This document shows positions 1 through 64,000 of a stretch of DNA of 64,000 nucleotides, in pieces. The notes below the pieces were generated by a model that saw only the letters and a program-made list of their open reading frames with translations, was not told where the DNA came from and made no database searches. How positions within the stretch are numbered: the first letter of the stretch is position 1; every line of letters begins with the position of its first letter. Source of the DNA: an uncultured Candidatus Saccharibacteria bacterium (GTDB lineage Bacteria; Patescibacteriota; Saccharimonadia; Saccharimonadales; CAYOYH01); the NCBI GenBank assembly GCA_964579475.1, contig CAZOFP010000001.1, positions 19,421 through 83,420 of the forward strand. The letters run 5' to 3'. The position numbers were made by a program, and so were the translations under genes.

Positions 1-81
1 AATTTTCTTTGCAATAGTTAACCCAGCGGCAACACCCGCTATAGAAAGCCCACCCAGTATTAGTATTTTCCTATTCTTCAT
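1..81 (-). CDS. 5' end of a gene running off the window; hydrophobic N-terminus (MKNRKILILGGLSIAGVAAGLTIAKKI), signal-peptide or TM-like
   Basis: Reverse-complement reading of bases 1-87 gives ATG ATG ATG AAG AAT AGG..., preceded by GGAGG. The rest of the gene lies outside the window. Confidence 0.3.
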   Translation of the reverse strand, partial: MKNRKILILGGLSIAGVAAGLTIAKKI

Positions 82-260
82 CATCCTCCACGATTACTCG
101 CCATATACTGTTTGACCTAATAGTAGAAACATTATATCGCCACCCAGTTATTATTGCAATAGTGCTGTGAATATGGTGTTTATGCACATGCAGCACTGTT
201 TGAACCTTGTATCGCGTGACTACATTGGGTAACATTTACCTAATAAATAAGGGGACTCAC

Positions 261-1769
261 ATGGACAAGGCTAAGATTCAGTCTAGGCGGTGGATTACGT
301 TACTCGTCATGGGCGTAGCGGTAATGATAACTGGACTACAAAATACAATGACAAATGTCGGGTTACCGTCGCTACAGGCAGAATTTGGTGCAGATGCAGC
401 CACTTCCCAGTGGTTTCTAAATTCGTACATTTTGACTTTCGCTGGTTTATTGCTGCTCATGGGTGCGTTAGGAGACAAATATGGTAGAAAACTTTTCCTC
501 AATCTTGGCCTACTTGTATTCGCGGCTGGTAGCCTTTGGGCTGTTGCGGCCACAACTAGTAATGAGTTCCTTGCTACTCAGATGCTAATGGGCGTTGGCG
601 CAGCGATGCTCACACCTCAAACATTATCGATACTGGTGAATGTTTTTAAGAAGAAGGAACGTGCGCTGGCGATTGCAATATGGACGGGTCTTGCGGCTAT
701 GGGTGCCGGACTAGGACCTTTGGTTGGTGGGATTTTACTGGAGAATTACAGTGTCAGTTCACTTTTTTACGTCAATATTCCCTTGATAGTTTTCGTGCTT
801 GTTGTTGGCTGGTTCGTGGTGCCGGAGTCAAAGAAAGCTAAAGCTCCAAAGGTAGACATCATTGGCACACTACTTTCTATGATTGCGGTCGTAGCGCTAG
901 TCGTTGGCTTCATATGGGTGCCCGAACATGGCTGGACAGGTCTTTATACGATCGGTGCTTTTGCAGTAGCTATTGTTACAGGTCTGATGTTCGTTAAATA
1001 CGAGACGATGATTAAGAATCCAATTCTAGACATGAAGTACTTTAAGGACAGAAAATTTGTAGATGGTGTGATTGGTATCGGCGTGCTGTTTTTCAATCTT
1101 ATGGGGCTACTGTTCCTGGTGACTCAGTTTTTGCAGATTGTTCAACAAAAAAGTGCAATGGACGCAGGTTTACTACTTCTACCTATGGCTGTAACCATAG
1201 CTTTTGCTTCTGTCGTTGGGCAGAAACTTGCTGAGAGATTTGGTGGCACTAAGATGATTATTTACGGTGTTTCCGTTGCAGCTGCTGGTATGTTGCTGGT
1301 GTCTCTATGGCAAGTTGCGTCGCCAGACTGGGTCGTGGCGGTCACCCTGAGCGTAGTTGGTTTAGGTGTTGGTGTAGCGATGGCGCCTGCCACAAACAGT
1401 ATTATGCAAGCATTTAATGAGGATAATGCTGGAATGGGGTCAGCCATTAATACCTTGGTAAGACAGGTGTTTGGTGCTATCGGTATCGCGGTACTTGGAT
1501 CGGCTCTCAATAGTCGATACGCGGATATACTTGAGCCGTATGTTGTTGGTGCTCCAGAGGAAATTGGTAGGCAGATTACGGGTTCAATTCAGGGAGCGTA
1601 TCAGCTTGCGGGTGATTTCGTTGCCCAAGGCCAACAAGCCATAGCCAACTCAGTGATTTCTACAGTCAATTCTGCGTTCCTGACAGGACTAGCCTCGGCA
1701 ATGGCTATTGCAGTGATTGTTACTTTGCTTGTCGCAGTCAATATTTCCCGACACACACCAAAGAACTAA
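261..1769 (+). CDS. MFS transporter, DHA2/EmrB-QacA-like (multiple TM helices)
   Basis: Track ORF 207..1769. The likely start is ATG at 261 (MDKAKIQ) with AAGGGGA upstream. MFS signature regions (LGDKYGRK, repeated TM segments); length ~503 aa. Confidence 0.8.
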   Translation: MDKAKIQSRRWITLLVMGVAVMITGLQNTMTNVGLPSLQAEFGADAATSQWFLNSYILTFAGLLLLMGALGDKYGRKLFLNLGLLVFAAGSLWAVAATTSNEFLATQMLMGVGAAMLTPQTLSILVNVFKKKERALAIAIWTGLAAMGAGLGPLVGGILLENYSVSSLFYVNIPLIVFVLVVGWFVVPESKKAKAPKVDIIGTLLSMIAVVALVVGFIWVPEHGWTGLYTIGAFAVAIVTGLMFVKYETMIKNPILDMKYFKDRKFVDGVIGIGVLFFNLMGLLFLVTQFLQIVQQKSAMDAGLLLLPMAVTIAFASVVGQKLAERFGGTKMIIYGVSVAAAGMLLVSLWQVASPDWVVAVTLSVVGLGVGVAMAPATNSIMQAFNEDNAGMGSAINTLVRQVFGAIGIAVLGSALNSRYADILEPYVVGAPEEIGRQITGSIQGAYQLAGDFVAQGQQAIANSVISTVNSAFLTGLASAMAIAVIVTLLVAVNISRHTPKN

Positions 1770-1775
1770 AAGATT

Positions 1776-2468
1776 CTAATCCTCTTGATGCGAGGCAATC
1801 TTCTTTGCCCTGTTTGAGAGTAGCGAAGCTACGCTTCCTGTTACAATTCCGAAAACTCCAAGTCCAAATATCATTAGGAATATGGCCACCCATCTTCCAG
1901 GGGTAGTGACAGGCGTTACATCACCGTAGCCGATAGTGGTGCCGGTGACCATTGCCCACCAGAAGCTATCAAAGTAAGTGTTCACATCTGGGTTAATGCC
2001 TTTTTCGGCTGAATAAAATAGTGCAGTGCTGATGAGTATAGTCGCCGACAGCGAAGTTGCGACTATCAGAGCGTAGGACCTGGGGATTAGTCGTCTGCTT
2101 ATCGTGACTAGTAGAGATATTCTGACTACAAAACGTGCAACAGCGAGGAAGTTAGCGACTGTCAGTGCCAGGCCATTACGGTCTTGTAGCCAATCAAGAG
2201 GTACTGCAGCGAGTAGTAGCCACCAGTGCTTTCTTATGAATGTGCTGCGATCGTTTGAGAGCCAGAACAAGCTCACAAACAGACCTAAGAAAAGAAAGGA
2301 AAGCAGGTTGTCTAGATTGGTGATTAATGCGGCTCTATCGCCCACTAGACTTAGGAATAGCAAGAAAAGTGTAAGTATGGCTATTAACGCCAGTAAAATG
2401 ACGCCAATTGCCTTGGTTATTGAAGGAAGATTAATTCGTTTGTACTCATGATGTCGTCGTTTGCGCAC
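1776..2468 (-). CDS. Potassium channel family protein (2TM/6TM-type pore with selectivity filter)
   Basis: Selectivity-filter motif TTIGYGD (VTGTTIGYGDVTP) plus several TM helices. Confidence 0.75.
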   Translation of the reverse strand: MRKRRHHEYKRINLPSITKAIGVILLALIAILTLFLLFLSLVGDRAALITNLDNLLSFLFLGLFVSLFWLSNDRSTFIRKHWWLLLAAVPLDWLQDRNGLALTVANFLAVARFVVRISLLVTISRRLIPRSYALIVATSLSATILISTALFYSAEKGINPDVNTYFDSFWWAMVTGTTIGYGDVTPVTTPGRWVAIFLMIFGLGVFGIVTGSVASLLSNRAKKIASHQED

Positions 2469-2584
2469 AATCGAAATTATATGCGAACACCCATAGAGTT
2501 ACCATAGCGAAAGCCAAGATGAGCTTGTTATTCATGTAGGTTTCTGTTCATAATAGTCTTTATAAATTAAGAGGAGGTCATTTT

Positions 2585-2905
2585 ATGGCTAAAATTGAAA
2601 ACAAGCGAGTTTCAGGTATATCAACAGCATCTATAGCAGTATTTGAAGGAGTATTTTTCGGTACACTTGGTATGATTGTTGCCATCTTAAGAGCTCTCGA
2701 AAACACTTTCCAGTATGCTGAGTCATCACAGAGCCTACTGAAAGGGTTGACTTTTGGTATAGCCAGCGGAGTGGTTCTCATCGTGTTGCTGCCAATAATT
2801 TGGTTTGCTATCGGCGCTTTAGTAGGTGCGATTCACGGGGTTATTTATAACTATGTATCGACACAAATGGGTGGGATTACGGTTCGTCTTACTGACGACA
2901 AATAA
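2585..2905 (+). CDS. Small integral membrane protein, hypothetical
   Basis: ORF with strong SD (AAGAGGAGG) 8 nt upstream. Two to three hydrophobic helices. Followed by an intrinsic terminator. Confidence 0.5.
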   Translation: MAKIENKRVSGISTASIAVFEGVFFGTLGMIVAILRALENTFQYAESSQSLLKGLTFGIASGVVLIVLLPIIWFAIGALVGAIHGVIYNYVSTQMGGITVRLTDDK

Positions 2906-2929
2906 TCTGGCTTATTGGTCATAAAAAAA

Positions 2930-2955
2930 GGAACGGAGCTAGTCCGTTCCTTTTT
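2930..2955. terminator. Intrinsic terminator hairpin (GGAACGGA-gctag-TCCGTTCC) flanked by an A-run and a T-run, potentially bidirectional
   Basis: Perfect 8-bp GC-containing stem followed by TTTTT, directly downstream of the 2585..2905 CDS. Confidence 0.6.
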
Positions 2956-3020
2956 GTCTAAGCAAGAAAATGGTATAGTAAGCATATTCAATAATTAATG
3001 GTGGGAATAGGAGTTCAAAT

Positions 3021-3557
3021 ATGAACGACACTATGCAAAAGTCTGGCTGGGCAGTCGGATTAGCAGGTTTGGCATCAATGACACTAGGAGTAGTGCTTTT
3101 GGTTTGGCCGGCACCAACACTTAACATCATGTTTACCGTGTTTGGTATATTTTCATTAATCTGGGGTATTATCCTCATAGTTGCTGCTATCGCCAATCGC
3201 GACGAAAGTGGCTTCTGGGCAATGCTTCTGCTGCTGGGCGTACTCAGCAGTTTATTTGGCTTGTTTCTACTTGGTGCCCCAGCATACGTAACAGGACTCA
3301 TCCTGTTACTTCTTATTGCTTTTCGTGCGCTAGTCATTGGTGCAATTGCACTGGTGCTTGGGATTCAGTCATTTAGTACCAAGTACAAGGAATGGTTCCT
3401 GCTGATATCTGGTATCGTTTCACTGCTGTTTGGGATGTACATCTTCGTGAACCCACAAGGTGGAGCTTTAGTTTCAGTACTAGCTATCTCAATCTACTTA
3501 ATAGTAGATGGTGGCTTCCTTCTTGCATCTGGTGTGTTTTCACACTCAAGCAAATAA
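3021..3557 (+). CDS. HdeD/DUF308-like multi-pass membrane protein
   Basis: About six short TM helices with repeated small-residue motifs typical of the DUF308/HdeD family. SD AGGAG upstream. Confidence 0.55.
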   Translation: MNDTMQKSGWAVGLAGLASMTLGVVLLVWPAPTLNIMFTVFGIFSLIWGIILIVAAIANRDESGFWAMLLLLGVLSSLFGLFLLGAPAYVTGLILLLLIAFRALVIGAIALVLGIQSFSTKYKEWFLLISGIVSLLFGMYIFVNPQGGALVSVLAISIYLIVDGGFLLASGVFSHSSK

Positions 3558-3583
3558 TTTCGATCTGCTCAGTCGAAATCAAA

Positions 3584-3614
3584 ATACACTCCCGCTCTGG
3601 GAGTGTATTTTATT
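3584..3614 (+). terminator. Intrinsic terminator (ATACACTCCC-gctct-GGGAGTGTAT then TTTATT)
   Basis: 10-bp perfect stem plus T-run just downstream of the 3021..3557 CDS. Confidence 0.6.
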
Positions 3615-3656
3615 CGTTGGAGTCGACATGGCTGTAGTATAATTAGTATCAAATAA

Positions 3657-4238
3657 TTGGATAAGCTAGTGCTTTTCGATATCGGCATAGGAATAATTAT
3701 TGGAATATTTTTTCACTCGACGAGTGATGTATTTACGCTTAGTACTTTTATCTCAATCAGCATAATGTTCTCTCTTTTGCCGGACATAGATTTCCCGATA
3801 CATTTCATGAGAGGCGGTACGTTTGAGGACGAGTACAAACACAGAAATCTACTTCACGTACCGCTACTACTCTGGCCTATTGGATCGCTCTTCTTGTATT
3901 TAGTTAGCCCAATACTGGTGCCAATGTTTCTCGTTGGCACGTTAATTCATTTTCTACATGACAGCATTGGTATTGGCTGGGGTATAAGGTGGCTGTATCC
4001 ATTCTCAAAAACGCACTATGCGTTTTTTTATCGCGTACGAACTGGTACCTTCACCGAGATTCCTAAACAACTGGTTTATGCTTGGACTCCAGAACAAGTG
4101 GATGAGTACGCTGAGGTGTATCATGACGAAGATTGGATTCGTAATATATATTTTAAGTGGCACCCCTACGCCATTGCAGAGGCTGCAGTATTCATTATCG
4201 CAATTCTTTATTTGATCAATTACAGTTCGGCTGGCTAG
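3657..4238 (+). CDS. Membrane-bound metal-dependent hydrolase-like protein (YdjM/DUF457-like), TTG start
   Basis: Polytopic membrane ORF with His-rich motifs (HFMRGG, HFLHDSIGIGWG). Family assignment is tentative. Confidence 0.45.
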   Translation: MDKLVLFDIGIGIIIGIFFHSTSDVFTLSTFISISIMFSLLPDIDFPIHFMRGGTFEDEYKHRNLLHVPLLLWPIGSLFLYLVSPILVPMFLVGTLIHFLHDSIGIGWGIRWLYPFSKTHYAFFYRVRTGTFTEIPKQLVYAWTPEQVDEYAEVYHDEDWIRNIYFKWHPYAIAEAAVFIIAILYLINYSSAG

Positions 4239-4786
4239 ATAGGTTCATCTTTAAGTTTAAGGAACCAGCCAATAACTGTGCTTATTGGATGCAACAACAA
4301 GCCCCAAATTATCGCCCAGGCGTACATGCTAACGGTGAAATCTGTGACTAACAAACTTAGCAATACAGCGCCGAGTATCCAGTCAATTTGGTCAAAAGGT
4401 GGCCAACTCTTACCCGGTTTTATATTTACCTGACGTTTGAAGAAACTCTCCAACGCATCACCACCTAGTGCACCAATAGTAAATATTAGCCCAAACAACC
4501 ATATGTTCACCGAACTATAATCGATGAATGAAAGCTCAAAGAAAAAGGTTGTATTTTGATAGAACCAAACTTGCAACGTCAGGACGATAAGAGCGCCAAA
4601 ATACCCTGCAATAAGACCCCTAAAAGTCTTGTGGTCGCCGAAGATTCGTTTATTGTTGAACGATTTACCGAAGTCCAGCGGTTTATCCAGCGGGTCAAGA
4701 AACTTAATCTTCTTAGCAAAAACTGGAAACATATTAGCTGTTCCAGCCGGCAGATAAAACCAAAGAGCGAACAAAATTTCGTTCAT
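4235..4786 (-). CDS. CDP-archaeol synthase-like protein (CarS / DUF46 family, CTP-transferase fold)
   Basis: Matches CarS hallmark blocks: N-terminal LPAGTAN...P.D.GK.F...R.FGD.KT.RG and C-terminal GD.LESFFKR...G...P.DQIDW; five TM segments. Confidence 0.7.
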   Translation of the reverse strand: MNEILFALWFYLPAGTANMFPVFAKKIKFLDPLDKPLDFGKSFNNKRIFGDHKTFRGLIAGYFGALIVLTLQVWFYQNTTFFFELSFIDYSSVNIWLFGLIFTIGALGGDALESFFKRQVNIKPGKSWPPFDQIDWILGAVLLSLLVTDFTVSMYAWAIIWGLLLHPISTVIGWFLKLKDEPI

Positions 4787-4826
4787 GTCTTCCTCATTTT
4801 ACTTGTGCTAATCATAGCATGTAAAT

Positions 4827-5369
4827 TTAGAGTTTGTACTCGACGACTTTACCATTTCGGATGACAGAAGTGAATGTTTCGAGTGTGGTTAAGTCGTTGA
4901 AATATCCTGCAAGAATTTGACCAGTGTTAGAATGGGCGACGATTAGTATTGAATCGCTTTTGTCATGCTTAACCTTCAAATCTTCTAGGAAGTCCGTGAC
5001 CCTTTGTTTGCTATCTAGGAGTGATTCACCGTCCCTGAATCTTTTTGAGTACCGGTCTTTTGTTAGGACGTAAGCTGCTGCTGCAAAGAACCAAGGTTTA
5101 CCGTTAAAGCCTGTCTTGTTATCGTTCAGTCTGGCATCGCTAGTAAGTTTTAGATTATGGTATTTGTTGATGATTTTTGCTGTCTCAATCGTTCGAGGCA
5201 ACGTCGATGTGTAGATGTGTGTCAAAGGAGTTTCTTTTAATTTCTCAGCAGCGGCTGCTGCCTGTCTTTTGCCTTTTTTGGTTAGTCTGACGTCAACACT
5301 TGGGTCGTCGTTCATGATGCCAAAGCGATTGTAAAATGTGTGCCCGTGGCGGACGAAGTAAATCCTCAT
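4827..5369 (-). CDS. Histidine phosphatase family protein (phosphoglycerate-mutase-like)
   Basis: N-terminal RHG motif (VRHGHTFYN) and a later His motif (VAHSNTG). 4-bp overlap with the upstream CDP-alcohol phosphatidyltransferase gene. Confidence 0.75.
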   Translation of the reverse strand: MRIYFVRHGHTFYNRFGIMNDDPSVDVRLTKKGKRQAAAAAEKLKETPLTHIYTSTLPRTIETAKIINKYHNLKLTSDARLNDNKTGFNGKPWFFAAAAYVLTKDRYSKRFRDGESLLDSKQRVTDFLEDLKVKHDKSDSILIVAHSNTGQILAGYFNDLTTLETFTSVIRNGKVVEYKL

Positions 5370-5989
5370 TCGTTTTTTGAAACCTTGGTTGAAATTGTGA
5401 GTAATCTATAGAACGCTGTCGCCCAAGAAAGTAGAGCGATTAACCAGATTACAGGTACAAGTAGATTGTTAAAAATGAGCCCGAAGACTAGAAGCGCTGT
5501 ACGCACCTCGTAGCGCATGAGTCCGGCTTGGAAGATGCGATTGATCTCCTGTGCATGGAGTGAGGAGCCCTTAAGGGCGGTCTCGCCTTTGGCTTTGATG
5601 TAACTTACGCTGTAGGCGCCTGTAATCGCTACAATTGTGGCCAGCACGGCCTTGGGGTTGTAGTCTAGTGCAAACCGATAAGCCAGCGCTGCAAAGACGA
5701 TACTTTCTTTCATGCGGTCTGTAGAAGCATCTAGAAGCATTCCGGCTTTACTGGCTCTACCCTGGACTCTTGCTAGCTCGCCGTCCAGACTATCCATTAG
5801 CCCAAATATCACCAATAAAATAGCACCAAGCAAGTATTGCTCGGCTACAATTGCAAAGAAAATTGGTACGTGTAGAACAAGAGAAGAAATAGTCACCTGG
5901 TTAGGAGTGATGGCACTATTTGAAATATTGTCTAACCACTTAGCGGCTAAGTGCATGCGAGATTTTGCAAATTTTCTTATACTATCCAT
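5366..5989 (-). CDS. CDP-alcohol phosphatidyltransferase (PgsA / archaetidyl-head-group synthase type)
   Basis: Exact CDP-OH-P-transferase motif D-G-x2-A-R-x8-G-x3-D-x3-D (DGELARVQGRASKAGMLLDASTD). The track ORF extends to 6133, but the Met at 5989 (MDSIRKF) avoids overlap with the divergent hydrolase gene. Confidence 0.8.
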   Translation of the reverse strand: MDSIRKFAKSRMHLAAKWLDNISNSAITPNQVTISSLVLHVPIFFAIVAEQYLLGAILLVIFGLMDSLDGELARVQGRASKAGMLLDASTDRMKESIVFAALAYRFALDYNPKAVLATIVAITGAYSVSYIKAKGETALKGSSLHAQEINRIFQAGLMRYEVRTALLVFGLIFNNLLVPVIWLIALLSWATAFYRLLTISTKVSKNE

Positions 5990-6047
5990 AACTTTAAAAC
6001 AGTATACTGGAAGCCAGAGATTCAGACTATTAAACTTTAGGGACAAC

Positions 6048-6977
6048 ATGCTCAAAATTCCAAAAAATGAACTTCTTCCGCTACGCATTGGGGGTATGAA
6101 CGGCAGATTATTAAAGATTGCAGCCAAGGACAATCAGGACGTTAACATATTGCTGGTTTATGGCGTTCATTCGTCAATGGAGCGTATGTATACGACCGCA
6201 AAATTTCACAGTCGATATGGGAGGGTTTGGATGCCTGATTTGCCTGGTTTTGGTGGTATGGATAGCTTTTACAAAATTGGTCGAGAACCTGACTTAGACA
6301 ACTACGCTGATTATCTATACACATTTATTCGAACATACAAACTAGACAAAAAGAAAATCCGTATCGTTGCTATGTCGTTCGGCTTTTTAGTCGTAACAAG
6401 AATGCTACAAAAATACCCACAACTCCATGACAATGTTGAGTTTGTTGTCAGCTTCGTTGGTTTTGGTAAAACTGAAGACTTCTCTGTCGATACATTCAAG
6501 AAACCAATTATTAAAATATCCCTCAGGCTAAGCAACACCAAGCTCGGCAGTTGGCTTATTGGCACACTACTATTTAATAAGGTTTCACTGAGAGTAATGT
6601 TTAAACTATTTCGTTTATTCAATCCAAACCCAAAGTATCGCCATGACTCCAAGCGCGAACAAGACCAAGCGGTTGAAATGGAGTTAGAGCTTTGGTCGAA
6701 CAACGATGCCAGAACAAAGTTTTACACCTACAAGGTTCTCTCTGATTTTGACCTTACGAAAGGTCAAAAGCCACTGCCACTAGATCTTTACGACATGGTT
6801 ACGCCAACAGATCAGTATTTTGACAGCGAATCAGTTAATAAGACCCTGTCGCAACTTTATCGTTCAAGTGAAATGTATATGGCTAATCTACGGCTTCACG
6901 CCCCAAGCGTTATTGGTGACGAAGAGGACGTAGCGAAAATCTATCCCGAAGCGATAAAGAAGATTTTAGCGAAGTGA
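6048..6977 (+). CDS. Alpha/beta-hydrolase fold protein (esterase/lipase-like)
   Basis: Only the distal part of track ORF 5712..6977 looks protein-like. The start is taken at ATG 6048 (MLKIPKNE). Nucleophile-elbow-like AMSFGFLV; length typical of alpha/beta hydrolases. Confidence 0.55.
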   Translation: MLKIPKNELLPLRIGGMNGRLLKIAAKDNQDVNILLVYGVHSSMERMYTTAKFHSRYGRVWMPDLPGFGGMDSFYKIGREPDLDNYADYLYTFIRTYKLDKKKIRIVAMSFGFLVVTRMLQKYPQLHDNVEFVVSFVGFGKTEDFSVDTFKKPIIKISLRLSNTKLGSWLIGTLLFNKVSLRVMFKLFRLFNPNPKYRHDSKREQDQAVEMELELWSNNDARTKFYTYKVLSDFDLTKGQKPLPLDLYDMVTPTDQYFDSESVNKTLSQLYRSSEMYMANLRLHAPSVIGDEEDVAKIYPEAIKKILAK

Positions 6978-6999
6978 CTTTGCTATACTTATTACCAAG

Positions 7000-8139
7000 A
7001 TGAAAATAGGTATAGTCTGTCCATACAATGTATTTAGACCCGGCGGTGTGCAGGAGGCTGTCTTTGCACATCAAAAAGAATTGATAGCACGTGGTTATGA
7101 AGTCACTATCATAACGCCAAACCCGAGACAAAATGACCGGCTTGCTCCAGAAGGTGTGCATTTAGTAGGCACTTCAACAGAACTCAATACTCCTTTTAGA
7201 ACCAAGGCGGACATCTCTTTGCATGCCGGCCCAAAAGAAATCTCCAAGTATCTTGAGGAGCAGAAATACGACCTACTTCACTTCCACGAACCCTGGGTGC
7301 CAATGCTTCCGAGACAAATTATCGACAAAGCCACCTGTCCGATAGTTGCAACTTTCCACGCCAAGCTTCCCGAAGCTTGGATATACAAAACTATTGGCAA
7401 AGCGGTTAAACCGTACACAAAGTCGTTCATTAAAGACATCGACTACATGGTTGCGGCATCAGAGCCAGCTGCGGATCATATTAACAGTCTGATAGATGGT
7501 AAGGTTCAGATAATCTACAATGGGGTCGACCTTACGAAGTATGATCCAGAGACGGTGCAGCCCCTCAAACAGTACATCGACGAAACGAAAACTATCCTTT
7601 TTATAAACCGACTAGAAAAGCGAAAAGGCCCAGATTGGATGCTAAAGGCCTACCGTCAGCTCGTGGAATCGCACGAAGACGTACGCCTGGTGATTGCTAG
7701 TGATGGCGACATGAGGAAAAGACTGGAATCGTATGTCAAAACATATGAGTTGCCAAATGTAGAGTTTCTTGGCTTTGTTGATGATGAAACGAAAGTTCGG
7801 TTGTACGCATCGGCAGACCTTTACTGCTCACCCGCCCCGTATGGCGAGGGCTTTGGCATAGTACTCCTCGAGGCCATGGCCATGCACACACCATATGTGG
7901 CTGGCGATAACGCCGGTTACAGGTTTGCAACTGGCGATAAATCTGACGAATATCTAGTTGACCCGACTAAACCTGCTCTGCTTGCAAAGCGTATTGAGAA
8001 ACTGCTCTACGATGAGGAAGCTAGAGTTGACTTCAAGAAATGGGCTAAAAAACGCGTACATACCTACGATTACAGAGTGGTGGTCGATGAGTATGAGACA
8101 ATATATAAAGATCTTATAAGGCGTGGGGACAAAAAATGA
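7000..8139 (+). CDS. Glycosyltransferase family 4 (PimA-like retaining GT)
   Basis: GT4 C-terminal signature EGFGIVLLEAMA and an N-terminal G-rich motif. Overlaps the next GT4 gene by 4 bp. Confidence 0.8.
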   Translation: MKIGIVCPYNVFRPGGVQEAVFAHQKELIARGYEVTIITPNPRQNDRLAPEGVHLVGTSTELNTPFRTKADISLHAGPKEISKYLEEQKYDLLHFHEPWVPMLPRQIIDKATCPIVATFHAKLPEAWIYKTIGKAVKPYTKSFIKDIDYMVAASEPAADHINSLIDGKVQIIYNGVDLTKYDPETVQPLKQYIDETKTILFINRLEKRKGPDWMLKAYRQLVESHEDVRLVIASDGDMRKRLESYVKTYELPNVEFLGFVDDETKVRLYASADLYCSPAPYGEGFGIVLLEAMAMHTPYVAGDNAGYRFATGDKSDEYLVDPTKPALLAKRIEKLLYDEEARVDFKKWAKKRVHTYDYRVVVDEYETIYKDLIRRGDKK

Positions 8140-9248
8140 GGATTGGCATAGTTTTCGACGACAGCCTAGACCGAGCAGACGGTGTGCAACAGTACGTCAA
8201 GACGATTGGTCGTTGGCTACAGAAACAAGACCACGTGGTTCATTACCTGGTTGGCGAAAGTGATCCGCAACTTCACTCGGATCTAACGGTCTATTCAATG
8301 ACTAAGAATTTCGGAGTTTCCGGTAACCAAAATAAACTGTCCCTACCACTACCCGCAAACAAAGAAAATATACGAAAAATACTCGATGAGCAGGAGTATG
8401 ATGTTCTGCACATCCAAATGCCGTACAATCCCCTAATGAGCGGGCGTATTATCAACGAAGCGCCCGTTGAGACGAGAATCGTAGGCACTTTCCATATCGT
8501 TGGTGCTTCATGGGTAGAAAACTACGGGTCAAAGCTTCTTAGTCTTGCGCAGAGAAAGACTTTGCGACACATTGATAAAATAGTTAGCGTATCGAGCGCT
8601 GCCCAAGAATTTTCCAAAAAATACTTCGGCATTGAATCCGATATTATTCCAAACGCAGTTGACATGAGTAAATTTAAAATCGGGAAGAAGTTAGCTAAGT
8701 TCGATGACGGAAAGCAGAATATTTTGTTTCTCAACAGATTAATGAAACGTAAAGGCTGTGAGCATTTGATCGAAGCAGTTCATTGGCTAGATAACAGAGG
8801 CATGTTCAAAAACCGAAGATTAATAGTTGTTGGAAAAGGGCCGCTCAGAACTAGTCTTGAGACTATGGCTAAACATTACGGTCTTGGCGAAAAAATTATT
8901 TTCGAAGGCTTTATCAAAGAAGAGTCCAAGGCTGATTACTTATCTAGTGCAGATTTAGCGGTCTACCCCGCAACGGGTGGTGAAAGTTTCGGGATAGTGC
9001 TGATAGAGGCCATGGCCAACGGTACGCTGACGCTAGGCGGCAATAATCCAGGTTATGCAACAGTGCTTGGTGGGCGACCAGAATTGCTGGTCGATCCTAC
9101 AGACACGGACATTTTCGCTAAACGTATCGACTCATTGCTAAATAATAAAAAGAAAGCTACAAGTCTAGTGGCTTGGCAGTCAGAAGAAGTAAAGAAATAT
9201 GATATTGAAAATGTCGGCAAACAACTGCTTAAGTTGTATGAGAACTAA
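8136..9248 (+). CDS. Glycosyltransferase family 4, second copy
   Basis: ESFGIVLIEAMA motif; paralog of the upstream gene. Confidence 0.8.
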   Translation: MRIGIVFDDSLDRADGVQQYVKTIGRWLQKQDHVVHYLVGESDPQLHSDLTVYSMTKNFGVSGNQNKLSLPLPANKENIRKILDEQEYDVLHIQMPYNPLMSGRIINEAPVETRIVGTFHIVGASWVENYGSKLLSLAQRKTLRHIDKIVSVSSAAQEFSKKYFGIESDIIPNAVDMSKFKIGKKLAKFDDGKQNILFLNRLMKRKGCEHLIEAVHWLDNRGMFKNRRLIVVGKGPLRTSLETMAKHYGLGEKIIFEGFIKEESKADYLSSADLAVYPATGGESFGIVLIEAMANGTLTLGGNNPGYATVLGGRPELLVDPTDTDIFAKRIDSLLNNKKKATSLVAWQSEEVKKYDIENVGKQLLKLYEN

Positions 9249-9269
9249 TAGAATCTTGAGGTATACTAT

Positions 9270-10343
9270 ATGTCAATGAGGGTGAAACTAGATATCGAAA
9301 ACAGAACAATAATCCGTATTGCGGTACTAATTGCAGCGGTTTGGTTGACATTACAAATCTTCATTCAAATTCGGCATGCGCTTCTAATCATCTTGGTGTC
9401 TTTCTTCCTGGCCCTAGCCCTAAATCGGCCGGTTAACTACATAGCGTCACGTTTCACTAAAGGACTCGGGGGCAGAGGCTTGGCTACGGGTATAGCCTAT
9501 TTGGGCGTTTTGCTGGTAGTTGGTTCATTCGTCTATCTGACATTTCCACCAATAATCAACGAAACTACTGACCTAATCAACGCCATCCCAACAACAATAG
9601 AAAATGTTCGCGACAGTAGTAACGGCGGAGTAATAGCTGACTTCATAGATAAATATGATCTCCAAGATGAAGCCGACCAATTAGTCAAGGACGCCACCAA
9701 GGAACTAAGTGGTTTGGTATCACCAGTTGTTACAGGCGCCGGTAAGGTGGCTGGTGCAGTTGTGTCTGTTTTGACAGTACTAGTTCTAACCTTCTTCATG
9801 CTCATTGAGGGACCAACCTGGATGAAACGTTTCTGGTCATTTACGCCAAAAGACAAAGTAGAGCATAACAAGAAACTGGCTACCGAGATGCAAGGAGTAG
9901 TCACCGGTTTTGTTAATGGCCAGCTGATGATAGCACTACTAAGCGGGGTTTCGAGTCTTATCATGATGTTGATAGTTGGCCTGCCAAATCCTATCGCTCT
10001 GGCTGGCGTGGTGACAATGTTCGCTCTAATTCCAATGATTGGGACAATCATGGGGTCGATCATTGTGATTTTAGTAGCGCTTACCCAATCATTCGCAGCA
10101 GCCCTGATAATGTTAATCTTCTTCGTAGTTTATCAACAGATTGAAAACAACACCGCTCAGCCATTTATCCAGTCTAAAACACTTAATTTATCTCCGTTCT
10201 TGGTGCTGGCGGCAGTGGTTGTCGGTTTTTCACTCGGTGGAATACTAGGCGGTTTTCTAGCGATCCCAATAGTTGCAGCCGGCAGGATACTGCTAGAGGA
10301 TTATTTAAGGCAGCGAAAACTTATCGAGGACAAAAAGGTTTAA
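9270..10343 (+). CDS. AI-2E family transporter (PerM/YdiK-like, UPF0118)
   Basis: 8-TM topology and conserved blocks of the AI-2E family; the length fits. Confidence 0.75.
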   Translation: MSMRVKLDIENRTIIRIAVLIAAVWLTLQIFIQIRHALLIILVSFFLALALNRPVNYIASRFTKGLGGRGLATGIAYLGVLLVVGSFVYLTFPPIINETTDLINAIPTTIENVRDSSNGGVIADFIDKYDLQDEADQLVKDATKELSGLVSPVVTGAGKVAGAVVSVLTVLVLTFFMLIEGPTWMKRFWSFTPKDKVEHNKKLATEMQGVVTGFVNGQLMIALLSGVSSLIMMLIVGLPNPIALAGVVTMFALIPMIGTIMGSIIVILVALTQSFAAALIMLIFFVVYQQIENNTAQPFIQSKTLNLSPFLVLAAVVVGFSLGGILGGFLAIPIVAAGRILLEDYLRQRKLIEDKKV

Positions 10344-11743
10344 GCTCGACTCCAAGTGGTATGTGATTGGCTATCATTTATTCTTACACCTTGCTCTAGT
10401 AGCTCGTCGCGCAGTTCGTCAGATTTAGCAAAATCTTTTTTGGCTCTTGCCTGTTCTCGTTGTTTGATAATTTCTTTAGCTTTCGCTGGTATGTCTGGAA
10501 GCAAAAGGTTAATTCCCAGCCTGTTATCGATGAATTTTAGAAACTCATCAAAGACCTTGCTGTCCTCATGGTTTAGTCCTTGTTTTTCGAGGCTGTTAAA
10601 GCTTTCTTCTAAGGATTTAAGAGCTGTAGGTGTATTCAAGTCGTCGTTTAGTGCCTCATCGACCCCCGCCATAGATTTTTCCAGGGTTGTCTTCAGCGAC
10701 TGCCCATCGTTAGTAGTTTGCCGGCGCAGATCAGCCATTGCCTGCCAACGTTTCAGACGAGATTGTGCAGCGTTCATTAATTTCCAAGTAAAATTACTCT
10801 CTGTCCGGTAGTGACTCGTAAGAATAAGCAGTCTAAAAGCCCGCAAATCATATTTTTTTTCTAATAAGTCGTCTATGGTGTAGATATTCCCTAGGGACTT
10901 ACTCATCTTTGTGCCGTCTATCATCATGTGTTTGTTGTGTAACCAGTAATTGACAAAAGTTTTACCTGTGATCGTTTCTGTCTGAGCGATTTCGTTTGTA
11001 TGGTGAATTGGTATATGGTCAACGCCGCCAGTGTGAATATCGATCTGATCACCCAACAGTTCGTTAGCCATGACTGAACATTCAAGATGCCAGCCAGGAA
11101 AACCCTTTCCCCAGGGGCTGTCCCATTCCATGTCTCGTTTTACACCTTTCGGCGTGAATTTCCATAGTGCAAAATCTGTGATGTTGCGTTTGCCGACATT
11201 TTTTACTCTGGCACCACTTTTGAGGCCCTCAATATCCAATCTGGCTAGTTTTCCGTAGTCTTTGAGCGTTGATGTGTCGAAATATATACCGTCGTCTTTG
11301 ATTTCATAAGTTACACCTTTGGCTTCTAGCTTTTTGACTAGCTCTATCTGCTGGGCCATATATTCAGTGGCTTTAGGGCTATGTGTTGGTTTTATTATTC
11401 CAAGTTTTTCGCGGGCTTGCTCGGTGCGCGCGGTATAAAATTCAGCTACTTCCCAGGCGGTTTTTCGCTCCTTTTCAGCGGTTTTTTGCAATTTGTCTTC
11501 ACCACTATCTTCATCATCAGTCAGGTGGCCGACGTCGGTTATGTTTTGTACGTGGTTTACGCTGTAGCCATTTGCGCGGAGCGTTCTACGGAGTATGTCC
11601 CAAGTAATGTAGGCTCGCCAATTACCGATGTGAGGGTCGCCGTAGACAGTATGGCCACAGGTATAAAGTGTGACCTCATCAGCACTAAGAGGTTTAAACT
11701 CCTCCTCACTGCGCGACATAGTGTTGTAGAGTTTGAGACTCAT
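10340..11743 (-). CDS. cysS: Cysteine--tRNA ligase
   Basis: Class I aaRS HIGN (GDPHIGN) and KMSKS motifs; CysRS-specific blocks. Confidence 0.95.
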   Translation of the reverse strand: MSLKLYNTMSRSEEEFKPLSADEVTLYTCGHTVYGDPHIGNWRAYITWDILRRTLRANGYSVNHVQNITDVGHLTDDEDSGEDKLQKTAEKERKTAWEVAEFYTARTEQAREKLGIIKPTHSPKATEYMAQQIELVKKLEAKGVTYEIKDDGIYFDTSTLKDYGKLARLDIEGLKSGARVKNVGKRNITDFALWKFTPKGVKRDMEWDSPWGKGFPGWHLECSVMANELLGDQIDIHTGGVDHIPIHHTNEIAQTETITGKTFVNYWLHNKHMMIDGTKMSKSLGNIYTIDDLLEKKYDLRAFRLLILTSHYRTESNFTWKLMNAAQSRLKRWQAMADLRRQTTNDGQSLKTTLEKSMAGVDEALNDDLNTPTALKSLEESFNSLEKQGLNHEDSKVFDEFLKFIDNRLGINLLLPDIPAKAKEIIKQREQARAKKDFAKSDELRDELLEQGVRINDSQSHTTWSRA

Positions 11744-12741
11744 TCTTCTAACTCGGACATTTCTTTTACTGTAGCTAGGAATTCTTTTTTAAGCTGTGCG
11801 TATTCTTTGTCTCGAACCTTGAATCCTGCTGCATAGGGATGTCCACCACCCCCAAAATGTTCAGCTATTTTGTTTGCGTGGATATCACCACTGTTGGCTC
11901 GTAGTTTGCAGGTGATTTTACCGTCGGGGTACATTTTGAATGCAGCGGCTATTTGTACACCCTCGACCATCCGCATTTCGTCGAGAATTAGCATCGAAGG
12001 ATTGTATGCGTCACTGTATTTTTGAATGTCTTCCCAAGGAATAACCACGATACCGATGGCACCATCCATATGAAACTCCACACGCTCAAAAAGCTGACCT
12101 TTGTAGCGGAAGATGTCCTCAGACTTTTTACTGTACATACGCCGACGCTCGTCTAGTTCATTGAGCTTGACGCCACCATCAACTAAATCTGCAATTGCTC
12201 GTATACTGCTCGCGGTAGTGGCCTCGCTCATGAGTCCTAGAGAATCAGCTAAAATAGAGTATGCTAGCGATTCTTTAGCTTCCTGGTTTAGTGGCCACTT
12301 GTTTGTTTGGGATAGTTCGTAAATAAGCTCGCCCGTCGCAACGAAGTTCGGCATATTTATCTCCACTGCGTCTATCGGTAAATCGTTGGCTACATCATGG
12401 TGATCCAGGACGACCACAGGCTTCTTGCCGAGGCTGGTAATGTTAGCAGGTGTTAGAACTCTTTCAAGCAACGACGCCGAACTAGTATCTACGATGAAAG
12501 CTAGGTCATACTTAGCTGGGAAGTCTTCACTCACACGGCTCCAACCCTCCATGAATCGCAGGTAGCGAGGTATTTGAACGGGGCAATACATAATAGTTTC
12601 TTTGCCTAGCTCACTAAATATTTGTTCCAACGCTAATGAGCTGCCTAAGCTGTCGCCATCTGGGTTTTCAGCTTGGATTATTAGTATCGTTGATGAATCT
12701 TCAACCAGAGATTGAACTTCATGGGCTTGCGCAATTTTCAT
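11740..12741 (-). CDS. nrnA: DHH-DHHA1 phosphoesterase, NrnA-like (oligoribonuclease / pAp phosphatase)
   Basis: DHH motif (LDHHD) and DHHA1 GGGH motif (GGGGHPYAAG). Confidence 0.8.
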   Translation of the reverse strand: MKIAQAHEVQSLVEDSSTILIIQAENPDGDSLGSSLALEQIFSELGKETIMYCPVQIPRYLRFMEGWSRVSEDFPAKYDLAFIVDTSSASLLERVLTPANITSLGKKPVVVLDHHDVANDLPIDAVEINMPNFVATGELIYELSQTNKWPLNQEAKESLAYSILADSLGLMSEATTASSIRAIADLVDGGVKLNELDERRRMYSKKSEDIFRYKGQLFERVEFHMDGAIGIVVIPWEDIQKYSDAYNPSMLILDEMRMVEGVQIAAAFKMYPDGKITCKLRANSGDIHANKIAEHFGGGGHPYAAGFKVRDKEYAQLKKEFLATVKEMSELEE

Positions 12742-13343
12742 AAAGTTTGTCTCCCCTCGAGTGCGCGACCGATTGTTATTTGGTCGGCGTATTCAAGGTC
12801 GACTCCAACTGGCAAACCCCTTGCTAGTCGAGTGATTATCAGTCCCTTGGCTTCAATCTGTTTCTGGACGAAGAGTGCGGTTGACTCACCCTCAACACTA
12901 GCGTTAGTTGCCAGTATTACTTCTTCTACGTTGTCTTCTTGAATCCGTTCAAGAAGCTCTGGTACTCGAATTTGTTCCGGTCCGACGCCATCAATTGGTG
13001 ACAGGGTTCCGCCTAGCACATGATAAGTTCCTTTGAACTGGCCAGTTTTTTCGATGGCTACCACGTCTAAGGGTTCTTCGACTACAGCTATGACTTGTTT
13101 GTTCCTGGTGGGATCTGAATACAAAGTTGAGACTTCCTGGTTCTTCTCAATCAACGCAAAGGTTTTCGGACAATACTGCACATTAGAATGGAGCTCCTTG
13201 AGTGCTCCGGCGATTGAGTAACTCACCTCAGGGTTGCGCTTAAGAAGACTGTAGGCATATCTCTCAGCAGTACGTGAACCGACACCTGGAAGTTTACCCA
13301 GTTCATCAATCAACTCTTGCAACGCTTTAGGTAGTACGGCCAT
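12738..13343 (-). CDS. recR: Recombination protein RecR
   Basis: N-terminal HhH (LPGVGSRTAERYA) and a Toprim domain. The classic ybaB-recR pairing is present. Confidence 0.95.
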   Translation of the reverse strand: MAVLPKALQELIDELGKLPGVGSRTAERYAYSLLKRNPEVSYSIAGALKELHSNVQYCPKTFALIEKNQEVSTLYSDPTRNKQVIAVVEEPLDVVAIEKTGQFKGTYHVLGGTLSPIDGVGPEQIRVPELLERIQEDNVEEVILATNASVEGESTALFVQKQIEAKGLIITRLARGLPVGVDLEYADQITIGRALEGRQTL

Positions 13344-13349
13344 GGAAAA

Positions 13350-13637
13350 TTATAGTCCTAGGTTGCCTAGCTGCCCCATCATTGGCTTCATTTTCTCAGC
13401 AGCGACTTTCTGACTTTTATCGATAGCTTCTTTAATAGCAGACTCAACCCAGCCTTCTAGCTCCTCGATGTCATCAAGGTCAACTCTCTGAGGGTCGATT
13501 TCAATTTTCTTAATCTTTTGTTCACCGTTGATTCTGACTACAACTGCGCCATCACCAGCGTCAACTTCAATAACTTGCTTAGCCAGCTCTTTTTGTAGCT
13601 TGCGCATTTTCATAACCATCTTCGTTTGATTCAACAT
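13350..13637 (-). CDS. ybaB: YbaB/EbfC nucleoid-associated protein
   Basis: 95-aa protein with typical YbaB sequence, directly upstream of recR. Confidence 0.85.
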   Translation of the reverse strand: MLNQTKMVMKMRKLQKELAKQVIEVDAGDGAVVVRINGEQKIKKIEIDPQRVDLDDIEELEGWVESAIKEAIDKSQKVAAEKMKPMMGQLGNLGL

Positions 13638-13690
13638 AAGTAACTCCTAATTTTTACACGTTTAATCTTAACAGTTTACCAACACCAGTT

Positions 13691-15172
13691 CTACAGGGCT
13701 ACACCATAGATCCACAAAGTAGTGGATCTCGAAGCAGTTGAACTTGGGACTATACGAGATGGTTTGCCGAGCTGTTTCTTCTCGCCAACAGAAAGGTCTT
13801 GGTAAGCGCGGTCAGTGATTATAAGGCGGCGTTCCTCTGGACTGCCGGAGACATCTTCTAATTTGTCTAAGAATGTAACTTCTGCGAAATATTTATTCAG
13901 AGGTTGCATCACTACCGTCTCTTCAGCTGAATTGAGCACTGTACTGTATGCGGAGTTTTGCTTGAGTTCCGTAAGTAACTTCGTATAAGCCTCAGAGTGC
14001 TGAGACGCAACCTCAGGCGTATTTGGCCAGGCGACGAAGTATCTCTCAGCGTGGTAGCCACCTACGAAAAGTAGTAGTATCGTGATTGGAATGATGGCAA
14101 TAATCCTGGCTAGAGGATTTTTAGGAAAGATTTCGTTCCACTGCGTAAAAAGTATTACCAAACCCCCAGCAAGTACGAAGTATACAAAAGGCAGCATTAA
14201 TGCGTAGTCAAACTGGTTGCCATTAATGGCAAGTAGCAAGATTGTAAAAGTAAGCCCACCAAGCACAATTCTTGATAGGTTTCTGCTAAGCTCGTGGTCG
14301 TAGTGGTATAGCCCAAGTGCCACCATACTGACAGAAAATATTTCCAACATCGGTAAAGTACCTAGGTGTAGGATTGGCAGAGTTTCCGAGCGCCAGATTA
14401 CATGCCCAACAACTCCCGAAAGATTCTGGAAATATTCTGCGGGGGCAGGAAAGTTTTCGGGGAATACAAGTAATTCTTTGGCTACGTCTATATCTTTAAA
14501 TATGCTATAGATTAAAGGGATTACAAGTAAAGCGAACAGACCGCAACCAAGCAATGCGTGCTTTGAATTAATCACTTTGAAGTTATTCTTAAGGCTAGGA
14601 AGAGACAGCAGTAAGCCAAACACTAGGAGGTAGATGAAGTATGGCGTGTACAAACTAAGTGCTGAAGCAGCGACTAGTAGTAACAGCCATGAGAGTTTGT
14701 ACTTTTCATTTAATTTTGTACTGATATATACAAGCAGTAATACCAACAGAACCATGAGTACCGACGGCGTGCCAAGCCTAGCTACATTGAGGAACCAGCT
14801 TGAAGTGACCAGTAGTAGTGATGCGACGATGGCTGCTCTTTTACTAAAACGATTTTCAATAATCCAGAAGAAGAGAAAGACAGCGAGGATTGCGATAATC
14901 ACCCCGGGCAGTCGTAAACCAAAAGCTGTCGGGCCTAGTAGCTTGATGCTTAGGTACTGGAGCCCATGGTAGAGAAAGTTAACCGGGTTCTCTGCTACCA
15001 AACCTAGACTCATACTTTTCGAAGCTACGGCACCTTCAAAAGAATTTATTCCAGGTAGAAGTGTGCCCAATCTGTAGAAAAGTGAAAACAACCCGACAGT
15101 CACAAGAAGCAGGTAGCCGAAAACAAATCTGAACCTATAGAGAAACGTCTCACTAAGCATAAGTTTATTCAT
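13691..15172 (-). CDS. Polytopic membrane glycosyltransferase, GT39/ArnT/PMT-like
   Basis: About 12 TM helices with an N-terminal loop typical of GT-C mannosyl/arabinosyl transferases. Confidence 0.55.
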   Translation of the reverse strand: MNKLMLSETFLYRFRFVFGYLLLVTVGLFSLFYRLGTLLPGINSFEGAVASKSMSLGLVAENPVNFLYHGLQYLSIKLLGPTAFGLRLPGVIIAILAVFLFFWIIENRFSKRAAIVASLLLVTSSWFLNVARLGTPSVLMVLLVLLLVYISTKLNEKYKLSWLLLLVAASALSLYTPYFIYLLVFGLLLSLPSLKNNFKVINSKHALLGCGLFALLVIPLIYSIFKDIDVAKELLVFPENFPAPAEYFQNLSGVVGHVIWRSETLPILHLGTLPMLEIFSVSMVALGLYHYDHELSRNLSRIVLGGLTFTILLLAINGNQFDYALMLPFVYFVLAGGLVILFTQWNEIFPKNPLARIIAIIPITILLLFVGGYHAERYFVAWPNTPEVASQHSEAYTKLLTELKQNSAYSTVLNSAEETVVMQPLNKYFAEVTFLDKLEDVSGSPEERRLIITDRAYQDLSVGEKKQLGKPSRIVPSSTASRSTTLWIYGVAL

Positions 15173-15211
15173 ATTCCTAACTCGTATTATAGCCTATTGC
15201 CGGTCAAGGGA

Positions 15212-16546
15212 CTACAGTTGTTTCTCTAGTGACAAGAACTGTAGTCGTTCAGGACTAAAGTAGAGTTCGACTTTCCCTGTTGGACCATTTCGATGCTTCT
15301 TGATGAATATATCGGTAATGTGTTCTCTGTCGGTTTCTGGGTTGTAGTAATCTTCTCGGTACATGAACGCCACAACGTCGGCATCTTGTTCGATAGATCC
15401 TGATTCACGTAGGTCGGAAAGTTGAGGCACTTGAGGGTGGCGGTTCTCTACAGACCTTGAAAGCTGAGACAGGGCGAGTACTGGCACGTTGAGTTCCCTG
15501 GCTATGGCTTTTAGCCCTCTGGAAATTTCGGAGATTTCCTGGACTCGGTTTTCCGTGTTAGCCCTAGATGTTCCGCTCATCAGTTGTAGGTAGTCGACAA
15601 CGACCAGACCAAGTGGTCGCTTTTGTTGTTCTCGACGAGCTTTAGTTCGCATCTCCAACACCGTAGCCATCGGTGAATCGTCAATGAATATCGATGCCTC
15701 TGATAGTGTCCCCATGGCTTGACCAAGCTTTTCAAAGTCTTGGTCGCTAAGATTTCCGGTTCTAATATTCCAGGCATCTATGCCAGCTTCGGCTGCTAGC
15801 AGCCTGTCTACTAACTGCTCTTTACTCATTTCCAGACTAAAGACCAAAACAGAAGATTTTTCTTTAGTTGCAACGTGGTGAGCAATATTCATCGCTAGGG
15901 TCGATTTGCCCATCGATGGTCGTGCGGCGAGTATCACCAGGTCAGACGGTTGGAGACCAGCCAAGATGTTGTCCAAATCTCGAAAACCGGTAGGAACACC
16001 GCGCATTTTTGATTTGTTTTTATGTAATTCGTCGAGTCTGTCGAAGCTCTCTGTAAGGATAGATTCAATGGACGCTAGCTCCTGTTTTAGATTGTCCTGC
16101 GAAACAGCAAAAACCGCTGCTTCAGCACGAGACAAAAGCTCGTTGGCGTCACCGTTTTCGTCGAAGCCCAGGGTTGTTATGTCGCTAGCTGCAGTTATAA
16201 GCTTTCTTCTTGTCGACTTTTGCGAAACAATCTCGCCGTATTGTTCGATGTGCGCAGAAGTTGGCACGGAGTTGGTCAACTCAGTTAGATAACTAGAACC
16301 ACCAGCATCACGAAGATGCTTCTTTTCCTCGAGGTCATTGGAAAGAGTTAGCAAATCTATCGGTTTATGGGCGTTGTACAGGCCTATCATCGAATCGTAG
16401 ATAATCTTGTGCCTACCATCGTAGAAGTCATCGGCATGAATCTTGTCAGCTATTCGTCCCAGGGCTTCGGTGTCTATAAGTATTGAGCCGAGCAAACTAG
16501 CTTCGGCATCAATGTTCTGCGGTGGAATTCTTGCTTCATCAGCCAT
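15212..16546 (-). CDS. dnaB: Replicative DNA helicase DnaB
   Basis: Walker A (GARPSMGKST), RecA-like C-domain, DnaB N-domain. Confidence 0.95.
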   Translation of the reverse strand: MADEARIPPQNIDAEASLLGSILIDTEALGRIADKIHADDFYDGRHKIIYDSMIGLYNAHKPIDLLTLSNDLEEKKHLRDAGGSSYLTELTNSVPTSAHIEQYGEIVSQKSTRRKLITAASDITTLGFDENGDANELLSRAEAAVFAVSQDNLKQELASIESILTESFDRLDELHKNKSKMRGVPTGFRDLDNILAGLQPSDLVILAARPSMGKSTLAMNIAHHVATKEKSSVLVFSLEMSKEQLVDRLLAAEAGIDAWNIRTGNLSDQDFEKLGQAMGTLSEASIFIDDSPMATVLEMRTKARREQQKRPLGLVVVDYLQLMSGTSRANTENRVQEISEISRGLKAIARELNVPVLALSQLSRSVENRHPQVPQLSDLRESGSIEQDADVVAFMYREDYYNPETDREHITDIFIKKHRNGPTGKVELYFSPERLQFLSLEKQL

Positions 16547-18009
16547 TAGATGCTCACAACCTCGCCACCACCCATAATATCAATGATACTGTTAATCTCG
16601 TCTCCATTTGATTCAGTCTCAACAGTTGGTTTTTCATTGGAAGTTACTGGCGCAATCTCAAGATTTCTGTCTATGACCATTTTCAAACTTACTGGCTTGC
16701 CCATTTCTTCACTCAAAATATCTTCGACAATTTTTTTGTTCTTGGCCGTCGAGACTTGCTTTTGATGAAACGGAAACTGAAATGTCAAAATCACGACGTC
16801 GTCGCTACCGTTTAGTCCGGCATGCGCCATCCTCAGAACAGCGTAGAGCGAATTGTTGTTACTCTGTATCTTTGTTAGTGCTCTCTCCCAAGCTTCATGA
16901 TTAAACTCTCTGGTTTCGACTATTTCTTCTGAAGAAATGTTAACAGCCTCGACTACTTCGGTTTGTCTAATCTTTTCAGGCTTATTTACATGTGATTTGC
17001 TCTGGGGCTCAGACTTTAAGAGAGCAGGTGCTAAAGTTTTGGTGGAAGACGAGTTCAGGCAAGCTTCCAGCAGCACTATCGTCAATTTTATTTCGGAGTC
17101 AGTAGCACCTTGTACTACAAGTAAGCCGTCGGTCATTTTCAGAAGTTCAACGGTGTAAGCTTCACCGCGCGACCACTGGGACTGCAATGACGATATCAGC
17201 TGCTTAGCCAACATAGGAGCACTTACTCCGTCTGCGAATGAACTGTCGATTAGTTCAAGTAAGCTTTTTGAATCACCAGAATTAGTTGCAGATAGCAAAT
17301 CGGTAACCAGTTCTTCTGGTGCTAGGCCAAGTGCGCTCACTACGTCGTCAACTTCGATAATTTTGTTCTCGCTAGTTGCGAGCTGGTCTAGAAGACTTAG
17401 CCCGTCGCGATAACTTCCACTAGCATGCAGAGCAAGCAGTTCGACCGCCTCACTGCTGACCTCAATCTTCTCTTTCTTAGCAATAAGAGCTAGGTGTTTA
17501 GCCAGGTCGTTTACGGAAACTGGTTTGAATGTGTGGCGTTGAGTACGCGAGAGTATGGTGTCGGGCAATTTGTGAGCTTCAGTCGTAGCCAGTATGAAAA
17601 CAGCGTGCTCTGGAGGCTCCTCGAGTGTTTTGAGTAGTGCGTTGAAAGCCTCTTTGGTAAGCATGTGAACTTCGTCGATGATGTAGACCTTGTACTTCGA
17701 ACTCGTAGGTGCGATACCGATCTTGTCTCGAAGGTCGCGAATTTCGTCAATACGACGGTTACTTGCCGCATCGATTTCGATTATGTCCAGGTGCGTCGAG
17801 TCGTCTTCGTAGGGAATTTCGTTGATTTCGTGGGCGAATATTCTAGCAACGCTAGTCTTGCCAACGCCCCTGGGTCCACTGAACAGATAAGCGTGGCTAA
17901 TTGCACCTTGTTTAAGCGCGTTTTCAAGAGTTTGGGTTATATGCGGTTGCCCCATAACCTCAGAAAGGTTGTGCGGTCGGTACTTCCTGTAAAAGGCGCG
18001 TTTAGCCAT
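16546..18009 (-). CDS. dnaX: DNA polymerase III subunit gamma/tau
   Basis: AAA+ clamp-loader motifs (GPRGVGKTS, DEVHML, SRTQ). Confidence 0.9.
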   Translation of the reverse strand: MAKRAFYRKYRPHNLSEVMGQPHITQTLENALKQGAISHAYLFSGPRGVGKTSVARIFAHEINEIPYEDDSTHLDIIEIDAASNRRIDEIRDLRDKIGIAPTSSKYKVYIIDEVHMLTKEAFNALLKTLEEPPEHAVFILATTEAHKLPDTILSRTQRHTFKPVSVNDLAKHLALIAKKEKIEVSSEAVELLALHASGSYRDGLSLLDQLATSENKIIEVDDVVSALGLAPEELVTDLLSATNSGDSKSLLELIDSSFADGVSAPMLAKQLISSLQSQWSRGEAYTVELLKMTDGLLVVQGATDSEIKLTIVLLEACLNSSSTKTLAPALLKSEPQSKSHVNKPEKIRQTEVVEAVNISSEEIVETREFNHEAWERALTKIQSNNNSLYAVLRMAHAGLNGSDDVVILTFQFPFHQKQVSTAKNKKIVEDILSEEMGKPVSLKMVIDRNLEIAPVTSNEKPTVETESNGDEINSIIDIMGGGEVVSI

Positions 18010-18195
18010 GTTGTTTTCTCCCTTCCACTACTTATGCGTGGGTACTAGTATAGCTCAATTGAGAGAGTATACTGATGTGCTTTTCACCTCAACAAAGCGC
18101 TTATTGTGGACATGTGGTTAAGCCAACTCATTGTGAATATAAAAAATAAACAAAATTATTTGCGATACGATAAAGTAATATTAGCTTGGGATGCT

Positions 18196-18705
18196 CTACA
18201 GAGAAGCTTCTATCGCAGCCCACTCGACGTCATCGTCACCAAGTGGAATAATAATACTAATTTGGTCGCCAGCTTTCGCCTTGAAATAAGTGACACTGGC
18301 TAGTAGTACGCGGTATTCTTTTGCGTTGGCTTCCACGAAGTATTGACCGTCTTTTTGTACAAGCGTTCCAATGAGCTGGTTTCTCTCTACTGGGCCAATC
18401 TGTTTGTAAATAAAGCCACCATCTTCAGCTATAGTAAGTTTTAAAATGTCGCCCTGAACTAGCTTTGATTTCGAGGCATAGTTGGCAGGCACAGGGTAAG
18501 TTTTTCCGTCAGGGCCGAGCATGTTTTGTCCGTCGAAAACGCCTTCAATAATTTTGCCCGTAGATTCTTCGCGAACTGTTCGAACGACTTGTTCATCCTC
18601 GCCGACTAAACTGACGAGCAGTTCATTTGCTGCAGCCAAAGAAGTCTCAGCCTCTTGGATAAGTGCTTTCAATCTCTTAACTTGTTTCTCTGGTAAATCT
18701 GACAT
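18196..18705 (-). CDS. Hypothetical protein (coiled N-terminus, beta-rich C-terminus)
   Basis: ORF with plausible codon usage; no recognisable motif. Confidence 0.5.
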   Translation of the reverse strand: MSDLPEKQVKRLKALIQEAETSLAAANELLVSLVGEDEQVVRTVREESTGKIIEGVFDGQNMLGPDGKTYPVPANYASKSKLVQGDILKLTIAEDGGFIYKQIGPVERNQLIGTLVQKDGQYFVEANAKEYRVLLASVTYFKAKAGDQISIIIPLGDDDVEWAAIEASL

Positions 18706-18821
18706 AATTTTGTCTCTGTGTTTAGATGAACAACGTTTTGAATATATTTGTTGTTCACTACTCGCTATTATCCCAGAAAGAGTAACATTTTGGAACTATT
18801 GAGTCAAAAAGTTATCCCCAC

Positions 18822-18852
18822 CCGAAAACAAAACCGCCCATAGGTAGGGCGG
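18822..18852 (-). terminator. Intrinsic terminator after rplL (CCGCCC-uaccuau-GGGCGG followed by a U-run on the minus strand)
   Basis: 6-bp GC stem plus T-rich tract immediately downstream of the rplL stop. Confidence 0.7.
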
Positions 18853-18886
18853 TCTGTATTTGTGTAAATCAACAACTTGTTACTGT

Positions 18887-19333
18887 TTAAGCCAATTCGA
18901 CGGTTGCGCCAGCTTCTTCTAGTTTCTTCTTGGCCTCTTCAGCTTCATCTTTGCTAGCACCTTCGAGTACTGGCTTTGGTGCGCCGTCGACGACTGCTTT
19001 GGCTTCACCAAGACCCAGTCCGGTGATTTCTTTCACAGCTTTGATTGCTGCAATCTTTTGAGCGCCTGCGTCTTTGAGTATTACATCAAATTCGCTCTTC
19101 TCTTCTGCAGCCTCTGCGCCTTCGCCGCCAGCTGCTGGTGCAGCCATAGCTACAGCCGGTGCGGCTGCACTTACGCCAAAGTGATCTTCTAGGATGCCTA
19201 CTAGTTCACTAAGCTCTAATACACTAAGCTCTTCGATTTCTTTGACAAGTTTTTCAAACTTTTTTGGAATATCTTTCTTCTCTTCTTTCTCGTCTGCAGC
19301 TGGTGCTGCATCTTTAGCTTTATCTTCAGCCAT
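18887..19333 (-). CDS. rplL: 50S ribosomal protein L7/L12, with ~22-aa charged N-terminal extension
   Basis: FGVSAAAP hinge and C-terminal domain ([22 protein letters not shown]). Confidence 0.9.
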
Positions 19334-19432
19334 AGTTGTCTCCTTTTAGTCGTATTTATCGTTTTTCATTGCTCAGTTTATATTTAGAGCAAAACAAACG
19401 ACAAATGTTAAATGTTAAATGAAGAATAGCTC

Positions 19433-19963
19433 TCAAGCTAGTTCTTCTTTCCTTGCGTTCAGCACGTTTACTAGACCACGCATATTTCCCGAAAGTACAT
19501 TTACAAATCCACTTAGTGGGGCTGCAATAGTACCAACCAGTTGTCCGCGCAGTTGGTCTTTGGACGGTAGCGAAGCTAGTTGCTTCACTTGTGCTTCATC
19601 CATTACCTCACCGTTGCTATTGAACGCTCCTTTGAGGTCGATAGCTGGGTGGGTTTTGGCAAAGTTCGCTAGTGTCTGAGCTGGTGCGACTTCATCTTCG
19701 TTGTTGAAGGCGTACATTAGTTGCCCCTCAAGATTAGATGTATCTACATCTTTGAGAGTGTCAACTTTACTCATAGCAACTTTTACCAGGCGATTCTTAA
19801 CGATTACCAGTGTCGTGCCATTTTCTTTGGCAAGAATTCGAAGCTCCTGAGCTTCTTTTACAGTCATACCCGTGTACTGAGCCATGACTGTAATCTTGCT
19901 GTTAGAAAGCTTTTCAACTAGATCGCTAACAATCGATTCTTTCTTCTCCTGACTTAGCGCCAT
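19433..19963 (-). CDS. rplJ: 50S ribosomal protein L10
   Basis: Typical L10 sequence; adjacent to rplL. Confidence 0.9.
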   Translation of the reverse strand: MALSQEKKESIVSDLVEKLSNSKITVMAQYTGMTVKEAQELRILAKENGTTLVIVKNRLVKVAMSKVDTLKDVDTSNLEGQLMYAFNNEDEVAPAQTLANFAKTHPAIDLKGAFNSNGEVMDEAQVKQLASLPSKDQLRGQLVGTIAAPLSGFVNVLSGNMRGLVNVLNARKEELA

Positions 19964-20181
19964 ATGAATCTCCTTGTTGTTGATATGTTAATTTACACCC
20001 CGGGAATTAAAAAACTCTCCGGCTGTCATGCATCGAAAGAGTTTAAACAATTGAATTGTTTACTCGCCTCGGTGACTTCTTATCTCCAGCGTGCGCCAGA
20101 CGTCACTGTCTTCGGTGATGATCGAGAAAAGTTTAACGTATTCGCCTACTACTGTCAAGCAGGTGAATTATATATTTTTAT

Positions 20182-20210
20182 TTGACATCAAACCTACAGG
20201 ATAGTATCTT
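20182..20210 (+). promoter_or_regulatory. Candidate sigma70-type promoter (TTGACA - 17 nt - TATCTT) pointing into the GC-rich islet
   Basis: Consensus -35 with 17-nt spacer. The -10 is TATCTT, weaker than TATAAT; no test done. Confidence 0.35.
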
Positions 20211-20534
20211 TTTATTCGTGAGCAACATCTATTCAATCATTATTACCAAGCTAGCAGACCACTTTGTGGTACGTATGCTGGTGGGTGCGTAATATTCGAT
20301 TGAAGCTGTAACACAAATAACCCACGAGCCATCGGACTTCAATCGAAAAAGGTCCGATTTTTGTTTTAGAAGGAGTTTGTTAGTCCTAAGGAATCCAAAA
20401 CTGCTGGAAACCAAATGGACGAACAAACTGTTCGACCAAGTGTGACACCCGTCACAAATTAACAAGGAGAGGATAAGTAAGCCGACAAGGCTGAGTACGA
20501 ATTGAATATACGCTCTGATACACCGGAGGATGGT

Positions 20535-20912
20535 ATGACCACTGCAACGACACGAGACCGTGTCCTGGTTGGGGATGAATATCGCATCGTCTCTTGCGCA
20601 GACCGTGATCGACGTACTGCGTTGACTCTTTTGCCACAGGCGAAGCAACTGATTCTCAACAACGTGGAGTTCAAGAGCACGGGAAGGGGTCCGAATCGCT
20701 GCACAAGCTGGGGTGAGTATCTGTACAAGCTCGCCAGCAATGTTCATCGTGGACGCGGCAAATTTCGTTCCAACCCACGGAACCAACCACTTGCTGGCTT
20801 TGAGCTCAGTGAACAGGAGTTGAAAGACTTGGTTCTTGAGCTGGAATTTGTTATAGGCAACCGAGAGCATGCGCACAGAGTCGTTTGTCAAATGCTGATC
20901 AACGGATTCTGA
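20535..20912 (+). CDS. Hypothetical 125-aa protein encoded in a GC-rich islet between the rplJ and tmk-thyX regions
   Basis: ATG preceded by GGAGGA (4-nt spacing). Balanced composition, unlike the S/T/C-rich antisense ORF. No family recognised. Confidence 0.35.
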   Translation: MTTATTRDRVLVGDEYRIVSCADRDRRTALTLLPQAKQLILNNVEFKSTGRGPNRCTSWGEYLYKLASNVHRGRGKFRSNPRNQPLAGFELSEQELKDLVLELEFVIGNREHAHRVVCQMLINGF

Positions 20913-21187
20913 ACCCATCGGGTAAGTCCTGGAGGCAGTGACCACCCTTATCACTTCCGTGGTGGTAGTTTCGACTAATAAATCGTTATTGCCACCCCAG
21001 GCCCCGTCCATTCAAAGAGCCGAAGGGGCATACTGAGCCATCATACTCAGCGGGAACGTAACACGGCACATCCACCGTCACTTGCGCAACCACCCCTTCG
21101 GCTACCTAGGCATAGTACAAATATTTGATCGCTAACGCGATTGAAACTAACTAGCTAATCCTCTCCTTCAAAACGAAATTATCAAAT

Positions 21188-23560
21188 CTATTTCTTTTTC
21201 TTCGGAGTAGCCTGCTTTGAAATTTTCTCTAGTTGTTTGAGTTTGAACTGAGTATAGCGCTCCGCTGCCAAACGAGTCAGTTTTGGGTCCTCATCTTTGT
21301 TAACAAATTTCATCGATTCGGCAATCAGTGGGTGATGTTCGGCTAGGGTGTCGTGCATTTGCTTAACGAGTCTTCGATACCCTGGATGGCCCTGCGGTGT
21401 GGTGCGGAGTTCATGAAAATGAAATGCCTGTCGGGCGTTGTAGGTGACTTTCCAGCGCATTCGGTGACCCATGAGCGTGGCATACTGGGCTTCTTCCTCG
21501 TATCCAGCTGCCTGCATTTGGCTGTAGAGCTTGTAGCTCATATCGAAACATTTCTCGAAAAGCTCACTAAGACCAGCTTCTTCGACCAGTTCTGGAATTT
21601 CATAGCCGTACCTCGGTGTCAGCAATTGCCAGTTTAAATCGTCTACCATTCTATGGCGTTGTAGGTCGCGAAAAATTCCATAATCACACATTAAATCCCA
21701 GCTGTAGCGAGCTTGCTCCAGAGCGCGGCCAGGCTTATGCCTTCTGTTCAGCCGTTCACCAACGTAGGCTTTAAAGGCGGCCAACCTGTCTTCATAACTC
21801 CACTCGGCAACTTCGCGTTCAATTTCCCTGAGCGACAGGCTGGAATGCTCGTAAAGCATATTCGGCAGCAAATCCATTTCATTTTTAGGCCAAACTTCGT
21901 TGAGCATTACTGGGTTTGCCTCAGGACTCATGTTTGGCGACAGCTTTTCGTCGGCAATCTTTTTTACTGCCGCTTTGGTGTTGGCGCTATAGGCAATAGT
22001 CGCTCCGCCTCTGTCTGGCTTGTCGGCGCGTTCTAAAAATACAGGCACGACCTTTCTGGCCTCCTCTAGTAGTTTGTCGCCAGTTTCTCTAGCTTCTTGC
22101 ATGGTTTCGCCTTGGAGGTGCATGATTAAACTCTCTAGTGCCTGCCCCGAGGCATAGATACCGACTGTCGACTTAGTAGACACCGGCAACACTGGTCGAA
22201 TCGCATCGCAGGCTTGGGCACGGGTGGCTCCTTTCCAGGCGAAATCACGCTCTTTCTTTGGCACGTTTGAGTTTTTTCGGACGTAGTCGGTCAGTTCATG
22301 AACCATCTCTGAATACGTATCAAAAATCTTGTCCATTGTTTGCTCATAACTACGAGCGATTTTTGCATTAAGATTTTTCGGTGTGAAATATTTGTAGTTG
22401 CCCTTTTCATCTTTCTGATCGAAATATATATAGCGAGTTGATTGCTCAAGGTATGCCGCCAGTCTGCCCCACTCCAGCTTTTTAGTCAGCCAGTTTGATG
22501 CACCTTCGATGACAAAATGTATACCCGACAGCTGCTGTACGGAATCATCGCCGTAAGCTGTGATGACTCTTTTTAACAATCCTTCGTCCTTGCCAGCTTT
22601 ACCGGCAAACTCATCCAGAAGAGTCACCCGCATGTCGTCGCCACGCCTGCTGAGCCGTGCCATGGCAGCAGCAACAGTCACGTTAGACATCTTGTCAGTA
22701 AACACATAAACATTATCTTCTGTGTTGGTGACGGCATCGCTTAGGTACTCCCTACCCTCGTCAGTGATACTGAACGAGCCATTCTGGTTCTTCTTGATTA
22801 GTGGCGCATCGGTTGAAGGCTCGGCGTCTTCTTGTGCTTCGTTTTTCGAAAGTTTTTTCTCGCGGAGTATCTCTTTAAGGGATGCCGCCTGACTTTGTGA
22901 AGTTGATTCGTTAACTACCCTAGGTCTACTGTGCTGGCTCTTTAGAGCGTTGGAAACATGACTCCAGATGTCATCTGCTAGTGCCTCGACAGTTTTAGTG
23001 CCGTCAACTATTGGCAGTCCTCGGAGTTTAGCTTCCTTGAGTAGTCCATTTCGCTCTCTTTCCAAAAAATCTCTGGGGAGATTGTCGAATTTTTCGCCTT
23101 GGCCTCTGTTTTTGAGTCTCTTAAGTGATTCGTCGACTGGTATATCAATGATTACAATTAAGTCTGGCTCCATGTCGGCAACGGTAAACTTGATGATCTG
23201 ATTTATAGCCTCATAATCATCGATGTCCCCTCTACCATAGTATTGAACTGCAAGTGTCGTCAGGTAACTATGGTCAACTATGCAGCTTACACCACGGTTA
23301 GTCATGTTTTTAACAATATCGAGTGTTTGGGATCGGGCAGCGTTGTACAGAAGCACTTCGGTCTTAGTATTCATTGGATACCGTGGACTCTGGGTCATTG
23401 CACGAACCGTACGTGCAGTAAGATCGGTCTGACTGTCGGGCTCGCGCATCATCCGCACTGGAAGTCCGGCAGCCTGGAAGCGACGATTAAGTTCAACTAT
23501 TTGGGTAGATTTTCCTGTACCCTGCACACCTTGGATGACGACATAAAGGCCTTTATTCAT
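21188..23560 (-). CDS. Fusion protein: thymidylate kinase (N-terminus) + tandem-duplicated flavin-dependent thymidylate synthase ThyX-like domains
   Basis: N-terminus has Tmk P-loop (VIQGVQGTGKST), the REPDS block and a lid region. The C-terminal ~500 aa contain two ThyX-like repeats; the second carries the RHR motif (FRDLQRHRM...TPRY) and the first has it replaced (EWGRLAAYLEQSTRY). Start taken at the Met just before the P-loop (track ORF starts at 23602). Confidence 0.8.
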   Translation of the reverse strand: MNKGLYVVIQGVQGTGKSTQIVELNRRFQAAGLPVRMMREPDSQTDLTARTVRAMTQSPRYPMNTKTEVLLYNAARSQTLDIVKNMTNRGVSCIVDHSYLTTLAVQYYGRGDIDDYEAINQIIKFTVADMEPDLIVIIDIPVDESLKRLKNRGQGEKFDNLPRDFLERERNGLLKEAKLRGLPIVDGTKTVEALADDIWSHVSNALKSQHSRPRVVNESTSQSQAASLKEILREKKLSKNEAQEDAEPSTDAPLIKKNQNGSFSITDEGREYLSDAVTNTEDNVYVFTDKMSNVTVAAAMARLSRRGDDMRVTLLDEFAGKAGKDEGLLKRVITAYGDDSVQQLSGIHFVIEGASNWLTKKLEWGRLAAYLEQSTRYIYFDQKDEKGNYKYFTPKNLNAKIARSYEQTMDKIFDTYSEMVHELTDYVRKNSNVPKKERDFAWKGATRAQACDAIRPVLPVSTKSTVGIYASGQALESLIMHLQGETMQEARETGDKLLEEARKVVPVFLERADKPDRGGATIAYSANTKAAVKKIADEKLSPNMSPEANPVMLNEVWPKNEMDLLPNMLYEHSSLSLREIEREVAEWSYEDRLAAFKAYVGERLNRRHKPGRALEQARYSWDLMCDYGIFRDLQRHRMVDDLNWQLLTPRYGYEIPELVEEAGLSELFEKCFDMSYKLYSQMQAAGYEEEAQYATLMGHRMRWKVTYNARQAFHFHELRTTPQGHPGYRRLVKQMHDTLAEHHPLIAESMKFVNKDEDPKLTRLAAERYTQFKLKQLEKISKQATPKKKK

Positions 23561-24266
23561 CTTCAAGCTCTGGTATTGGTTTGGGCATCTCTCGACTGTC
23601 AAGATAAGATTTTGGCAGCATCTGATCGGGCGTCCAAGTCCTGATTATCGTATCTAGGTCAGTACCGCTCTGATATTTACCACTCATACCACCGTGTCTT
23701 CCGAGACCATAGCTACCATCAACCTCGCCAGTTTCGTGAAAAATAAGCTGTCCAACGCGCTCACCAACAGGCAGAACTATGCTTTCTGTTTTATTAAGGT
23801 TGTATATTTCTAGAGTAATTCGGTTAATGTACCCTGGGTCAATGAAGCCGGCATCAAAAGCAATGGCTATGCCGTTTCTGCCCATACTCGAGCGTGAATG
23901 CACAATGGCACAACCAGGTGGCTTTATACCAATGAACTCATGAGTGTGCCCAAGAATTCTTTCTTGAGGCCTGAGGACAACAATTGGTTGGTTTTCAGGG
24001 ATGCCTTTAAAAAGCTTCGCACCGTTTAAATCAGCCCATTGCCTGTGTTCAAGCGCTTGATATGGGCCATCGAAATACCTTTCGACATCTTCTCTGTCGT
24101 AGGGGTTGTAGGTGGTTCGCTCGTTAAGCTTTTCTGTTTTGTAATACCATTTACCGAGTGTGAAATCTAGACTAGCCTGTCCAATGTGTTTGGGATTGTG
24201 CGGAGTGCAAACGATACTGCCGTTCGCAATAGCATCTTCAATCTGTACATTACTATAAACGGCCAT
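23553..24266 (-). CDS. dCTP deaminase / dUTPase-superfamily protein (Dcd-like)
   Basis: Dcd family blocks SSMGRNGIAIAFDAGFIDPGY...LEIYN and GQLIFHE. Start taken at MAVYSNVQ. Confidence 0.75.
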   Translation of the reverse strand: MAVYSNVQIEDAIANGSIVCTPHNPKHIGQASLDFTLGKWYYKTEKLNERTTYNPYDREDVERYFDGPYQALEHRQWADLNGAKLFKGIPENQPIVVLRPQERILGHTHEFIGIKPPGCAIVHSRSSMGRNGIAIAFDAGFIDPGYINRITLEIYNLNKTESIVLPVGERVGQLIFHETGEVDGSYGLGRHGGMSGKYQSGTDLDTIIRTWTPDQMLPKSYLDSREMPKPIPELEDE

Positions 24267-24335
24267 CACCAGCGCCCTCTTTAATCTTGTTGTATAAATC
24301 TTACAGAGGCGTGAACTCTGGAGCAAGCATGAGCG

Positions 24336-24893
24336 TTATTGTTCTTGGCTGGTCTGTATAATTTGGATGATTTTATGAAGTGGTTTTACGGGTACGTTTT
24401 GCATTGGAGGTTGTTGGGTAGAGTGTACTTCTAGGCGACTTTCGTACCATCTAGCAATATTCTCGTGGTGTGGTTTGATATAATTTCCAAATGATTCAGA
24501 TGTTACATGCGCTCTATATCGGGAAATTAGTCCAGCAATTGCTAAATAGGGGACTTCAGGAATTACCTCATCTTGTTCTGTCTCTGCCACTTTGATTGCC
24601 GCAGTGAGTTGTTCGAAATGAGTTTGTGTGATGTCATCTTGTATCACAGACCCCATTTCCAACAGAAGGCCAGTGTCTACAGGATAGGGCGAGTCGTTTT
24701 GAGGCGTTCTTGCAAGGTCGCCTAGAATACGTTTGGCGGCAAGCTTAGTAGGATTTAGCTCGTCACTTGACGGCTGAAGTCGTAAATATGTTCCAGCAAT
24801 GCTCTCCAAATCAGCTCGCACAACTAGACTATTGCTGCTTTTTGGTTCTTCCCTATCAAATTCCATCAGCGAGAGTTTACATGAAATCAACAA
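24336..24893 (-). CDS. Hypothetical protein
   Basis: ORF between the dcd-like gene and the dNMP kinase; the start may be the internal Met (MEFDREEP). Confidence 0.45.
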   Translation of the reverse strand: MLISCKLSLMEFDREEPKSSNSLVVRADLESIAGTYLRLQPSSDELNPTKLAAKRILGDLARTPQNDSPYPVDTGLLLEMGSVIQDDITQTHFEQLTAAIKVAETEQDEVIPEVPYLAIAGLISRYRAHVTSESFGNYIKPHHENIARWYESRLEVHSTQQPPMQNVPVKPLHKIIQIIQTSQEQ

Positions 24894-24911
24894 TTACGAA
24901 AAGCACGAGCA

Positions 24912-25685
24912 CTAAACTGCACCCTCAAAATCATCAGAATTATATTCTGGCAGTAAATCGTCTGCCAGAAGGTCCTCGTACACGGCGCGAGCCATCTCAC
25001 CCAGCGCTTCTCTGGAAGAAGTGCTTAATATAACTGTGTCCACCTTGAGCTTTGCCCAATGTGCTTCAGTGATGTCGCTAGAATCACGTGGTGGTAGGTC
25101 TTTGCGTACGAGTTTTGCTAATTTTCCGCCATTACGACGTATTACCTCGGCATCATATGGATATCTAATTCCACCAACAAGACAAAGGCTTTTGCCTTTG
25201 GTCTCTGCATCGAGAATTCTCCGTTCGATCTCATCGTACCAAACGCCTTCGCTCACCCTGACAATCAAAAAACCACCCAACCACTGTAAAATTGCGCGGT
25301 TTTTATCTTTGTTGCCATCGTTAATCTTAGAATTAATCTCGACAACACCTTGCTCAATGAGGCTGATATAGCGCACGAGCCTTGCTACCGTTTCCGGCGC
25401 CTCGTTGAAAGTTTCTTCGGTAATTAAAAGCTGCTCAGGATGTATTTTTACCTGAAGTATCTCGGAGGCGATAATCGAGAGTTCGGTAGTCCAAGCTTCT
25501 AAAATATCGTAGTCGTGATCATCAACCAAAAGTTCTTTAGGAAAATTTTTCAGCCATTTATTGGCTACTTCAGTAATTAAAGTTGAAGATTCTATCCGAA
25601 CAGCCGACTTGTCTATCGCCATGAAGGCTTTAGCAAGAGTAGATTTACCATGACCGATAGGTCCCGTAATGCCAAGAATTAACAT
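24912..25685 (-). CDS. Deoxynucleoside-monophosphate kinase-like protein (phage T4 gp1 dNMP-kinase family)
   Basis: P-loop GITGPIGHGKST plus blocks resembling T4 dNMP kinase (QWLGG.LIV, GGIRYPYDAEVIRRNGGKL.KLVR, SDITEA). Confidence 0.6.
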   Translation of the reverse strand: MLILGITGPIGHGKSTLAKAFMAIDKSAVRIESSTLITEVANKWLKNFPKELLVDDHDYDILEAWTTELSIIASEILQVKIHPEQLLITEETFNEAPETVARLVRYISLIEQGVVEINSKINDGNKDKNRAILQWLGGFLIVRVSEGVWYDEIERRILDAETKGKSLCLVGGIRYPYDAEVIRRNGGKLAKLVRKDLPPRDSSDITEAHWAKLKVDTVILSTSSREALGEMARAVYEDLLADDLLPEYNSDDFEGAV

Positions 25686-25719
25686 ATAGTTCCAGTGTAG
25701 CTGGAGTTGGCGCTAGGCG

Positions 25720-26733
25720 CTACTCTTTGTCAGCAAAAGCAGTGCTGATATCAATCCTAATAGATGGGCCCATGGTTGTCGTCAGGAATATTCTATCGAC
25801 AAATGCGCCCTTTACGCTTGCCGGCTTGGATTGTTTTATAGAATCAAGCAAAACGTTGGCGTTCTCCAGTAATTTGTCGGCGCCAAAGCTGACTTTGCCA
25901 GCTGCAGTGTGAATAATCCCTTGTTCGTCGACACGGTACTCTAGTTGCCCAGCTTTTAGCCGTTTTACGGCTTTTGCTACGTCTTTAGAGACGGTTCCAC
26001 TCTTTGGGTTCGGCATTAGACCTTTAGGTCCAAGTAGTCTAGCGAAGCGTCCAAGTTGAGCCATTAACTGCGGTGTTGAAACCAGTACATCAAAGTTAAG
26101 TTCTTCCTTTTTTAGAAGCTCCAGGAAATCTTCCTCGCCGACAATGTCAGCACCAGCAGCCTTGGCTTTATCCTGATCTTCGGAGTTGGCAAATACAGCA
26201 ACTCTTACCGTTTTGCCCGTGCCATTAGGTAGCACCACGACACCGCGAACGTTCTGGTCTGCCTGCTTCGGATCAACGTTTAGCTTCAAATGTAGTTCGA
26301 GTGAAGCATCAAAATTCACCTTCGAGGTCTTCACTGCCAGTTCGATGCCGTCTTTTAAATTGTACGACTTCTCGTCATCTACGAGTTTGGCCAGTTCCTG
26401 ATATCGTTTCGAACGCCGCTCGATTAGCGGTCGCGTTACAGGTGTCGGCCCGCGTTTCTCAGCAGCAGTTGGCGTATCGGTGTCTTGTTCTTTAGCTATA
26501 CGCTCTTGACGCTTATCTTCCTCTTCATCGTCACTAATGGCCTTCGCACTGCGTTTTCCAGCCTTTGCGGTTGCGCTCTTTTCTTCAACTGGTTTTGCTT
26601 CGTGCACTTTGTCGTGTTTTGTCGGGTTAGATTTTTCGATAGCTGCTTTTATGTCAGCTATTTTGTCTTTTGGGGTCACCTTTAGCCCTAAATCTTGAGC
26701 CTCTTTCAACCAATCTTGTTTCGTCTTTGCCAT
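25720..26733 (-). CDS. rplA: 50S ribosomal protein L1 with ~105-aa lysine/glutamate-rich N-terminal extension
   Basis: C-terminal 230 aa align with bacterial L1 (QNVRGVVVLPNGTGK..., GPKGLMPNPK.GTV). The N-terminal extension lies in the same ORF with SD AAAGGA upstream of its ATG. Confidence 0.9.
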   Translation of the reverse strand: MAKTKQDWLKEAQDLGLKVTPKDKIADIKAAIEKSNPTKHDKVHEAKPVEEKSATAKAGKRSAKAISDDEEEDKRQERIAKEQDTDTPTAAEKRGPTPVTRPLIERRSKRYQELAKLVDDEKSYNLKDGIELAVKTSKVNFDASLELHLKLNVDPKQADQNVRGVVVLPNGTGKTVRVAVFANSEDQDKAKAAGADIVGEEDFLELLKKEELNFDVLVSTPQLMAQLGRFARLLGPKGLMPNPKSGTVSKDVAKAVKRLKAGQLEYRVDEQGIIHTAAGKVSFGADKLLENANVLLDSIKQSKPASVKGAFVDRIFLTTTMGPSIRIDISTAFADKE

Positions 26734-26782
26734 TTCATTCCTTTCGTGGTGCTAACGGTGGTCTTCACCTCCCACAAATTAT

Positions 26783-27013
26783 TTATGTTCTTGTTCTCTC
26801 ACCCTTCAACACCTTGTGTATGTGTTCGATGGCTAATTGCTCTTCATCAGGGTAGTCGTTTGGATTATATGAAGACATACTCTGAAGGAAGTCCGCCACA
26901 AGTGGAGTTCTTCTGCTCACTACGTTTTCGAAATCAGCTAAAACTGTACCCACACGTGCAGACATCTCAAACATGTTTGCTGTATCTCCTTGGTCTATCT
27001 CTGGGGAGCCCAC
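26783..27013 (-). CDS. Hypothetical 76-aa protein between rplK and rplA (GTG start)
   Basis: ORF with GGAGAT SD. Acidic, protein-like composition; no homology recognised. Confidence 0.3.
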   Translation of the reverse strand: MGSPEIDQGDTANMFEMSARVGTVLADFENVVSRRTPLVADFLQSMSSYNPNDYPDEEQLAIEHIHKVLKGERTRT

Positions 27014-27014
27014 T

Positions 27015-27449
27015 TTAGTTCTCTATCTCCACACCCATACTACGTGCTGTGCCGGCGACTTGCTTCATCGCTCCTTCTAGGTCGACTGCATTCATGTCCA
27101 GCATCTTTTCCTCGGCTATTTGCTTGAGTTGTGCCTTTGAAAGCGTAGCAACTTTTTCTTCATGGGGACGTCCTGAACCTTTGTCAATCTTTAGAATCTC
27201 ACGGATTCTCTCATCCGTTGCGGCGGTCACTACTCGCCAGTCCATAGACTTGTCGTCGTAAATTGCTACATGGACTGTGAGCATCTGCCCCTGTAAATCC
27301 TTAGTCTTGTCGTTAAAGGGTGTTACGAAATCCATCATGTTTACGCCATACTGACCAAGCGTTGAACCAACTGGTGGTCCTGCGCTAGCTTGACCCGCCG
27401 GTATTCGCATTTTTATATTCGCAGTAACTTGTTTCGCTTTTTTTGCCAT
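27015..27449 (-). CDS. rplK: 50S ribosomal protein L11
   Basis: Conserved L11 N-terminal (PAGQASAGPPVG) and C-terminal domains. Confidence 0.95.
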   Translation of the reverse strand: MAKKAKQVTANIKMRIPAGQASAGPPVGSTLGQYGVNMMDFVTPFNDKTKDLQGQMLTVHVAIYDDKSMDWRVVTAATDERIREILKIDKGSGRPHEEKVATLSKAQLKQIAEEKMLDMNAVDLEGAMKQVAGTARSMGVEIEN

Positions 27450-27457
27450 ATCGTCTC

Positions 27458-28003
27458 CTACATCTTCTTTACTTGTAGACCATCAAGCTCAACAGGAGTC
27501 TCTCGGCCAAACATGTTAACTAATACTTTAATTTTGCCCTTTTGAGCATCAATCTCGTTTATTGCACCGTCAAAACCTTTAAAGGGCCCGTCGATGATAC
27601 TTACTACTTCGCCAACCTTAAAGTCAATCTTGTGCTTAGGATCTTCAATACCGATTCTGCGCTGAATCTTTTTCATTTCATCTTCAGATACAGGAGTTGG
27701 CACTGTCCCACTACCAACGAAACCAGTTACGTTAGGGGTGTTTCGTACGATATACCAAGCGTCTTCAGTCATTTTGAGTTGAACCAGCACATAGCCTTGG
27801 AAGATTCGCTTCTCGACAACTTTTCTTTTACCGTTTTTTATCTCTATCTGCTTCTCTTTCGGCACTAAAACGTCGAAAATCTTGTCAGACATATCTAGAG
27901 AGTCACTTCTTTGCTTTATCGACTCGGCAACTTTTTCCTCGTAACCAGAATATGTGTGAATTGCGTACCAGTGTTTTGATGAATCGTATCTTTTCTTGCT
28001 CAT
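27458..28003 (-). CDS. nusG: Transcription termination/antitermination factor NusG
   Basis: NGN domain plus C-terminal KOW (GEVVSIIDGPFKGFDGAI). Confidence 0.9.
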   Translation of the reverse strand: MSKKRYDSSKHWYAIHTYSGYEEKVAESIKQRSDSLDMSDKIFDVLVPKEKQIEIKNGKRKVVEKRIFQGYVLVQLKMTEDAWYIVRNTPNVTGFVGSGTVPTPVSEDEMKKIQRRIGIEDPKHKIDFKVGEVVSIIDGPFKGFDGAINEIDAQKGKIKVLVNMFGRETPVELDGLQVKKM

Positions 28004-28005
28004 AA

Positions 28006-28275
28006 TTAGAGGAATATCCTTTGCGCTAACTTTTCAAATCCATAGTCTACAATGACTATGAATATCGTAAATATTGTTGTGAAGACGAGTACTGCGAAGG
28101 TAAGTTTCCAGGTTTCTTTCTTGTTGGGCCACGTAACCTTTCTTATCTCCTGGAGAGACTCCCTGACATATCGAGGTAGTCGAATTCTTCTGCTCTTACC
28201 AAGTTTGCCTTCTGAAAGCTTCTTGGGCAGCGGAACTTTAACCTCTTTTTTTAAGAATGATTTCTTCTTTGCCAC
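28006..28275 (-). CDS. secE: Preprotein translocase subunit SecE
   Basis: Small protein with a single C-terminal TM helix and conserved pre-TM block (EIRKVTWPNKKET); canonical secE-nusG-rplK order. Confidence 0.75.
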   Translation of the reverse strand: MAKKKSFLKKEVKVPLPKKLSEGKLGKSRRIRLPRYVRESLQEIRKVTWPNKKETWKLTFAVLVFTTIFTIFIVIVDYGFEKLAQRIFL

Positions 28276-28391
28276 GCTTGTACTTCTCTCCCAAATTAAA
28301 TAAAGGCTGAGTTTTCGGCCTTTGGTGTCAATACTACTACTAGAGTTCAGCTAAGTCAACACTGGTGAGAGTAAATTTGTGCTGACTTCTG

Positions 28392-29897
28392 TTGTGCTAT
28401 GCTAGTAAACATATGCAAAATATCTTCCTGATGTTGATACTTGACCTTAGTATTATTTCCGCCTTGCTGGTGATTATTCACCACAGAAAAATTCGTTTTT
28501 TGAACTGGCTGATTGTTGGCTTGACTCTGTTGGGTGTGTTCATGAGTATCGGCCTTATAGCCAGCTTAGTTAGTCTGCTGGGTTCACTAGCCTTCATCTG
28601 GGTTTTGTTCAGCAACAGTCGGTTACTGAGTAATAGACGAAATTACAGAACAAACTACGTCGTTGTTCACGAGGGTTGGTGGACGTTTATGTTGTTGTAC
28701 TTTGTTATATTTGTTTTTGATTATCTGCTAGTAGACACGGCTCTGATTTTATCTTTTAGCATTCTCTCCTTAGGTGTGGCTGCCGTAACACTAATCTTCA
28801 CAATCTATCACGCATTTAGCTATCGACTCATTAATAATGACGAAAAGGATGATTCTGCAATGCCACCGGTTACTCTTGCGGTGCCTGCCAGGAATGAAAC
28901 CAATGTAATTGAGGAGTATTTGCGCTCTGCCTTGGCAAGCGACTATCCAAAGCTTGAAATTCTGGTTATAGATGACTGCTCTCAGGATAGAACGCCGCAG
29001 CTTATACGTGATTTCGCACACGAAGGCGTCCGTTTTATCCAGGGAGCGAAGTTAAACGAACATTGGCTCGGCAAGAATGCATCGTATAAAACTCTCACCG
29101 AGGAAGCCAGCGGGGACTATATTGTATTTACTGGGGTAGATGTCAGGCTCTCGAGCCACTCGATAAGTGCTCTCGTTAATCATATGCTTGAAAATGAGCT
29201 AGATATGCTCTCAGTTATGCCTCAACGTACGAGTTTTGATTACTTGGCGAATTTCTTGCAAACAACCAGATATTATTTTCAATTCATCTTGCCTTGGGAA
29301 CTACTACCAGTAAATCCTGTTCTAAGTTCTCTTTGGGTTGTAAAGCGTGAGAGATTACTAGAGTTGGGTGGTTTTGACGTCACGCCCAACTTGGTTGTGC
29401 CCGAGCGTTACTTCGCCAACGAGATTGGCAAAAATAAGTCCTATAAATTCATTGTTGCCGATCGCTCGCTGGGAGTTACATCCCGCAAACGCACCAGCAG
29501 CCAGACAGAAACTGCGGTTAGAACGCTTTATCCGCTCTTTAGAGAAAACCCCTTACTAATATTCGTAGCGTCATTTGGCCTCTTATCTCTACTGGTTCTG
29601 CCGTTTCTAGTCGTCATCCTGGGACTGTTCGGTATCGAAATACCGAATTACGAGCATGCTCTGCTTAGCTCGGTGCTTTTGACTGTCGCTAATCTAGTCG
29701 TATACACTCGCTTTAATGCCTCGACGTGGTTCATTGGGTTATTTAATTTCCCGTTCATAATCACGCTCGAAGCGTTGCTGATGCAATGGTCAATGCTTAA
29801 ATACGAATATTCAAAGGTTGTCTGGAAGGACAGAAATATCTGCATTCCAGTGCTAAACCCCCCGCTCAAGCGTCAAAGAAGTAATCCTATTATATAA
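28392..29897 (+). CDS. Membrane-embedded glycosyltransferase family 2 (GT-A fold between N- and C-terminal TM bundles)
   Basis: GT2 motifs (VIDDCSQD, DxD-like TGVDV) flanked by multiple TM helices. Confidence 0.7.
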   Translation: MCYASKHMQNIFLMLILDLSIISALLVIIHHRKIRFLNWLIVGLTLLGVFMSIGLIASLVSLLGSLAFIWVLFSNSRLLSNRRNYRTNYVVVHEGWWTFMLLYFVIFVFDYLLVDTALILSFSILSLGVAAVTLIFTIYHAFSYRLINNDEKDDSAMPPVTLAVPARNETNVIEEYLRSALASDYPKLEILVIDDCSQDRTPQLIRDFAHEGVRFIQGAKLNEHWLGKNASYKTLTEEASGDYIVFTGVDVRLSSHSISALVNHMLENELDMLSVMPQRTSFDYLANFLQTTRYYFQFILPWELLPVNPVLSSLWVVKRERLLELGGFDVTPNLVVPERYFANEIGKNKSYKFIVADRSLGVTSRKRTSSQTETAVRTLYPLFRENPLLIFVASFGLLSLLVLPFLVVILGLFGIEIPNYEHALLSSVLLTVANLVVYTRFNASTWFIGLFNFPFIITLEALLMQWSMLKYEYSKVVWKDRNICIPVLNPPLKRQRSNPII

Positions 29898-29980
29898 CCC
29901 TGTTGACCATAAAGAGCACCTACTCTAACAGATTAGTCTTCAAGTAGTTATATAATTAATTATATAACCATGTTTCTAGA

Positions 29981-31618
29981 CTACTTCTTGGTTGAACCAA
30001 TTGTCAGCGAGAATGTGGAGCCAGAATTCAGCTTTGATTTTACGTCGATTTTACCGTCGATTTTTGTGGCCAATTTCTGTGTAATATGCAGCCCCAGTCC
30101 TGTGCCGCTGCTTTCTCTGGTGCGGTAATCTTCTGAGCGGAAGAACTTGTCGAAAAGTTTCTTTTGGTCGCTGGTGCTGACACCAATACCAGTATCTTTA
30201 ACTGAAAAGACAACAGTGCCGTGTTCCTTGCCGCTTTGCGCTGCGATGGTGATCGAACCTTTTTGAGTATATTTCAGTGAATTAGTGACGAAATTCTGTA
30301 AGATTTCCTGAACGTAAAGCTTGCTGTTGTTGATTGATGGCAGATTATTGGAAATATTAATTTCTAGCTTCAAGCCTTTTTGCTCGGCTTCAATTTTATA
30401 ATTTGCTTTAATCTCTCTGAGCAGGCTGGCTGGATCGATTAGGCTTATCTCCATGTCCAGAGCGCCTCTCTCTGCCCTGGCGAGGGTTGATAGGTCGTTT
30501 ATCATCGATGCCAAGAATAGGGTTTGTTCATGGGCTTCGGATAGCGACTTGCCAATCCTTTCGTCTTTCGTCTCTTTGTCGTTGACCAGCATGGCATTAG
30601 AAATCTTACCCTCGGTGATAGCGATTGGCGTGCGTAGCTCATGCGAAACGACAGAAATAAACTCGTCCCTCTCCTCTTCTAGAGATTTTTGACTAGTAAT
30701 GTCACGGAGAATCAGTGTGTAGCCTTTTTCAGAACCTTCACCGTAGCCAACGCGTATTGGAGAGATGTTTACGTAGAGATTTATTTTGTCGTCCTTGCTC
30801 AGCGAAAGAACTAAATCATCCCTGATAATTGTTTTGTGGTGTTTCTTGGCGTCTGCAATTAAATCTACACTTTCGCCGTCTTTGTCGGTTAACTTCAGGT
30901 ATTTAGATAACGGATTACCACCAATAGATTCATTCGTGTCTACCAGATCCAGTGCGGCACCATTGTAGTTGTCTATCTTGCCACTTGCATCTGTTACGAC
31001 TACGCCGTCACCCATGCTGTTAATAAGCGAGTTGATGCGAGTGTGCTCGATTTCTACGTCAGTCGTTTTAACAGACAGCTCTGTAATCTTTTCGTTGGCA
31101 ACAGTGACGATGTCGATTATAAATAGCGAAAGTAGCGTCAGAATTGCAATCATGGCTATGAAGTAGGCAAAGCTGGCAAAATCGGCATTTGGGACATCGA
31201 TGATGAATACGGCCGAGAGCATGATTATCTGCGCAAGCATACTGATAATTGCTGCTCGTCGCCCATAGAGCAGATGGCTAAGGAACACTAGCATTTGGCC
31301 CAAGAAAACAAATGGGTACTGAAGGCCTACAACGAGCAGCAGGAACAAAAAGAGCATCAAATGGTAAACAACTATCGGCATATACTTGAGTTTGCCCTTA
31401 TCTGAGCGCAACTTATGCGAATACCGCAGGTAGTCTAGTATTCCGCCGACGGCACCTAGTAGCAGACTGAAGATGAACGCTGGCCAACTTACTTCACCGC
31501 TAATGACAAGCAGAAGAAGAGGCAGTGCTACAAATAAAGGCATCAAGAAGGAGCCTTCTTTCTCGCCAGCAAGCTCCAAAGCTGAAATATTCTCCTCTGA
31601 TTCAGACTTTTTCTTCAT
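29981..31618 (-). CDS. Sensor histidine kinase (TM sensor region, PAS-like domain, HisKA, HATPase_c)
   Basis: H-box SHELRTP, N/G1/G2 boxes (DTGIGV, GSGTGLGL); N-terminal polytopic region. Confidence 0.85.
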   Translation of the reverse strand: MKKKSESEENISALELAGEKEGSFLMPLFVALPLLLLVISGEVSWPAFIFSLLLGAVGGILDYLRYSHKLRSDKGKLKYMPIVVYHLMLFLFLLLVVGLQYPFVFLGQMLVFLSHLLYGRRAAIISMLAQIIMLSAVFIIDVPNADFASFAYFIAMIAILTLLSLFIIDIVTVANEKITELSVKTTDVEIEHTRINSLINSMGDGVVVTDASGKIDNYNGAALDLVDTNESIGGNPLSKYLKLTDKDGESVDLIADAKKHHKTIIRDDLVLSLSKDDKINLYVNISPIRVGYGEGSEKGYTLILRDITSQKSLEEERDEFISVVSHELRTPIAITEGKISNAMLVNDKETKDERIGKSLSEAHEQTLFLASMINDLSTLARAERGALDMEISLIDPASLLREIKANYKIEAEQKGLKLEINISNNLPSINNSKLYVQEILQNFVTNSLKYTQKGSITIAAQSGKEHGTVVFSVKDTGIGVSTSDQKKLFDKFFRSEDYRTRESSGTGLGLHITQKLATKIDGKIDVKSKLNSGSTFSLTIGSTKK

Positions 31619-31655
31619 ATACTCATGAAATTATGGCATAAAGCTTAAGCAGTTA

Positions 31656-32354
31656 CTAGAAAATGACCATCTGTTTTAGCTGTTTGCGCTCTTGCCTGGC
31701 ACCAGGCCTGACGGTTTCGAATATCTCCCAGAAGTCGTCGCCGTGGCTCAAGGCTTTGGTGTGCGACAACTCATGCAGTAGCACATGGTCAATCAGGTCA
31801 CCGTCAAGCTTCATCAGCTGAATGTTTAGGTTTATGTTACCCGCAGACGAACAACTGCCCCATCTAGTATGGATATTTTTTAAACGTAGCTGGTTGTACT
31901 TAAAATCATAGACGTTAGCCAGCTCGCTGAGGCGTTTTGGTAGGTATTTTTTTGCCTGCTTTCGCCACACAGGCACCAAAGCTTCGATGAGCTTCTGCTG
32001 CACTTGCTTGCTGTCTGCAGACAAGGTTGCCGGATGCGTTACCTTAAAGCCTGCACCAACACTTGTTATAACTACGTCTTTTACGTCATTCTTACTTTCG
32101 AATACCACCTTGAAACCTTCGGCCAGGATATCGCCGTCATTTATTATTTTTGATTGCTTGGAGGTTACGAGTTTCTTCAGTATCCAGTCGTGGTTTTTAT
32201 TGAGGAATGAAACCACTGCCGACTTCGAAACTCCATACGGTTTCGACACTCTCACCTCCCCAGAGGCGACGCTGAGTCTAATGTTTCGAGAGCGGCGGTT
32301 AGTAGTTACCTTGACCGTCCCAACGTCAGACATTTCTATATATTCTTGTTTCAA
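31656..32354 (-). CDS. DUF45/YgjP-like (M48/WLM-type) zinc metallohydrolase
   Basis: HExxH (LLHELSH) within a DUF45-like C-terminus. Confidence 0.7.
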   Translation of the reverse strand: MKQEYIEMSDVGTVKVTTNRRSRNIRLSVASGEVRVSKPYGVSKSAVVSFLNKNHDWILKKLVTSKQSKIINDGDILAEGFKVVFESKNDVKDVVITSVGAGFKVTHPATLSADSKQVQQKLIEALVPVWRKQAKKYLPKRLSELANVYDFKYNQLRLKNIHTRWGSCSSAGNINLNIQLMKLDGDLIDHVLLHELSHTKALSHGDDFWEIFETVRPGARQERKQLKQMVIF

Positions 32355-32357
32355 AAC

Positions 32358-33002
32358 TTAGGGAGTAAACTGCCTGCGACCACCGATGCTCCGTCTTCTT
32401 GGGGTCGGCCCAGGGTGGCTTCGCTCAAATCTTGAGGGAGCTTTTTCTAGTGGTTCTATAATCTTCATTTTCTCTAGTTTCTTCAGCACTGTGAGTTCTT
32501 GGGCCGGAAAATCATATTTGCCACTCACTACAACGTACTCTTCGCCATACCCAGGAGCGGTAATTCTCCCAAGAACAGAATCGAATGTGTCTTGATTCAT
32601 GCTGAAGGAGTATTTGTCGCCATGACGCCGTTTATCTCTAGTCGAGGCGCGTGTAAATGCTGTGTTTAAATCTGTTTGCGTCCAGACCATGACGGTTCGA
32701 ATACCGCGTTTTCTAGCAATACTGACTATTTCTTGACGTTTTTTTCTCACACCGTTGTTGGCATCGTAGATAATACTTGTCTTTGTCTTCATTGCTTGCT
32801 CGAGCATATAGTCCATTAGGCGTTCGACTACTTGGTTCTCGCCGTCGCTAAACTGTGGGTCATCGAAAAGCTCATAGCGAAACCTGTCCCCACTGATGTG
32901 GATTAAGCCATGTTTGGCCGCAAATTGAGAGGCAAAGTGAGTCTTACCTGCCCCGGGGTAGCCAAACATTAGTATCAGCGTCTGTTGTCGTAGTTGAATC
33001 AT
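32358..33002 (-). CDS. P-loop kinase, zeta-toxin / AAA_33-like
   Basis: Walker A GYPGAGKTH near the N-terminus. Size and layout match zeta-toxin/polynucleotide-kinase-like proteins. Confidence 0.6.
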   Translation of the reverse strand: MIQLRQQTLILMFGYPGAGKTHFASQFAAKHGLIHISGDRFRYELFDDPQFSDGENQVVERLMDYMLEQAMKTKTSIIYDANNGVRKKRQEIVSIARKRGIRTVMVWTQTDLNTAFTRASTRDKRRHGDKYSFSMNQDTFDSVLGRITAPGYGEEYVVVSGKYDFPAQELTVLKKLEKMKIIEPLEKAPSRFERSHPGPTPRRRSIGGRRQFTP

Positions 33003-33099
33003 TGCACATATTATACCGTATATTTATATCCTCGAGAATTAAAACAGCTTTGCTCGAAAACTATTCGTTCACGACGGGGTGAAATCGCATGTAACGATG

Positions 33100-33732
33100 C
33101 TAACCCACCCACCGTACATCAAGCTCGCTAAGCACATCTAAAACACTGTTTCTTAAGACATCATAGTCCGCCGGAGGCCGCTTAAGCGAGTCACCAGTAC
33201 TAGCGGTTCTTTCCCGAAATCGTACCTTGCCTTCATTGCCATCACCTCTGTCTACATACCTACCTCCACAGCGGATTGTTGCATCTGCAAAGACAGTAGA
33301 GAATTCTTTGAAATGTCTATACGTATCCCAACTCTGTTCGGAGCTTATGTGATCGACAACTACTACGTGCCACATAGTTTTTGATTTGTCTGGACCGCTA
33401 AAAAATCCCTTAGTGTCACTCTGTATGTCTGCAAATACTGTGTTCCCTAGAAATTTTGAACTCGCAAGGATTCTCGGAATACTTCTTGGTCGTGGCTTAT
33501 TGGGGCTTGCGTTAATTGATTCTACCATTCCAAGTAGCAAGGCTCTGCAATCGTTGCTTAAAAATGGTGCTCTTTGAATATCTAGACCATTGGGTGAATA
33601 ATACTCTGCTGCAATATTACCGCTCCGGAGTTGTTCTACTTTCGCTGCATTAGCGACACGGTCTTGTGCGACACGTGCTTCTCTGTCGCGTCTTCTTCTA
33701 TCAAGCTCTTCATTTATGTCCTCAAATGTCAT
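33100..33732 (-). CDS. Hypothetical protein
   Basis: ORF with protein-like composition; no motif recognised. Confidence 0.45.
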   Translation of the reverse strand: MTFEDINEELDRRRRDREARVAQDRVANAAKVEQLRSGNIAAEYYSPNGLDIQRAPFLSNDCRALLLGMVESINASPNKPRPRSIPRILASSKFLGNTVFADIQSDTKGFFSGPDKSKTMWHVVVVDHISSEQSWDTYRHFKEFSTVFADATIRCGGRYVDRGDGNEGKVRFRERTASTGDSLKRPPADYDVLRNSVLDVLSELDVRWVG

Positions 33733-33799
33733 GCTTTAACCTTGGTTATACGTACATCTCATCATATACATTGAAGATTTGCAAGCATAAGGCATTTGC

Positions 33800-33990
33800 G
33801 GGGTGGAGGGACTTGCCTGACCAGGCAAAAGAAACATACTTTTGCAACGGTCATCGAAAACATGCCTACTGGCATATTTGTCGACAAGGAGCCGGGGAAT
33901 GCCGACTGCCATTCCCGTTCAAGTCCCAGCTCCAGAAATAACAAAGACTCCCTCAGACGAGGAAGTCGTTATTATGGCAGCCTTTAGTGG
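33800..33990. repeat. Direct repeat copy A (~190 bp) beginning with a 16-nt copy of the tRNA-Trp 3' end (GGGGTGGAGGGACTTG on the plus strand)
   Basis: ~150 nt identical to 36445..36596 and then ~40 nt with a few mismatches. Contains several internal hairpins. Confidence 0.85.
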
Positions 33991-34033
33991 ACGCACTTCA
34001 TGATTTTCATATAAGCAAAATTGAGAACTAAAA

Positions 34034-34597
34034 TTATACTGTTTCAGTCACGAATTTATGAAAACTCTTAAAGGAGTTGGATTTATCTAAGGCCTTTTCA
34101 ATATTCAAATATTTCGCAAAGTCTTCATTATTCTTAGTCATAAAGTACTTTTCTTTTTGTGAACACTTGAACACTTGATCTTTAATTTTTCCTTTAGGGT
34201 CTTGGATGGTCTCTGGTAATCCAGAAAATTTAGGCATAAATTTTAGATTTAGAGACTTCTTGATACAGCCTGGATCACTGATAAACCAAGCCTCCAGTTC
34301 TTCAACTGGGATACAAATGTATCTGTTACCAAGCCTACTAGACGATAGAATACTCTCTAGCTCTGCCCTGACTCTGTCTTCACCGTTTGTCCCATCAAGG
34401 TCCTGCACAAGTATTAAAGCGCTGCAGCCTTGTGAGTGTAGAACATCAGCCCACATTAAACATTTCCGTTTGATATTGCCTTTTCCGTTTTTAGCGAACT
34501 CCCTGAAGCCTATACCGTTTTTATCAGATATTCTACGCACTAGAACTTCGATTGTGCTTGTGTCAGTCCTGTCTTCACCTATCAACCCAATGCGCAT
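34034..34597 (-). CDS. DUF4276/RloB-type Toprim-like small protein (partner of the adjacent ABC ATPase)
   Basis: N-terminal Toprim-like G-E-D (IGLIGEDRTD) and DxD (LVQDLDG), C-terminal EELEAW. Its ATG follows the upstream ATPase stop codon directly (no intergenic gap). Confidence 0.6.
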   Translation of the reverse strand: MRIGLIGEDRTDTSTIEVLVRRISDKNGIGFREFAKNGKGNIKRKCLMWADVLHSQGCSALILVQDLDGTNGEDRVRAELESILSSSRLGNRYICIPVEELEAWFISDPGCIKKSLNLKFMPKFSGLPETIQDPKGKIKDQVFKCSQKEKYFMTKNNEDFAKYLNIEKALDKSNSFKSFHKFVTETV

Positions 34598-34600
34598 TAC

Positions 34601-35809
34601 TTATTCGCTCCTAAAACCAGTTTCTCTCCAATAATCACCAAGGCTGCCTGTGTTCAAAAGGTATTCACGCAACGCGTTATGATCATTAGAATTTAGTTTC
34701 TTTTTCAATGAACTTGCACTAGTACCATTTGAGCCTTTACCAACTAACACAATTTGCTCGGGCTCAAGTTTATCTACTACATTATCGGAATGAGTGCTTA
34801 TTATCATTTGTTTTGTCTCTGCTTTCGATTCCACAAGCTCCATAACGCTGTTGATTAAACCGTGATGTACACCTATTTCGGGCTCTTCGATTAACAATAA
34901 TTCGTTGTTATTTCGAACTATATAGTAAACCAGTGCTAAAGTTTTTAAAGTTCCTTCAGAAAGCTGTGAAGGTGATAACTGTAGACCATCAATAGTAAAA
35001 GTGGGTATGACAATGTTGCGATCTATATCGATTTTTTCTATTCCGCCTCCTGGCTTCACCCTAATATTGCTATTGGGGACTGTGACATTTTGAAAATTAA
35101 TGTCTTCAATAAGCCCTATCCCTAGTGGGCCTACGGCGTTAATAAAAAGCTGGAACGACTTATCGTCACTCCTGCTCGAGTTATATATATCAAAAAGAAA
35201 TTTTCGATGTATGTTGGATTCTCCGTAACTTCTTGGAAGTTCACCATCTTCGATTTCTATTGATATTGGGCTGTCTGCAGGATTGGAGAAATGGGTTGCA
35301 CTGTAGTACCTAATACCAAAGAGGAATTCATTAAGCTTCGCTAAGAACTGGTTGATATCTTTTGAAGGAGTAAAGTACCTTTTCTTTAGACTTTCGGGGA
35401 TACTGTCATTCCCGAATTGTTGGATTACACTAAATGCTTGACTGCTGATCTCATGCCTCTTTTCATTAGTGCCCCCCATTTTCTTTACATGTAATTCTGA
35501 TACATCGATATCGTCCTGGTCGTATTGGTCAAAAAATATTTCTAGGAATAACCTATACGTATTGTCACCATCAGAAACGTCAGCTTCGATAAGTGATGAT
35601 GACAATGACTTAACTCCAGACCTCGGTGGACGTGCACGTCTATACCCTAGGCTGTAAATGCCTTTTTTGAGCAAGCCTATAGCAGCTAAAATATTAGTCT
35701 TTCCAGCACCGTTCCTCCCAATGAGAACTGTCGGATTTGTGCTAATTGCAAGTTTTGTGTCAATAAGAGATCTGTAGTTCTCGATTCTAATTTGAGTAAG
35801 CTTTAACAT
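34601..35809 (-). CDS. ABC-type/SMC-like ATPase of the AAA_21/OLD-AbiL-PARIS class
   Basis: Walker A GRNGAGKTN near the N-terminus; distal Walker B LLLIEEPE and H-loop (HH/STHS). Confidence 0.75.
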   Translation of the reverse strand: MLKLTQIRIENYRSLIDTKLAISTNPTVLIGRNGAGKTNILAAIGLLKKGIYSLGYRRARPPRSGVKSLSSSLIEADVSDGDNTYRLFLEIFFDQYDQDDIDVSELHVKKMGGTNEKRHEISSQAFSVIQQFGNDSIPESLKKRYFTPSKDINQFLAKLNEFLFGIRYYSATHFSNPADSPISIEIEDGELPRSYGESNIHRKFLFDIYNSSRSDDKSFQLFINAVGPLGIGLIEDINFQNVTVPNSNIRVKPGGGIEKIDIDRNIVIPTFTIDGLQLSPSQLSEGTLKTLALVYYIVRNNNELLLIEEPEIGVHHGLINSVMELVESKAETKQMIISTHSDNVVDKLEPEQIVLVGKGSNGTSASSLKKKLNSNDHNALREYLLNTGSLGDYWRETGFRSE

Positions 35810-36444
35810 ATGTATTCCTCTCTAATGCCTTAATGGTAACCTACGAAGATGCTTGACTCCAAACAGCAAGTTCATGGGATTTTCGAATTTGGAGCAAGAT
35901 AAAAACAAAGTTTTTGATGAAGAGAAGCCTTAACGTTAGTGCTTGTTGCATTCAATAAGTAGTGTATGATGCAATTAGCTTGAATTGTGAATGCACAATT
36001 CGTGTACTTATTAAGAGCTCCGCGCACCCAATGAGGTCCATTCGGATCAACAGATCGCTATAACAAGAGAGCCAGGCATTATAAATGAGCTAAACCATTT
36101 ATAGTGTCTTTTTTATTTCTATCTCTAGAAGTTAGGGGACCTATACAGGTTATCTACTAACTTAATGAGGTAGTTCGTAATGCTTGGAACTATTTGGGAT
36201 CTGGGATTATGTCGAAACCCGCGCCCTTTACGCCTCACTTTGATTCAAAATTGTTTCGCGGCCAGTCCAGAGAGAACTGATTTCATTGCTGGCGAGGCAA
36301 GGCATGTTTATGCGCAAGTGGCTGTGTATGTGATACTGCTACTGAGCATGAATATGTCTTAACGAAGTTAGAAATGAAAAAGCTTACGCAGGTGTCGCAA
36401 ACTTTGTTTGTGAGCAGTACGTAAGCTGTTCAGACTCTCTGGCA

Positions 36445-36619
36445 GGGGTGGAGGGACTTGCCTGACCAGGCAAAAGAAACATACTTTTGCAACGGTCATC
36501 GAAAACATGCCTACTGGCATATTTGTCGACAAGGAGCCGGGGAATGCCGACTGCCATTCCCGTTCAAGTCCCAGCTCCAGAAATAACAAAGACTCTCTCG
36601 AATGAGAAAGTCGTTGTTA
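36445..36619. repeat. Direct repeat copy B, immediately abutting tRNA-Trp
   Basis: Same unit as 33800..33990. Ends with TGGCAG, which supplies the discriminator and CCA complement of the tRNA. Confidence 0.85.
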
Positions 36620-36696
36620 TGGCAGGGGTGGAGGGACTTGAACCCGCGACCTTCGGTTTTGGAGACCGACGCTCTAGCCAGCTGAGCTACACCCCT
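36620..36696 (-). tRNA. trnW: tRNA-Trp (anticodon CCA), CCA encoded
   Basis: Cloverleaf by hand-folding: acceptor AGGGGTG/CACCCCT, D-arm GCTC...GAGC, anticodon stem TCGGT/ACCGA with loop CTCCAAA, T-loop TTCAAGT. One C-U mismatch in the T-stem. Confidence 0.8.
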
Positions 36697-36890
36697 ATGC
36701 TTGGTTGATTATAACTGAAATGTTCAAATCTGGGACTCTCCCACCGATATTTCCCCTGACGGAGAAATTCGTCGGGCCCACCTCGCGGTCTTCGCCTTTC
36801 ACTTTCGCTCAAACTCAGGCAACGCTCCGGTCTTGCGAACCTACAAAAGTGAAACAGTTCACTTTTGCTTTACGGTTCTCACCCGAGAAC

Positions 36891-36933
36891 TTCGTTTTGG
36901 AGACCACGACCAAAACCAGCTGAGCTACACTCC
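36891..36933 (-). pseudogene. Degenerate partial copy of the tRNA-Trp 5' half (pseudo-tRNA fragment)
   Basis: CTTCGTTTTGGAGACCACGACCAAAACCAGCTGAGCTACACTCC parallels the tRNA-Trp anticodon/D-arm/acceptor region, but the D-stem is disrupted. Confidence 0.4.
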
Positions 36934-37076
36934 TATGGCACACATATAATCTACATGGATTTTATGTGTATTGCTATCTTTACAACAAAAACTGCTAATT
37001 ATCTCTGTTTTCGTACTTGTCATAACAGTAGCTTAAGCACTATAATCATCGAAGAAGATAAACAGAGAAAAAGTAA

Positions 37077-38327
37077 GTGAAAATATTGATGCTCGGGTGG
37101 GAGCTTCCACCACATTATGTTGGCGGCATGGGTGTCGTTTGCTACAGCCTATGTGAACACCTTGCGAAATCTGGTGCTGATATTGAATTTATTCTTCCTT
37201 TCGAAGCAGATTACAGCGATATAAAGTTCATGAAGGTCAATCCCGACATAACTAAATCTATCGCTAGCGGTAAAATTAGCTATTCAACTTTGGACAAGAT
37301 GAACGCTACAGCTTACGGCAAAGCAGACATTTCTTCTTCGACTGCCAGAGAGATGGGCGTTATGCCTCTGGATGAGATTAATGATATCTTCCTACAGAAG
37401 GTCATGAAAGCTTCTATACTGGGGAACTTCGACATCATCCACGCTCATGATTGGCTCACTCTCCGAGGTGCAATGCTGGCTAAACGTATCACTGGCTTAC
37501 CTCTCGTCGTTCACATCCACGCCACTGAATTTGACCGTTCTGGTGTTGACGAGAATGAACGCGGCAACGAAATGATTCACCTTATCGAGTACGAGGGGAT
37601 GATGATGGCAGATACCATAATCGCGGTCTCGCAGTGGACTAAAGATATCATCGTCAAACGCTACCGTATTTCTCCAGACAAAATTCAAGTGGTTCACAAT
37701 AGTATTGATCTGGACAGCCCCTACATAAGAGCCGCCGATGATTTGGCGACTGATTTTCATTACCTAGAGACGATGCAGAAGCACGGTTACAGTGTAGTGA
37801 TAAATGCTGGACGGCAATCCATCCAAAAGGGACTTCCTGGCATGCTCGAGGCAGCCAAGCTAGCACTTGAAATCAATCCTAAAATTATTTTTGTGATGGT
37901 TGGTTCTGGCGATATGCACAACGAATTAATCGAAAAAGCAGCCTATCTTGGCATTAGTCGTAACGTAATGTTCACTGGATTCATTAAAGGCAAACAACTG
38001 AGAGACATATATAAGATTGCTGATTTGTTCGTGATGCCCTCTGTGTCAGAGCCATTTGGAAGTACACCGCTTGAAGCAATCGGCCTGGGAACGCCAGTAC
38101 TCATATCAAAGCAATCTGGCGTCAGTGAAGTTATAAAGAATGCTTTAAAAGTTGATTTTTGGGATGCGCAGGAGATGGCTAACAGTATGGTTGCTGTCAC
38201 GATGAATCAGGGTCTAAAAGAGGATTTGACTACAAATGGCTACTCCGAGTTTCTTAGCCAGTCTTGGATTCAGGCGGCTGATAAGACATTGCACGCCTAC
38301 CAGTGCGCGGTGGGGGCGATCACATGA
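37077..38327 (+). CDS. Glycogen/alpha-glucan synthase-like glycosyltransferase (GT4/GT5-type), GTG start
   Basis: N-terminal glycogen-synthase-like motif (GGMGVV) and GT-B C-terminal E-x7-E block (EPFGSTPLEA). Confidence 0.65.
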   Translation: MKILMLGWELPPHYVGGMGVVCYSLCEHLAKSGADIEFILPFEADYSDIKFMKVNPDITKSIASGKISYSTLDKMNATAYGKADISSSTAREMGVMPLDEINDIFLQKVMKASILGNFDIIHAHDWLTLRGAMLAKRITGLPLVVHIHATEFDRSGVDENERGNEMIHLIEYEGMMMADTIIAVSQWTKDIIVKRYRISPDKIQVVHNSIDLDSPYIRAADDLATDFHYLETMQKHGYSVVINAGRQSIQKGLPGMLEAAKLALEINPKIIFVMVGSGDMHNELIEKAAYLGISRNVMFTGFIKGKQLRDIYKIADLFVMPSVSEPFGSTPLEAIGLGTPVLISKQSGVSEVIKNALKVDFWDAQEMANSMVAVTMNQGLKEDLTTNGYSEFLSQSWIQAADKTLHAYQCAVGAIT

Positions 38328-39538
38328 GCAAAGCGGTTAGTTTATACCTACATTTGCACCAACCCTATCGGGTTAAACCCTACAGCATTTTCCGAGCTGG
38401 CACTGATCATATGTATTTCAACGATCAAACCCCCAACACTGACACTAACAATGAATTCATAATTCGAAAAGTAACCGAAAAGTCATACCTGCCAACTAAT
38501 GAAATCCTCCTTGAATTACTCAATAAGCATGAGAAATTCAAACTAAGCATATCCATGCCTGGCACCATCATCGAACAGTTCGAAAATTGGGCGCCAGACG
38601 CTCTAGAAAGCTTCAAGAGACTGGTCGACACTGGTAAAGTCGAGATTTTAGCTGAAACTTATCATCACTCATTGGCGTTTTTCTATGACCGTGAGGAATT
38701 TGAAACTCAAGTGAGAATGCACCGAGAAAAGATTCAGCAAGTGTTTGGTGTCACGCCTACGGCATTTAGAAATACAGAGCTTAGCTATAACAATGACCTT
38801 GCCTATTGGGCTGACCAAGCTGGCTACAAAGCCATAATCACCGAAGGTTGGGATCCAATTCTTGGTTGGCGCAGTCCAAACTTTGTCTATCGCCCCGCTT
38901 ACACCAACTACATTCGTTTGCTGGTAAAAAACTACAGGCTGTCAGATGACGTTGCCTTTCGTTTCTCTAATCAAGACTGGCCAGAGTGGCCACTAACCTC
39001 TGAAAAATATGTTCATTGGCTAAATGCAATTCCCGACGAAGACGAAGTGGTGAATCTGTTCATGGACTACGAGACTTTCGGAGAACACCAATGGGAACAC
39101 TCCGGTATCTTTGATTTCTTGCGACACTTCCCTGGCGAATTTTTGAAGCAGGAGGGAAATGAATTTGTAACTATCACAGAATCTTCGGAAAAATTTGAGG
39201 CAAAGGACTTCATTGATGTTCCACATATTCTGACTTGGGCCGACACCGAGAGAGACTTGACTGCTTGGACTGGTAACGCCATGCAACACCAAGCCATTAG
39301 CGCCATATATGACCTCAAGAAACAAGTTATTGAGTCTAATGACCTAGATTTGATAGAAGATTGGCGAAAGTTACAGGGTTCTGATCATTTCTATTACATG
39401 TGTACTAAATGGTTCAACGACGGCGACGTTCACGCCTATTTCAGCCCCTATGATTCTCCATACGAAGCTTTCATTCATTACATGAACGTTTTACACGATA
39501 TGCGCTTTAGGCTGGTTGAGAAGGGGTTTGATGTCTAG
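38324..39538 (+). CDS. Glycoside hydrolase family 57 (alpha-amylase / 4-alpha-glucanotransferase / branching-enzyme type)
   Basis: GH57 hallmark YLHLHQPYR near the N-terminus. ATGA overlap with the upstream GT. Confidence 0.8.
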   Translation: MSKAVSLYLHLHQPYRVKPYSIFRAGTDHMYFNDQTPNTDTNNEFIIRKVTEKSYLPTNEILLELLNKHEKFKLSISMPGTIIEQFENWAPDALESFKRLVDTGKVEILAETYHHSLAFFYDREEFETQVRMHREKIQQVFGVTPTAFRNTELSYNNDLAYWADQAGYKAIITEGWDPILGWRSPNFVYRPAYTNYIRLLVKNYRLSDDVAFRFSNQDWPEWPLTSEKYVHWLNAIPDEDEVVNLFMDYETFGEHQWEHSGIFDFLRHFPGEFLKQEGNEFVTITESSEKFEAKDFIDVPHILTWADTERDLTAWTGNAMQHQAISAIYDLKKQVIESNDLDLIEDWRKLQGSDHFYYMCTKWFNDGDVHAYFSPYDSPYEAFIHYMNVLHDMRFRLVEKGFDV

Positions 39539-41489
39539 GCCGCTGTTTCTTGGCAATGGTCATATGCTTGTCGGGTTAAATAGTTTTGGCCTAGTTCATG
39601 ATTTCTATTTTCCCTACGCGGGTTATGAAAATCATCTGTCAGAGGACGGCCAACGACACAAAATAGGCATATGGGTAGACGGCAAATTCAGCTGGCTAGA
39701 CGACGGTACCTGGAGTACGTCGATTACTTATGAGGATATGGCTCTAATTGGGCACATTAGGGCTTTAAATGATAACTTAGGCATCGTTTTGGAGTTCACA
39801 GATTTCGTTGACAGTGAGCTGTCGGCTTTCATCAGGAACGTGCACGTTGTTAATAAAAGCGACGTCAGACGCGAAATTCGTGTCTTCTTTCACCAAGTTT
39901 TTGAGATTAGCGAATCTAACAGAGGCGATAGTGCTATATATGTCCCCGCAGAAAAAGCTATTCTAAACTACAAAGGGCACAGAAACTTCGTAATTTCTGG
40001 CAACAGAGCGGACGGTTTAAGTTTCGATCAATATGGCATCGGCAATTACGGTATAGAGGGTAAGGAAGGCACCTACAAGGACGCAGAGGACGGCCAGCTT
40101 TCAGGTAATGCTGTCGAGCACGGTCGTGTCGATAGCGCCATTGGTTTCACGCTTAATATCGCCTCCCATTCATCTAGAAGAGTTAACTATTGGGTCGCTG
40201 CCGGGCAAACTAGAGATGCGGCTTTTGGCATAAGTAGAAAAATCCGCGACGATTCTGTACACACCAGACACGCCATTACACAAAACTTCTACCATGAGTG
40301 GCTGACTATTGCAGAGCCAAAAATATTGAAACTACCTAAGAAATACCGACATTACGTGATTAAATCGTTGTTGATTATAAAATCTCACATCGATGCCCGT
40401 GGTGCGATTATTGCGTCTGGTGATTCGCAAATGCTTAATTACGCCAGGGATTACTATGGATACTTCTGGCCAAGAGACGGCGCATTTATCATCTGGCCAC
40501 TTATTCGACTTGGTTACACTGAGGAAGCCAAGAATTTTTTTAATTTTTGTAAAAACGTTCTAACCCCCGGTGGGTACTTCATGCATAAATATTTGCCCGA
40601 TGAATCTGTGGGCAGTACCTGGCACGCGGCGATTGAAAATGGCCACGACGAGCTACCAATCCAGGAAGACGAAACTGCAATTGTCATCTTCATGCTCAAC
40701 GAGTATATGCAGTATTCAAACGACACCGACTTTGTTGAGTTGATGTTCACCAAGCTAGTCAAACCTGCGATAAAATACATTTTAGAGTTTATGGATAAAG
40801 AAACGGGTCTTCCTCATCAGAGCTTTGATCTTTGGGAGGAAAAGTTCCAAACCACCACCTACACAACCGCTACGGTATATGGGGCGCTAGTAGCGGCTCG
40901 CGAGATTGCCGAAACTTTGAATTTCTCTGAAGACGCACTGGCCTGGAAGGAGGCCGCCACCGCCCTGAGAAAAAAGGCCCAGATCATATTTTTCAATAAA
41001 GACAAAGGCTACTTTTACAAAGGCTACCAAATAGTTGACGGCACAATGAAGTTCGATGACACTATCGATGTCTCTAGCCTGTTTGGCGCTGTACTGTTTG
41101 GTCTTTTCGATATCGATGACCCACGTGTCCTGCAAGCCGAGAAAACTCTCGAAGCCACCCTGGTGGATTCACCAAAAGTTAATGGGACACCTAGGTACGA
41201 GAACGATCAGTACAACCTAAATGATAAATCGGCTAAGGGCAATCCGTGGTTCGTAACTTCGTTTTGGTATGCGCAGTACATGGTGGAGCGCGGCAACAAA
41301 GAGTTCGCCGAGAAAGTGCTCAACTGGAGCCTAGATTATATGTTGCCGACTGGAGTATTGCCTGAACAAATAGACACCAACGAAGGAACCTATATTTCGG
41401 TTGCGCCTCTGATATGGAGCCAAGCAGAATTTATTAATACTGTATTCGATCTTTACTCGGCTAGGGATCTGCCCGATGAAGATACCTAA
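39531..41489 (+). CDS. Glycoside hydrolase family 15-like (glucoamylase/glucodextranase; N-terminal beta-sandwich plus (alpha/alpha)6 barrel)
   Basis: GH15-like catalytic-region blocks (DLWEE, WFVTSFWYAQY). Overlaps the GH57 stop. Confidence 0.75.
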   Translation: MSRPLFLGNGHMLVGLNSFGLVHDFYFPYAGYENHLSEDGQRHKIGIWVDGKFSWLDDGTWSTSITYEDMALIGHIRALNDNLGIVLEFTDFVDSELSAFIRNVHVVNKSDVRREIRVFFHQVFEISESNRGDSAIYVPAEKAILNYKGHRNFVISGNRADGLSFDQYGIGNYGIEGKEGTYKDAEDGQLSGNAVEHGRVDSAIGFTLNIASHSSRRVNYWVAAGQTRDAAFGISRKIRDDSVHTRHAITQNFYHEWLTIAEPKILKLPKKYRHYVIKSLLIIKSHIDARGAIIASGDSQMLNYARDYYGYFWPRDGAFIIWPLIRLGYTEEAKNFFNFCKNVLTPGGYFMHKYLPDESVGSTWHAAIENGHDELPIQEDETAIVIFMLNEYMQYSNDTDFVELMFTKLVKPAIKYILEFMDKETGLPHQSFDLWEEKFQTTTYTTATVYGALVAAREIAETLNFSEDALAWKEAATALRKKAQIIFFNKDKGYFYKGYQIVDGTMKFDDTIDVSSLFGAVLFGLFDIDDPRVLQAEKTLEATLVDSPKVNGTPRYENDQYNLNDKSAKGNPWFVTSFWYAQYMVERGNKEFAEKVLNWSLDYMLPTGVLPEQIDTNEGTYISVAPLIWSQAEFINTVFDLYSARDLPDEDT

Positions 41490-42087
41490 CCCACTAGCCA
41501 AAAATCCTTTCCAGGAATTTGCTGACGAACATTCACTTGTCTACAGTGCTCACTTTGAAGAAGATGCACACACTGTTGTTCGCGGGATTACCCTAACTAC
41601 CTCAAGAAAGGATGAATTTTTGGTACAAGGTAATATCGAAGGTCACGAAGTTCAGCTGTTACAACGCCGAGTTTCAATGCATAAACCTGGTAGTGAAATG
41701 CTAGTTCTAAAGTGGGCAATATTGCATCTGACTCTATCGAAAGACGCCAATCTGCCGCACATATTCTTAGACGGCAACAACAGATACCACGAAGATGTAT
41801 ACGACGCAATTTTTACCAAATTCCACAAATTAGTTCTCGCCCCCGCCCCCTTTAAAAACAATTTCACCTCAAACTACCGTATATTCACAAATCCTGAAAC
41901 CATCCCACTGCTCTCTCAACACCTAAGCAGCGCCACTACGGAAAAACTTTCCACTCTTGGACACTTTATGGATTATGAACTATTTGAGAACAATATATTC
42001 GTTTATTTGCCAAGCGGTGCAACAAAAATCGCCCAGTTGAATCAAATGTTTCAAGCTGGACGATTGTTAGCGAACTCTGCTGATTAA
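41476..42087 (+). CDS. Hypothetical protein
   Basis: ORF overlapping the GH15 stop; no motif recognised. Confidence 0.45.
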   Translation: MKIPNPLAKNPFQEFADEHSLVYSAHFEEDAHTVVRGITLTTSRKDEFLVQGNIEGHEVQLLQRRVSMHKPGSEMLVLKWAILHLTLSKDANLPHIFLDGNNRYHEDVYDAIFTKFHKLVLAPAPFKNNFTSNYRIFTNPETIPLLSQHLSSATTEKLSTLGHFMDYELFENNIFVYLPSGATKIAQLNQMFQAGRLLANSAD

Positions 42088-42275
42088 ACTTCGTTTCTTC
42101 CCAAATTCTTTTTTGTCTCTACGTAGAGTGTTTTGCGCTTCAATAGAGGGTTGTACTTCTTGAGCTGAATTTTGTCCGGTGAATTTACGGTATTTTTAGT
42201 AGTGTAATAATCTCGTCTACCTGTCTCTTCACAGACGAGTCCTATTATCTTTCGCTTATTGGTCTTTTTGGCCAT
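42084..42275 (-). CDS. rpmG: 50S ribosomal protein L33
   Basis: 63 aa; L33 pattern (KI.L.C..TG...Y.T.KN......KL.LKKY.P..K); no upstream Cys pair (zinc-independent type). Confidence 0.85.
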   Translation of the reverse strand: MAKKTNKRKIIGLVCEETGRRDYYTTKNTVNSPDKIQLKKYNPLLKRKTLYVETKKNLGRNEV

Positions 42276-42474
42276 TCTCTTCCTTCACTGGCATTATTAG
42301 TGCCGCCACAATATAAAATATTAACCCCGGTACTATACCACTGAAAATGATTGCAGCCAAGACTAAAAGTCGCATTAACGTCGCGTCCATGTCGGCATAG
42401 TCTGCCAAACCGGCTGCAACGCCCGCAAAAATCTTGTTATCTGCGTCTTTGTATAACTTCTTCTGTTCTGTCAT
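42256..42474 (-). CDS. PspC-domain membrane protein
   Basis: KLYKDADNKIFAGVAAGLADY motif then a TM helix. Start taken at the internal Met to avoid the tRNA. Confidence 0.7.
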   Translation of the reverse strand: MTEQKKLYKDADNKIFAGVAAGLADYADMDATLMRLLVLAAIIFSGIVPGLIFYIVAALIMPVKEENGQKDQ

Positions 42475-42495
42475 AGGGTACGCCTCTTTATTTAT

Positions 42496-42570
42496 TGGAG
42501 CCCCGACCGAGACTTGAACTCGGGACCTCATCCTTACCATGGATGCGCTCTACCACTGAGCTATCGGGGC
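42496..42570 (-). tRNA. tRNA-Thr (anticodon GGT), CCA encoded
   Basis: Hand-folded cloverleaf: acceptor GCCCCGA/TCGGGGC, D-arm GCTC..GAGC, anticodon stem CATCC/GGATG with loop ATGGTAA, T-arm CCGAG-TTCAAGT-CTCGG. Confidence 0.85.
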
Positions 42571-42613
42571 ACCATCACCACAAGATTATATCAGAATGTA
42601 GCTTATGTTGGCA

Positions 42614-42642
42614 TTGCGATTTACATCTGTTTTTGATACTAT
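42614..42642 (+). promoter_or_regulatory. Candidate promoter (TTGCGA - 17 nt - TACTAT) upstream of tRNA-Thr(TGT)/tRNA-Tyr
   Basis: Near-consensus -35/-10 with 17-nt spacing, ~20 nt before the tRNA 5' end. Confidence 0.4.
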
Positions 42643-42661
42643 TTCCTGCGTCCAGACAGAT

Positions 42662-42738
42662 GCCGGCATAGCTCAGTTGGCTAGAGCAACGGTTTTGTAA
42701 ACCGTAGGTCGCGGGTTCGAATCCCCCTGCCGGCTCCA
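42662..42738 (+). tRNA. tRNA-Thr (anticodon TGT), CCA encoded
   Basis: Acceptor GCCGGCA/TGCCGGC, D-arm GCTC..GAGC, anticodon stem ACGGT/ACCGT with loop TTTGTAA, T-loop TTCGAAT. One mismatch in the T-stem. Confidence 0.8.
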
Positions 42739-42878
42739 TAATCTTTTGTTCGTCAAATGACGAGCGAAAGATTATAGTATCTGTAAGGCGAATCCTTTTG
42801 CAAAACAGGGGTTCGATCACAAGGTTCACGCGTAGAAGTTTACTTCGAGCATGAGTCGCAGAGAGTAGCGGTAGCGTC

Positions 42879-42896
42879 ATCCCTCTGCCGGCTGCA
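42879..42896 (+). repeat. Duplicated 3'-end fragment of tRNA-Thr(TGT) (ATCCCTCTGCCGGCTGCA vs ATCCCCCTGCCGGCTCCA)
   Basis: 18-nt near-copy located ~140 nt downstream of the intact tRNA. Confidence 0.5.
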
Positions 42897-42909
42897 TTTA
42901 CATTACAAT

Positions 42910-42996
42910 GCTGGGATAGCGAAGCGGTCAAACGCAGCAGGCTGTAAACCTGCCGGCCTAGTGCCTACGTAGGTTCGAGTCCTACTCCCAGCACCA
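42910..42996 (+). tRNA. tRNA-Tyr (anticodon GTA), long variable arm, CCA encoded
   Basis: Acceptor GCTGGGA/TCCCAGC, anticodon stem GCAGG/CCTGC with loop CTGTAAA, T-arm GTAGG-TTCGAGT-CCTAC. Confidence 0.85.
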
Positions 42997-43100
42997 GTTT
43001 AATTAAGACGAGAACCGTCAGCACAAGGTGCGAGGTTCGAAGACAAGGAAGCGCGCAGATGCTTGCACCTGGGCACTGGACAAAGCGCACCTGAAGGATA

Positions 43101-43118
43101 GTCCTACTCTCAGCACCA
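43101..43118 (+). repeat. Duplicated 3'-end fragment of tRNA-Tyr (GTCCTACTCTCAGCACCA vs GTCCTACTCCCAGCACCA)
   Basis: 18-nt copy with one mismatch ~100 nt downstream of tRNA-Tyr. Confidence 0.5.
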
Positions 43119-43167
43119 ATATTTATCATATTTAAACGAAATTATTAGATTAACACTGAGAACTCTT

Positions 43168-43953
43168 ATGCCCAGTGACCCTAGAACAATAGAATCCTAC
43201 AATGAGAATGCCGAGTCTTACGACAGACACATTAGAGATCCTTCTGGCTCGACCTACCATTCTTACTATGAAAAGCCTGCTATCCGGGCTGAGCTACCTA
43301 GCTTAGCTGAATTAGATACTATCAGCATCGGCTGTGGCAGTGGAATTGATGCACAGTGGCTTAAAGATAACGGTGCAAAATCCGTTGTTGGTATAGATAT
43401 CTCCACAGGACTAATCGATATAGCTAAGTCCAAACACCCCGAAATAGATTTTTTTGTGTCAGATATGGAAAAGCTGGATTTTAAAGATGAGAGTTTTGAC
43501 TTAGCTTACTCTAGTCTAGCAATGCACTATGTTGACGACTGGACACAAGCATTAACAGAAGCACGTCGAGTTCTCAAACAAGGTGGCCAATATGTATTCT
43601 CCTGTGGCCATCCAATAGACAGTGCTATGGAATATAGTAAGAACGGAAGTATACGAGAGAAAAAACTTGGCATTACAATAGATGATGCGACGAGCGAGCG
43701 CACCCTGTACGGCGATTACCTTGCTGCCGATAGTGATGGAACAAAAGAGATTAATGGAAACTTGGGCGATATGGAAATCGTTATTTACCACAGAACCATA
43801 GGCAAGATGATTGAACAAATTCTAGCCTCCGGTTTTAGCATTGAGCGACTTGTTGAACCCCTACCTGCGGAAGAGCTAAAAAACGTCCGCAAAGAGAAGT
43901 ACGACCAACTGAGACGAATCCCGTTCTTTATAATTTGGGTTTTAAGAAAATAA
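43168..43953 (+). CDS. Class I SAM-dependent methyltransferase
   Basis: Motif I (ISIGCGSGID) and Rossmann-fold MTase blocks (VLKQGGQYVFS). Confidence 0.8.
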   Translation: MPSDPRTIESYNENAESYDRHIRDPSGSTYHSYYEKPAIRAELPSLAELDTISIGCGSGIDAQWLKDNGAKSVVGIDISTGLIDIAKSKHPEIDFFVSDMEKLDFKDESFDLAYSSLAMHYVDDWTQALTEARRVLKQGGQYVFSCGHPIDSAMEYSKNGSIREKKLGITIDDATSERTLYGDYLAADSDGTKEINGNLGDMEIVIYHRTIGKMIEQILASGFSIERLVEPLPAEELKNVRKEKYDQLRRIPFFIIWVLRK

Positions 43954-44023
43954 CCCTGTCTTCTTCATAACTCTCTCGTCTAAGACTACACTCACCAATT
44001 AGCGCTTCGTGATATGCAGAGCG

Positions 44024-44050
44024 CCAGAGAGAAGTGTTCAGACTCTCTGG
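44024..44050. terminator. Stem-loop CCAGAGAG-(11 nt)-CTCTCTGG between convergent genes; possible bidirectional terminator
   Basis: Perfect 8-bp inverted repeat. The distal arm is part of a 16-nt motif that recurs at 36427..36442. Confidence 0.4.
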
Positions 44051-44707
44051 TTACATTACCACGCGACGCGGTTGAGAAAGTCGCTTGTGTTTTTTTGAGC
44101 CGTTGGTCATTATTTTGGCGATTCTGCTTTTAAGTTTCTTCGACTCATCTTCCATACCAGCTGCATCGTAGGCATCCAGTAGCAATCGCAGGGTCTGCGG
44201 TGTCTTCTCTAGCCTAACTGCATTTTCTAATGCTTCGACTACTTTTTTATGGTTGCCAAGCTTTTCCTCCACTTTGGCATAAGCTACATGTCTAGCGGCT
44301 AGCTCATCTTCGATTTCTAGAGCGTTTTCAAAAGCCAGTGCCGCTTTGTCGTATTTCTCTGTTTCGTAGTAGATTAAACCAAGATTGTGCAAGCTGGATG
44401 CGCTAGGGTCGATACTGCAAGCAATCTCGAAACATTCTATAGCGTCCTTGTACTCTTTTTGGCGGGCATAAATGATTCCAAGCCGACTGTAAGCAGCGGC
44501 GTTGCGCTTATCAAACTTCAAGATAGTCAAAAGTGCCCGCTCTGCACGCAGATACTTTTTATCGCGAATGCCGAGATTCGCAGCTCTCCAAAGCTGTTCA
44601 ACTCGGCCAGTGACCTTCCTAGAGAGAGGCTGAATACTTCTTTCCACTCTGTGGATGGTAATGTATCCGAAAACTCCAAGTAGGGTTACTACTAATACTG
44701 AAAACAT
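44051..44707 (-). CDS. TPR-repeat protein with N-terminal TM anchor
   Basis: Four to five tetratricopeptide-like repeats (A/Y/G spacing) after a hydrophobic N-terminus. Confidence 0.65.
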   Translation of the reverse strand: MFSVLVVTLLGVFGYITIHRVERSIQPLSRKVTGRVEQLWRAANLGIRDKKYLRAERALLTILKFDKRNAAAYSRLGIIYARQKEYKDAIECFEIACSIDPSASSLHNLGLIYYETEKYDKAALAFENALEIEDELAARHVAYAKVEEKLGNHKKVVEALENAVRLEKTPQTLRLLLDAYDAAGMEDESKKLKSRIAKIMTNGSKKHKRLSQPRRVVM

Positions 44708-44741
44708 GAAGAATATTATAGCAGAAAACAGAGGTAATTAG

Positions 44742-45608
44742 CTAAATACCAACTAGTAGGCTTGTAAGATTCAACCGGACATTGCCGTTAGCTTCTAAGT
44801 TGGTAGCGGTGAGCTCGGCTTTTTTGAGTATTTCCAGCCATTTTTCCCCACTCTTCCCAGATGAAATCGCTGTTTTTAGGCCAATAAAGGACAGGTGATA
44901 AAGATTGTTAGCTATTTCAATTGCTTTTGCACGGTCGTTCATGGCAGCTTTAGTCATTACTAGCCGTTGATACGGCTTTTTCGCTATCAATTCCTTAGAC
45001 AGACCCAGGCCTTCTTCTGAGTTTAACTTACTTAGTGAAAGCGCTTTGTAAACTTCCCCGCCACTTACAAATCTTAATCGTTCTACCTCTGCCGAGTCTA
45101 CGCCGCTACTCACTAGCATTTTGCTAAATTCATCTCTCGAAACACCCTGGATTATCAGTTTTGTTGTACGCGAATCGATAGTAGAGAGCACTGAGCGCGT
45201 CGACGGAGCACTCAATATGAAGTTGAGGTATTCTGGTGGTTCTTCTAGAAGTTTGAGCAGACTATTTTGCGCCTCTGTCGTTAACGCATGAGCATCATAG
45301 ATTAAGACAAGCTTCGTCTTGTCTGTGCCTTTAGAACCGGACACCTTGGCGAATTTCCAGACTTCACGTATTTCATCTATTGAAATATTGCCGTTTTTGT
45401 TTGGTTTGATGACTAGGGCTCTCGGTGTATTGTTCAACTGCAGCTTTTCGGTAAGTTTAAGCCGTTCGAGTCCTAGAGCCGTCACAACCTCATCGACACC
45501 ACTACCTTTGCTTCCTATGACCAGCAGAGCGTGTGTTGGGTCTTTCAAATATTGGCTGACTGCTACTTTAGTGTTTCTGGCGATCATTAGATTATCTAGC
45601 TTACTCAT
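44742..45608 (-). CDS. holB: DNA polymerase III delta-prime-like clamp-loader subunit (degenerate AAA+)
   Basis: AAA+-like fold with degenerate P-loop (VIGSKGSGVDEV). Size and context (near other replication genes) fit holB; assignment is tentative. Confidence 0.5.
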   Translation of the reverse strand: MSKLDNLMIARNTKVAVSQYLKDPTHALLVIGSKGSGVDEVVTALGLERLKLTEKLQLNNTPRALVIKPNKNGNISIDEIREVWKFAKVSGSKGTDKTKLVLIYDAHALTTEAQNSLLKLLEEPPEYLNFILSAPSTRSVLSTIDSRTTKLIIQGVSRDEFSKMLVSSGVDSAEVERLRFVSGGEVYKALSLSKLNSEEGLGLSKELIAKKPYQRLVMTKAAMNDRAKAIEIANNLYHLSFIGLKTAISSGKSGEKWLEILKKAELTATNLEANGNVRLNLTSLLVGI

Positions 45609-46450
45609 AAAACAAACTCTTTCGGTGGTTCGGAAACGAAAACTTGACGCTTGCCGTCAGGTAATGCGAGCTCCAGTTTGTAGGCATGTAGCATTACGCG
45701 TGGCGCAGGTGCACCTCCGTAAACCGTGTCACCCAGTATCGCAAGATCCATAAATGCCATATGGACTCGTAGCTGGTGAGTACGACCCGTGGTCGGATAC
45801 AGCTCGACCAGAGCTTTGTCTTCATTTTCCTTGATGACTGAATATTCCGTCTGTGCTGACTTACCGTTAGGCCCGGCTCGAAATGTACTAGGCATTTTAG
45901 GGTTTCGTTCAATCGGCACATCAATCATCGCCTCTTTCTCGTCTGGTATATGTGACAAAATCGCCAGGTAGGTCTTCTCGACTTTCCTGGTGCTAAACTG
46001 CTTTTGCAAGAATTTGGCTGCTTCGTCACTTCTTGCACATATCATCACACCAGAAGTTGTTCGGTCTAGCCGGTGAACGATACCAGAACGCTCGGTCTCT
46101 TTGCCGCTGAACTTATCTTTCATAAAATCAGCAACCGTGAACTCTGGATTGAAAGCACCTTTAGAGTGGCTGAGCATGCCGACGGGTTTATCTATTACTA
46201 CAACGTCGTCATTCTCGAAGATTATTGGTATTTCCACTCGCTTAACGTCGATTTCGGGCAGATTAATTGAGATTTTGTCAGCTTCTTTTACCTTGTAGCT
46301 GGTTTTTGTCTTCTTTCCGTTAACTAACACCTGTCCGCTGTTTATGGTTTTAGACCAATAATTCCGCGAATTCGCGTCAAGATGATTCGCTACAACTGCG
46401 TCTAACCTACTCCCATAGTCCTCGTCGGTGAGTTTTAGGAGCCTTTGCAT
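45605..46450 (-). CDS. RluA-family pseudouridine synthase (RluD-like, S4 + catalytic domain)
   Basis: Catalytic motif HRLDRTTSGVMICAR; S4-like N-terminus. Start taken at the internal Met to avoid overlap with trpS. Confidence 0.85.
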   Translation of the reverse strand: MQRLLKLTDEDYGSRLDAVVANHLDANSRNYWSKTINSGQVLVNGKKTKTSYKVKEADKISINLPEIDVKRVEIPIIFENDDVVVIDKPVGMLSHSKGAFNPEFTVADFMKDKFSGKETERSGIVHRLDRTTSGVMICARSDEAAKFLQKQFSTRKVEKTYLAILSHIPDEKEAMIDVPIERNPKMPSTFRAGPNGKSAQTEYSVIKENEDKALVELYPTTGRTHQLRVHMAFMDLAILGDTVYGGAPAPRVMLHAYKLELALPDGKRQVFVSEPPKEFVL

Positions 46451-46451
46451 A

Positions 46452-47483
46452 CTACTTACGCAATCCGACGACCCTTTGGACATCTTCTAGCTTCGCATTC
46501 GCTATCATTCTGGCTTGTTTTTCGCCGCGCTCAAGCACTTTTTCGGCATCAGAGAGTGCAATATGTGAAAGCTTCTCGGCGAATTCTGCTAAAAACGTAC
46601 TAGTGACTTCGGCAACATACTCTTTCAGTTTACCGTATTCGTTTGAACCACTCCATTGGCTAGTCACCTCGTCTACGCTTCTGCCTTCCAGTAACGCACC
46701 AATCTGCAATAAGTTAGCTACTCCTGGCTGTTTGTCAAAATCGTAGCTCACCGAACCTTCGTTGTCTGTTTGAGCGGACATTATCTTCTTCCTTGCTTCG
46801 TCCGGCGTGTCTGTAAGCAAAATTGTGCCACTAGGGTCGTCAACTGATTTACTCATCTTTTTATCAGGATGTGCAAGCGATTTGATGCGTACACTGTAGT
46901 CACGCTTTGAAAACTCCAATTGCTCTTTCCACGGCTTTGGAACAGTAAAAAGCTCGCCAAACCTCTCGTTCATGCGCTTGGCGATAGTTCGAGTCAGCTC
47001 CATGTGCTGTTTTTGGTCATCACCCAAAGGTACATAATCTGCACTGTATAACAATATGTCAGCCGCCATCAAAATCGGATAGTTAAGAAGCCCCACGCTC
47101 ACAGGCTTACTTCCGAGTTTGACTGACTTATCCTTAAACTCCGTCATACGACTAGCTTCACCGTAGTACGTAAAACAACTCAGTATCCATTCAAGCTCAC
47201 TATGTGCAGGTATCTGACTCTGGCGATACAGAAGCGACTGCTCGTTGCGGGAATCAATACCCGCAGCCAAGAAGACTCGCACGTTCTCTAGTGAATTTTC
47301 GTACAGAGTGTCGTGGTCGACTGGTGTAGTAAAGCTGTGCAAGTCGGGTACGAACATGAAAAGCTGATCTTCTGCCCCTAGTGATTTTTGCAAATTAACC
47401 ATAGGTAAAATCGCACCAAGGTAATTACCCAGGTGCAGGTCGTTATTAGCTCGCAGTCCTGTCAGTATTGTGCTCATTAACAC
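46452..47483 (-). CDS. trpS: Tryptophan--tRNA ligase
   Basis: HIGH-class motif (LHLGNYLGA) and KMSKS. Confidence 0.95.
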   Translation of the reverse strand: MLMSTILTGLRANNDLHLGNYLGAILPMVNLQKSLGAEDQLFMFVPDLHSFTTPVDHDTLYENSLENVRVFLAAGIDSRNEQSLLYRQSQIPAHSELEWILSCFTYYGEASRMTEFKDKSVKLGSKPVSVGLLNYPILMAADILLYSADYVPLGDDQKQHMELTRTIAKRMNERFGELFTVPKPWKEQLEFSKRDYSVRIKSLAHPDKKMSKSVDDPSGTILLTDTPDEARKKIMSAQTDNEGSVSYDFDKQPGVANLLQIGALLEGRSVDEVTSQWSGSNEYGKLKEYVAEVTSTFLAEFAEKLSHIALSDAEKVLERGEKQARMIANAKLEDVQRVVGLRK

Positions 47484-47538
47484 AAATTATATCAGTTACA
47501 CGTTCAGCTTGAAACAACAACGGTTTACCAACGTGTGC

Positions 47539-47943
47539 CTATTCTAAAGAAAGATGTCCTGATTCAATTTTTCTTAAAAACTTCTCAGTGCCAGGATATA
47601 GGTCAAGTTTGAGAGCCTCGCTAACAGTGAACCATCCGTATTCTGAAGATTTCTTATCTAAAACAACTTTCTGTACATCACATTCGGCCTTCCAGAAATA
47701 TATCGTCTTTACCTTTGAGTCAGCAGGTTGGCTGTGAAGTCTCTTTACTGGAACTACCCTAAGACCGGTTTTCTCTCTTACCTCCCTAATGACGCATTCC
47801 TTTTCATTACCATCTATCTGTTCACAGATGCCGTGGGGCGGTGCCCAGAGGTCTAAGAATTCGCTTCTCGTCTCCTTCGTTAGTAGCAACTTACCGTTGT
47901 TGTAAATAATTGTAACAATTCCATAATCTTTGTATTTGTTCAT
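47539..47943 (-). CDS. NUDIX hydrolase
   Basis: Nudix box G.CEQIDGNEKECVIREVREKTGL. Start taken at MNKYKDYG (the track ORF extends further upstream). Confidence 0.75.
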   Translation of the reverse strand: MNKYKDYGIVTIIYNNGKLLLTKETRSEFLDLWAPPHGICEQIDGNEKECVIREVREKTGLRVVPVKRLHSQPADSKVKTIYFWKAECDVQKVVLDKKSSEYGWFTVSEALKLDLYPGTEKFLRKIESGHLSLE

Positions 47944-48417
47944 TGGTAAAATTATAGCATCTAGAACATGCGAGATCAGCTGTGCATTAGTCTTTCTTCT
48001 TAACTGGTACTTCAACGGTGACCCAGGTGTCGTCAAACTCGCATTCAAACACGCGTCTGTCGTATTCGACGTAGTCACTGCCGCTCTTTTCATTATTACT
48101 TACATCAGAGCTGACATTTTTCATTACTTCGTCGCAAACTGGACAATTCATACCAAAATTATATCAAAACTCTAAATCGTGTCTCAATAAACGATTATAA
48201 CTTTGTGACGGCCGTCTTGATTATTATAATCTGCGTATCTTCGCTGCAACTTAAGATTTGCTCAACAACTACCATCAATTCATTGATAACACTGGTTGAG
48301 CGACAGACAGAGTAGAGTTGGTTGAGAATTGTTAATTAGGAGGTATAGAATTTTGGAATGCTTGCATGAGGCGAGCTTGGTGTCTAGTGACACCATGCTC
48401 GCCTCCAATTTCGGCTC

Positions 48418-48771
48418 CTACTCGAGATCGGACGAATCAACGACAACGAGGTTGGGTACACCCGCCGCTGTCCTAATTGCCTCAATCACTCCTGGAACAA
48501 CTTCACTCCAGGAGTATGCTGGGTCCTTGCCGACCTGCACCTCCTTCTCGCTGATGGTCACATCACTTACTCCCTTGATTTGAAGAAGTTCAGTGAACAA
48601 ACTTCTTGTCACTGCGTGGTTCTCGCCTCGTAGGCGTTTCGGTGCTCCTCCGTACGGATCATACTGGCCATCGTTTCGCTCTGTCCTTTCAGTAACAGTT
48701 GCGATCTTGATCGTAGCGTAGAACCTACGCCATCCAGAGTTCACTCGATATACAACGATTCTTTGTACCAT
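48418..48771 (-). CDS. Hypothetical 117-aa protein with a structured 5' leader
   Basis: ORF with SD AGGAAGAAGGAAAAGA. The leader contains nested hairpins (CATCCGC...GCGGATG). No family recognised. Confidence 0.4.
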   Translation of the reverse strand: MVQRIVVYRVNSGWRRFYATIKIATVTERTERNDGQYDPYGGAPKRLRGENHAVTRSLFTELLQIKGVSDVTISEKEVQVGKDPAYSWSEVVPGVIEAIRTAAGVPNLVVVDSSDLE

Positions 48772-49129
48772 TCTTTTCCTTCTTCCTATCGTTTCTCAAC
48801 AGTTTACTCATCCGCACAGATAGCTAATCGCCAGAAGCTTTAGCTAGCAAAGCGGATGAGAAAACTCGTCTGTCTGTCAAAAAACAACAGTAAGGCCACG
48901 TTTAGCCCCACTATGTACTACACATTATGGCACGCTTTCAGCTTTCTGTCAAACTATTTCAGAAAAGAGCCTTATTAATCACTGACTTGAGTGCATGTAG
49001 CGAGTTCCTCCTGAGAAGTGACTGACTGGCTCAGGCGCTTCGGTTTCTTTACTAGAAAGGCGACGCGAGAAATGAAAGTGGCTGCATGGAAATACTGTTA
49101 CTTGAGCCCCGCAAGTTTCCAACGCACCT

Positions 49130-49158
49130 AGAAAAAAACCTCCCTGGGCAGAGGGAGG
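49130..49158 (-). terminator. Intrinsic terminator of the ribosomal-protein mega-operon (CCUCCCUCUGCCCAGGGAGG followed by U7 on the minus strand)
   Basis: Perfect 7-bp GC stem plus a 7-T run ~20 nt after the rpsI stop. Confidence 0.8.
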
Positions 49159-49178
49159 CCGTCCGTAGTGTCTGAGGA

Positions 49179-49583
49179 CTAACGCTTGGAGAACTGTTCT
49201 TTCTTACGAGCCTTACGAAGTCCGTACTTTTTCCGTTCCTTCTCGCGCGGGTCTCTTTTGAGCAGCCCAGCTTTTTTCAAAGTTGAGCGAAGATCGTCAT
49301 TCATTTCTGCAAGAGCTTTGGCTATAGCTAGCTTCATGGCATCTACTTGGCCAGGAGTACCGCCACCAGATACTCTGATAGTTACATCCAGAGCCTTTTC
49401 CTTACCAACAAGGGATAGCGGTTGATTTAAGTCCCAAATTAGTCGTTCGTCGTCACTCAGGTAAACATTGGCAGGCTTGTCGTTAATCGTGATGTTGCCT
49501 TTGCCACCGAATAGTCGGGCTCGAGCTGTTGCGCGTTTGCGCCGTCCTAGTCCGTAGTGATATGAATCTTTTTTAGTAGCCAT
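49179..49583 (-). CDS. rpsI: 30S ribosomal protein S9
   Basis: Conserved S9 C-terminus (GGGTPGQVDAMKLAIAKAL...KRDPREKERKK..). Confidence 0.95.
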   Translation of the reverse strand: MATKKDSYHYGLGRRKRATARARLFGGKGNITINDKPANVYLSDDERLIWDLNQPLSLVGKEKALDVTIRVSGGGTPGQVDAMKLAIAKALAEMNDDLRSTLKKAGLLKRDPREKERKKYGLRKARKKEQFSKR

Positions 49584-49586
49584 AGT

Positions 49587-50027
49587 CTAAACCTTCACTT
49601 TCTTAGGGTCTTGGGCTTGATGATCATGTTCGCTACCTGCAAATACTTTCAGTCGAGCCATACGTCCATCCTGCAATTTATTCTTTGGTAGCATGCCTTT
49701 TATCGCATCTTCGACAACTCCAGTGCTGTCACCTTTGTCCATCCGGCTTTTAAGATCCGTAGTTTTAAGCGCGCCAGGATAGTTCGAGTGACTATAGTAC
49801 TTCTTCGAAAGAAGCTTGTCGCCCGTTACCTTTAGCTTTTCGGCGTTAACTATCACTACGAAGTCGCCACAATCGATGTTCGGCGAGTACATTGGCTTAT
49901 TCTTGCCAGTTAGGTGTTTTGCGGCAACTGTTGCTACTCTGCCTAATGTATTTTCTGAAGCATCGAGTAGAAGCCATTTGCGTTCCACGTCTGTCGGTTT
50001 TGCTGAATATGTCTTTGCATTCTTCAT
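49587..50027 (-). CDS. rplM: 50S ribosomal protein L13
   Basis: Typical L13 N-terminus (KTYSAKPTDVERKW.L.DA....LGR.A). Confidence 0.95.
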   Translation of the reverse strand: MKNAKTYSAKPTDVERKWLLLDASENTLGRVATVAAKHLTGKNKPMYSPNIDCGDFVVIVNAEKLKVTGDKLLSKKYYSHSNYPGALKTTDLKSRMDKGDSTGVVEDAIKGMLPKNKLQDGRMARLKVFAGSEHDHQAQDPKKVKV

Positions 50028-50030
50028 TTC

Positions 50031-50489
50031 TTAGGCCTTTTTCACCTTCTCTTTGGCTTTTTCAGTCTTTTTGGCTGGTGGTTTTTTCGCCTTAGCCTTC
50101 TTAACTGGTTTAACCTCTTTACTGTCTTTAATCTCGTCAACAAACGAAACTTCCGCCATTTGAGTACCATCTCCTCTACGCAACAAAGTTTTCTTTAGTC
50201 TCAAGTAGCCACTGTCCCGCCCCGTGGTAGAGGGCGCGACGACTTCGAAAAGCTTGTTCGTAGCTTCAATACTGCCAAGAGTCGAAATAACTTGTCTTCG
50301 GTTGTGAAGATCACCTTTTTTTGCCTTAGTGACTAATTTTTCGGTAAACGGAATGACTTCTTTAGCTTTAGGAAGAGTAGTCTCGATGGACTCGTCCAAA
50401 ATCAGCGAAGTCGAAAGACCCTTTAGAAGAGCGCGACGTTGATCCCGCTTTCTGCCTAGTTTACGACCTTTGTACCCGTGTCTGTGCAT
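50031..50489 (-). CDS. rplQ: 50S ribosomal protein L17 with lysine-rich C-terminal tail
   Basis: L17 core (MHRHGYKGRKLGRK...RRALL) plus a ~25-aa K-rich extension. Confidence 0.9.
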   Translation of the reverse strand: MHRHGYKGRKLGRKRDQRRALLKGLSTSLILDESIETTLPKAKEVIPFTEKLVTKAKKGDLHNRRQVISTLGSIEATNKLFEVVAPSTTGRDSGYLRLKKTLLRRGDGTQMAEVSFVDEIKDSKEVKPVKKAKAKKPPAKKTEKAKEKVKKA

Positions 50490-50498
50490 ATCTCTTTC

Positions 50499-51428
50499 CT
50501 ACAGCTCCATCTCGGCTAATTTGTCTTTTACTTCGTCCATGGCTTTGGTGCCAAAACCCTTTAAGTCGCGCAGTTCGGCGCCACTAAGTGTGACCAGCTC
50601 TTTAATGGTCTTGATATCGTTATTTATCAGCGCGTTAGTTGTACGAGCCGACAGGTTTAGATCCTCTATAGGGGTATTGAGCTCGGACATATCGTCTTCC
50701 ACCTCTTCTGGCTCAGACAATGGAGCAGCTGCTTCTATACGCGTAGCACCAGAAAGTGCTTCGTACTGGCTAAGTAAAATTGCGTTAGCCTCTTCAAAAG
50801 CGTCTTTAGGTGTAATCGAGTCGTCAGTATTGATGGTAATGTGTAGTTTATCTAGGTTGGTAATCTGACCAACTCGAGTGTTAGAAACCTTATATCTTAC
50901 TCTAGTAATAGGGCTAAACAGTGAGTCTAGGGCAATCATGTCGGAAGGTACGTGTTTTGCGGTGTTTTCCTCGATTGCGCGGTAACCTCGGCCGACTTCT
51001 ACGATTAAGTCCATTACGAAACTAGCCTTGGCATCGTCAATGGTTGCAATAACATACTTCTTGTTAACGATTTCTACATCGGCGTTGACTTCGATATCGC
51101 CTGCAGTGACAGGGCCTTTGCCCTTTTTTACAATCCTTAGAGTCTGTGGCTCATCGGAGTAAACTTTGAAACGTACACCTTTTAGGTTCAGCATGATATC
51201 AACGATATCTTCTTTAACGCCTTTAACAGTGGTGAACTCGTGTGTTGCACCTTCGATTTTAAACGCCACGATAGCAGCGCCGCCGATACTAGTAAGCAAT
51301 ACTCGGCGCAACGAGTTGCCCAAAGTCATACCGTAACCGGTATGCAGTGGTTGCACCTCGAAAGTCGCACTTGTCTTGCTGTGCTCATCGATGTTTGATA
51401 ATTCTGGGGCGTGTATTGTCTTTGACAT
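50499..51428 (-). CDS. rpoA: DNA-directed RNA polymerase subunit alpha
   Basis: NTD and CTD (helix-hairpin-helix ELNLSARTTNAL) recognisable; canonical position after rpsD. Confidence 0.95.
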   Translation of the reverse strand: MSKTIHAPELSNIDEHSKTSATFEVQPLHTGYGMTLGNSLRRVLLTSIGGAAIVAFKIEGATHEFTTVKGVKEDIVDIMLNLKGVRFKVYSDEPQTLRIVKKGKGPVTAGDIEVNADVEIVNKKYVIATIDDAKASFVMDLIVEVGRGYRAIEENTAKHVPSDMIALDSLFSPITRVRYKVSNTRVGQITNLDKLHITINTDDSITPKDAFEEANAILLSQYEALSGATRIEAAAPLSEPEEVEDDMSELNTPIEDLNLSARTTNALINNDIKTIKELVTLSGAELRDLKGFGTKAMDEVKDKLAEMEL

Positions 51429-51452
51429 ATTCTTCTCCTCGCTCTTCTACTA

Positions 51453-52082
51453 CTAACGTGAGTAGTATTCTACGATTAATTGTTCATTTATATCCGGCTC
51501 TGCCTCTTCACGCTTGGGCTCGCCAGTTATCCTAATTTCCATCTTCTTAATGTCGCTTTTCAGCCAGCTAAGCGGTGGCTGTTCGACGTCTGTTGTGTAC
51601 TGCTCGATGTTCTTAAAGTATTCGGTTTTTTTACTTCTGGCTCTCGTTGTAATCACGTCGCCTTTCGAAACCTGAATAGAAGGTATGTCGATTCGTCGGC
51701 CGTTTAGTTCAAAGTGGCCATGGTTCACCAGTTGCCTGGCACCTCGTCTACTAGATGAAAATCCAGCACGATAAACTGCATTATCTAGTCGATTTTCCAG
51801 TAGTTTGATTAGGTTCTCGCCGGCAATTCCGTCGCGTCTAGAAGCTTCTTTCATTAAGTTACTAAACTGTTTCTCCATAAGCCCGTAAAGCCTTTTGACC
51901 TTTTGTTTCTCACGAAGTTGCAGGGAATACTGACTTGGCTTACCGCGCCGACGTCCACCAGTGTTACCACCAGCTTGTCCAGGTGGATTCGTTCGCTTGA
52001 CCATAATCTTGTGTGCTTTAGGGTGAAGTGCGTAACCTTCGCGTCGACTTTGCTTAGTTATTGGTGCTCTATCTCTACCCAT
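51453..52082 (-). CDS. rpsD: 30S ribosomal protein S4
   Basis: KQSRREG N-terminal block and S4 RNA-binding domain. Start taken at MGRDRAP. Confidence 0.9.
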   Translation of the reverse strand: MGRDRAPITKQSRREGYALHPKAHKIMVKRTNPPGQAGGNTGGRRRGKPSQYSLQLREKQKVKRLYGLMEKQFSNLMKEASRRDGIAGENLIKLLENRLDNAVYRAGFSSSRRGARQLVNHGHFELNGRRIDIPSIQVSKGDVITTRARSKKTEYFKNIEQYTTDVEQPPLSWLKSDIKKMEIRITGEPKREEAEPDINEQLIVEYYSR

Positions 52083-52083
52083 G

Positions 52084-52518
52084 TTAACCTCGCCTTGCCT
52101 TTCGTGGTCGACAACCGCCGTGAGGCGTGCCCGTGACATCTGTAATCGAATCGACAACGATATCTACGTTATGAAGGGCGCGCATAGCAGATTCTCGACC
52201 CATTCCGGTGCCTTTCACGAAAATATCAACCTTCTTTAGTCCATTGTTCTGTTTGGCGGTAGAAAGAGCTTTCTCACCTGCTACTTGAGCTGCGTAGGCT
52301 GTACCTTTTTTCGAACCGCGGAAACCACAGGCTCCAGCACTGGAAAAAGCAATGACGTTACCCTGTTTGTCGGTAACTGTAACAATGGTGTTGTTGAAAG
52401 TTGCTTGGATATGCACTTGCCCAACGGGAACAGACCGCTTCTTAGCCTTACCCTTAGATTTCGGCGCTACTGCAACAGTTTCTTCTACTGCTTCTGGTGT
52501 TTTTACATCTTCTGCCAT
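52084..52518 (-). CDS. rpsK: 30S ribosomal protein S11
   Basis: HIQATFNNTIVTVTD, GTPHGGCRPRKARR. Start taken at MAEDV. Confidence 0.9.
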   Translation of the reverse strand: MAEDVKTPEAVEETVAVAPKSKGKAKKRSVPVGQVHIQATFNNTIVTVTDKQGNVIAFSSAGACGFRGSKKGTAYAAQVAGEKALSTAKQNNGLKKVDIFVKGTGMGRESAMRALHNVDIVVDSITDVTGTPHGGCRPRKARRG

Positions 52519-52528
52519 GATTTCTTTC

Positions 52529-52915
52529 CTAGGTCTTAGTCGCCGATTTAGGTTGCGCACCACCAACTGCTATTCGCTTACCACGTCTAGTTCGGGCATT
52601 GGTTTTAGTTCGTTGACCGCGCGATGGAAGATTTCTGGAATGTCTTGAGCCTCTGTAGGAATTAATGTCTTTAAGTCGTTTAATGTTAGTCCGCACTCGA
52701 CGTTGCAGCTCGCCCTCTACGGTGAGGTTTTCGCTAATGTAATCGCGTATTTTCTTCAGTTCTGACTCAGTAAGGTCTTTAACCCGAGTCTCGCCAGATA
52801 CTCCTGTATGACCAAGTATCTTCTTGGACGTGGTTAGACCAATTCCATGCACATAGGTCAGGGCAACGACTGTTCGCTTATCTGTGGGGATGGTGACTCC
52901 AGCAACTCGCGCCAT
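52529..52915 (-). CDS. rpsM: 30S ribosomal protein S13
   Basis: [10 protein letters not shown]..., typical S13. Confidence 0.95.
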
Positions 52916-53031
52916 TAACCTTGCCTCTGCTTGTGTTTAGGTTTTTTCTTGTTGATAACGTAAACTCGACCTTTTCTTCGGACGATTTGGTCATCTGGAC
53001 TCATTTTCTTGACGCTAGCTCTTACTTTCAT
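52915..53031 (-). CDS. rpmJ: 50S ribosomal protein L36, cysteine-free (zinc-independent) form
   Basis: Not in the ORF track (38 aa). The reverse-strand ORF encodes [38 protein letters not shown], the L36 consensus with the Zn-ligand Cys replaced by S/D/N. TAATG overlap with rpsM. Confidence 0.8.
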
Positions 53032-53037
53032 CTTTCC

Positions 53038-53256
53038 TTAGTTCCTGTAGGTTATTCTACCTTTGGTTAAGTCATACGGTGTTAGCTCAACTGTAACCTC
53101 GTCACCAGGGACAATACGGATGTAATGCTTGCGCATTCTTCCAGCTACATGGGCAATAATCTCGTGACCGTTCTCCAGCTCAACTCTAAACTGAGCGCTG
53201 GGGAGGGTTTCAGTGATTTTACCGGTTAACTCTATAACTTCTTTTTTGCTCGCCAT
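53038..53256 (-). CDS. infA: Translation initiation factor IF-1
   Basis: S1-like OB fold; near-consensus IF-1 sequence. Confidence 0.95.
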
Positions 53257-53270
53257 AATTACAAGGGTGG

Positions 53271-53299
53271 ATTATACAGTAGTCCATCAGATGTGTAAA
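53271..53299 (-). promoter_or_regulatory. Candidate internal promoter (TTTACA - 17 nt - TATAAT on the minus strand) directly upstream of infA
   Basis: Consensus -10 and near-consensus -35 in the 124-nt secY-infA spacer. Would give a very short infA leader. Confidence 0.4.
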
Positions 53300-53380
53300 C
53301 ACTTTTATACACTTTAAACATACCGACCCTCTAAGGCGTTTAGTACATTTTACAAAAAAAGTGTTCCTACATCAAGCAGA

Positions 53381-54778
53381 TTAAGCTTGATCGTAGGTTA
53401 CCATCAGTGCCCGAGATTCCACCTGTCGGAGCGTTTCTATGGCTACAGATACAACAATCAAGAGACCGGTGCCACCAATTGTCAGCTGATCGGTGCCGAG
53501 CAACGCTTGGGCGATGAATGGAGTCAGAGCCAAGAAACCTAAGCTGATTGAGCCAATGAAGTTAAGTCTAGACACAATCTTCTTCAGATACTCCTCTGTT
53601 TGTTTGCCCGGACGAATGCCCGCAATAAAACCACCCTGATTCTGTAGATTCTCGGCAATCTGTTTAGCGTTAAACACGATACCCGTATAAAAATACGTAA
53701 ACAAAATCACCAAGAGGAAGTAAACCGTCGGGTATATCCATGGGTTACCCTGAGTAATTGTGCCCTGTGAACCAGTAGTCTGGAACCAGCCGATAAGGTT
53801 CACCCCCCAGCCAGACAAAAGAGCAGAATCTGTATTTTGCAGTAGCTGACCAACAAAGCTTGGTACGGACAAGAACGCCACAGCGAAGATAATCGGAATG
53901 ACTCCAGCAATGATTAGTTTTATCGGTAGTACGCTGTCCACCCCACCGTACGCTCTGTTGCCTTGGACTCGTTTGGCATAGCTAACAGTAATCACCCTCT
54001 GGGCTTCGTTAAGCTTGACTACGAAATAGACCAACAACAAAGATACGAGTAAGAACGCACCTAATATCATTACTAGAGTTAAGTTGACCGGCACTACAAA
54101 TAATCCAAAGAATTCATATTGAATCCCTCCGCCAAAGCTTGCCACGATAGAACTGTAAATAGTCGCAAATATCGTTGGAAACTGGCTGATTATACCAGCG
54201 AAAATTAGCAACGAAATACCGTTACCAACACCTTGTTCGGTCATAAGTTCACCTATCCACATAAGCAGCATCGAACCAGCCGTAAGCGCTGTTATCATCA
54301 ATGTCCACTGTAGAATCGATGCGCCAGAAGCAATATCGATACCGCTGATACTGCTGGCTTGCTGACGGATTAACAGGAGTATACCGATGGACTGGATGAT
54401 GGACAGTGGTAGCGTCGCCAACCTGGTGTACTGGTTAATCTTTCTACGGCCACTCTCGCCATCTTCAGAAATCTCCTCAAGTTTGGGCACAGCCTTTTGT
54501 AGTAGCTGCATGATAATTGAGGCATTAATGTAGGGCCCAAGACCCATCAGAACAATAGAGAAATTACTAAGTGCACCACCTGAGAGGAGATCCAAAAACC
54601 CTAGTAGTTGTTGGGAATTGAACAAACTATCGAGTAGCTGTCTAAGCTGTGTTGGTTCGTCTAGAGGTATCGGAATAAAGGACAGTGCACGGAAAATAAG
54701 CATCATGACAGCGACCCATATAAATCGCTTTCGCATATCGGCATTTTTGAATGCTTTCGCGATAGTCCCCCAACTCAC
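53381..54778 (-). CDS. secY: Preprotein translocase subunit SecY
   Basis: 10-TM topology and conserved SecY blocks; canonical position after rplO. Confidence 0.95.
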   Translation of the reverse strand: MSWGTIAKAFKNADMRKRFIWVAVMMLIFRALSFIPIPLDEPTQLRQLLDSLFNSQQLLGFLDLLSGGALSNFSIVLMGLGPYINASIIMQLLQKAVPKLEEISEDGESGRRKINQYTRLATLPLSIIQSIGILLLIRQQASSISGIDIASGASILQWTLMITALTAGSMLLMWIGELMTEQGVGNGISLLIFAGIISQFPTIFATIYSSIVASFGGGIQYEFFGLFVVPVNLTLVMILGAFLLVSLLLVYFVVKLNEAQRVITVSYAKRVQGNRAYGGVDSVLPIKLIIAGVIPIIFAVAFLSVPSFVGQLLQNTDSALLSGWGVNLIGWFQTTGSQGTITQGNPWIYPTVYFLLVILFTYFYTGIVFNAKQIAENLQNQGGFIAGIRPGKQTEEYLKKIVSRLNFIGSISLGFLALTPFIAQALLGTDQLTIGGTGLLIVVSVAIETLRQVESRALMVTYDQA

Positions 54779-54812
54779 TTACACCTCCTAAGTTTAGATA
54801 ATTTTTAAACTA

Positions 54813-55283
54813 CTACGCAGTAGTTGGCTTTTTGCTTCTAGCCTTTGGCGTCGCCACAACGCTGAAGGATCCACCGGCACTTTCAATCGCTTTTTGTGCG
54901 TTTTTTGACGCCGCTTGAAGCGCAACAGTCTTCTTCGACTTTAACTGTCCACTACTAACTACTCTAACAGGCGTATCAATCTTTTCAACAATATGGCTAG
55001 CATGAAGCGTCTTATTATCGATCACTGCACCCTTGACTCTTTCTAAGTCACTAAGGGAAATCGTCTGGGATTTAGTATGCCTACTGGTAAAACCTGGAAG
55101 TTTTGGTATACGTTGCATCAGTGGATTTTGGCCACCTTCAAAACCTAGTCGAGTTCCGCCGCCGGTTCTGGAATTTTGTCCTTTAGTGCCGCGGCCTGCA
55201 GTTTTGCCACCGCCAGCGCTAATTCCACGACCGACGCGTTTGCGGTTCTTTGTCGAAGTAGTTTTTAGCTCGTGATATTTCAT
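54813..55283 (-). CDS. rplO: 50S ribosomal protein L15
   Basis: G-rich N-terminus (GRGISAGGGKTAGRGTKGQ). Confidence 0.95.
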   Translation of the reverse strand: MKYHELKTTSTKNRKRVGRGISAGGGKTAGRGTKGQNSRTGGGTRLGFEGGQNPLMQRIPKLPGFTSRHTKSQTISLSDLERVKGAVIDNKTLHASHIVEKIDTPVRVVSSGQLKSKKTVALQAASKNAQKAIESAGGSFSVVATPKARSKKPTTA

Positions 55284-55873
55284 TATTTGGCTCCTGCCTT
55301 GGCCTTCTTCGCAGCTGGCTTCTTTACGGTCTTCTTTTCCTTTGTCTCTTTAGGTTCCGCCTCTTCTTTCGTTGGCGTTTTCTTGCCCTGTCTAGTCACC
55401 CACTTGTCTGCAGGAACTAGTGCGCCGAGCGCCTCAAGCGTTGCGTAAGCAACATTGACCTTGTTCGAGGAGCCAAGCGATTTTGAAAGTATATCCTGAA
55501 TACCTGTCACGTCTAGCACAGCGCGAACAGTACCACCAGCGATTATGCCTGTTCCTGGACTGGCTGGTTTGAGCAGAATATTCGCACCACTGTGTTTGTA
55601 CTGGGTCACATGCGGAATGGTTGTCTTGTAAGTAGAGATGGTTATCATCTGTTTCTTGGCCACCTCGACAGCTTTAGAAATGGCAGCCTGAACGTCCGAA
55701 CCCTTAGACACGCCAATTCCAATTCGGTTTTTGCCGTCGCCAATAACTACTAGCGCACGGAACCTGAATCTCCGGCCACCTTTAACCACTCGTGACACAC
55801 GGTCAATGGTGATTACTTGTTCGTTAAACTCTTTCTTTTCTGGTTCGTAATGTCTGCGGTCGTCTCTTGCCAT
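55283..55873 (-). CDS. rpsE: 30S ribosomal protein S5 with K-rich C-terminal tail
   Basis: S5 dsRBD and C-domain plus a ~30-aa lysine-rich extension. No rpmD (L30) gene between rpsE and rplO. Confidence 0.95.
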   Translation of the reverse strand: MARDDRRHYEPEKKEFNEQVITIDRVSRVVKGGRRFRFRALVVIGDGKNRIGIGVSKGSDVQAAISKAVEVAKKQMITISTYKTTIPHVTQYKHSGANILLKPASPGTGIIAGGTVRAVLDVTGIQDILSKSLGSSNKVNVAYATLEALGALVPADKWVTRQGKKTPTKEEAEPKETKEKKTVKKPAAKKAKAGAK

Positions 55874-55875
55874 GA

Positions 55876-56232
55876 TTAGAACTCCAGTCCTTCCTGCCTA
55901 GCCGCATCGGCTAGTTCTTTTACTCTTCCATGATATAGTTTACCGTTTCGGTCGAAAACAACTTGGCTGACTTTGGCGATTTTGGCTTTTTTAGCAATCT
56001 CCGTACCAACCCATTTAGCCTTTTCGCTCATGCTACCCTTTAGGGCAGTATTACTCTCGGTTGTTACAGAGGCCACAGTCTTAGACTTGCTGTCGTCGAT
56101 AAGCTGTGCAGCAATCTGTTTGTTGCTGACAAACACGCTTAGGCGTGGTTTTTCAGTCGTGCCTTTGACGCGTTTTTGGATGCGTTGTTTACGAAGAGCT
56201 AGTCCTGTTCGTTTATGATTTAGTCTATTCAT
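55876..56232 (-). CDS. rplR: 50S ribosomal protein L18
   Basis: Typical L18 (RLSVF.S.K.I.AQ.IDD). Confidence 0.95.
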   Translation of the reverse strand: MNRLNHKRTGLALRKQRIQKRVKGTTEKPRLSVFVSNKQIAAQLIDDSKSKTVASVTTESNTALKGSMSEKAKWVGTEIAKKAKIAKVSQVVFDRNGKLYHGRVKELADAARQEGLEF

Positions 56233-56780
56233 TATTCAGCTCCCGCGCCGGCAGTCTTACCGGCTTTTCTAATAACATACTCATCCACATACATAATACC
56301 TTTGCCTTTATAAGGTTCCGGTTTCTTAAGCTCCCGTATCTGGGCTGCACTTTGGCCAACAAGTTGTTTGTCGATGCCTGAAACGGTGATATTCAACTCT
56401 TCAACAGAAAGTTCTATGCCTTCAGGTGCTGTAAACTCAACTTCGTGTGAGAAACCTAAGGACATCTTCAACGTATTACCGCTAAGATTGACCTTGAAAC
56501 CGACACCCTCAACCTTTAGTTCTTTCTTGTAACCTTCGGTTACGCCGATAATCATGTTATTGATTAGTGAGCGGATTAGCCCATGATAGGCCTTTGTAGC
56601 CTTGTCTTCATTAGCTCTAGCAACCGTTACGATGCCGTCTTTTTCGCTAACTTTAACATTTGGGTTTGCTAGGGGTGTGCTGAGTTCACCCTTAGGGCCG
56701 ACTACTTTAACATCAGTCGCTCCGATAGTGACGGTAACTCCTTCTGGGATGGTGATTGGTGAATTTCCTATACGACTCAT
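56232..56780 (-). CDS. rplF: 50S ribosomal protein L6
   Basis: Two L6 repeats (MSRIG..PI.IP). Confidence 0.95.
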   Translation of the reverse strand: MSRIGNSPITIPEGVTVTIGATDVKVVGPKGELSTPLANPNVKVSEKDGIVTVARANEDKATKAYHGLIRSLINNMIIGVTEGYKKELKVEGVGFKVNLSGNTLKMSLGFSHEVEFTAPEGIELSVEELNITVSGIDKQLVGQSAAQIRELKKPEPYKGKGIMYVDEYVIRKAGKTAGAGAE

Positions 56781-56781
56781 A

Positions 56782-57180
56782 CTAATAAACCTTACAGATT
56801 AACTCTCCGCCGACACGCTTTTTCTTTGCTGTGTCGCCAGTCATTAACCCTTGTGATGTTGAAACAATAACCACACCTCGACCATTCATAATTTTCGGGA
56901 TGTCCTCTGACTTTGCGTACATTCGGCGTCCAGGCTTAGAAACTCGTTCAATTTTACTAATCCGAGCATTCGTACCAGGAGCATTAATCGTAAGAACTAG
57001 TCGCTTGAAGTCCACGCTGTCATCAGTCTTTACCTCGTCGATGAAACCAGCTGACTTAATCTCTTTAGCTAGTCGTTCTTTCATAGAAGAATAGGGCAAA
57101 TTAACCTCGTTTTTACCCACCATAATAGCGTTGCGTATTCTTGATAACATATCTGCAATTGGATCTGTTGAAACCATCAT
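56782..57180 (-). CDS. rpsH: 30S ribosomal protein S8
   Basis: DPIADMLSRIRNA N-terminus. Start taken at the MM pair. Confidence 0.9.
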   Translation of the reverse strand: MMVSTDPIADMLSRIRNAIMVGKNEVNLPYSSMKERLAKEIKSAGFIDEVKTDDSVDFKRLVLTINAPGTNARISKIERVSKPGRRMYAKSEDIPKIMNGRGVVIVSTSQGLMTGDTAKKKRVGGELICKVY

Positions 57181-57185
57181 ATCTC

Positions 57186-57455
57186 CTACCAACTCGCTTT
57201 CGTTACGCCAGGAATCTCGCCCTTAGAGGCGTGCTCACGGAATGAGATTCTACTCAGACCAAATTTACGTATGTACCCACGTGAGCGACCAGTCTCGTTG
57301 CATCTGTTGTTCCAACGAGTTGGACTGGAATTGCGAGGTAATCGAGCTAGACCTTCCCAGTCACCTGCAGCTTTAAGCTCGGCTCTCCTAGCGGCATACT
57401 TCTTAATCATTCTCTTTCGTTTCTCGTCTCGCTCGACGATTGCTTTTCTTGCCAT
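57186..57455 (-). CDS. rpsN: 30S ribosomal protein S14, long cysteine-free form
   Basis: [14 protein letters not shown]...[11 protein letters not shown]; no CxxC pairs. Start taken at MARKA. Confidence 0.85.
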
Positions 57456-57456
57456 G

Positions 57457-58026
57457 TTACTTCCTTTCCTTTTCAAACGGCATTCCCATGCTTGCAAGAA
57501 GCGCATACGCGTGGTCTCTATTATTCGTTGTGGTCACTATAGTCACTTGCAGCCCATGTAAGGTTGCAACGTCGTTATAATCTAGCTCAGGAAATACAGA
57601 TTGTTCGACAAACCCAATACTGTAATTGCCGCTTTTATCAAAAGCCTTTGGCGATACACCATGGAAATCTCTAACTCTCGGTATTACGATATTTATCATT
57701 CGATCTAGAAATTCGTACATTTTTGCACCGCGCAGGGTTACTTTCATGCCGATTCTCTGTCCCTCGCGAAGTTTAAAGTTGGCAATCGATTTCTTGGCAA
57801 CAGTGAAAACAGGTTTTTGACCAGTAATTTTAGTCAGCGTGCCCTCGGCTATCTCGAATGCTCGTTTGTCTTCTTTACTGCGTCCAAGACCAACGTTGAC
57901 GATAACTTTTTCAATACCAGGAACCTGATGGATGTTATCAAGTTTCAGCTCTTTTTTTAGCTCACTTCGAAGCTTCGAGTCGTACTCTTGCTTCAGTTTT
58001 GGCTTGTTAGCAGTTGCAGTAGCCAT
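57457..58026 (-). CDS. rplE: 50S ribosomal protein L5
   Basis: Typical L5; canonical position. Confidence 0.95.
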
Positions 58027-58157
58027 TACTTCATCTCCTTACCTTCGGCATGAGACAAACCTACGGTTTTTCTCATCGCGCTTTCTGAACTAAATTCAAA
58101 TTCACTTTGTGAAACAGCGCTGCTCTTTTCCCTTGGGATTATATTGAGCGAAAACAT
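58026..58157 (-). CDS. Conserved 43-aa microprotein ORF inserted between rplX and rplE (paralog of 62049..62180)
   Basis: Not in the ORF track. Encodes MFSLNIIPREKSSAVSQSEFEFSSESAMRKTVGLSHAEGKEMK. AAGGAG SD 8 nt upstream. Start overlaps the rplX stop as TAATG and stop overlaps the rplE start as TAATG. The canonical rplX-rplE junction is normally tight. Confidence 0.5.
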   Translation of the reverse strand: MFSLNIIPREKSSAVSQSEFEFSSESAMRKTVGLSHAEGKEMK

Positions 58158-58480
58158 TACTTTATCTCCTTGTTGGAATCTTGTCGCATTACTCGAACTT
58201 TCTTATCTTTTTTAGTCTCGTAGCCCACTCGGCTGGCTTTCTTCTTGTCAGACCCACGCACCACGCCGACCTTCGAATACTTTATCGGCTGTGAATCTTT
58301 GATAACTCCACCTTGTGGGTAGGCGGCAGATGGCTTCTGATGGATAGTTCGTACATTCAAACCCTCGATCAGTACTGTCATATTCTTGGGGTCAGTCGAA
58401 GTAACTTTACCAGTTTTACCCTTCTCGCTACCACTTCTGATCATTACGGTGTCACCTTTTTTAATCTTCATTCCACTCAT
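58157..58480 (-). CDS. rplX: 50S ribosomal protein L24
   Basis: KOW motif (IKKGDTVMIRSGSEKGKTGKV). Confidence 0.95.
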   Translation of the reverse strand: MSGMKIKKGDTVMIRSGSEKGKTGKVTSTDPKNMTVLIEGLNVRTIHQKPSAAYPQGGVIKDSQPIKYSKVGVVRGSDKKKASRVGYETKKDKKVRVMRQDSNKEIK

Positions 58481-58482
58481 AA

Positions 58483-58851
58483 CTATAGTACCTCCGGAGC
58501 TAAGCTAACAATCTTCATGTAACCCTTTTCACGGAGTTCTCTGGGCACAGGGCCAAAGATTCGAGTTCCACGCGGAAGTTTAGCCTCATCAATAATTACT
58601 GCAGCGTTGTCGTCAAACTTAATAGTCGAGCCGTCTTTTCGCTGGATTGTATCGCGAGTTCTAACAACTACCGCCTGGACAACTTGTTTCTTCTTAACCG
58701 TTCCATTAGGTGTTGCAGCTTTAACTGTCGCAGTGATGATGTCACCGACACGAGCGTAGCGTCTACCGCTACCACCAAGAACACGGATACAAAGTATCTC
58801 TCTTGCACCGCTATTGTCTGTAACTCGTAATCGACTTTCTTGCTGTATCAT
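58483..58851 (-). CDS. rplN: 50S ribosomal protein L14
   Basis: [17 protein letters not shown], typical L14. Confidence 0.95.
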
Positions 58852-58854
58852 CCT

Positions 58855-59100
58855 CTATCCTTGCGCCTTCTTGACCACCTTAGTTAGCACCCAAGTCTTG
58901 TTCTTACTTATCGGCTTTGTTTCCTCGATCTCTACAACATCGCCAACGTGAGCTTCATTCTTTTCATCATGAGCATGGAACTTACGACTAGTTTTGTATC
59001 GTTTCTTATATATTGGGTGCATTTTGGAACCAGAAACCAGGACGACGATTGTCTTGTCCTGAGCGTCTGACGTTACTGTTGCTACAATTGTTTTCTTCAT
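58855..59100 (-). CDS. rpsQ: 30S ribosomal protein S17
   Basis: OB-fold S17 sequence. Confidence 0.9.
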   Translation of the reverse strand: MKKTIVATVTSDAQDKTIVVLVSGSKMHPIYKKRYKTSRKFHAHDEKNEAHVGDVVEIEETKPISKNKTWVLTKVVKKAQG

Positions 59101-59318
59101 GATTTCTCTTCCTTCATCTCGTTAGTCTCTTTGGTCCCACTCTCTCGCATTAGCGTTTCTACTCGTGCTATGTCTTTACGAACTTTGCGTATTTGTGAGT
59201 TTTCTTTCACGTCGTTCACCAGCAAATCTTTACGCAGTCCAGCTAGCTTATTTCGTAGCTTCTGGGATTCTTTAGCCAAATCTGCACTGTTTTTCTTTCG
59301 CATCACATCGAGCTTCAT
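59097..59318 (-). CDS. rpmC: 50S ribosomal protein L29
   Basis: Coiled small protein with the L29 pattern; canonical position. Confidence 0.85.
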   Translation of the reverse strand: MKLDVMRKKNSADLAKESQKLRNKLAGLRKDLLVNDVKENSQIRKVRKDIARVETLMRESGTKETNEMKEEKS

Positions 59319-59321
59319 GGC

Positions 59322-59732
59322 TTAGGCACCCCTCTTCACGAACTTAGTTCGCACAGGCAACTTATGAGCAGCCAACCTTAGGGCTTCACGTGCCTGCCCT
59401 TCAGTAACGTCATCCATCTCAAACAGAATTGTTCCTGGTTTTACTTTGGCTACAAAGAATTCAGGGTTGCCCTTACCAGAACCCATCTTTACATCTTGAG
59501 GTTTTCTAGTAACAGGAGTATGTGGGAAGATACGAATCCAGATACGGCCACCACGTTTTATGTAACGGGTCATCGCCTGCCTAGATGCCTCTATCTGACG
59601 GGAAGTAATTCTCTCGGCGTCCATAGACTTCAAACCATAGTTCCCAAAGGTAAGCGTAGCGCCGCGAGTTGCGACACCTTTGTTCTTGCCTTTGCGTACT
59701 TTTCGGTACTTGGTTTTATTTGGCATCAACAT
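59322..59732 (-). CDS. rplP: 50S ribosomal protein L16
   Basis: [11 protein letters not shown]..., typical L16. Confidence 0.95.
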
Positions 59733-59733
59733 A

Positions 59734-60363
59734 CTAAAGCGCCTCTCCCTTGTGTATCCAAACCTTCACGCCGATAGTACCAGCGCCCGTCTTGGCCGTT
59801 GCTAGCGCGTAGTCAATATCAGCTCGCAGGGTATGCAGTGGGACCGAACCTTGAATCTCTTTTTCACGACGGCTCATATCGGAACCATTAAGCCGTCCAG
59901 CAACTTCGACGCGGACGCCTTTAGCACCAGCACGCATAGTTGCAGCGGCGGTTGATTTTACGGCTCGGCGGAAATTAATTCGTCTCTCCAGCTGGTAGGC
60001 GATGTTTTCAGCCACAATCTTAGCTGAAAGTTCGGCTTTCTTTACTTCCTCGATGTTGAGTCGAACTGTACCTGGGATAATTTTCGAAACTTCATTTTTA
60101 AGTTCGGTTACTCCTGCACCCCCACGACCAATAACCACACCCGCTTTACCGGTGTGAATCGTGATATTTACGAGGTTTGGTGAACGCTCAATGTCCACCT
60201 TGCTAATTGACGCTCGCCCCTGGTATTTGTTCTGAATAAGTCGGCGCACTTCAAGATCTTGTGTCAAAAACTCGGTGTAGTCCTTTTTGGATGCGAACCA
60301 CTTAGAACGCCAGTCTTTGTTGACTGCTAGTCTCATGCTAATTGGATTAACTTTCTGACCCAT
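59734..60363 (-). CDS. rpsC: 30S ribosomal protein S3
   Basis: KH domain and S3 C-domain. Confidence 0.95.
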
Positions 60364-60929
60364 TATCTGTCGCCCCTTCTTCCTGTTCGTTGTTTAGTAA
60401 TCGGTACATCTTTCTTCTTGCCTATGTTTCTTATGAAGCCGCGTTTCTTCTGTGCTTGCTCATCTTGCATGGTATCGGTTGTCTTTTCTGACTTGTCGGG
60501 CGCTTTTTTGGTAGTTTTTGGCTTCTCATCAGTTTTCTTAGCAACTGCAGGTTTTTTAGCATCAGACTTTTTAGCAGATGATTTCTTTTTGGGCTTTTCT
60601 TTGCCCTCTACTACAACTCGAATATTTGTCGAGCGCTTTAGGTAGGGCTGAGCACGCCCATGAGCCGCTGGTCGGTACCGCTTCAGTGAAGTAGCTTGCC
60701 CGATGTCCAGTTCGACTATCTGCAGGTCTTTGCCGTCCATATTATGATTGTTCATCGCATTTGCCTTAGCACTTTCGATAGTTTTTCTCAGAGGTTCGGC
60801 TGCTCGTTTCGGTGTGTGCGCCAAAATCACTATGGCATCCGCAACACTTCGTCCGCGCACTAAAGACGCCACTAAACCAATCTTTCGTGGTGTTTGACGT
60901 ACTGCTCTTGAGGTTGCGGTTACTTGCAT
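60363..60929 (-). CDS. rplV: 50S ribosomal protein L22 with ~75-aa K-rich C-terminal extension
   Basis: L22 core in the N-terminal 110 aa; long lysine-rich tail. Confidence 0.9.
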   Translation of the reverse strand: MQVTATSRAVRQTPRKIGLVASLVRGRSVADAIVILAHTPKRAAEPLRKTIESAKANAMNNHNMDGKDLQIVELDIGQATSLKRYRPAAHGRAQPYLKRSTNIRVVVEGKEKPKKKSSAKKSDAKKPAVAKKTDEKPKTTKKAPDKSEKTTDTMQDEQAQKKRGFIRNIGKKKDVPITKQRTGRRGDR

Positions 60930-60932
60930 GAC

Positions 60933-61211
60933 TTAGAACCCTGTTCCTTTAGCTAACTTACCGCCGTGCGCTCTGAACTTCCTCGTTGGTGAAAACTCAC
61001 CAAGCTTGTGGCCTACCATGTTCTCAGAAATAAACACTGGTACGTGAACTTTACCGTTATGAACGGCGATAGTCTTACCAACCATATCTGGTGAAATAGT
61101 ACTGTGGCGTGCCCAAGTCTTGATGACCGTTCGATCGTCACTCGAAAGAGCGTTAATCTTGTCAGCAAGTTTAGGGTCTATAAATGGTCCTTTTTTTAGA
61201 CTTCTGCTCAT
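60933..61211 (-). CDS. rpsS: 30S ribosomal protein S19
   Basis: [12 protein letters not shown]..., typical S19. Confidence 0.95.
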
Positions 61212-61212
61212 A

Positions 61213-62049
61213 CTATCTCCTCTTAGCCTCTTGGCGCTTCTTTACAATATATTTGTCAGTATCTTTACGTCGACGCGTCTTGTAGCCAAGTGTAGGCACT
61301 CCCCAAGGAGTTTTCGGTGTTCGTCCGACACCATGCGCACCGCCATCACCACCACCGTGTGGGTGATCCGCTGCATTCATAGCTTTGCCGCGAACACTTG
61401 GTCTAAAGCCTTGTTTACGTCGTCTACCAGCCTTACCAATCTTCACGTTCTGGTGCTGTTCGTTACCGACGACACCGACAGTTGCCTGACATTTCAGGTT
61501 GACCATTCGAACTTCGCCGCTTGGCAACCTTATCTGTGCGTAACCGTTGTCTTTAGCCATCAGTTGTGCCGATGCGCCTGCGCTTCGCACCATTTGTCCG
61601 CCTTTACCGACGTTTAGCTCTATATTATAAATCGAGCTGCCCTCAGGGATGAGTTCTAGGGTTAGTCGGTTGCCTTGCTCAATAGGACTTTTGTGTCCGC
61701 TTTCAATCTTTTGGCCGACTTTCATACCATTTCCAGCGATAACGTAGTGTAGTGTGCCGTCTTGGTCCTTAATTCGTGCAATCCTGGCAGAGCGGTTTGG
61801 GTCATACTCGATAGCCTCAATTGTTGCAATCGTTCCAGGTGCAAGACCAAAATCAACCACACGGTAGAACTTCTTGGCACCAGTACCGCGGTGACGAACG
61901 GTAATTCGACCACGGTTGTTTCTTCCAGCTTTCGATTTGTTGACACGTAGCAGGGAACGCACAGGTTTTTTCGCAGTAATCATCGAATTATCCTGCGAAG
62001 TCATTCCACGGCGTCCAGGTGTAGTTGGCTTGTAAGCTTTAACAGCCAT
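61213..62049 (-). CDS. rplB: 50S ribosomal protein L2
   Basis: Typical L2 ([20 protein letters not shown]). Confidence 0.95.
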
Positions 62050-62180
62050 TACTTATTCACCTTTCCAGGAGTATGAGACAAACCTACGGTTTTTCTCATC
62101 GCACCTTCTGCAGTAAATCCAGATTCACTTCGTGAACCGGTGCTGCTCTTTTCCCTCAGTAAGGAGTTGGAATATACCAT
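62049..62180 (-). CDS. Conserved 43-aa microprotein ORF inserted between rplW and rplB (paralog of 58026..58157)
   Basis: Not in the ORF track. Encodes MVYSNSLLREKSSTGSRSESGFTAEGAMRKTVGLSHTPGKVNK. TAATG overlap with the rplW stop and with the rplB start. 22/43 residues identical to the other copy, including REKSS and AMRKTVGLSH. Confidence 0.5.
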   Translation of the reverse strand: MVYSNSLLREKSSTGSRSESGFTAEGAMRKTVGLSHTPGKVNK

Positions 62181-62482
62181 TACTTGCTCTCCTCAAAGAC
62201 GGGAATGTTATCACCCTCTTTAATCGTTACATAGGCCCGCTTAGTATCTTTTCTGAAGCCATCAATCGGCGCCACGCGTTTTTGCACAGAGCTCTTTTTC
62301 TTGCCCTTGTTCACAGAAATTCGTACGCCAGTCACTGTCACGTCGAACTGTTCTTCAACAGCTTCTCTCACAGTCATCTTGGTAGCCGTCATCGGCACCA
62401 CGAAGACATAGGTATTGTTCTCAGACAGCAGGAAGCTCTTTTCGCTAATCTTCGGAATCAGTGGCATGTGGGTTGCGTCCAT
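62180..62482 (-). CDS. rplW: 50S ribosomal protein L23
   Basis: L23 core (KISEKS...VF.V...A.K..V..AVE..F.V.V..V). Start chosen at the ATG forming TAATG with the rplD stop. Confidence 0.9.
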   Translation of the reverse strand: MDATHMPLIPKISEKSFLLSENNTYVFVVPMTATKMTVREAVEEQFDVTVTGVRISVNKGKKKSSVQKRVAPIDGFRKDTKRAYVTIKEGDNIPVFEESK

Positions 62483-63120
62483 TATTTCGCACCTCCGAGC
62501 CATTCTTTGATGATTTCAAGTGATTTTTTGGACACAATGACTGAATCTGCGTTCATAATGTCGTAGACGTTCAAATATGACGCCTGGGTAACTTTGAGCT
62601 TTTGTATATTCCTCGTTGCACGATCAATATTCTCAGTCTTTTCCTCAACTACGATAAGGATTCTTCTGGTTGCGCCAATCTTGTCTAGAAGCTTGGCTGT
62701 TTCACTTGTCTTGCCATCTTTCACGTCAAAGCCTTCGATAACACTTAGTTTTCCAGCTTCAGCCGACAGAGTTAGCGCCTGACGCAAGGCCTTTTTGCTG
62801 GCTTTCTTTGAAAGCTTCTTCGAATAGTTTTCTTCGCCAGTTGGGCCGAAAGTTATTCCGCCGCCGCGCCATATAGGGCTACGAATAGAACCATGCCTTG
62901 CACGACCTGTGCCCTTTTGCTTCCAAGGCTTTCGTCCGCCGCCGCGTACATTACCCCTAGTAATAGTCTTTGCGTTGTTCGAGCGACCATTAGCTAGGTA
63001 CAGCTCGTAGGCTTGTTTTAGAAGCACGTGACTGTCTACCTTCTCTGAAAAAACTTCCTTAGGTAGGGTAGCTGCAGTTGCGCTTTTGCTGCCAGTTTTG
63101 GAGTAAGTCGCTACAGACAT
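62482..63120 (-). CDS. rplD: 50S ribosomal protein L4
   Basis: Typical L4; canonical position. Confidence 0.95.
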   Translation of the reverse strand: MSVATYSKTGSKSATAATLPKEVFSEKVDSHVLLKQAYELYLANGRSNNAKTITRGNVRGGGRKPWKQKGTGRARHGSIRSPIWRGGGITFGPTGEENYSKKLSKKASKKALRQALTLSAEAGKLSVIEGFDVKDGKTSETAKLLDKIGATRRILIVVEEKTENIDRATRNIQKLKVTQASYLNVYDIMNADSVIVSKKSLEIIKEWLGGAK

Positions 63121-63725
63121 TATTTCGTCCCTCTCACTGTCACATAAGACTTACGTGGGCCGGGGATAGCACCCTTAATACCCAGAATATTGTTCTCTTC
63201 GTCGACAAGTGCGATAGAAAGGCCGCTGGTAGTCACTTGCTCTGCGCCCATCTGTGAGGCCATTTTCTTACCTCTGAAGACTTTTTGAGGGTACATCGAG
63301 CCGATTGAACCAAGTCGTCTAACGACGCCGTTACCACCATGACTCGAAGCACTTGTTTTGAAATTGTATTTCTTCACAACTCCTGCAAAACCTTTACCTT
63401 TGCTCACACCGGTAACTTTAACCTTGTCGCCTTCAACAAACTCAGAAACATTAAAAGAGTCGCCAACGGCGACTTCTTCATCGGTTCTAAATTCTCGGAT
63501 AATCTTTGGGGTAACTTTTGCGTTCTTCAGATGATTTACTTGTGGTTTGTTCGTGTGCTTTGCCTTACCGTAGCCCATTTGTACTGCCTTGTAGCCGTCT
63601 TTTTCGTCGGTCTTTACCTGAGTAACGGTCACGGGGCCAGCCTGTATCAGCGTAACATTAACAACCTCTCCGTCTTCGCGGATGATACTGGTCATTCCTA
63701 GTTTTTTACCGATAGTGGCTTTCAC
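63120..63725 (-). CDS. rplC: 50S ribosomal protein L3
   Basis: Typical L3 (GMTSIIREDGEV, GKGFAGVVKKYNF). No rpsJ within the ~275 bp remaining upstream. Confidence 0.95.
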   Translation of the reverse strand: MKATIGKKLGMTSIIREDGEVVNVTLIQAGPVTVTQVKTDEKDGYKAVQMGYGKAKHTNKPQVNHLKNAKVTPKIIREFRTDEEVAVGDSFNVSEFVEGDKVKVTGVSKGKGFAGVVKKYNFKTSASSHGGNGVVRRLGSIGSMYPQKVFRGKKMASQMGAEQVTTSGLSIALVDEENNILGIKGAIPGPRKSYVTVRGTK

Positions 63726-63930
63726 TGATTTCGTCTCTCTTTAAGCGTTAAAAAAATTGGTTCCTGCTGGTTCCCACTAGTCGGGCCTTTGCATTTACCA
63801 ATTCCAAAACGACGTTTTGAAAACTACCGAGCGATTTTAACAAATAAATATATAGAGGTCAACCCCGAGTTACAATCTAGACGGCAGAAGCTAGAATCTA
63901 ATAAATCCAAACCAAAGAAATAGAGAATAC

Positions 63931-63955
63931 GTTTCCAGGGGAATCCCCTGGAAAC
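63931..63955. other. Perfect palindromic hairpin GTTTCCAGGGG-aat-CCCCTGGAAAC upstream of the r-protein operon
   Basis: 11-bp perfect stem with 3-nt loop. Could terminate a minus-strand gene lying beyond the window end, or act as an operator. Confidence 0.35.
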
Positions 63956-64000
63956 TCCCTTGATAACGTTTAGGGCATATCGAAGATCACATTAATCTGC

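What the first reader, a model, noticed from the sequence alone, without database searches (positions are those of the whole stretch)
58026..62180. Two paralogous 43-codon ORFs inserted into the S10/spc ribosomal operon, coupled by TAATG on both sides
The rplX-rplE and rplW-rplB junctions, usually a few nucleotides wide, each hold a 132-nt insert encoding a 43-aa ORF (58026..58157 and 62049..62180, minus strand). Each ORF start overlaps the upstream r-protein stop as TAATG and each stop overlaps the downstream r-protein start as TAATG, the same coupling seen at other junctions in this operon (rplC-rplD, rplD-rplW, rpsM-rpmJ). The two peptides share 22/43 residues (REKSS, S.SE..F, AMRKTVGLSH, GK..K). 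At the DNA level a 30-nt block (GCGATGAGAAAAACCGTAGGTTTGTCTCAT) is 100% identical including wobble positions, and it folds into an 11-bp hairpin ~25 nt before the downstream start codon. That points either to an unannotated r-protein-associated microprotein, or to an RNA-level regulatory structure on rplE/rplB translation, or both. Neither ORF is in the supplied ORF track because it is under 60 aa.
Basis: seen in the sequence. Interest (0 to 1): 0.85.

Follow-up and report, generated by a model that had tools for sequence, protein, structure and literature searches.

The report
Saccharibacteria structured repeat, not a microprotein
The two "43-codon genes" are copies of a very highly conserved, folded, roughly 80-base repeat scattered through Saccharibacteria genomes; when a copy sits between two coupled genes an open reading frame is kept through it so ribosomes can pass, but the peptide itself is not conserved.

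Summary
In detail: two 132-nt inserts, each a 43-codon ORF with TAATG overlaps at both ends, sit at L24|L5 and L23|L2. They are not a microprotein family and not an r-protein-specific regulator. Each is a copy of a dispersed element: a purine-rich 5' box (GGGAAAAGAGCAG), a variable covarying stem, and a near-invariant hairpin. The exact 28-mer occurs in at least 118 places in Saccharibacteria genomes. Copies lie in tRNA leaders, rRNA spacers, inside 23S, at many r-protein junctions, at atpD|atpC and next to unrelated genes. No Rfam family or paper in the searched library matches it.

All 21 copies at coupled junctions carry a coupled ORF, but the hairpin is read in two different frames. Between the window's copies, 18 codon changes are nonsynonymous and 2 synonymous. 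Empty orthologous junctions show that insertion duplicated the 17-nt SD-stop-start module.

Orthologous copies keep box and hairpin unchanged (0/41) while adjacent translated filler diverged about 50%, so the nucleic acid is under selection. How it spreads and what it does remain unknown. The box and hairpin co-vary across subfamilies, which is unexplained.

The parts
58026..58157 (-). Insert A at L24|L5: the 43-codon relay ORF (ATG 58157-58155, TAA 58028-58026)
   Evidence: TAATG overlap at both ends. This junction is empty in L009, L044, L072, L089 and L120.
58050..58132 (-). Copy A, element core (class B, three-way junction form)
   Evidence: Covariance-model hit, 62.2 bits, E about 1e-14; alignment A4.
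58120..58132 (-). Copy A, single-stranded purine-rich 5' box GGGAAAAGAGCAG
   Evidence: Invariant in 11/11 class B copies and nearly invariant in 80 class A copies.
58078..58119 (-). Copy A, variable region P1: closing helix CGCU/AGCG plus hairpins UUCAC-AAA-GUGAA and UUGAA-UUUAG-UUCAG
   Evidence: 13 of 17 variable pairs show compensatory changes.
58050..58077 (-). Copy A, hairpin P2: GAUGAGAAAAACC-GUA-GGUUUGUCUCAU with an A.G mismatch
   Evidence: The exact 28-mer occurs in at least 118 genome loci; rare variants are compensatory.
58155..58171 (-). Upstream copy of the duplicated junction module AAGGAGATAAAGTAATG (SD, L24 stop, relay ORF start)
   Evidence: The empty site in L120 reads AAGGAGATTAAGTAATG once.
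58024..58040 (-). Downstream copy of the junction module AAGGAGATGAAGTAATG (SD, relay ORF stop, L5 start); 16/17 identical to the upstream copy
62049..62180 (-). Insert B at L23|L2: the 43-codon relay ORF
   Evidence: Orthologous inserts in L121 and L122. Class A copies occupy the same junction in L009 and L091. The junction is empty in L038 and L059.
62073..62155 (-). Copy B, element core (class B): box 62143-62155, P1 62101-62142 (closing helix CACC/GGUG), P2 62073-62100
   Evidence: Covariance-model hit, 61.1 bits.
62178..62194 (-). Upstream junction module GAGGAGAGCAAGTAATG (SD, L23 stop, relay ORF start)
62047..62063 (-). Downstream junction module AAGGTGAATAAGTAATG (12/17 identical to the upstream module, suggesting an older insertion)

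Best explanation
Each insert is a resident copy of a Saccharibacteria-wide interspersed element of about 72-85 nt. The element consists of a single-stranded 5' box (GGGAAAAGAGCAG), a variable stem P1 with one hairpin or a two-hairpin three-way junction, and a near-invariant hairpin P2.

Shown: the family exists. It folds on the strand co-oriented with the operon. It has been copied to many sites within and between genomes. In the window it entered two translationally coupled junctions together with a duplication of the 17-nt SD-stop-start module. Resident copies stay under purifying selection at the nucleic-acid level.

Inferred: the core is stop-free in two of three frames and the junction module is present on both sides. 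Ribosomes finishing L24 or L23 therefore restart at the overlapping ATG, translate through the structure and melt it, stop at TAATG, and restart on L5 or L2. On this reading the 43-codon ORFs are coupling relays whose peptide is a by-product.

Inferred, less certain: the element spreads by a copy-and-paste process that leaves target duplications of variable length (5 nt or fewer up to 49 nt). It is kept because its box and hairpin are read by a conserved cellular factor, for example in RNA processing, RNA stability or protein binding in highly expressed transcripts.
For: Family and distribution. No Rfam match.

Structure: in class B, 97.7% of cells pair and 13 pairs change on both sides; 0/500 shuffles reach this and slid controls give 0-2. 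A G.U pair in 9/11 copies fixes the folding strand. P2 variants are compensatory.

Copying: within-genome copies share their P1 stems, and similarity stops at the core edges.

Junction duplication: shown by empty versus filled orthologous sites. 12/116 copies have flank duplications of 11-49 nt against a control maximum of 9.

Relay ORF: 21/21 junction copies are coupled at both ends, in two different hairpin frames, against 51/102 in the background.

No protein-level selection.

Purifying selection on resident copies: box plus P2 differ at 0/41 positions and P1 at 3-5/42, against filler at 35-50% and third codon positions at 47-52%.

Orientation follows transcription: 69/107 copies, p = 0.0035. 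tRNA leaders are about 10:1 sense and junctions 21:0.

The inserts are not terminator-like or promoter-like.
Against: No transposase, reverse transcriptase or other partner gene recurs beside copies, and there are no terminal inverted repeats, so the means of spread is unknown.

One 23S insertion has a repeat of at most 3-5 nt, so target duplication is not uniform.

About a third of copies near protein genes are antisense, which a purely RNA-level function does not explain.

Translation of the relay ORFs is inferred, not observed.

Most copies were found by an exact 28-mer, so the hairpin's invariance is partly due to ascertainment. This was mitigated by the covariance-model and metagenome searches and by the orthologue comparison.
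Confidence: 0.75

Rival explanations
1. A conserved, translated 43-aa microprotein associated with the ribosome, present as two paralogues.
For: The ORFs are open, have Shine-Dalgarno sites and are tightly coupled. Gene callers predicted them, and five similar small ORFs exist in the protein database.
Against: 18 nonsynonymous against 2 synonymous codon changes, with no third-position bias. The most conserved block is read in two different frames in different copies. The ORF ends evolve neutrally in orthologues. The same DNA occurs untranslated in tRNA leaders, rRNA and antisense contexts. Only 7 database hits, none with a Pfam domain.
Confidence: 0.03
2. An r-protein autoregulatory leader: an RNA mimic of an rRNA site, bound by a ribosomal protein (for example S8, L5 or L2), that controls rplE and rplB translation.
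For: In E. coli, S8 is known to act at the rplX-rplE region (my own knowledge, not tested here). The structure lies just upstream of the rplE and rplB starts.
Against: The same element lies 3-11 nt before many different tRNAs, before 5S, inside 23S, and at S12|S7, L5|S14, S3|L16, S19|L22, L29|S17, L3|L4, atpD|atpC and beside unrelated genes. L24|L5 is occupied only in the window's genome. There is no match to any Rfam r-protein leader.
Confidence: 0.03
3. Primarily a host-functional RNA module, either cis-acting or released as an abundant small RNA by tRNA/rRNA processing. It would be bound by a conserved Saccharibacteria protein or nuclease and would mark transcripts of the translation apparatus for processing, stabilisation or co-regulation. 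Mobility would be secondary.
For: Resident copies are as constrained as first and second codon positions of r-proteins. There is strong sense bias in tRNA leaders and operons. Copies are enriched in tRNA, rRNA, r-protein, atp, S6-SSB, tsf and rplK contexts. Box and hairpin co-vary by lineage, like a recognition code.
Against: Occupancy at a given site varies between related genomes. The four tRNAs in the window lack it. Antisense copies exist. No partner protein has been identified.
Confidence: 0.3
4. A DNA-level signal, such as a DNA-uptake or recombination sequence in these naturally competent bacteria, kept intact by biased uptake or gene conversion rather than by an RNA function.
For: Saccharibacteria are naturally competent (PMC10187176). 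Resident copies are conserved without an evident host function. Lineage-specific subfamilies resemble the dialects of uptake sequences (the analogy is from my own knowledge). The hairpin has an 11-5/6-11 inverted-repeat layout.
Against: Density is low, 2 copies per 64 kb. Orientation is biased with transcription. A variable stem with compensatory changes and strand-specific G.U pairs points to a folded single strand. The unit is far longer than known uptake sequences.
Confidence: 0.08
5. A non-autonomous derivative of a single-strand DNA transposon (IS200/IS605 type, or REP elements mobilised by a RAYT transposase).
For: An asymmetric hairpin with a conserved mismatch, a GTAG-containing loop, dispersed copies and no terminal inverted repeats.
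Against: Target duplications are present, which that family does not make. Orientation does not follow GC skew (57/107). No Y1/HUH transposase gene was found near 120 copies. Copies are single, not in inverted pairs.
Confidence: 0.07

Closest known systems
Rickettsia palindromic elements (RPE)
   Same: Roughly 100-150-nt structured repeats in reduced genomes of host-dependent bacteria. They are tolerated inside expressed genes and stable-RNA genes because they stay open for translation, and no transposase is known. (The comparison rests on my own knowledge.)
   Different: RPEs are usually fused in-frame inside proteins. Here the copies form separate, doubly coupled mini-ORFs or lie in RNA leaders. 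This element has an invariant hairpin across a whole phylum and shows purifying selection on resident copies.
REP/BIME, ERIC and Neisseria Correia (NEMIS) intergenic repeats
   Same: Multi-copy, transcribed, hairpin-forming elements at gene boundaries that can affect mRNA processing and stability.
   Different: This element has no terminal inverted repeats, no fixed TA or short target duplication, and no cognate RAYT gene or IS element. Its favoured sites are tRNA 5' leaders and translationally coupled junctions rather than 3' UTRs.
23S rRNA intervening sequences, including the short uncharacterised rRNA inserts reported in Saccharibacteria (PMC11270868)
   Same: Some copies lie inside 23S as extended stem-loops (L079, L084, L024 and others). 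That paper reports that 64 of 66 Saccharibacteria rRNA inserts are short and are not introns.
   Different: The family is not specific to rRNA; most copies lie elsewhere. Excision by RNase III was not tested.
Ribosomal-protein leader RNAs (for example the S8 site at rplE in the E. coli spc operon)
   Same: A structured RNA immediately upstream of an r-protein start codon within the S10/spc operon.
   Different: This element is not specific to one gene and has no Rfam match.
Translational-coupling relay or spacer ORFs (short ORFs that pass ribosomes on to a downstream cistron)
   Same: Start and stop codons overlap the neighbouring genes, and the peptide sequence is irrelevant.
   Different: Here the relay ORF was created by, and runs through, an inserted structured repeat, and this has happened repeatedly at different junctions and in different genomes.

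Membership tests
Conserved small-protein family | Amino-acid sequence under purifying selection (an excess of synonymous changes) | tested here: not met
   2 synonymous against 18 nonsynonymous codon changes, and 9/12/12 differences by codon position. The ORF ends diverge at the neutral rate.
Conserved small-protein family | The same reading frame across homologues | tested here: not met
   The hairpin is read as RDEKNRRFVS in 13 junction copies and as AMRKTVGLSH in 7.
Ribosomal-protein autoregulatory leader | Confined to the operon of the regulating protein | tested here: not met
   Found in tRNA leaders, rRNA, the atp operon and unrelated genes.
Ribosomal-protein autoregulatory leader | Match to a curated leader model | tested here: not met
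   No Rfam hit on the element at E up to 10 in the window or E up to 1 in the loci.
MITE (miniature inverted-repeat transposable element) | Terminal inverted repeats | tested here: not met
   The core ends, GGGAAAAGAG... and ...GUCUCAU, are not inverted copies of each other.
MITE (miniature inverted-repeat transposable element) | Target-site duplication of fixed length | tested here: not met
   Duplications range from 5 nt or fewer (23S) through 17 nt (junctions) to 49 nt.
MITE (miniature inverted-repeat transposable element) | A related autonomous IS element with a transposase | tested here: inconclusive
   None recurs within 3 kb of 120 copies. Whole genomes were not available.
MITE (miniature inverted-repeat transposable element) | Many dispersed copies with presence/absence differences between genomes | tested here: met
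REP / RAYT system | A single-copy RAYT (Y1 transposase) gene flanked by the repeats | tested here: inconclusive
   Not seen among neighbours of 120 copies. Complete genomes are needed.
IS200/IS605-type single-strand transposon derivative | No target duplication, and orientation tied to the replication strand | tested here: not met
   Duplications are present. GC skew is positive for 57/107 copies, not significant.
23S rRNA intervening sequence | Located in 23S helices and excised by RNase III | not testable with these tools
   Location is met for some copies. Excision needs RNA data.
DNA uptake sequence | A short motif at about 1 per kb, independent of orientation | tested here: not met
   2 copies in 64 kb. 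Orientation is biased with transcription.
Known self-cleaving ribozymes, riboswitches and other Rfam families | Covariance-model match | tested here: not met
Structured RNA (generic) | Compensatory base-pair changes beyond controls | tested here: met

The most novel reading that the evidence does not exclude
The element is a previously undescribed functional RNA module of Saccharibacteria. Its 5' box and hairpin would together form a recognition unit, held either by a tertiary contact or by one protein reading both, and this unit co-evolves by lineage (box A-run against hairpin A-run: 4/4, 2/2, 1/0, 7/7). It would tag and co-ordinate processing or expression of the cell's most abundant transcripts (tRNA, rRNA, r-protein and ATP synthase operons). 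It would spread by an unknown transposase-independent, possibly RNA- or replication-template-switch-mediated, mechanism that duplicates the target.
Probability: 0.25. Interest if true: 0.85.

Novelty: new variant of a known kind. Interest (0 to 1): 0.62.

Why it matters
It removes a false lead: these are not new ribosome-associated microproteins. Small-ORF annotation in Patescibacteria should expect relay ORFs generated by repeats.

It also exposes what appears to be an undescribed element. It is phylum-wide, very highly conserved and structured, and it sits in the leaders and junctions of the translation machinery's own transcripts in bacteria with tiny genomes and almost no spare DNA. Resident copies are maintained by selection, so something in the cell reads them.

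The element shows how a compact, translationally coupled operon can absorb an insertion: the SD-stop-start module is duplicated and a frame is kept open.

It may explain many of the short uncharacterised inserts in Saccharibacteria rRNA.

Cultivated, genetically tractable Saccharibacteria exist, so the question is directly testable.

Tried and rejected
- **Rfam:** three scans of the window region and 17 loci found nothing on the element.
- **Literature:** searches by topic and by literal sequence found no description. PMC13011429 was not relevant.
- **Viral contigs:** no copy.
- **Partner gene:** clustering all ORFs within 3 kb of 120 copies gave no transposase or RT. A large serine recombinase in 4 loci proved to be an integrase at the tRNA 3' end, and its apparent overlap with the element is an antisense read-through ORF.
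- **Replication-strand bias (single-strand transposon idea):** not supported.
- **Terminator or promoter in the inserts:** none.
- **Xer/dif-like site:** considered because of the 11-5/6-11 layout. Set aside because of strand-specific structure, covariation and orientation bias.
- **Mirror-repeat (purine triplex) explanation of the box-hairpin co-variation:** rejected as a base-by-base code, because the box GGG stays fixed while the distal upper stem varies in subfamily II.
- **Alternative helix between the box and the hairpin 3' strand:** it is 8-9 kcal/mol worse than the two-hairpin fold, and cognate versus swapped scores do not separate subfamilies I and II.
- **My own error:** my first count of antisense tRNA contexts was flawed and was corrected.
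- **Unresolved flank:** a recurrent sequence (CAGTTGCGGCACAG...) could not be identified.

Full report
**1. The observation**

On the minus strand the window carries an S10/spc-type operon: L3, L4, L23, [insert], L2, S19, L22, S3, L16, L29, S17, L14, L24, [insert], L5, S14, S8, L6, L18, S5, L15, SecY. There is no L30. Together with the later hits, this places the window in Saccharibacteria; its source is NCBI assembly GCA_006243105.1.

The two 132-nt inserts and their 43-codon ORFs (58026..58157 and 62049..62180) are exactly as described, with TAATG overlaps on both sides. The inserts are 83% identical over 113 nt. The 30-nt block is identical in both and is found nowhere else in the window even with 3 mismatches, against 0 expected. 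In ten other Saccharibacteria operons, unoccupied junctions measure -4 to +8 nt, so the inserts are real additions.

**2. Protein or nucleic acid?**

Between the two copies, differences fall 9/12/12 on codon positions 1/2/3. Eighteen changed codons are nonsynonymous and two are synonymous. A 5-bp helix differs by two compensatory changes, GCGCU/AGCGC against GCACC/GGUGC. That is the signature of selection on structure, not on a peptide. A profile of both peptides found only seven tiny database ORFs, none with a Pfam domain.

**3. A dispersed family**

Almost all are Saccharibacteria MAGs, and several genomes carry multiple copies.

Aligning the flanks gives the architecture:
- a single-stranded 5' box, (A)GGGAAAAGAGCAG;
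- a variable region P1, whose closing helix carries either one hairpin (class A, the majority) or a three-way junction with two hairpins (class B, which includes both window copies, and class C);
- hairpin P2, AUGAGA-A-AAACC / GUA / GGUUU-G-UCUCAU, with an A.G mismatch.

No Rfam family matches it in the window or in 17 loci. It is absent from IMG/VR. Neither topic searches nor literal-sequence searches of the paper library found a description. The nearest report is that 64 of 66 rRNA inserts in Saccharibacteria are short and uncharacterised (PMC11270868).

**4. Structure is supported formally**

In the 11-sequence class B alignment, 97.7% of cells pair and 13 pairs have changes on both sides. 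None of 500 shuffles reaches these values, and slid controls give 0-2. A G.U pair conserved in 9/11 copies would be C.A on the other strand, so the folded strand is the one co-oriented with the operon. Class A (80 sequences) covaries in the same way.

P2 was invariant by ascertainment, so I searched without that constraint. A covariance model finds only the two known copies in the window, at E about 1e-14, plus about 15 variant copies in the loci. A metagenome scan for non-canonical hairpins returned at least 120 more. These variants keep the hairpin through compensatory changes:
- UUGAGA/UCUCAA, ACGAGA/UCUC(C)GU and AUGAGG/CCUCAU in the lower stem;
- more than a dozen different upper stems;
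- loops of 3-5 nt.

The A.G mismatch is usually retained.

**5. Where copies sit**

- 31 of 120 copies (about 36 counting ones ARAGORN missed) end 3-11 nt before the 5' end of a sense tRNA of 12 different specificities. Three or four lie antisense in a tRNA leader.
- Others lie in the 16S-23S spacer, 14 nt before 5S, inside 23S at three different sites, or antisense 5 nt after the 23S 3' end.
- Others sit in 5' UTRs.
- Many sit at coupled junctions: S12|S7, L3|L4, L23|L2, S19|L22, S3|L16, L29|S17, S17|L14, L5|S14 and atpD|atpC.

Orientation follows local transcription (69/107, p = 0.0035) and not GC skew (57/107, not significant).

The element is therefore not tied to particular ribosomal proteins.

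**6. The ORFs are relays**

All 21 junction copies examined have an ORF running through the core. Its start overlaps or abuts the upstream stop, and its stop overlaps or abuts the downstream start. The hairpin is read as ...RDEKNRRFVS... in 13 and ...AMRKTVGLSH... in 7.

The core is intrinsically stop-poor: at least one frame is open in 91/102 non-junction copies. A frame open through core plus flanks occurs in only 51/102 non-junction copies, against 21/21 at junctions (p = 3.6e-6). An open, doubly coupled frame is therefore required or selected at junctions, while the peptide is not.

The inserts are not terminator-like or promoter-like, and the downstream Shine-Dalgarno sequence lies outside P2. 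That ribosomes actually relay through the ORF is an inference.

**7. How the inserts arose**

L120, a relative, has an empty L24|L5 junction reading AAGGAGATTAAGTAATG. In the window that 17-nt module occurs on both sides of the insert, with 16/17 identity. The reciprocal holds at L5|S14, which is empty in the window and filled in L120 with a 16/17 duplication. The L120 copy belongs to the same P1 subfamily as the window's L24|L5 copy.

Elsewhere, 12 of 116 copies are flanked by exact duplications of 11-49 nt of the adjacent gene end, against a control maximum of 9. One 23S insertion has a repeat of at most 3-5 nt. Insertion therefore comes with target duplication of variable length. In these gene-dense genomes, the duplications that survive are those that regenerate the interrupted gene end or junction.

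Copies within one genome share their P1 stems, and their similarity stops at the core edges, which indicates copying within genomes. There are no terminal inverted repeats and no recurrent transposase or RT nearby. A serine recombinase in four loci is an ordinary tRNA-site integrase. The mechanism of spread remains unknown.

**8. Resident copies are maintained**

The L23|L2 insert is orthologous in the window, L121 and L122, because their fillers are homologous. Between the window and these relatives:

| Region | Differences |
|---|---|
| Third codon positions of L2, L23, L4 | 47-52% |
| Insert fillers | 35-50% |
| 5' box | 0/13 |
| P2 | 0/28 |
| P1 | 3-5/42 |

. Between the window and L120 the element is 87% identical, while the flanking r-protein genes are about 72% identical.

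The nucleic acid is therefore under purifying selection where it sits. Gene conversion is unlikely to explain this, because each site keeps its own P1. This argues that something in the cell reads the box and the hairpin. I cannot say what.

**9. An unexplained correlation**

Across about 190 copies the box and the hairpin change together by subfamily:

| Subfamily | 5' box | Hairpin | Copies |
|---|---|---|---|
| I | GGGAAAAGAG | GAGA-A-AAACC / GGUUU-G-UCUC | about 102 |
| II | GGGAAGAG | GAGA-A-ACCC.. / ..GGGU-G-UCUC | about 75 |
| III | GGGGAGAG | GAGAGGGG / CCCCUCUC | 10 |
| IV | CGGAAGAG | GAGAAACC / GGGUUUCUC | 3-4 |
| L070 | A7 | A7 | 1 |

. This represents only about four independent events, but the matching run lengths are unlikely to arise by chance.

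A base-by-base mirror (triplex) code fails, because the box GGG is constant while the distal stem varies. An alternative helix between the box and the hairpin's 3' strand is 8-9 kcal/mol worse than the normal fold and shows no cognate specificity. A shared reader, either a protein or a tertiary contact, is the remaining idea.

**10. Verdict**

The microprotein interpretation and the rplE/rplB-regulator interpretation are not supported. The suspicion of an RNA structure is right, but it applies to a much broader object.

The element is closest in kind to REP, ERIC, Correia and RPE-type structured repeats. It differs from them in five respects: no inverted termini, variable target duplication, phylum-wide invariance, a preference for tRNA leaders and coupled junctions, and purifying selection on resident copies.

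Limits of this work:
- the main sample was collected through an exact 28-mer;
- no complete genome could be surveyed;
- no expression data exist here.

Noticed in passing
window 33795..36700: A 2.6-kb island encoding an AAA_21/AAA_15 ATPase (34601..35809, minus strand) and a DUF4276 protein (34034..34597, minus strand). It is flanked by 181-nt direct repeats (33800-33980 and 36445-36625, 97% identical) that begin with a partial copy of the 3' end of tRNA-Trp (36620..36696, minus strand). It looks like a small defence-type cassette integrated at the tRNA.
   Followed up: partly
L044 (about 1-8000), L072: Other, unrelated repeat families fill the same kind of r-protein junction in other Saccharibacteria. 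In L044 a roughly 115-nt element (ATGAGTAAAATGCTACAGCATTTTAGGAGTGAGGAG...CGCGACTGAAAGGAGC) occupies at least six junctions: S3|L16, L16|L29, S17|L14, S14|S8, L6|L18 and L18|S5. L072 has another family with a (CAACGAT)n tail at S3|L16 and S14|S8.
   Followed up: no
L044 and L089, S8|L6 junction: Short hydrophobic ORFs lie between S8 and L6: MKSALLQIPFTIVGLSLAALLGYVINVMYKKVRKNK and MDFGILALGVPELIILGTPVAVIAVIVLIKVKKKENR. They may be genuine small membrane peptides encoded inside the spc operon.
   Followed up: no
loci L002, L008, L015, L019, L043, L107, L117 (upstream of element and tRNA): A recurring promoter-like motif, TAnAAT followed by (N)CCYCTGTT, lies 20-40 nt upstream of the element in tRNA leaders. 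The same motif appears reverse-complemented next to antisense copies (L013, L036, L056, L118).
   Followed up: partly
L092, L102, L103, L048, L104 (flanks of the element): Several copies abut the same conserved sequence (...CAGTTGCGGCACAGTTC...GATT..., and ...CTCCTGCTCGGGAG... on the other side). In L104 the orientation is opposite. No Rfam family reaches its threshold there. It may be a divergent structured RNA gene that is repeatedly hit by the element.
   Followed up: partly
L043, L082, L053, L077: Large serine recombinase genes lie convergent with, and abutting, the 3' ends of tRNA genes whose leaders carry the element. These are probably integrative elements at tRNA sites.
   Followed up: partly
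window 60363..60929 (minus strand); S5|L15 junction at about 55283: L22 carries a roughly 80-residue Lys/Ala/Pro-rich C-terminal extension, and no L30 gene lies between S5 and L15. Both fit a Patescibacteria-type ribosome.
   Followed up: no
L018 versus L063 (3' end of an AlaX-like gene): The duplicated gene end downstream of the element is exact in L063 (49 nt). In L018 it differs from the functional copy only at synonymous sites, including a TCT to AGC serine switch. This is best explained by later allelic replacement of the gene by recombination up to the element.
   Followed up: partly
L079 1651..1770; L084 about 1040-1112 and 1562-1634: In copies inside 23S, the sequence just 5' of the element is complementary to the purine-rich box (for example UCUUUUCC with GGAAAAGA). 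This gives a long extended stem, whereas the box is unpaired in other contexts.
   Followed up: partly
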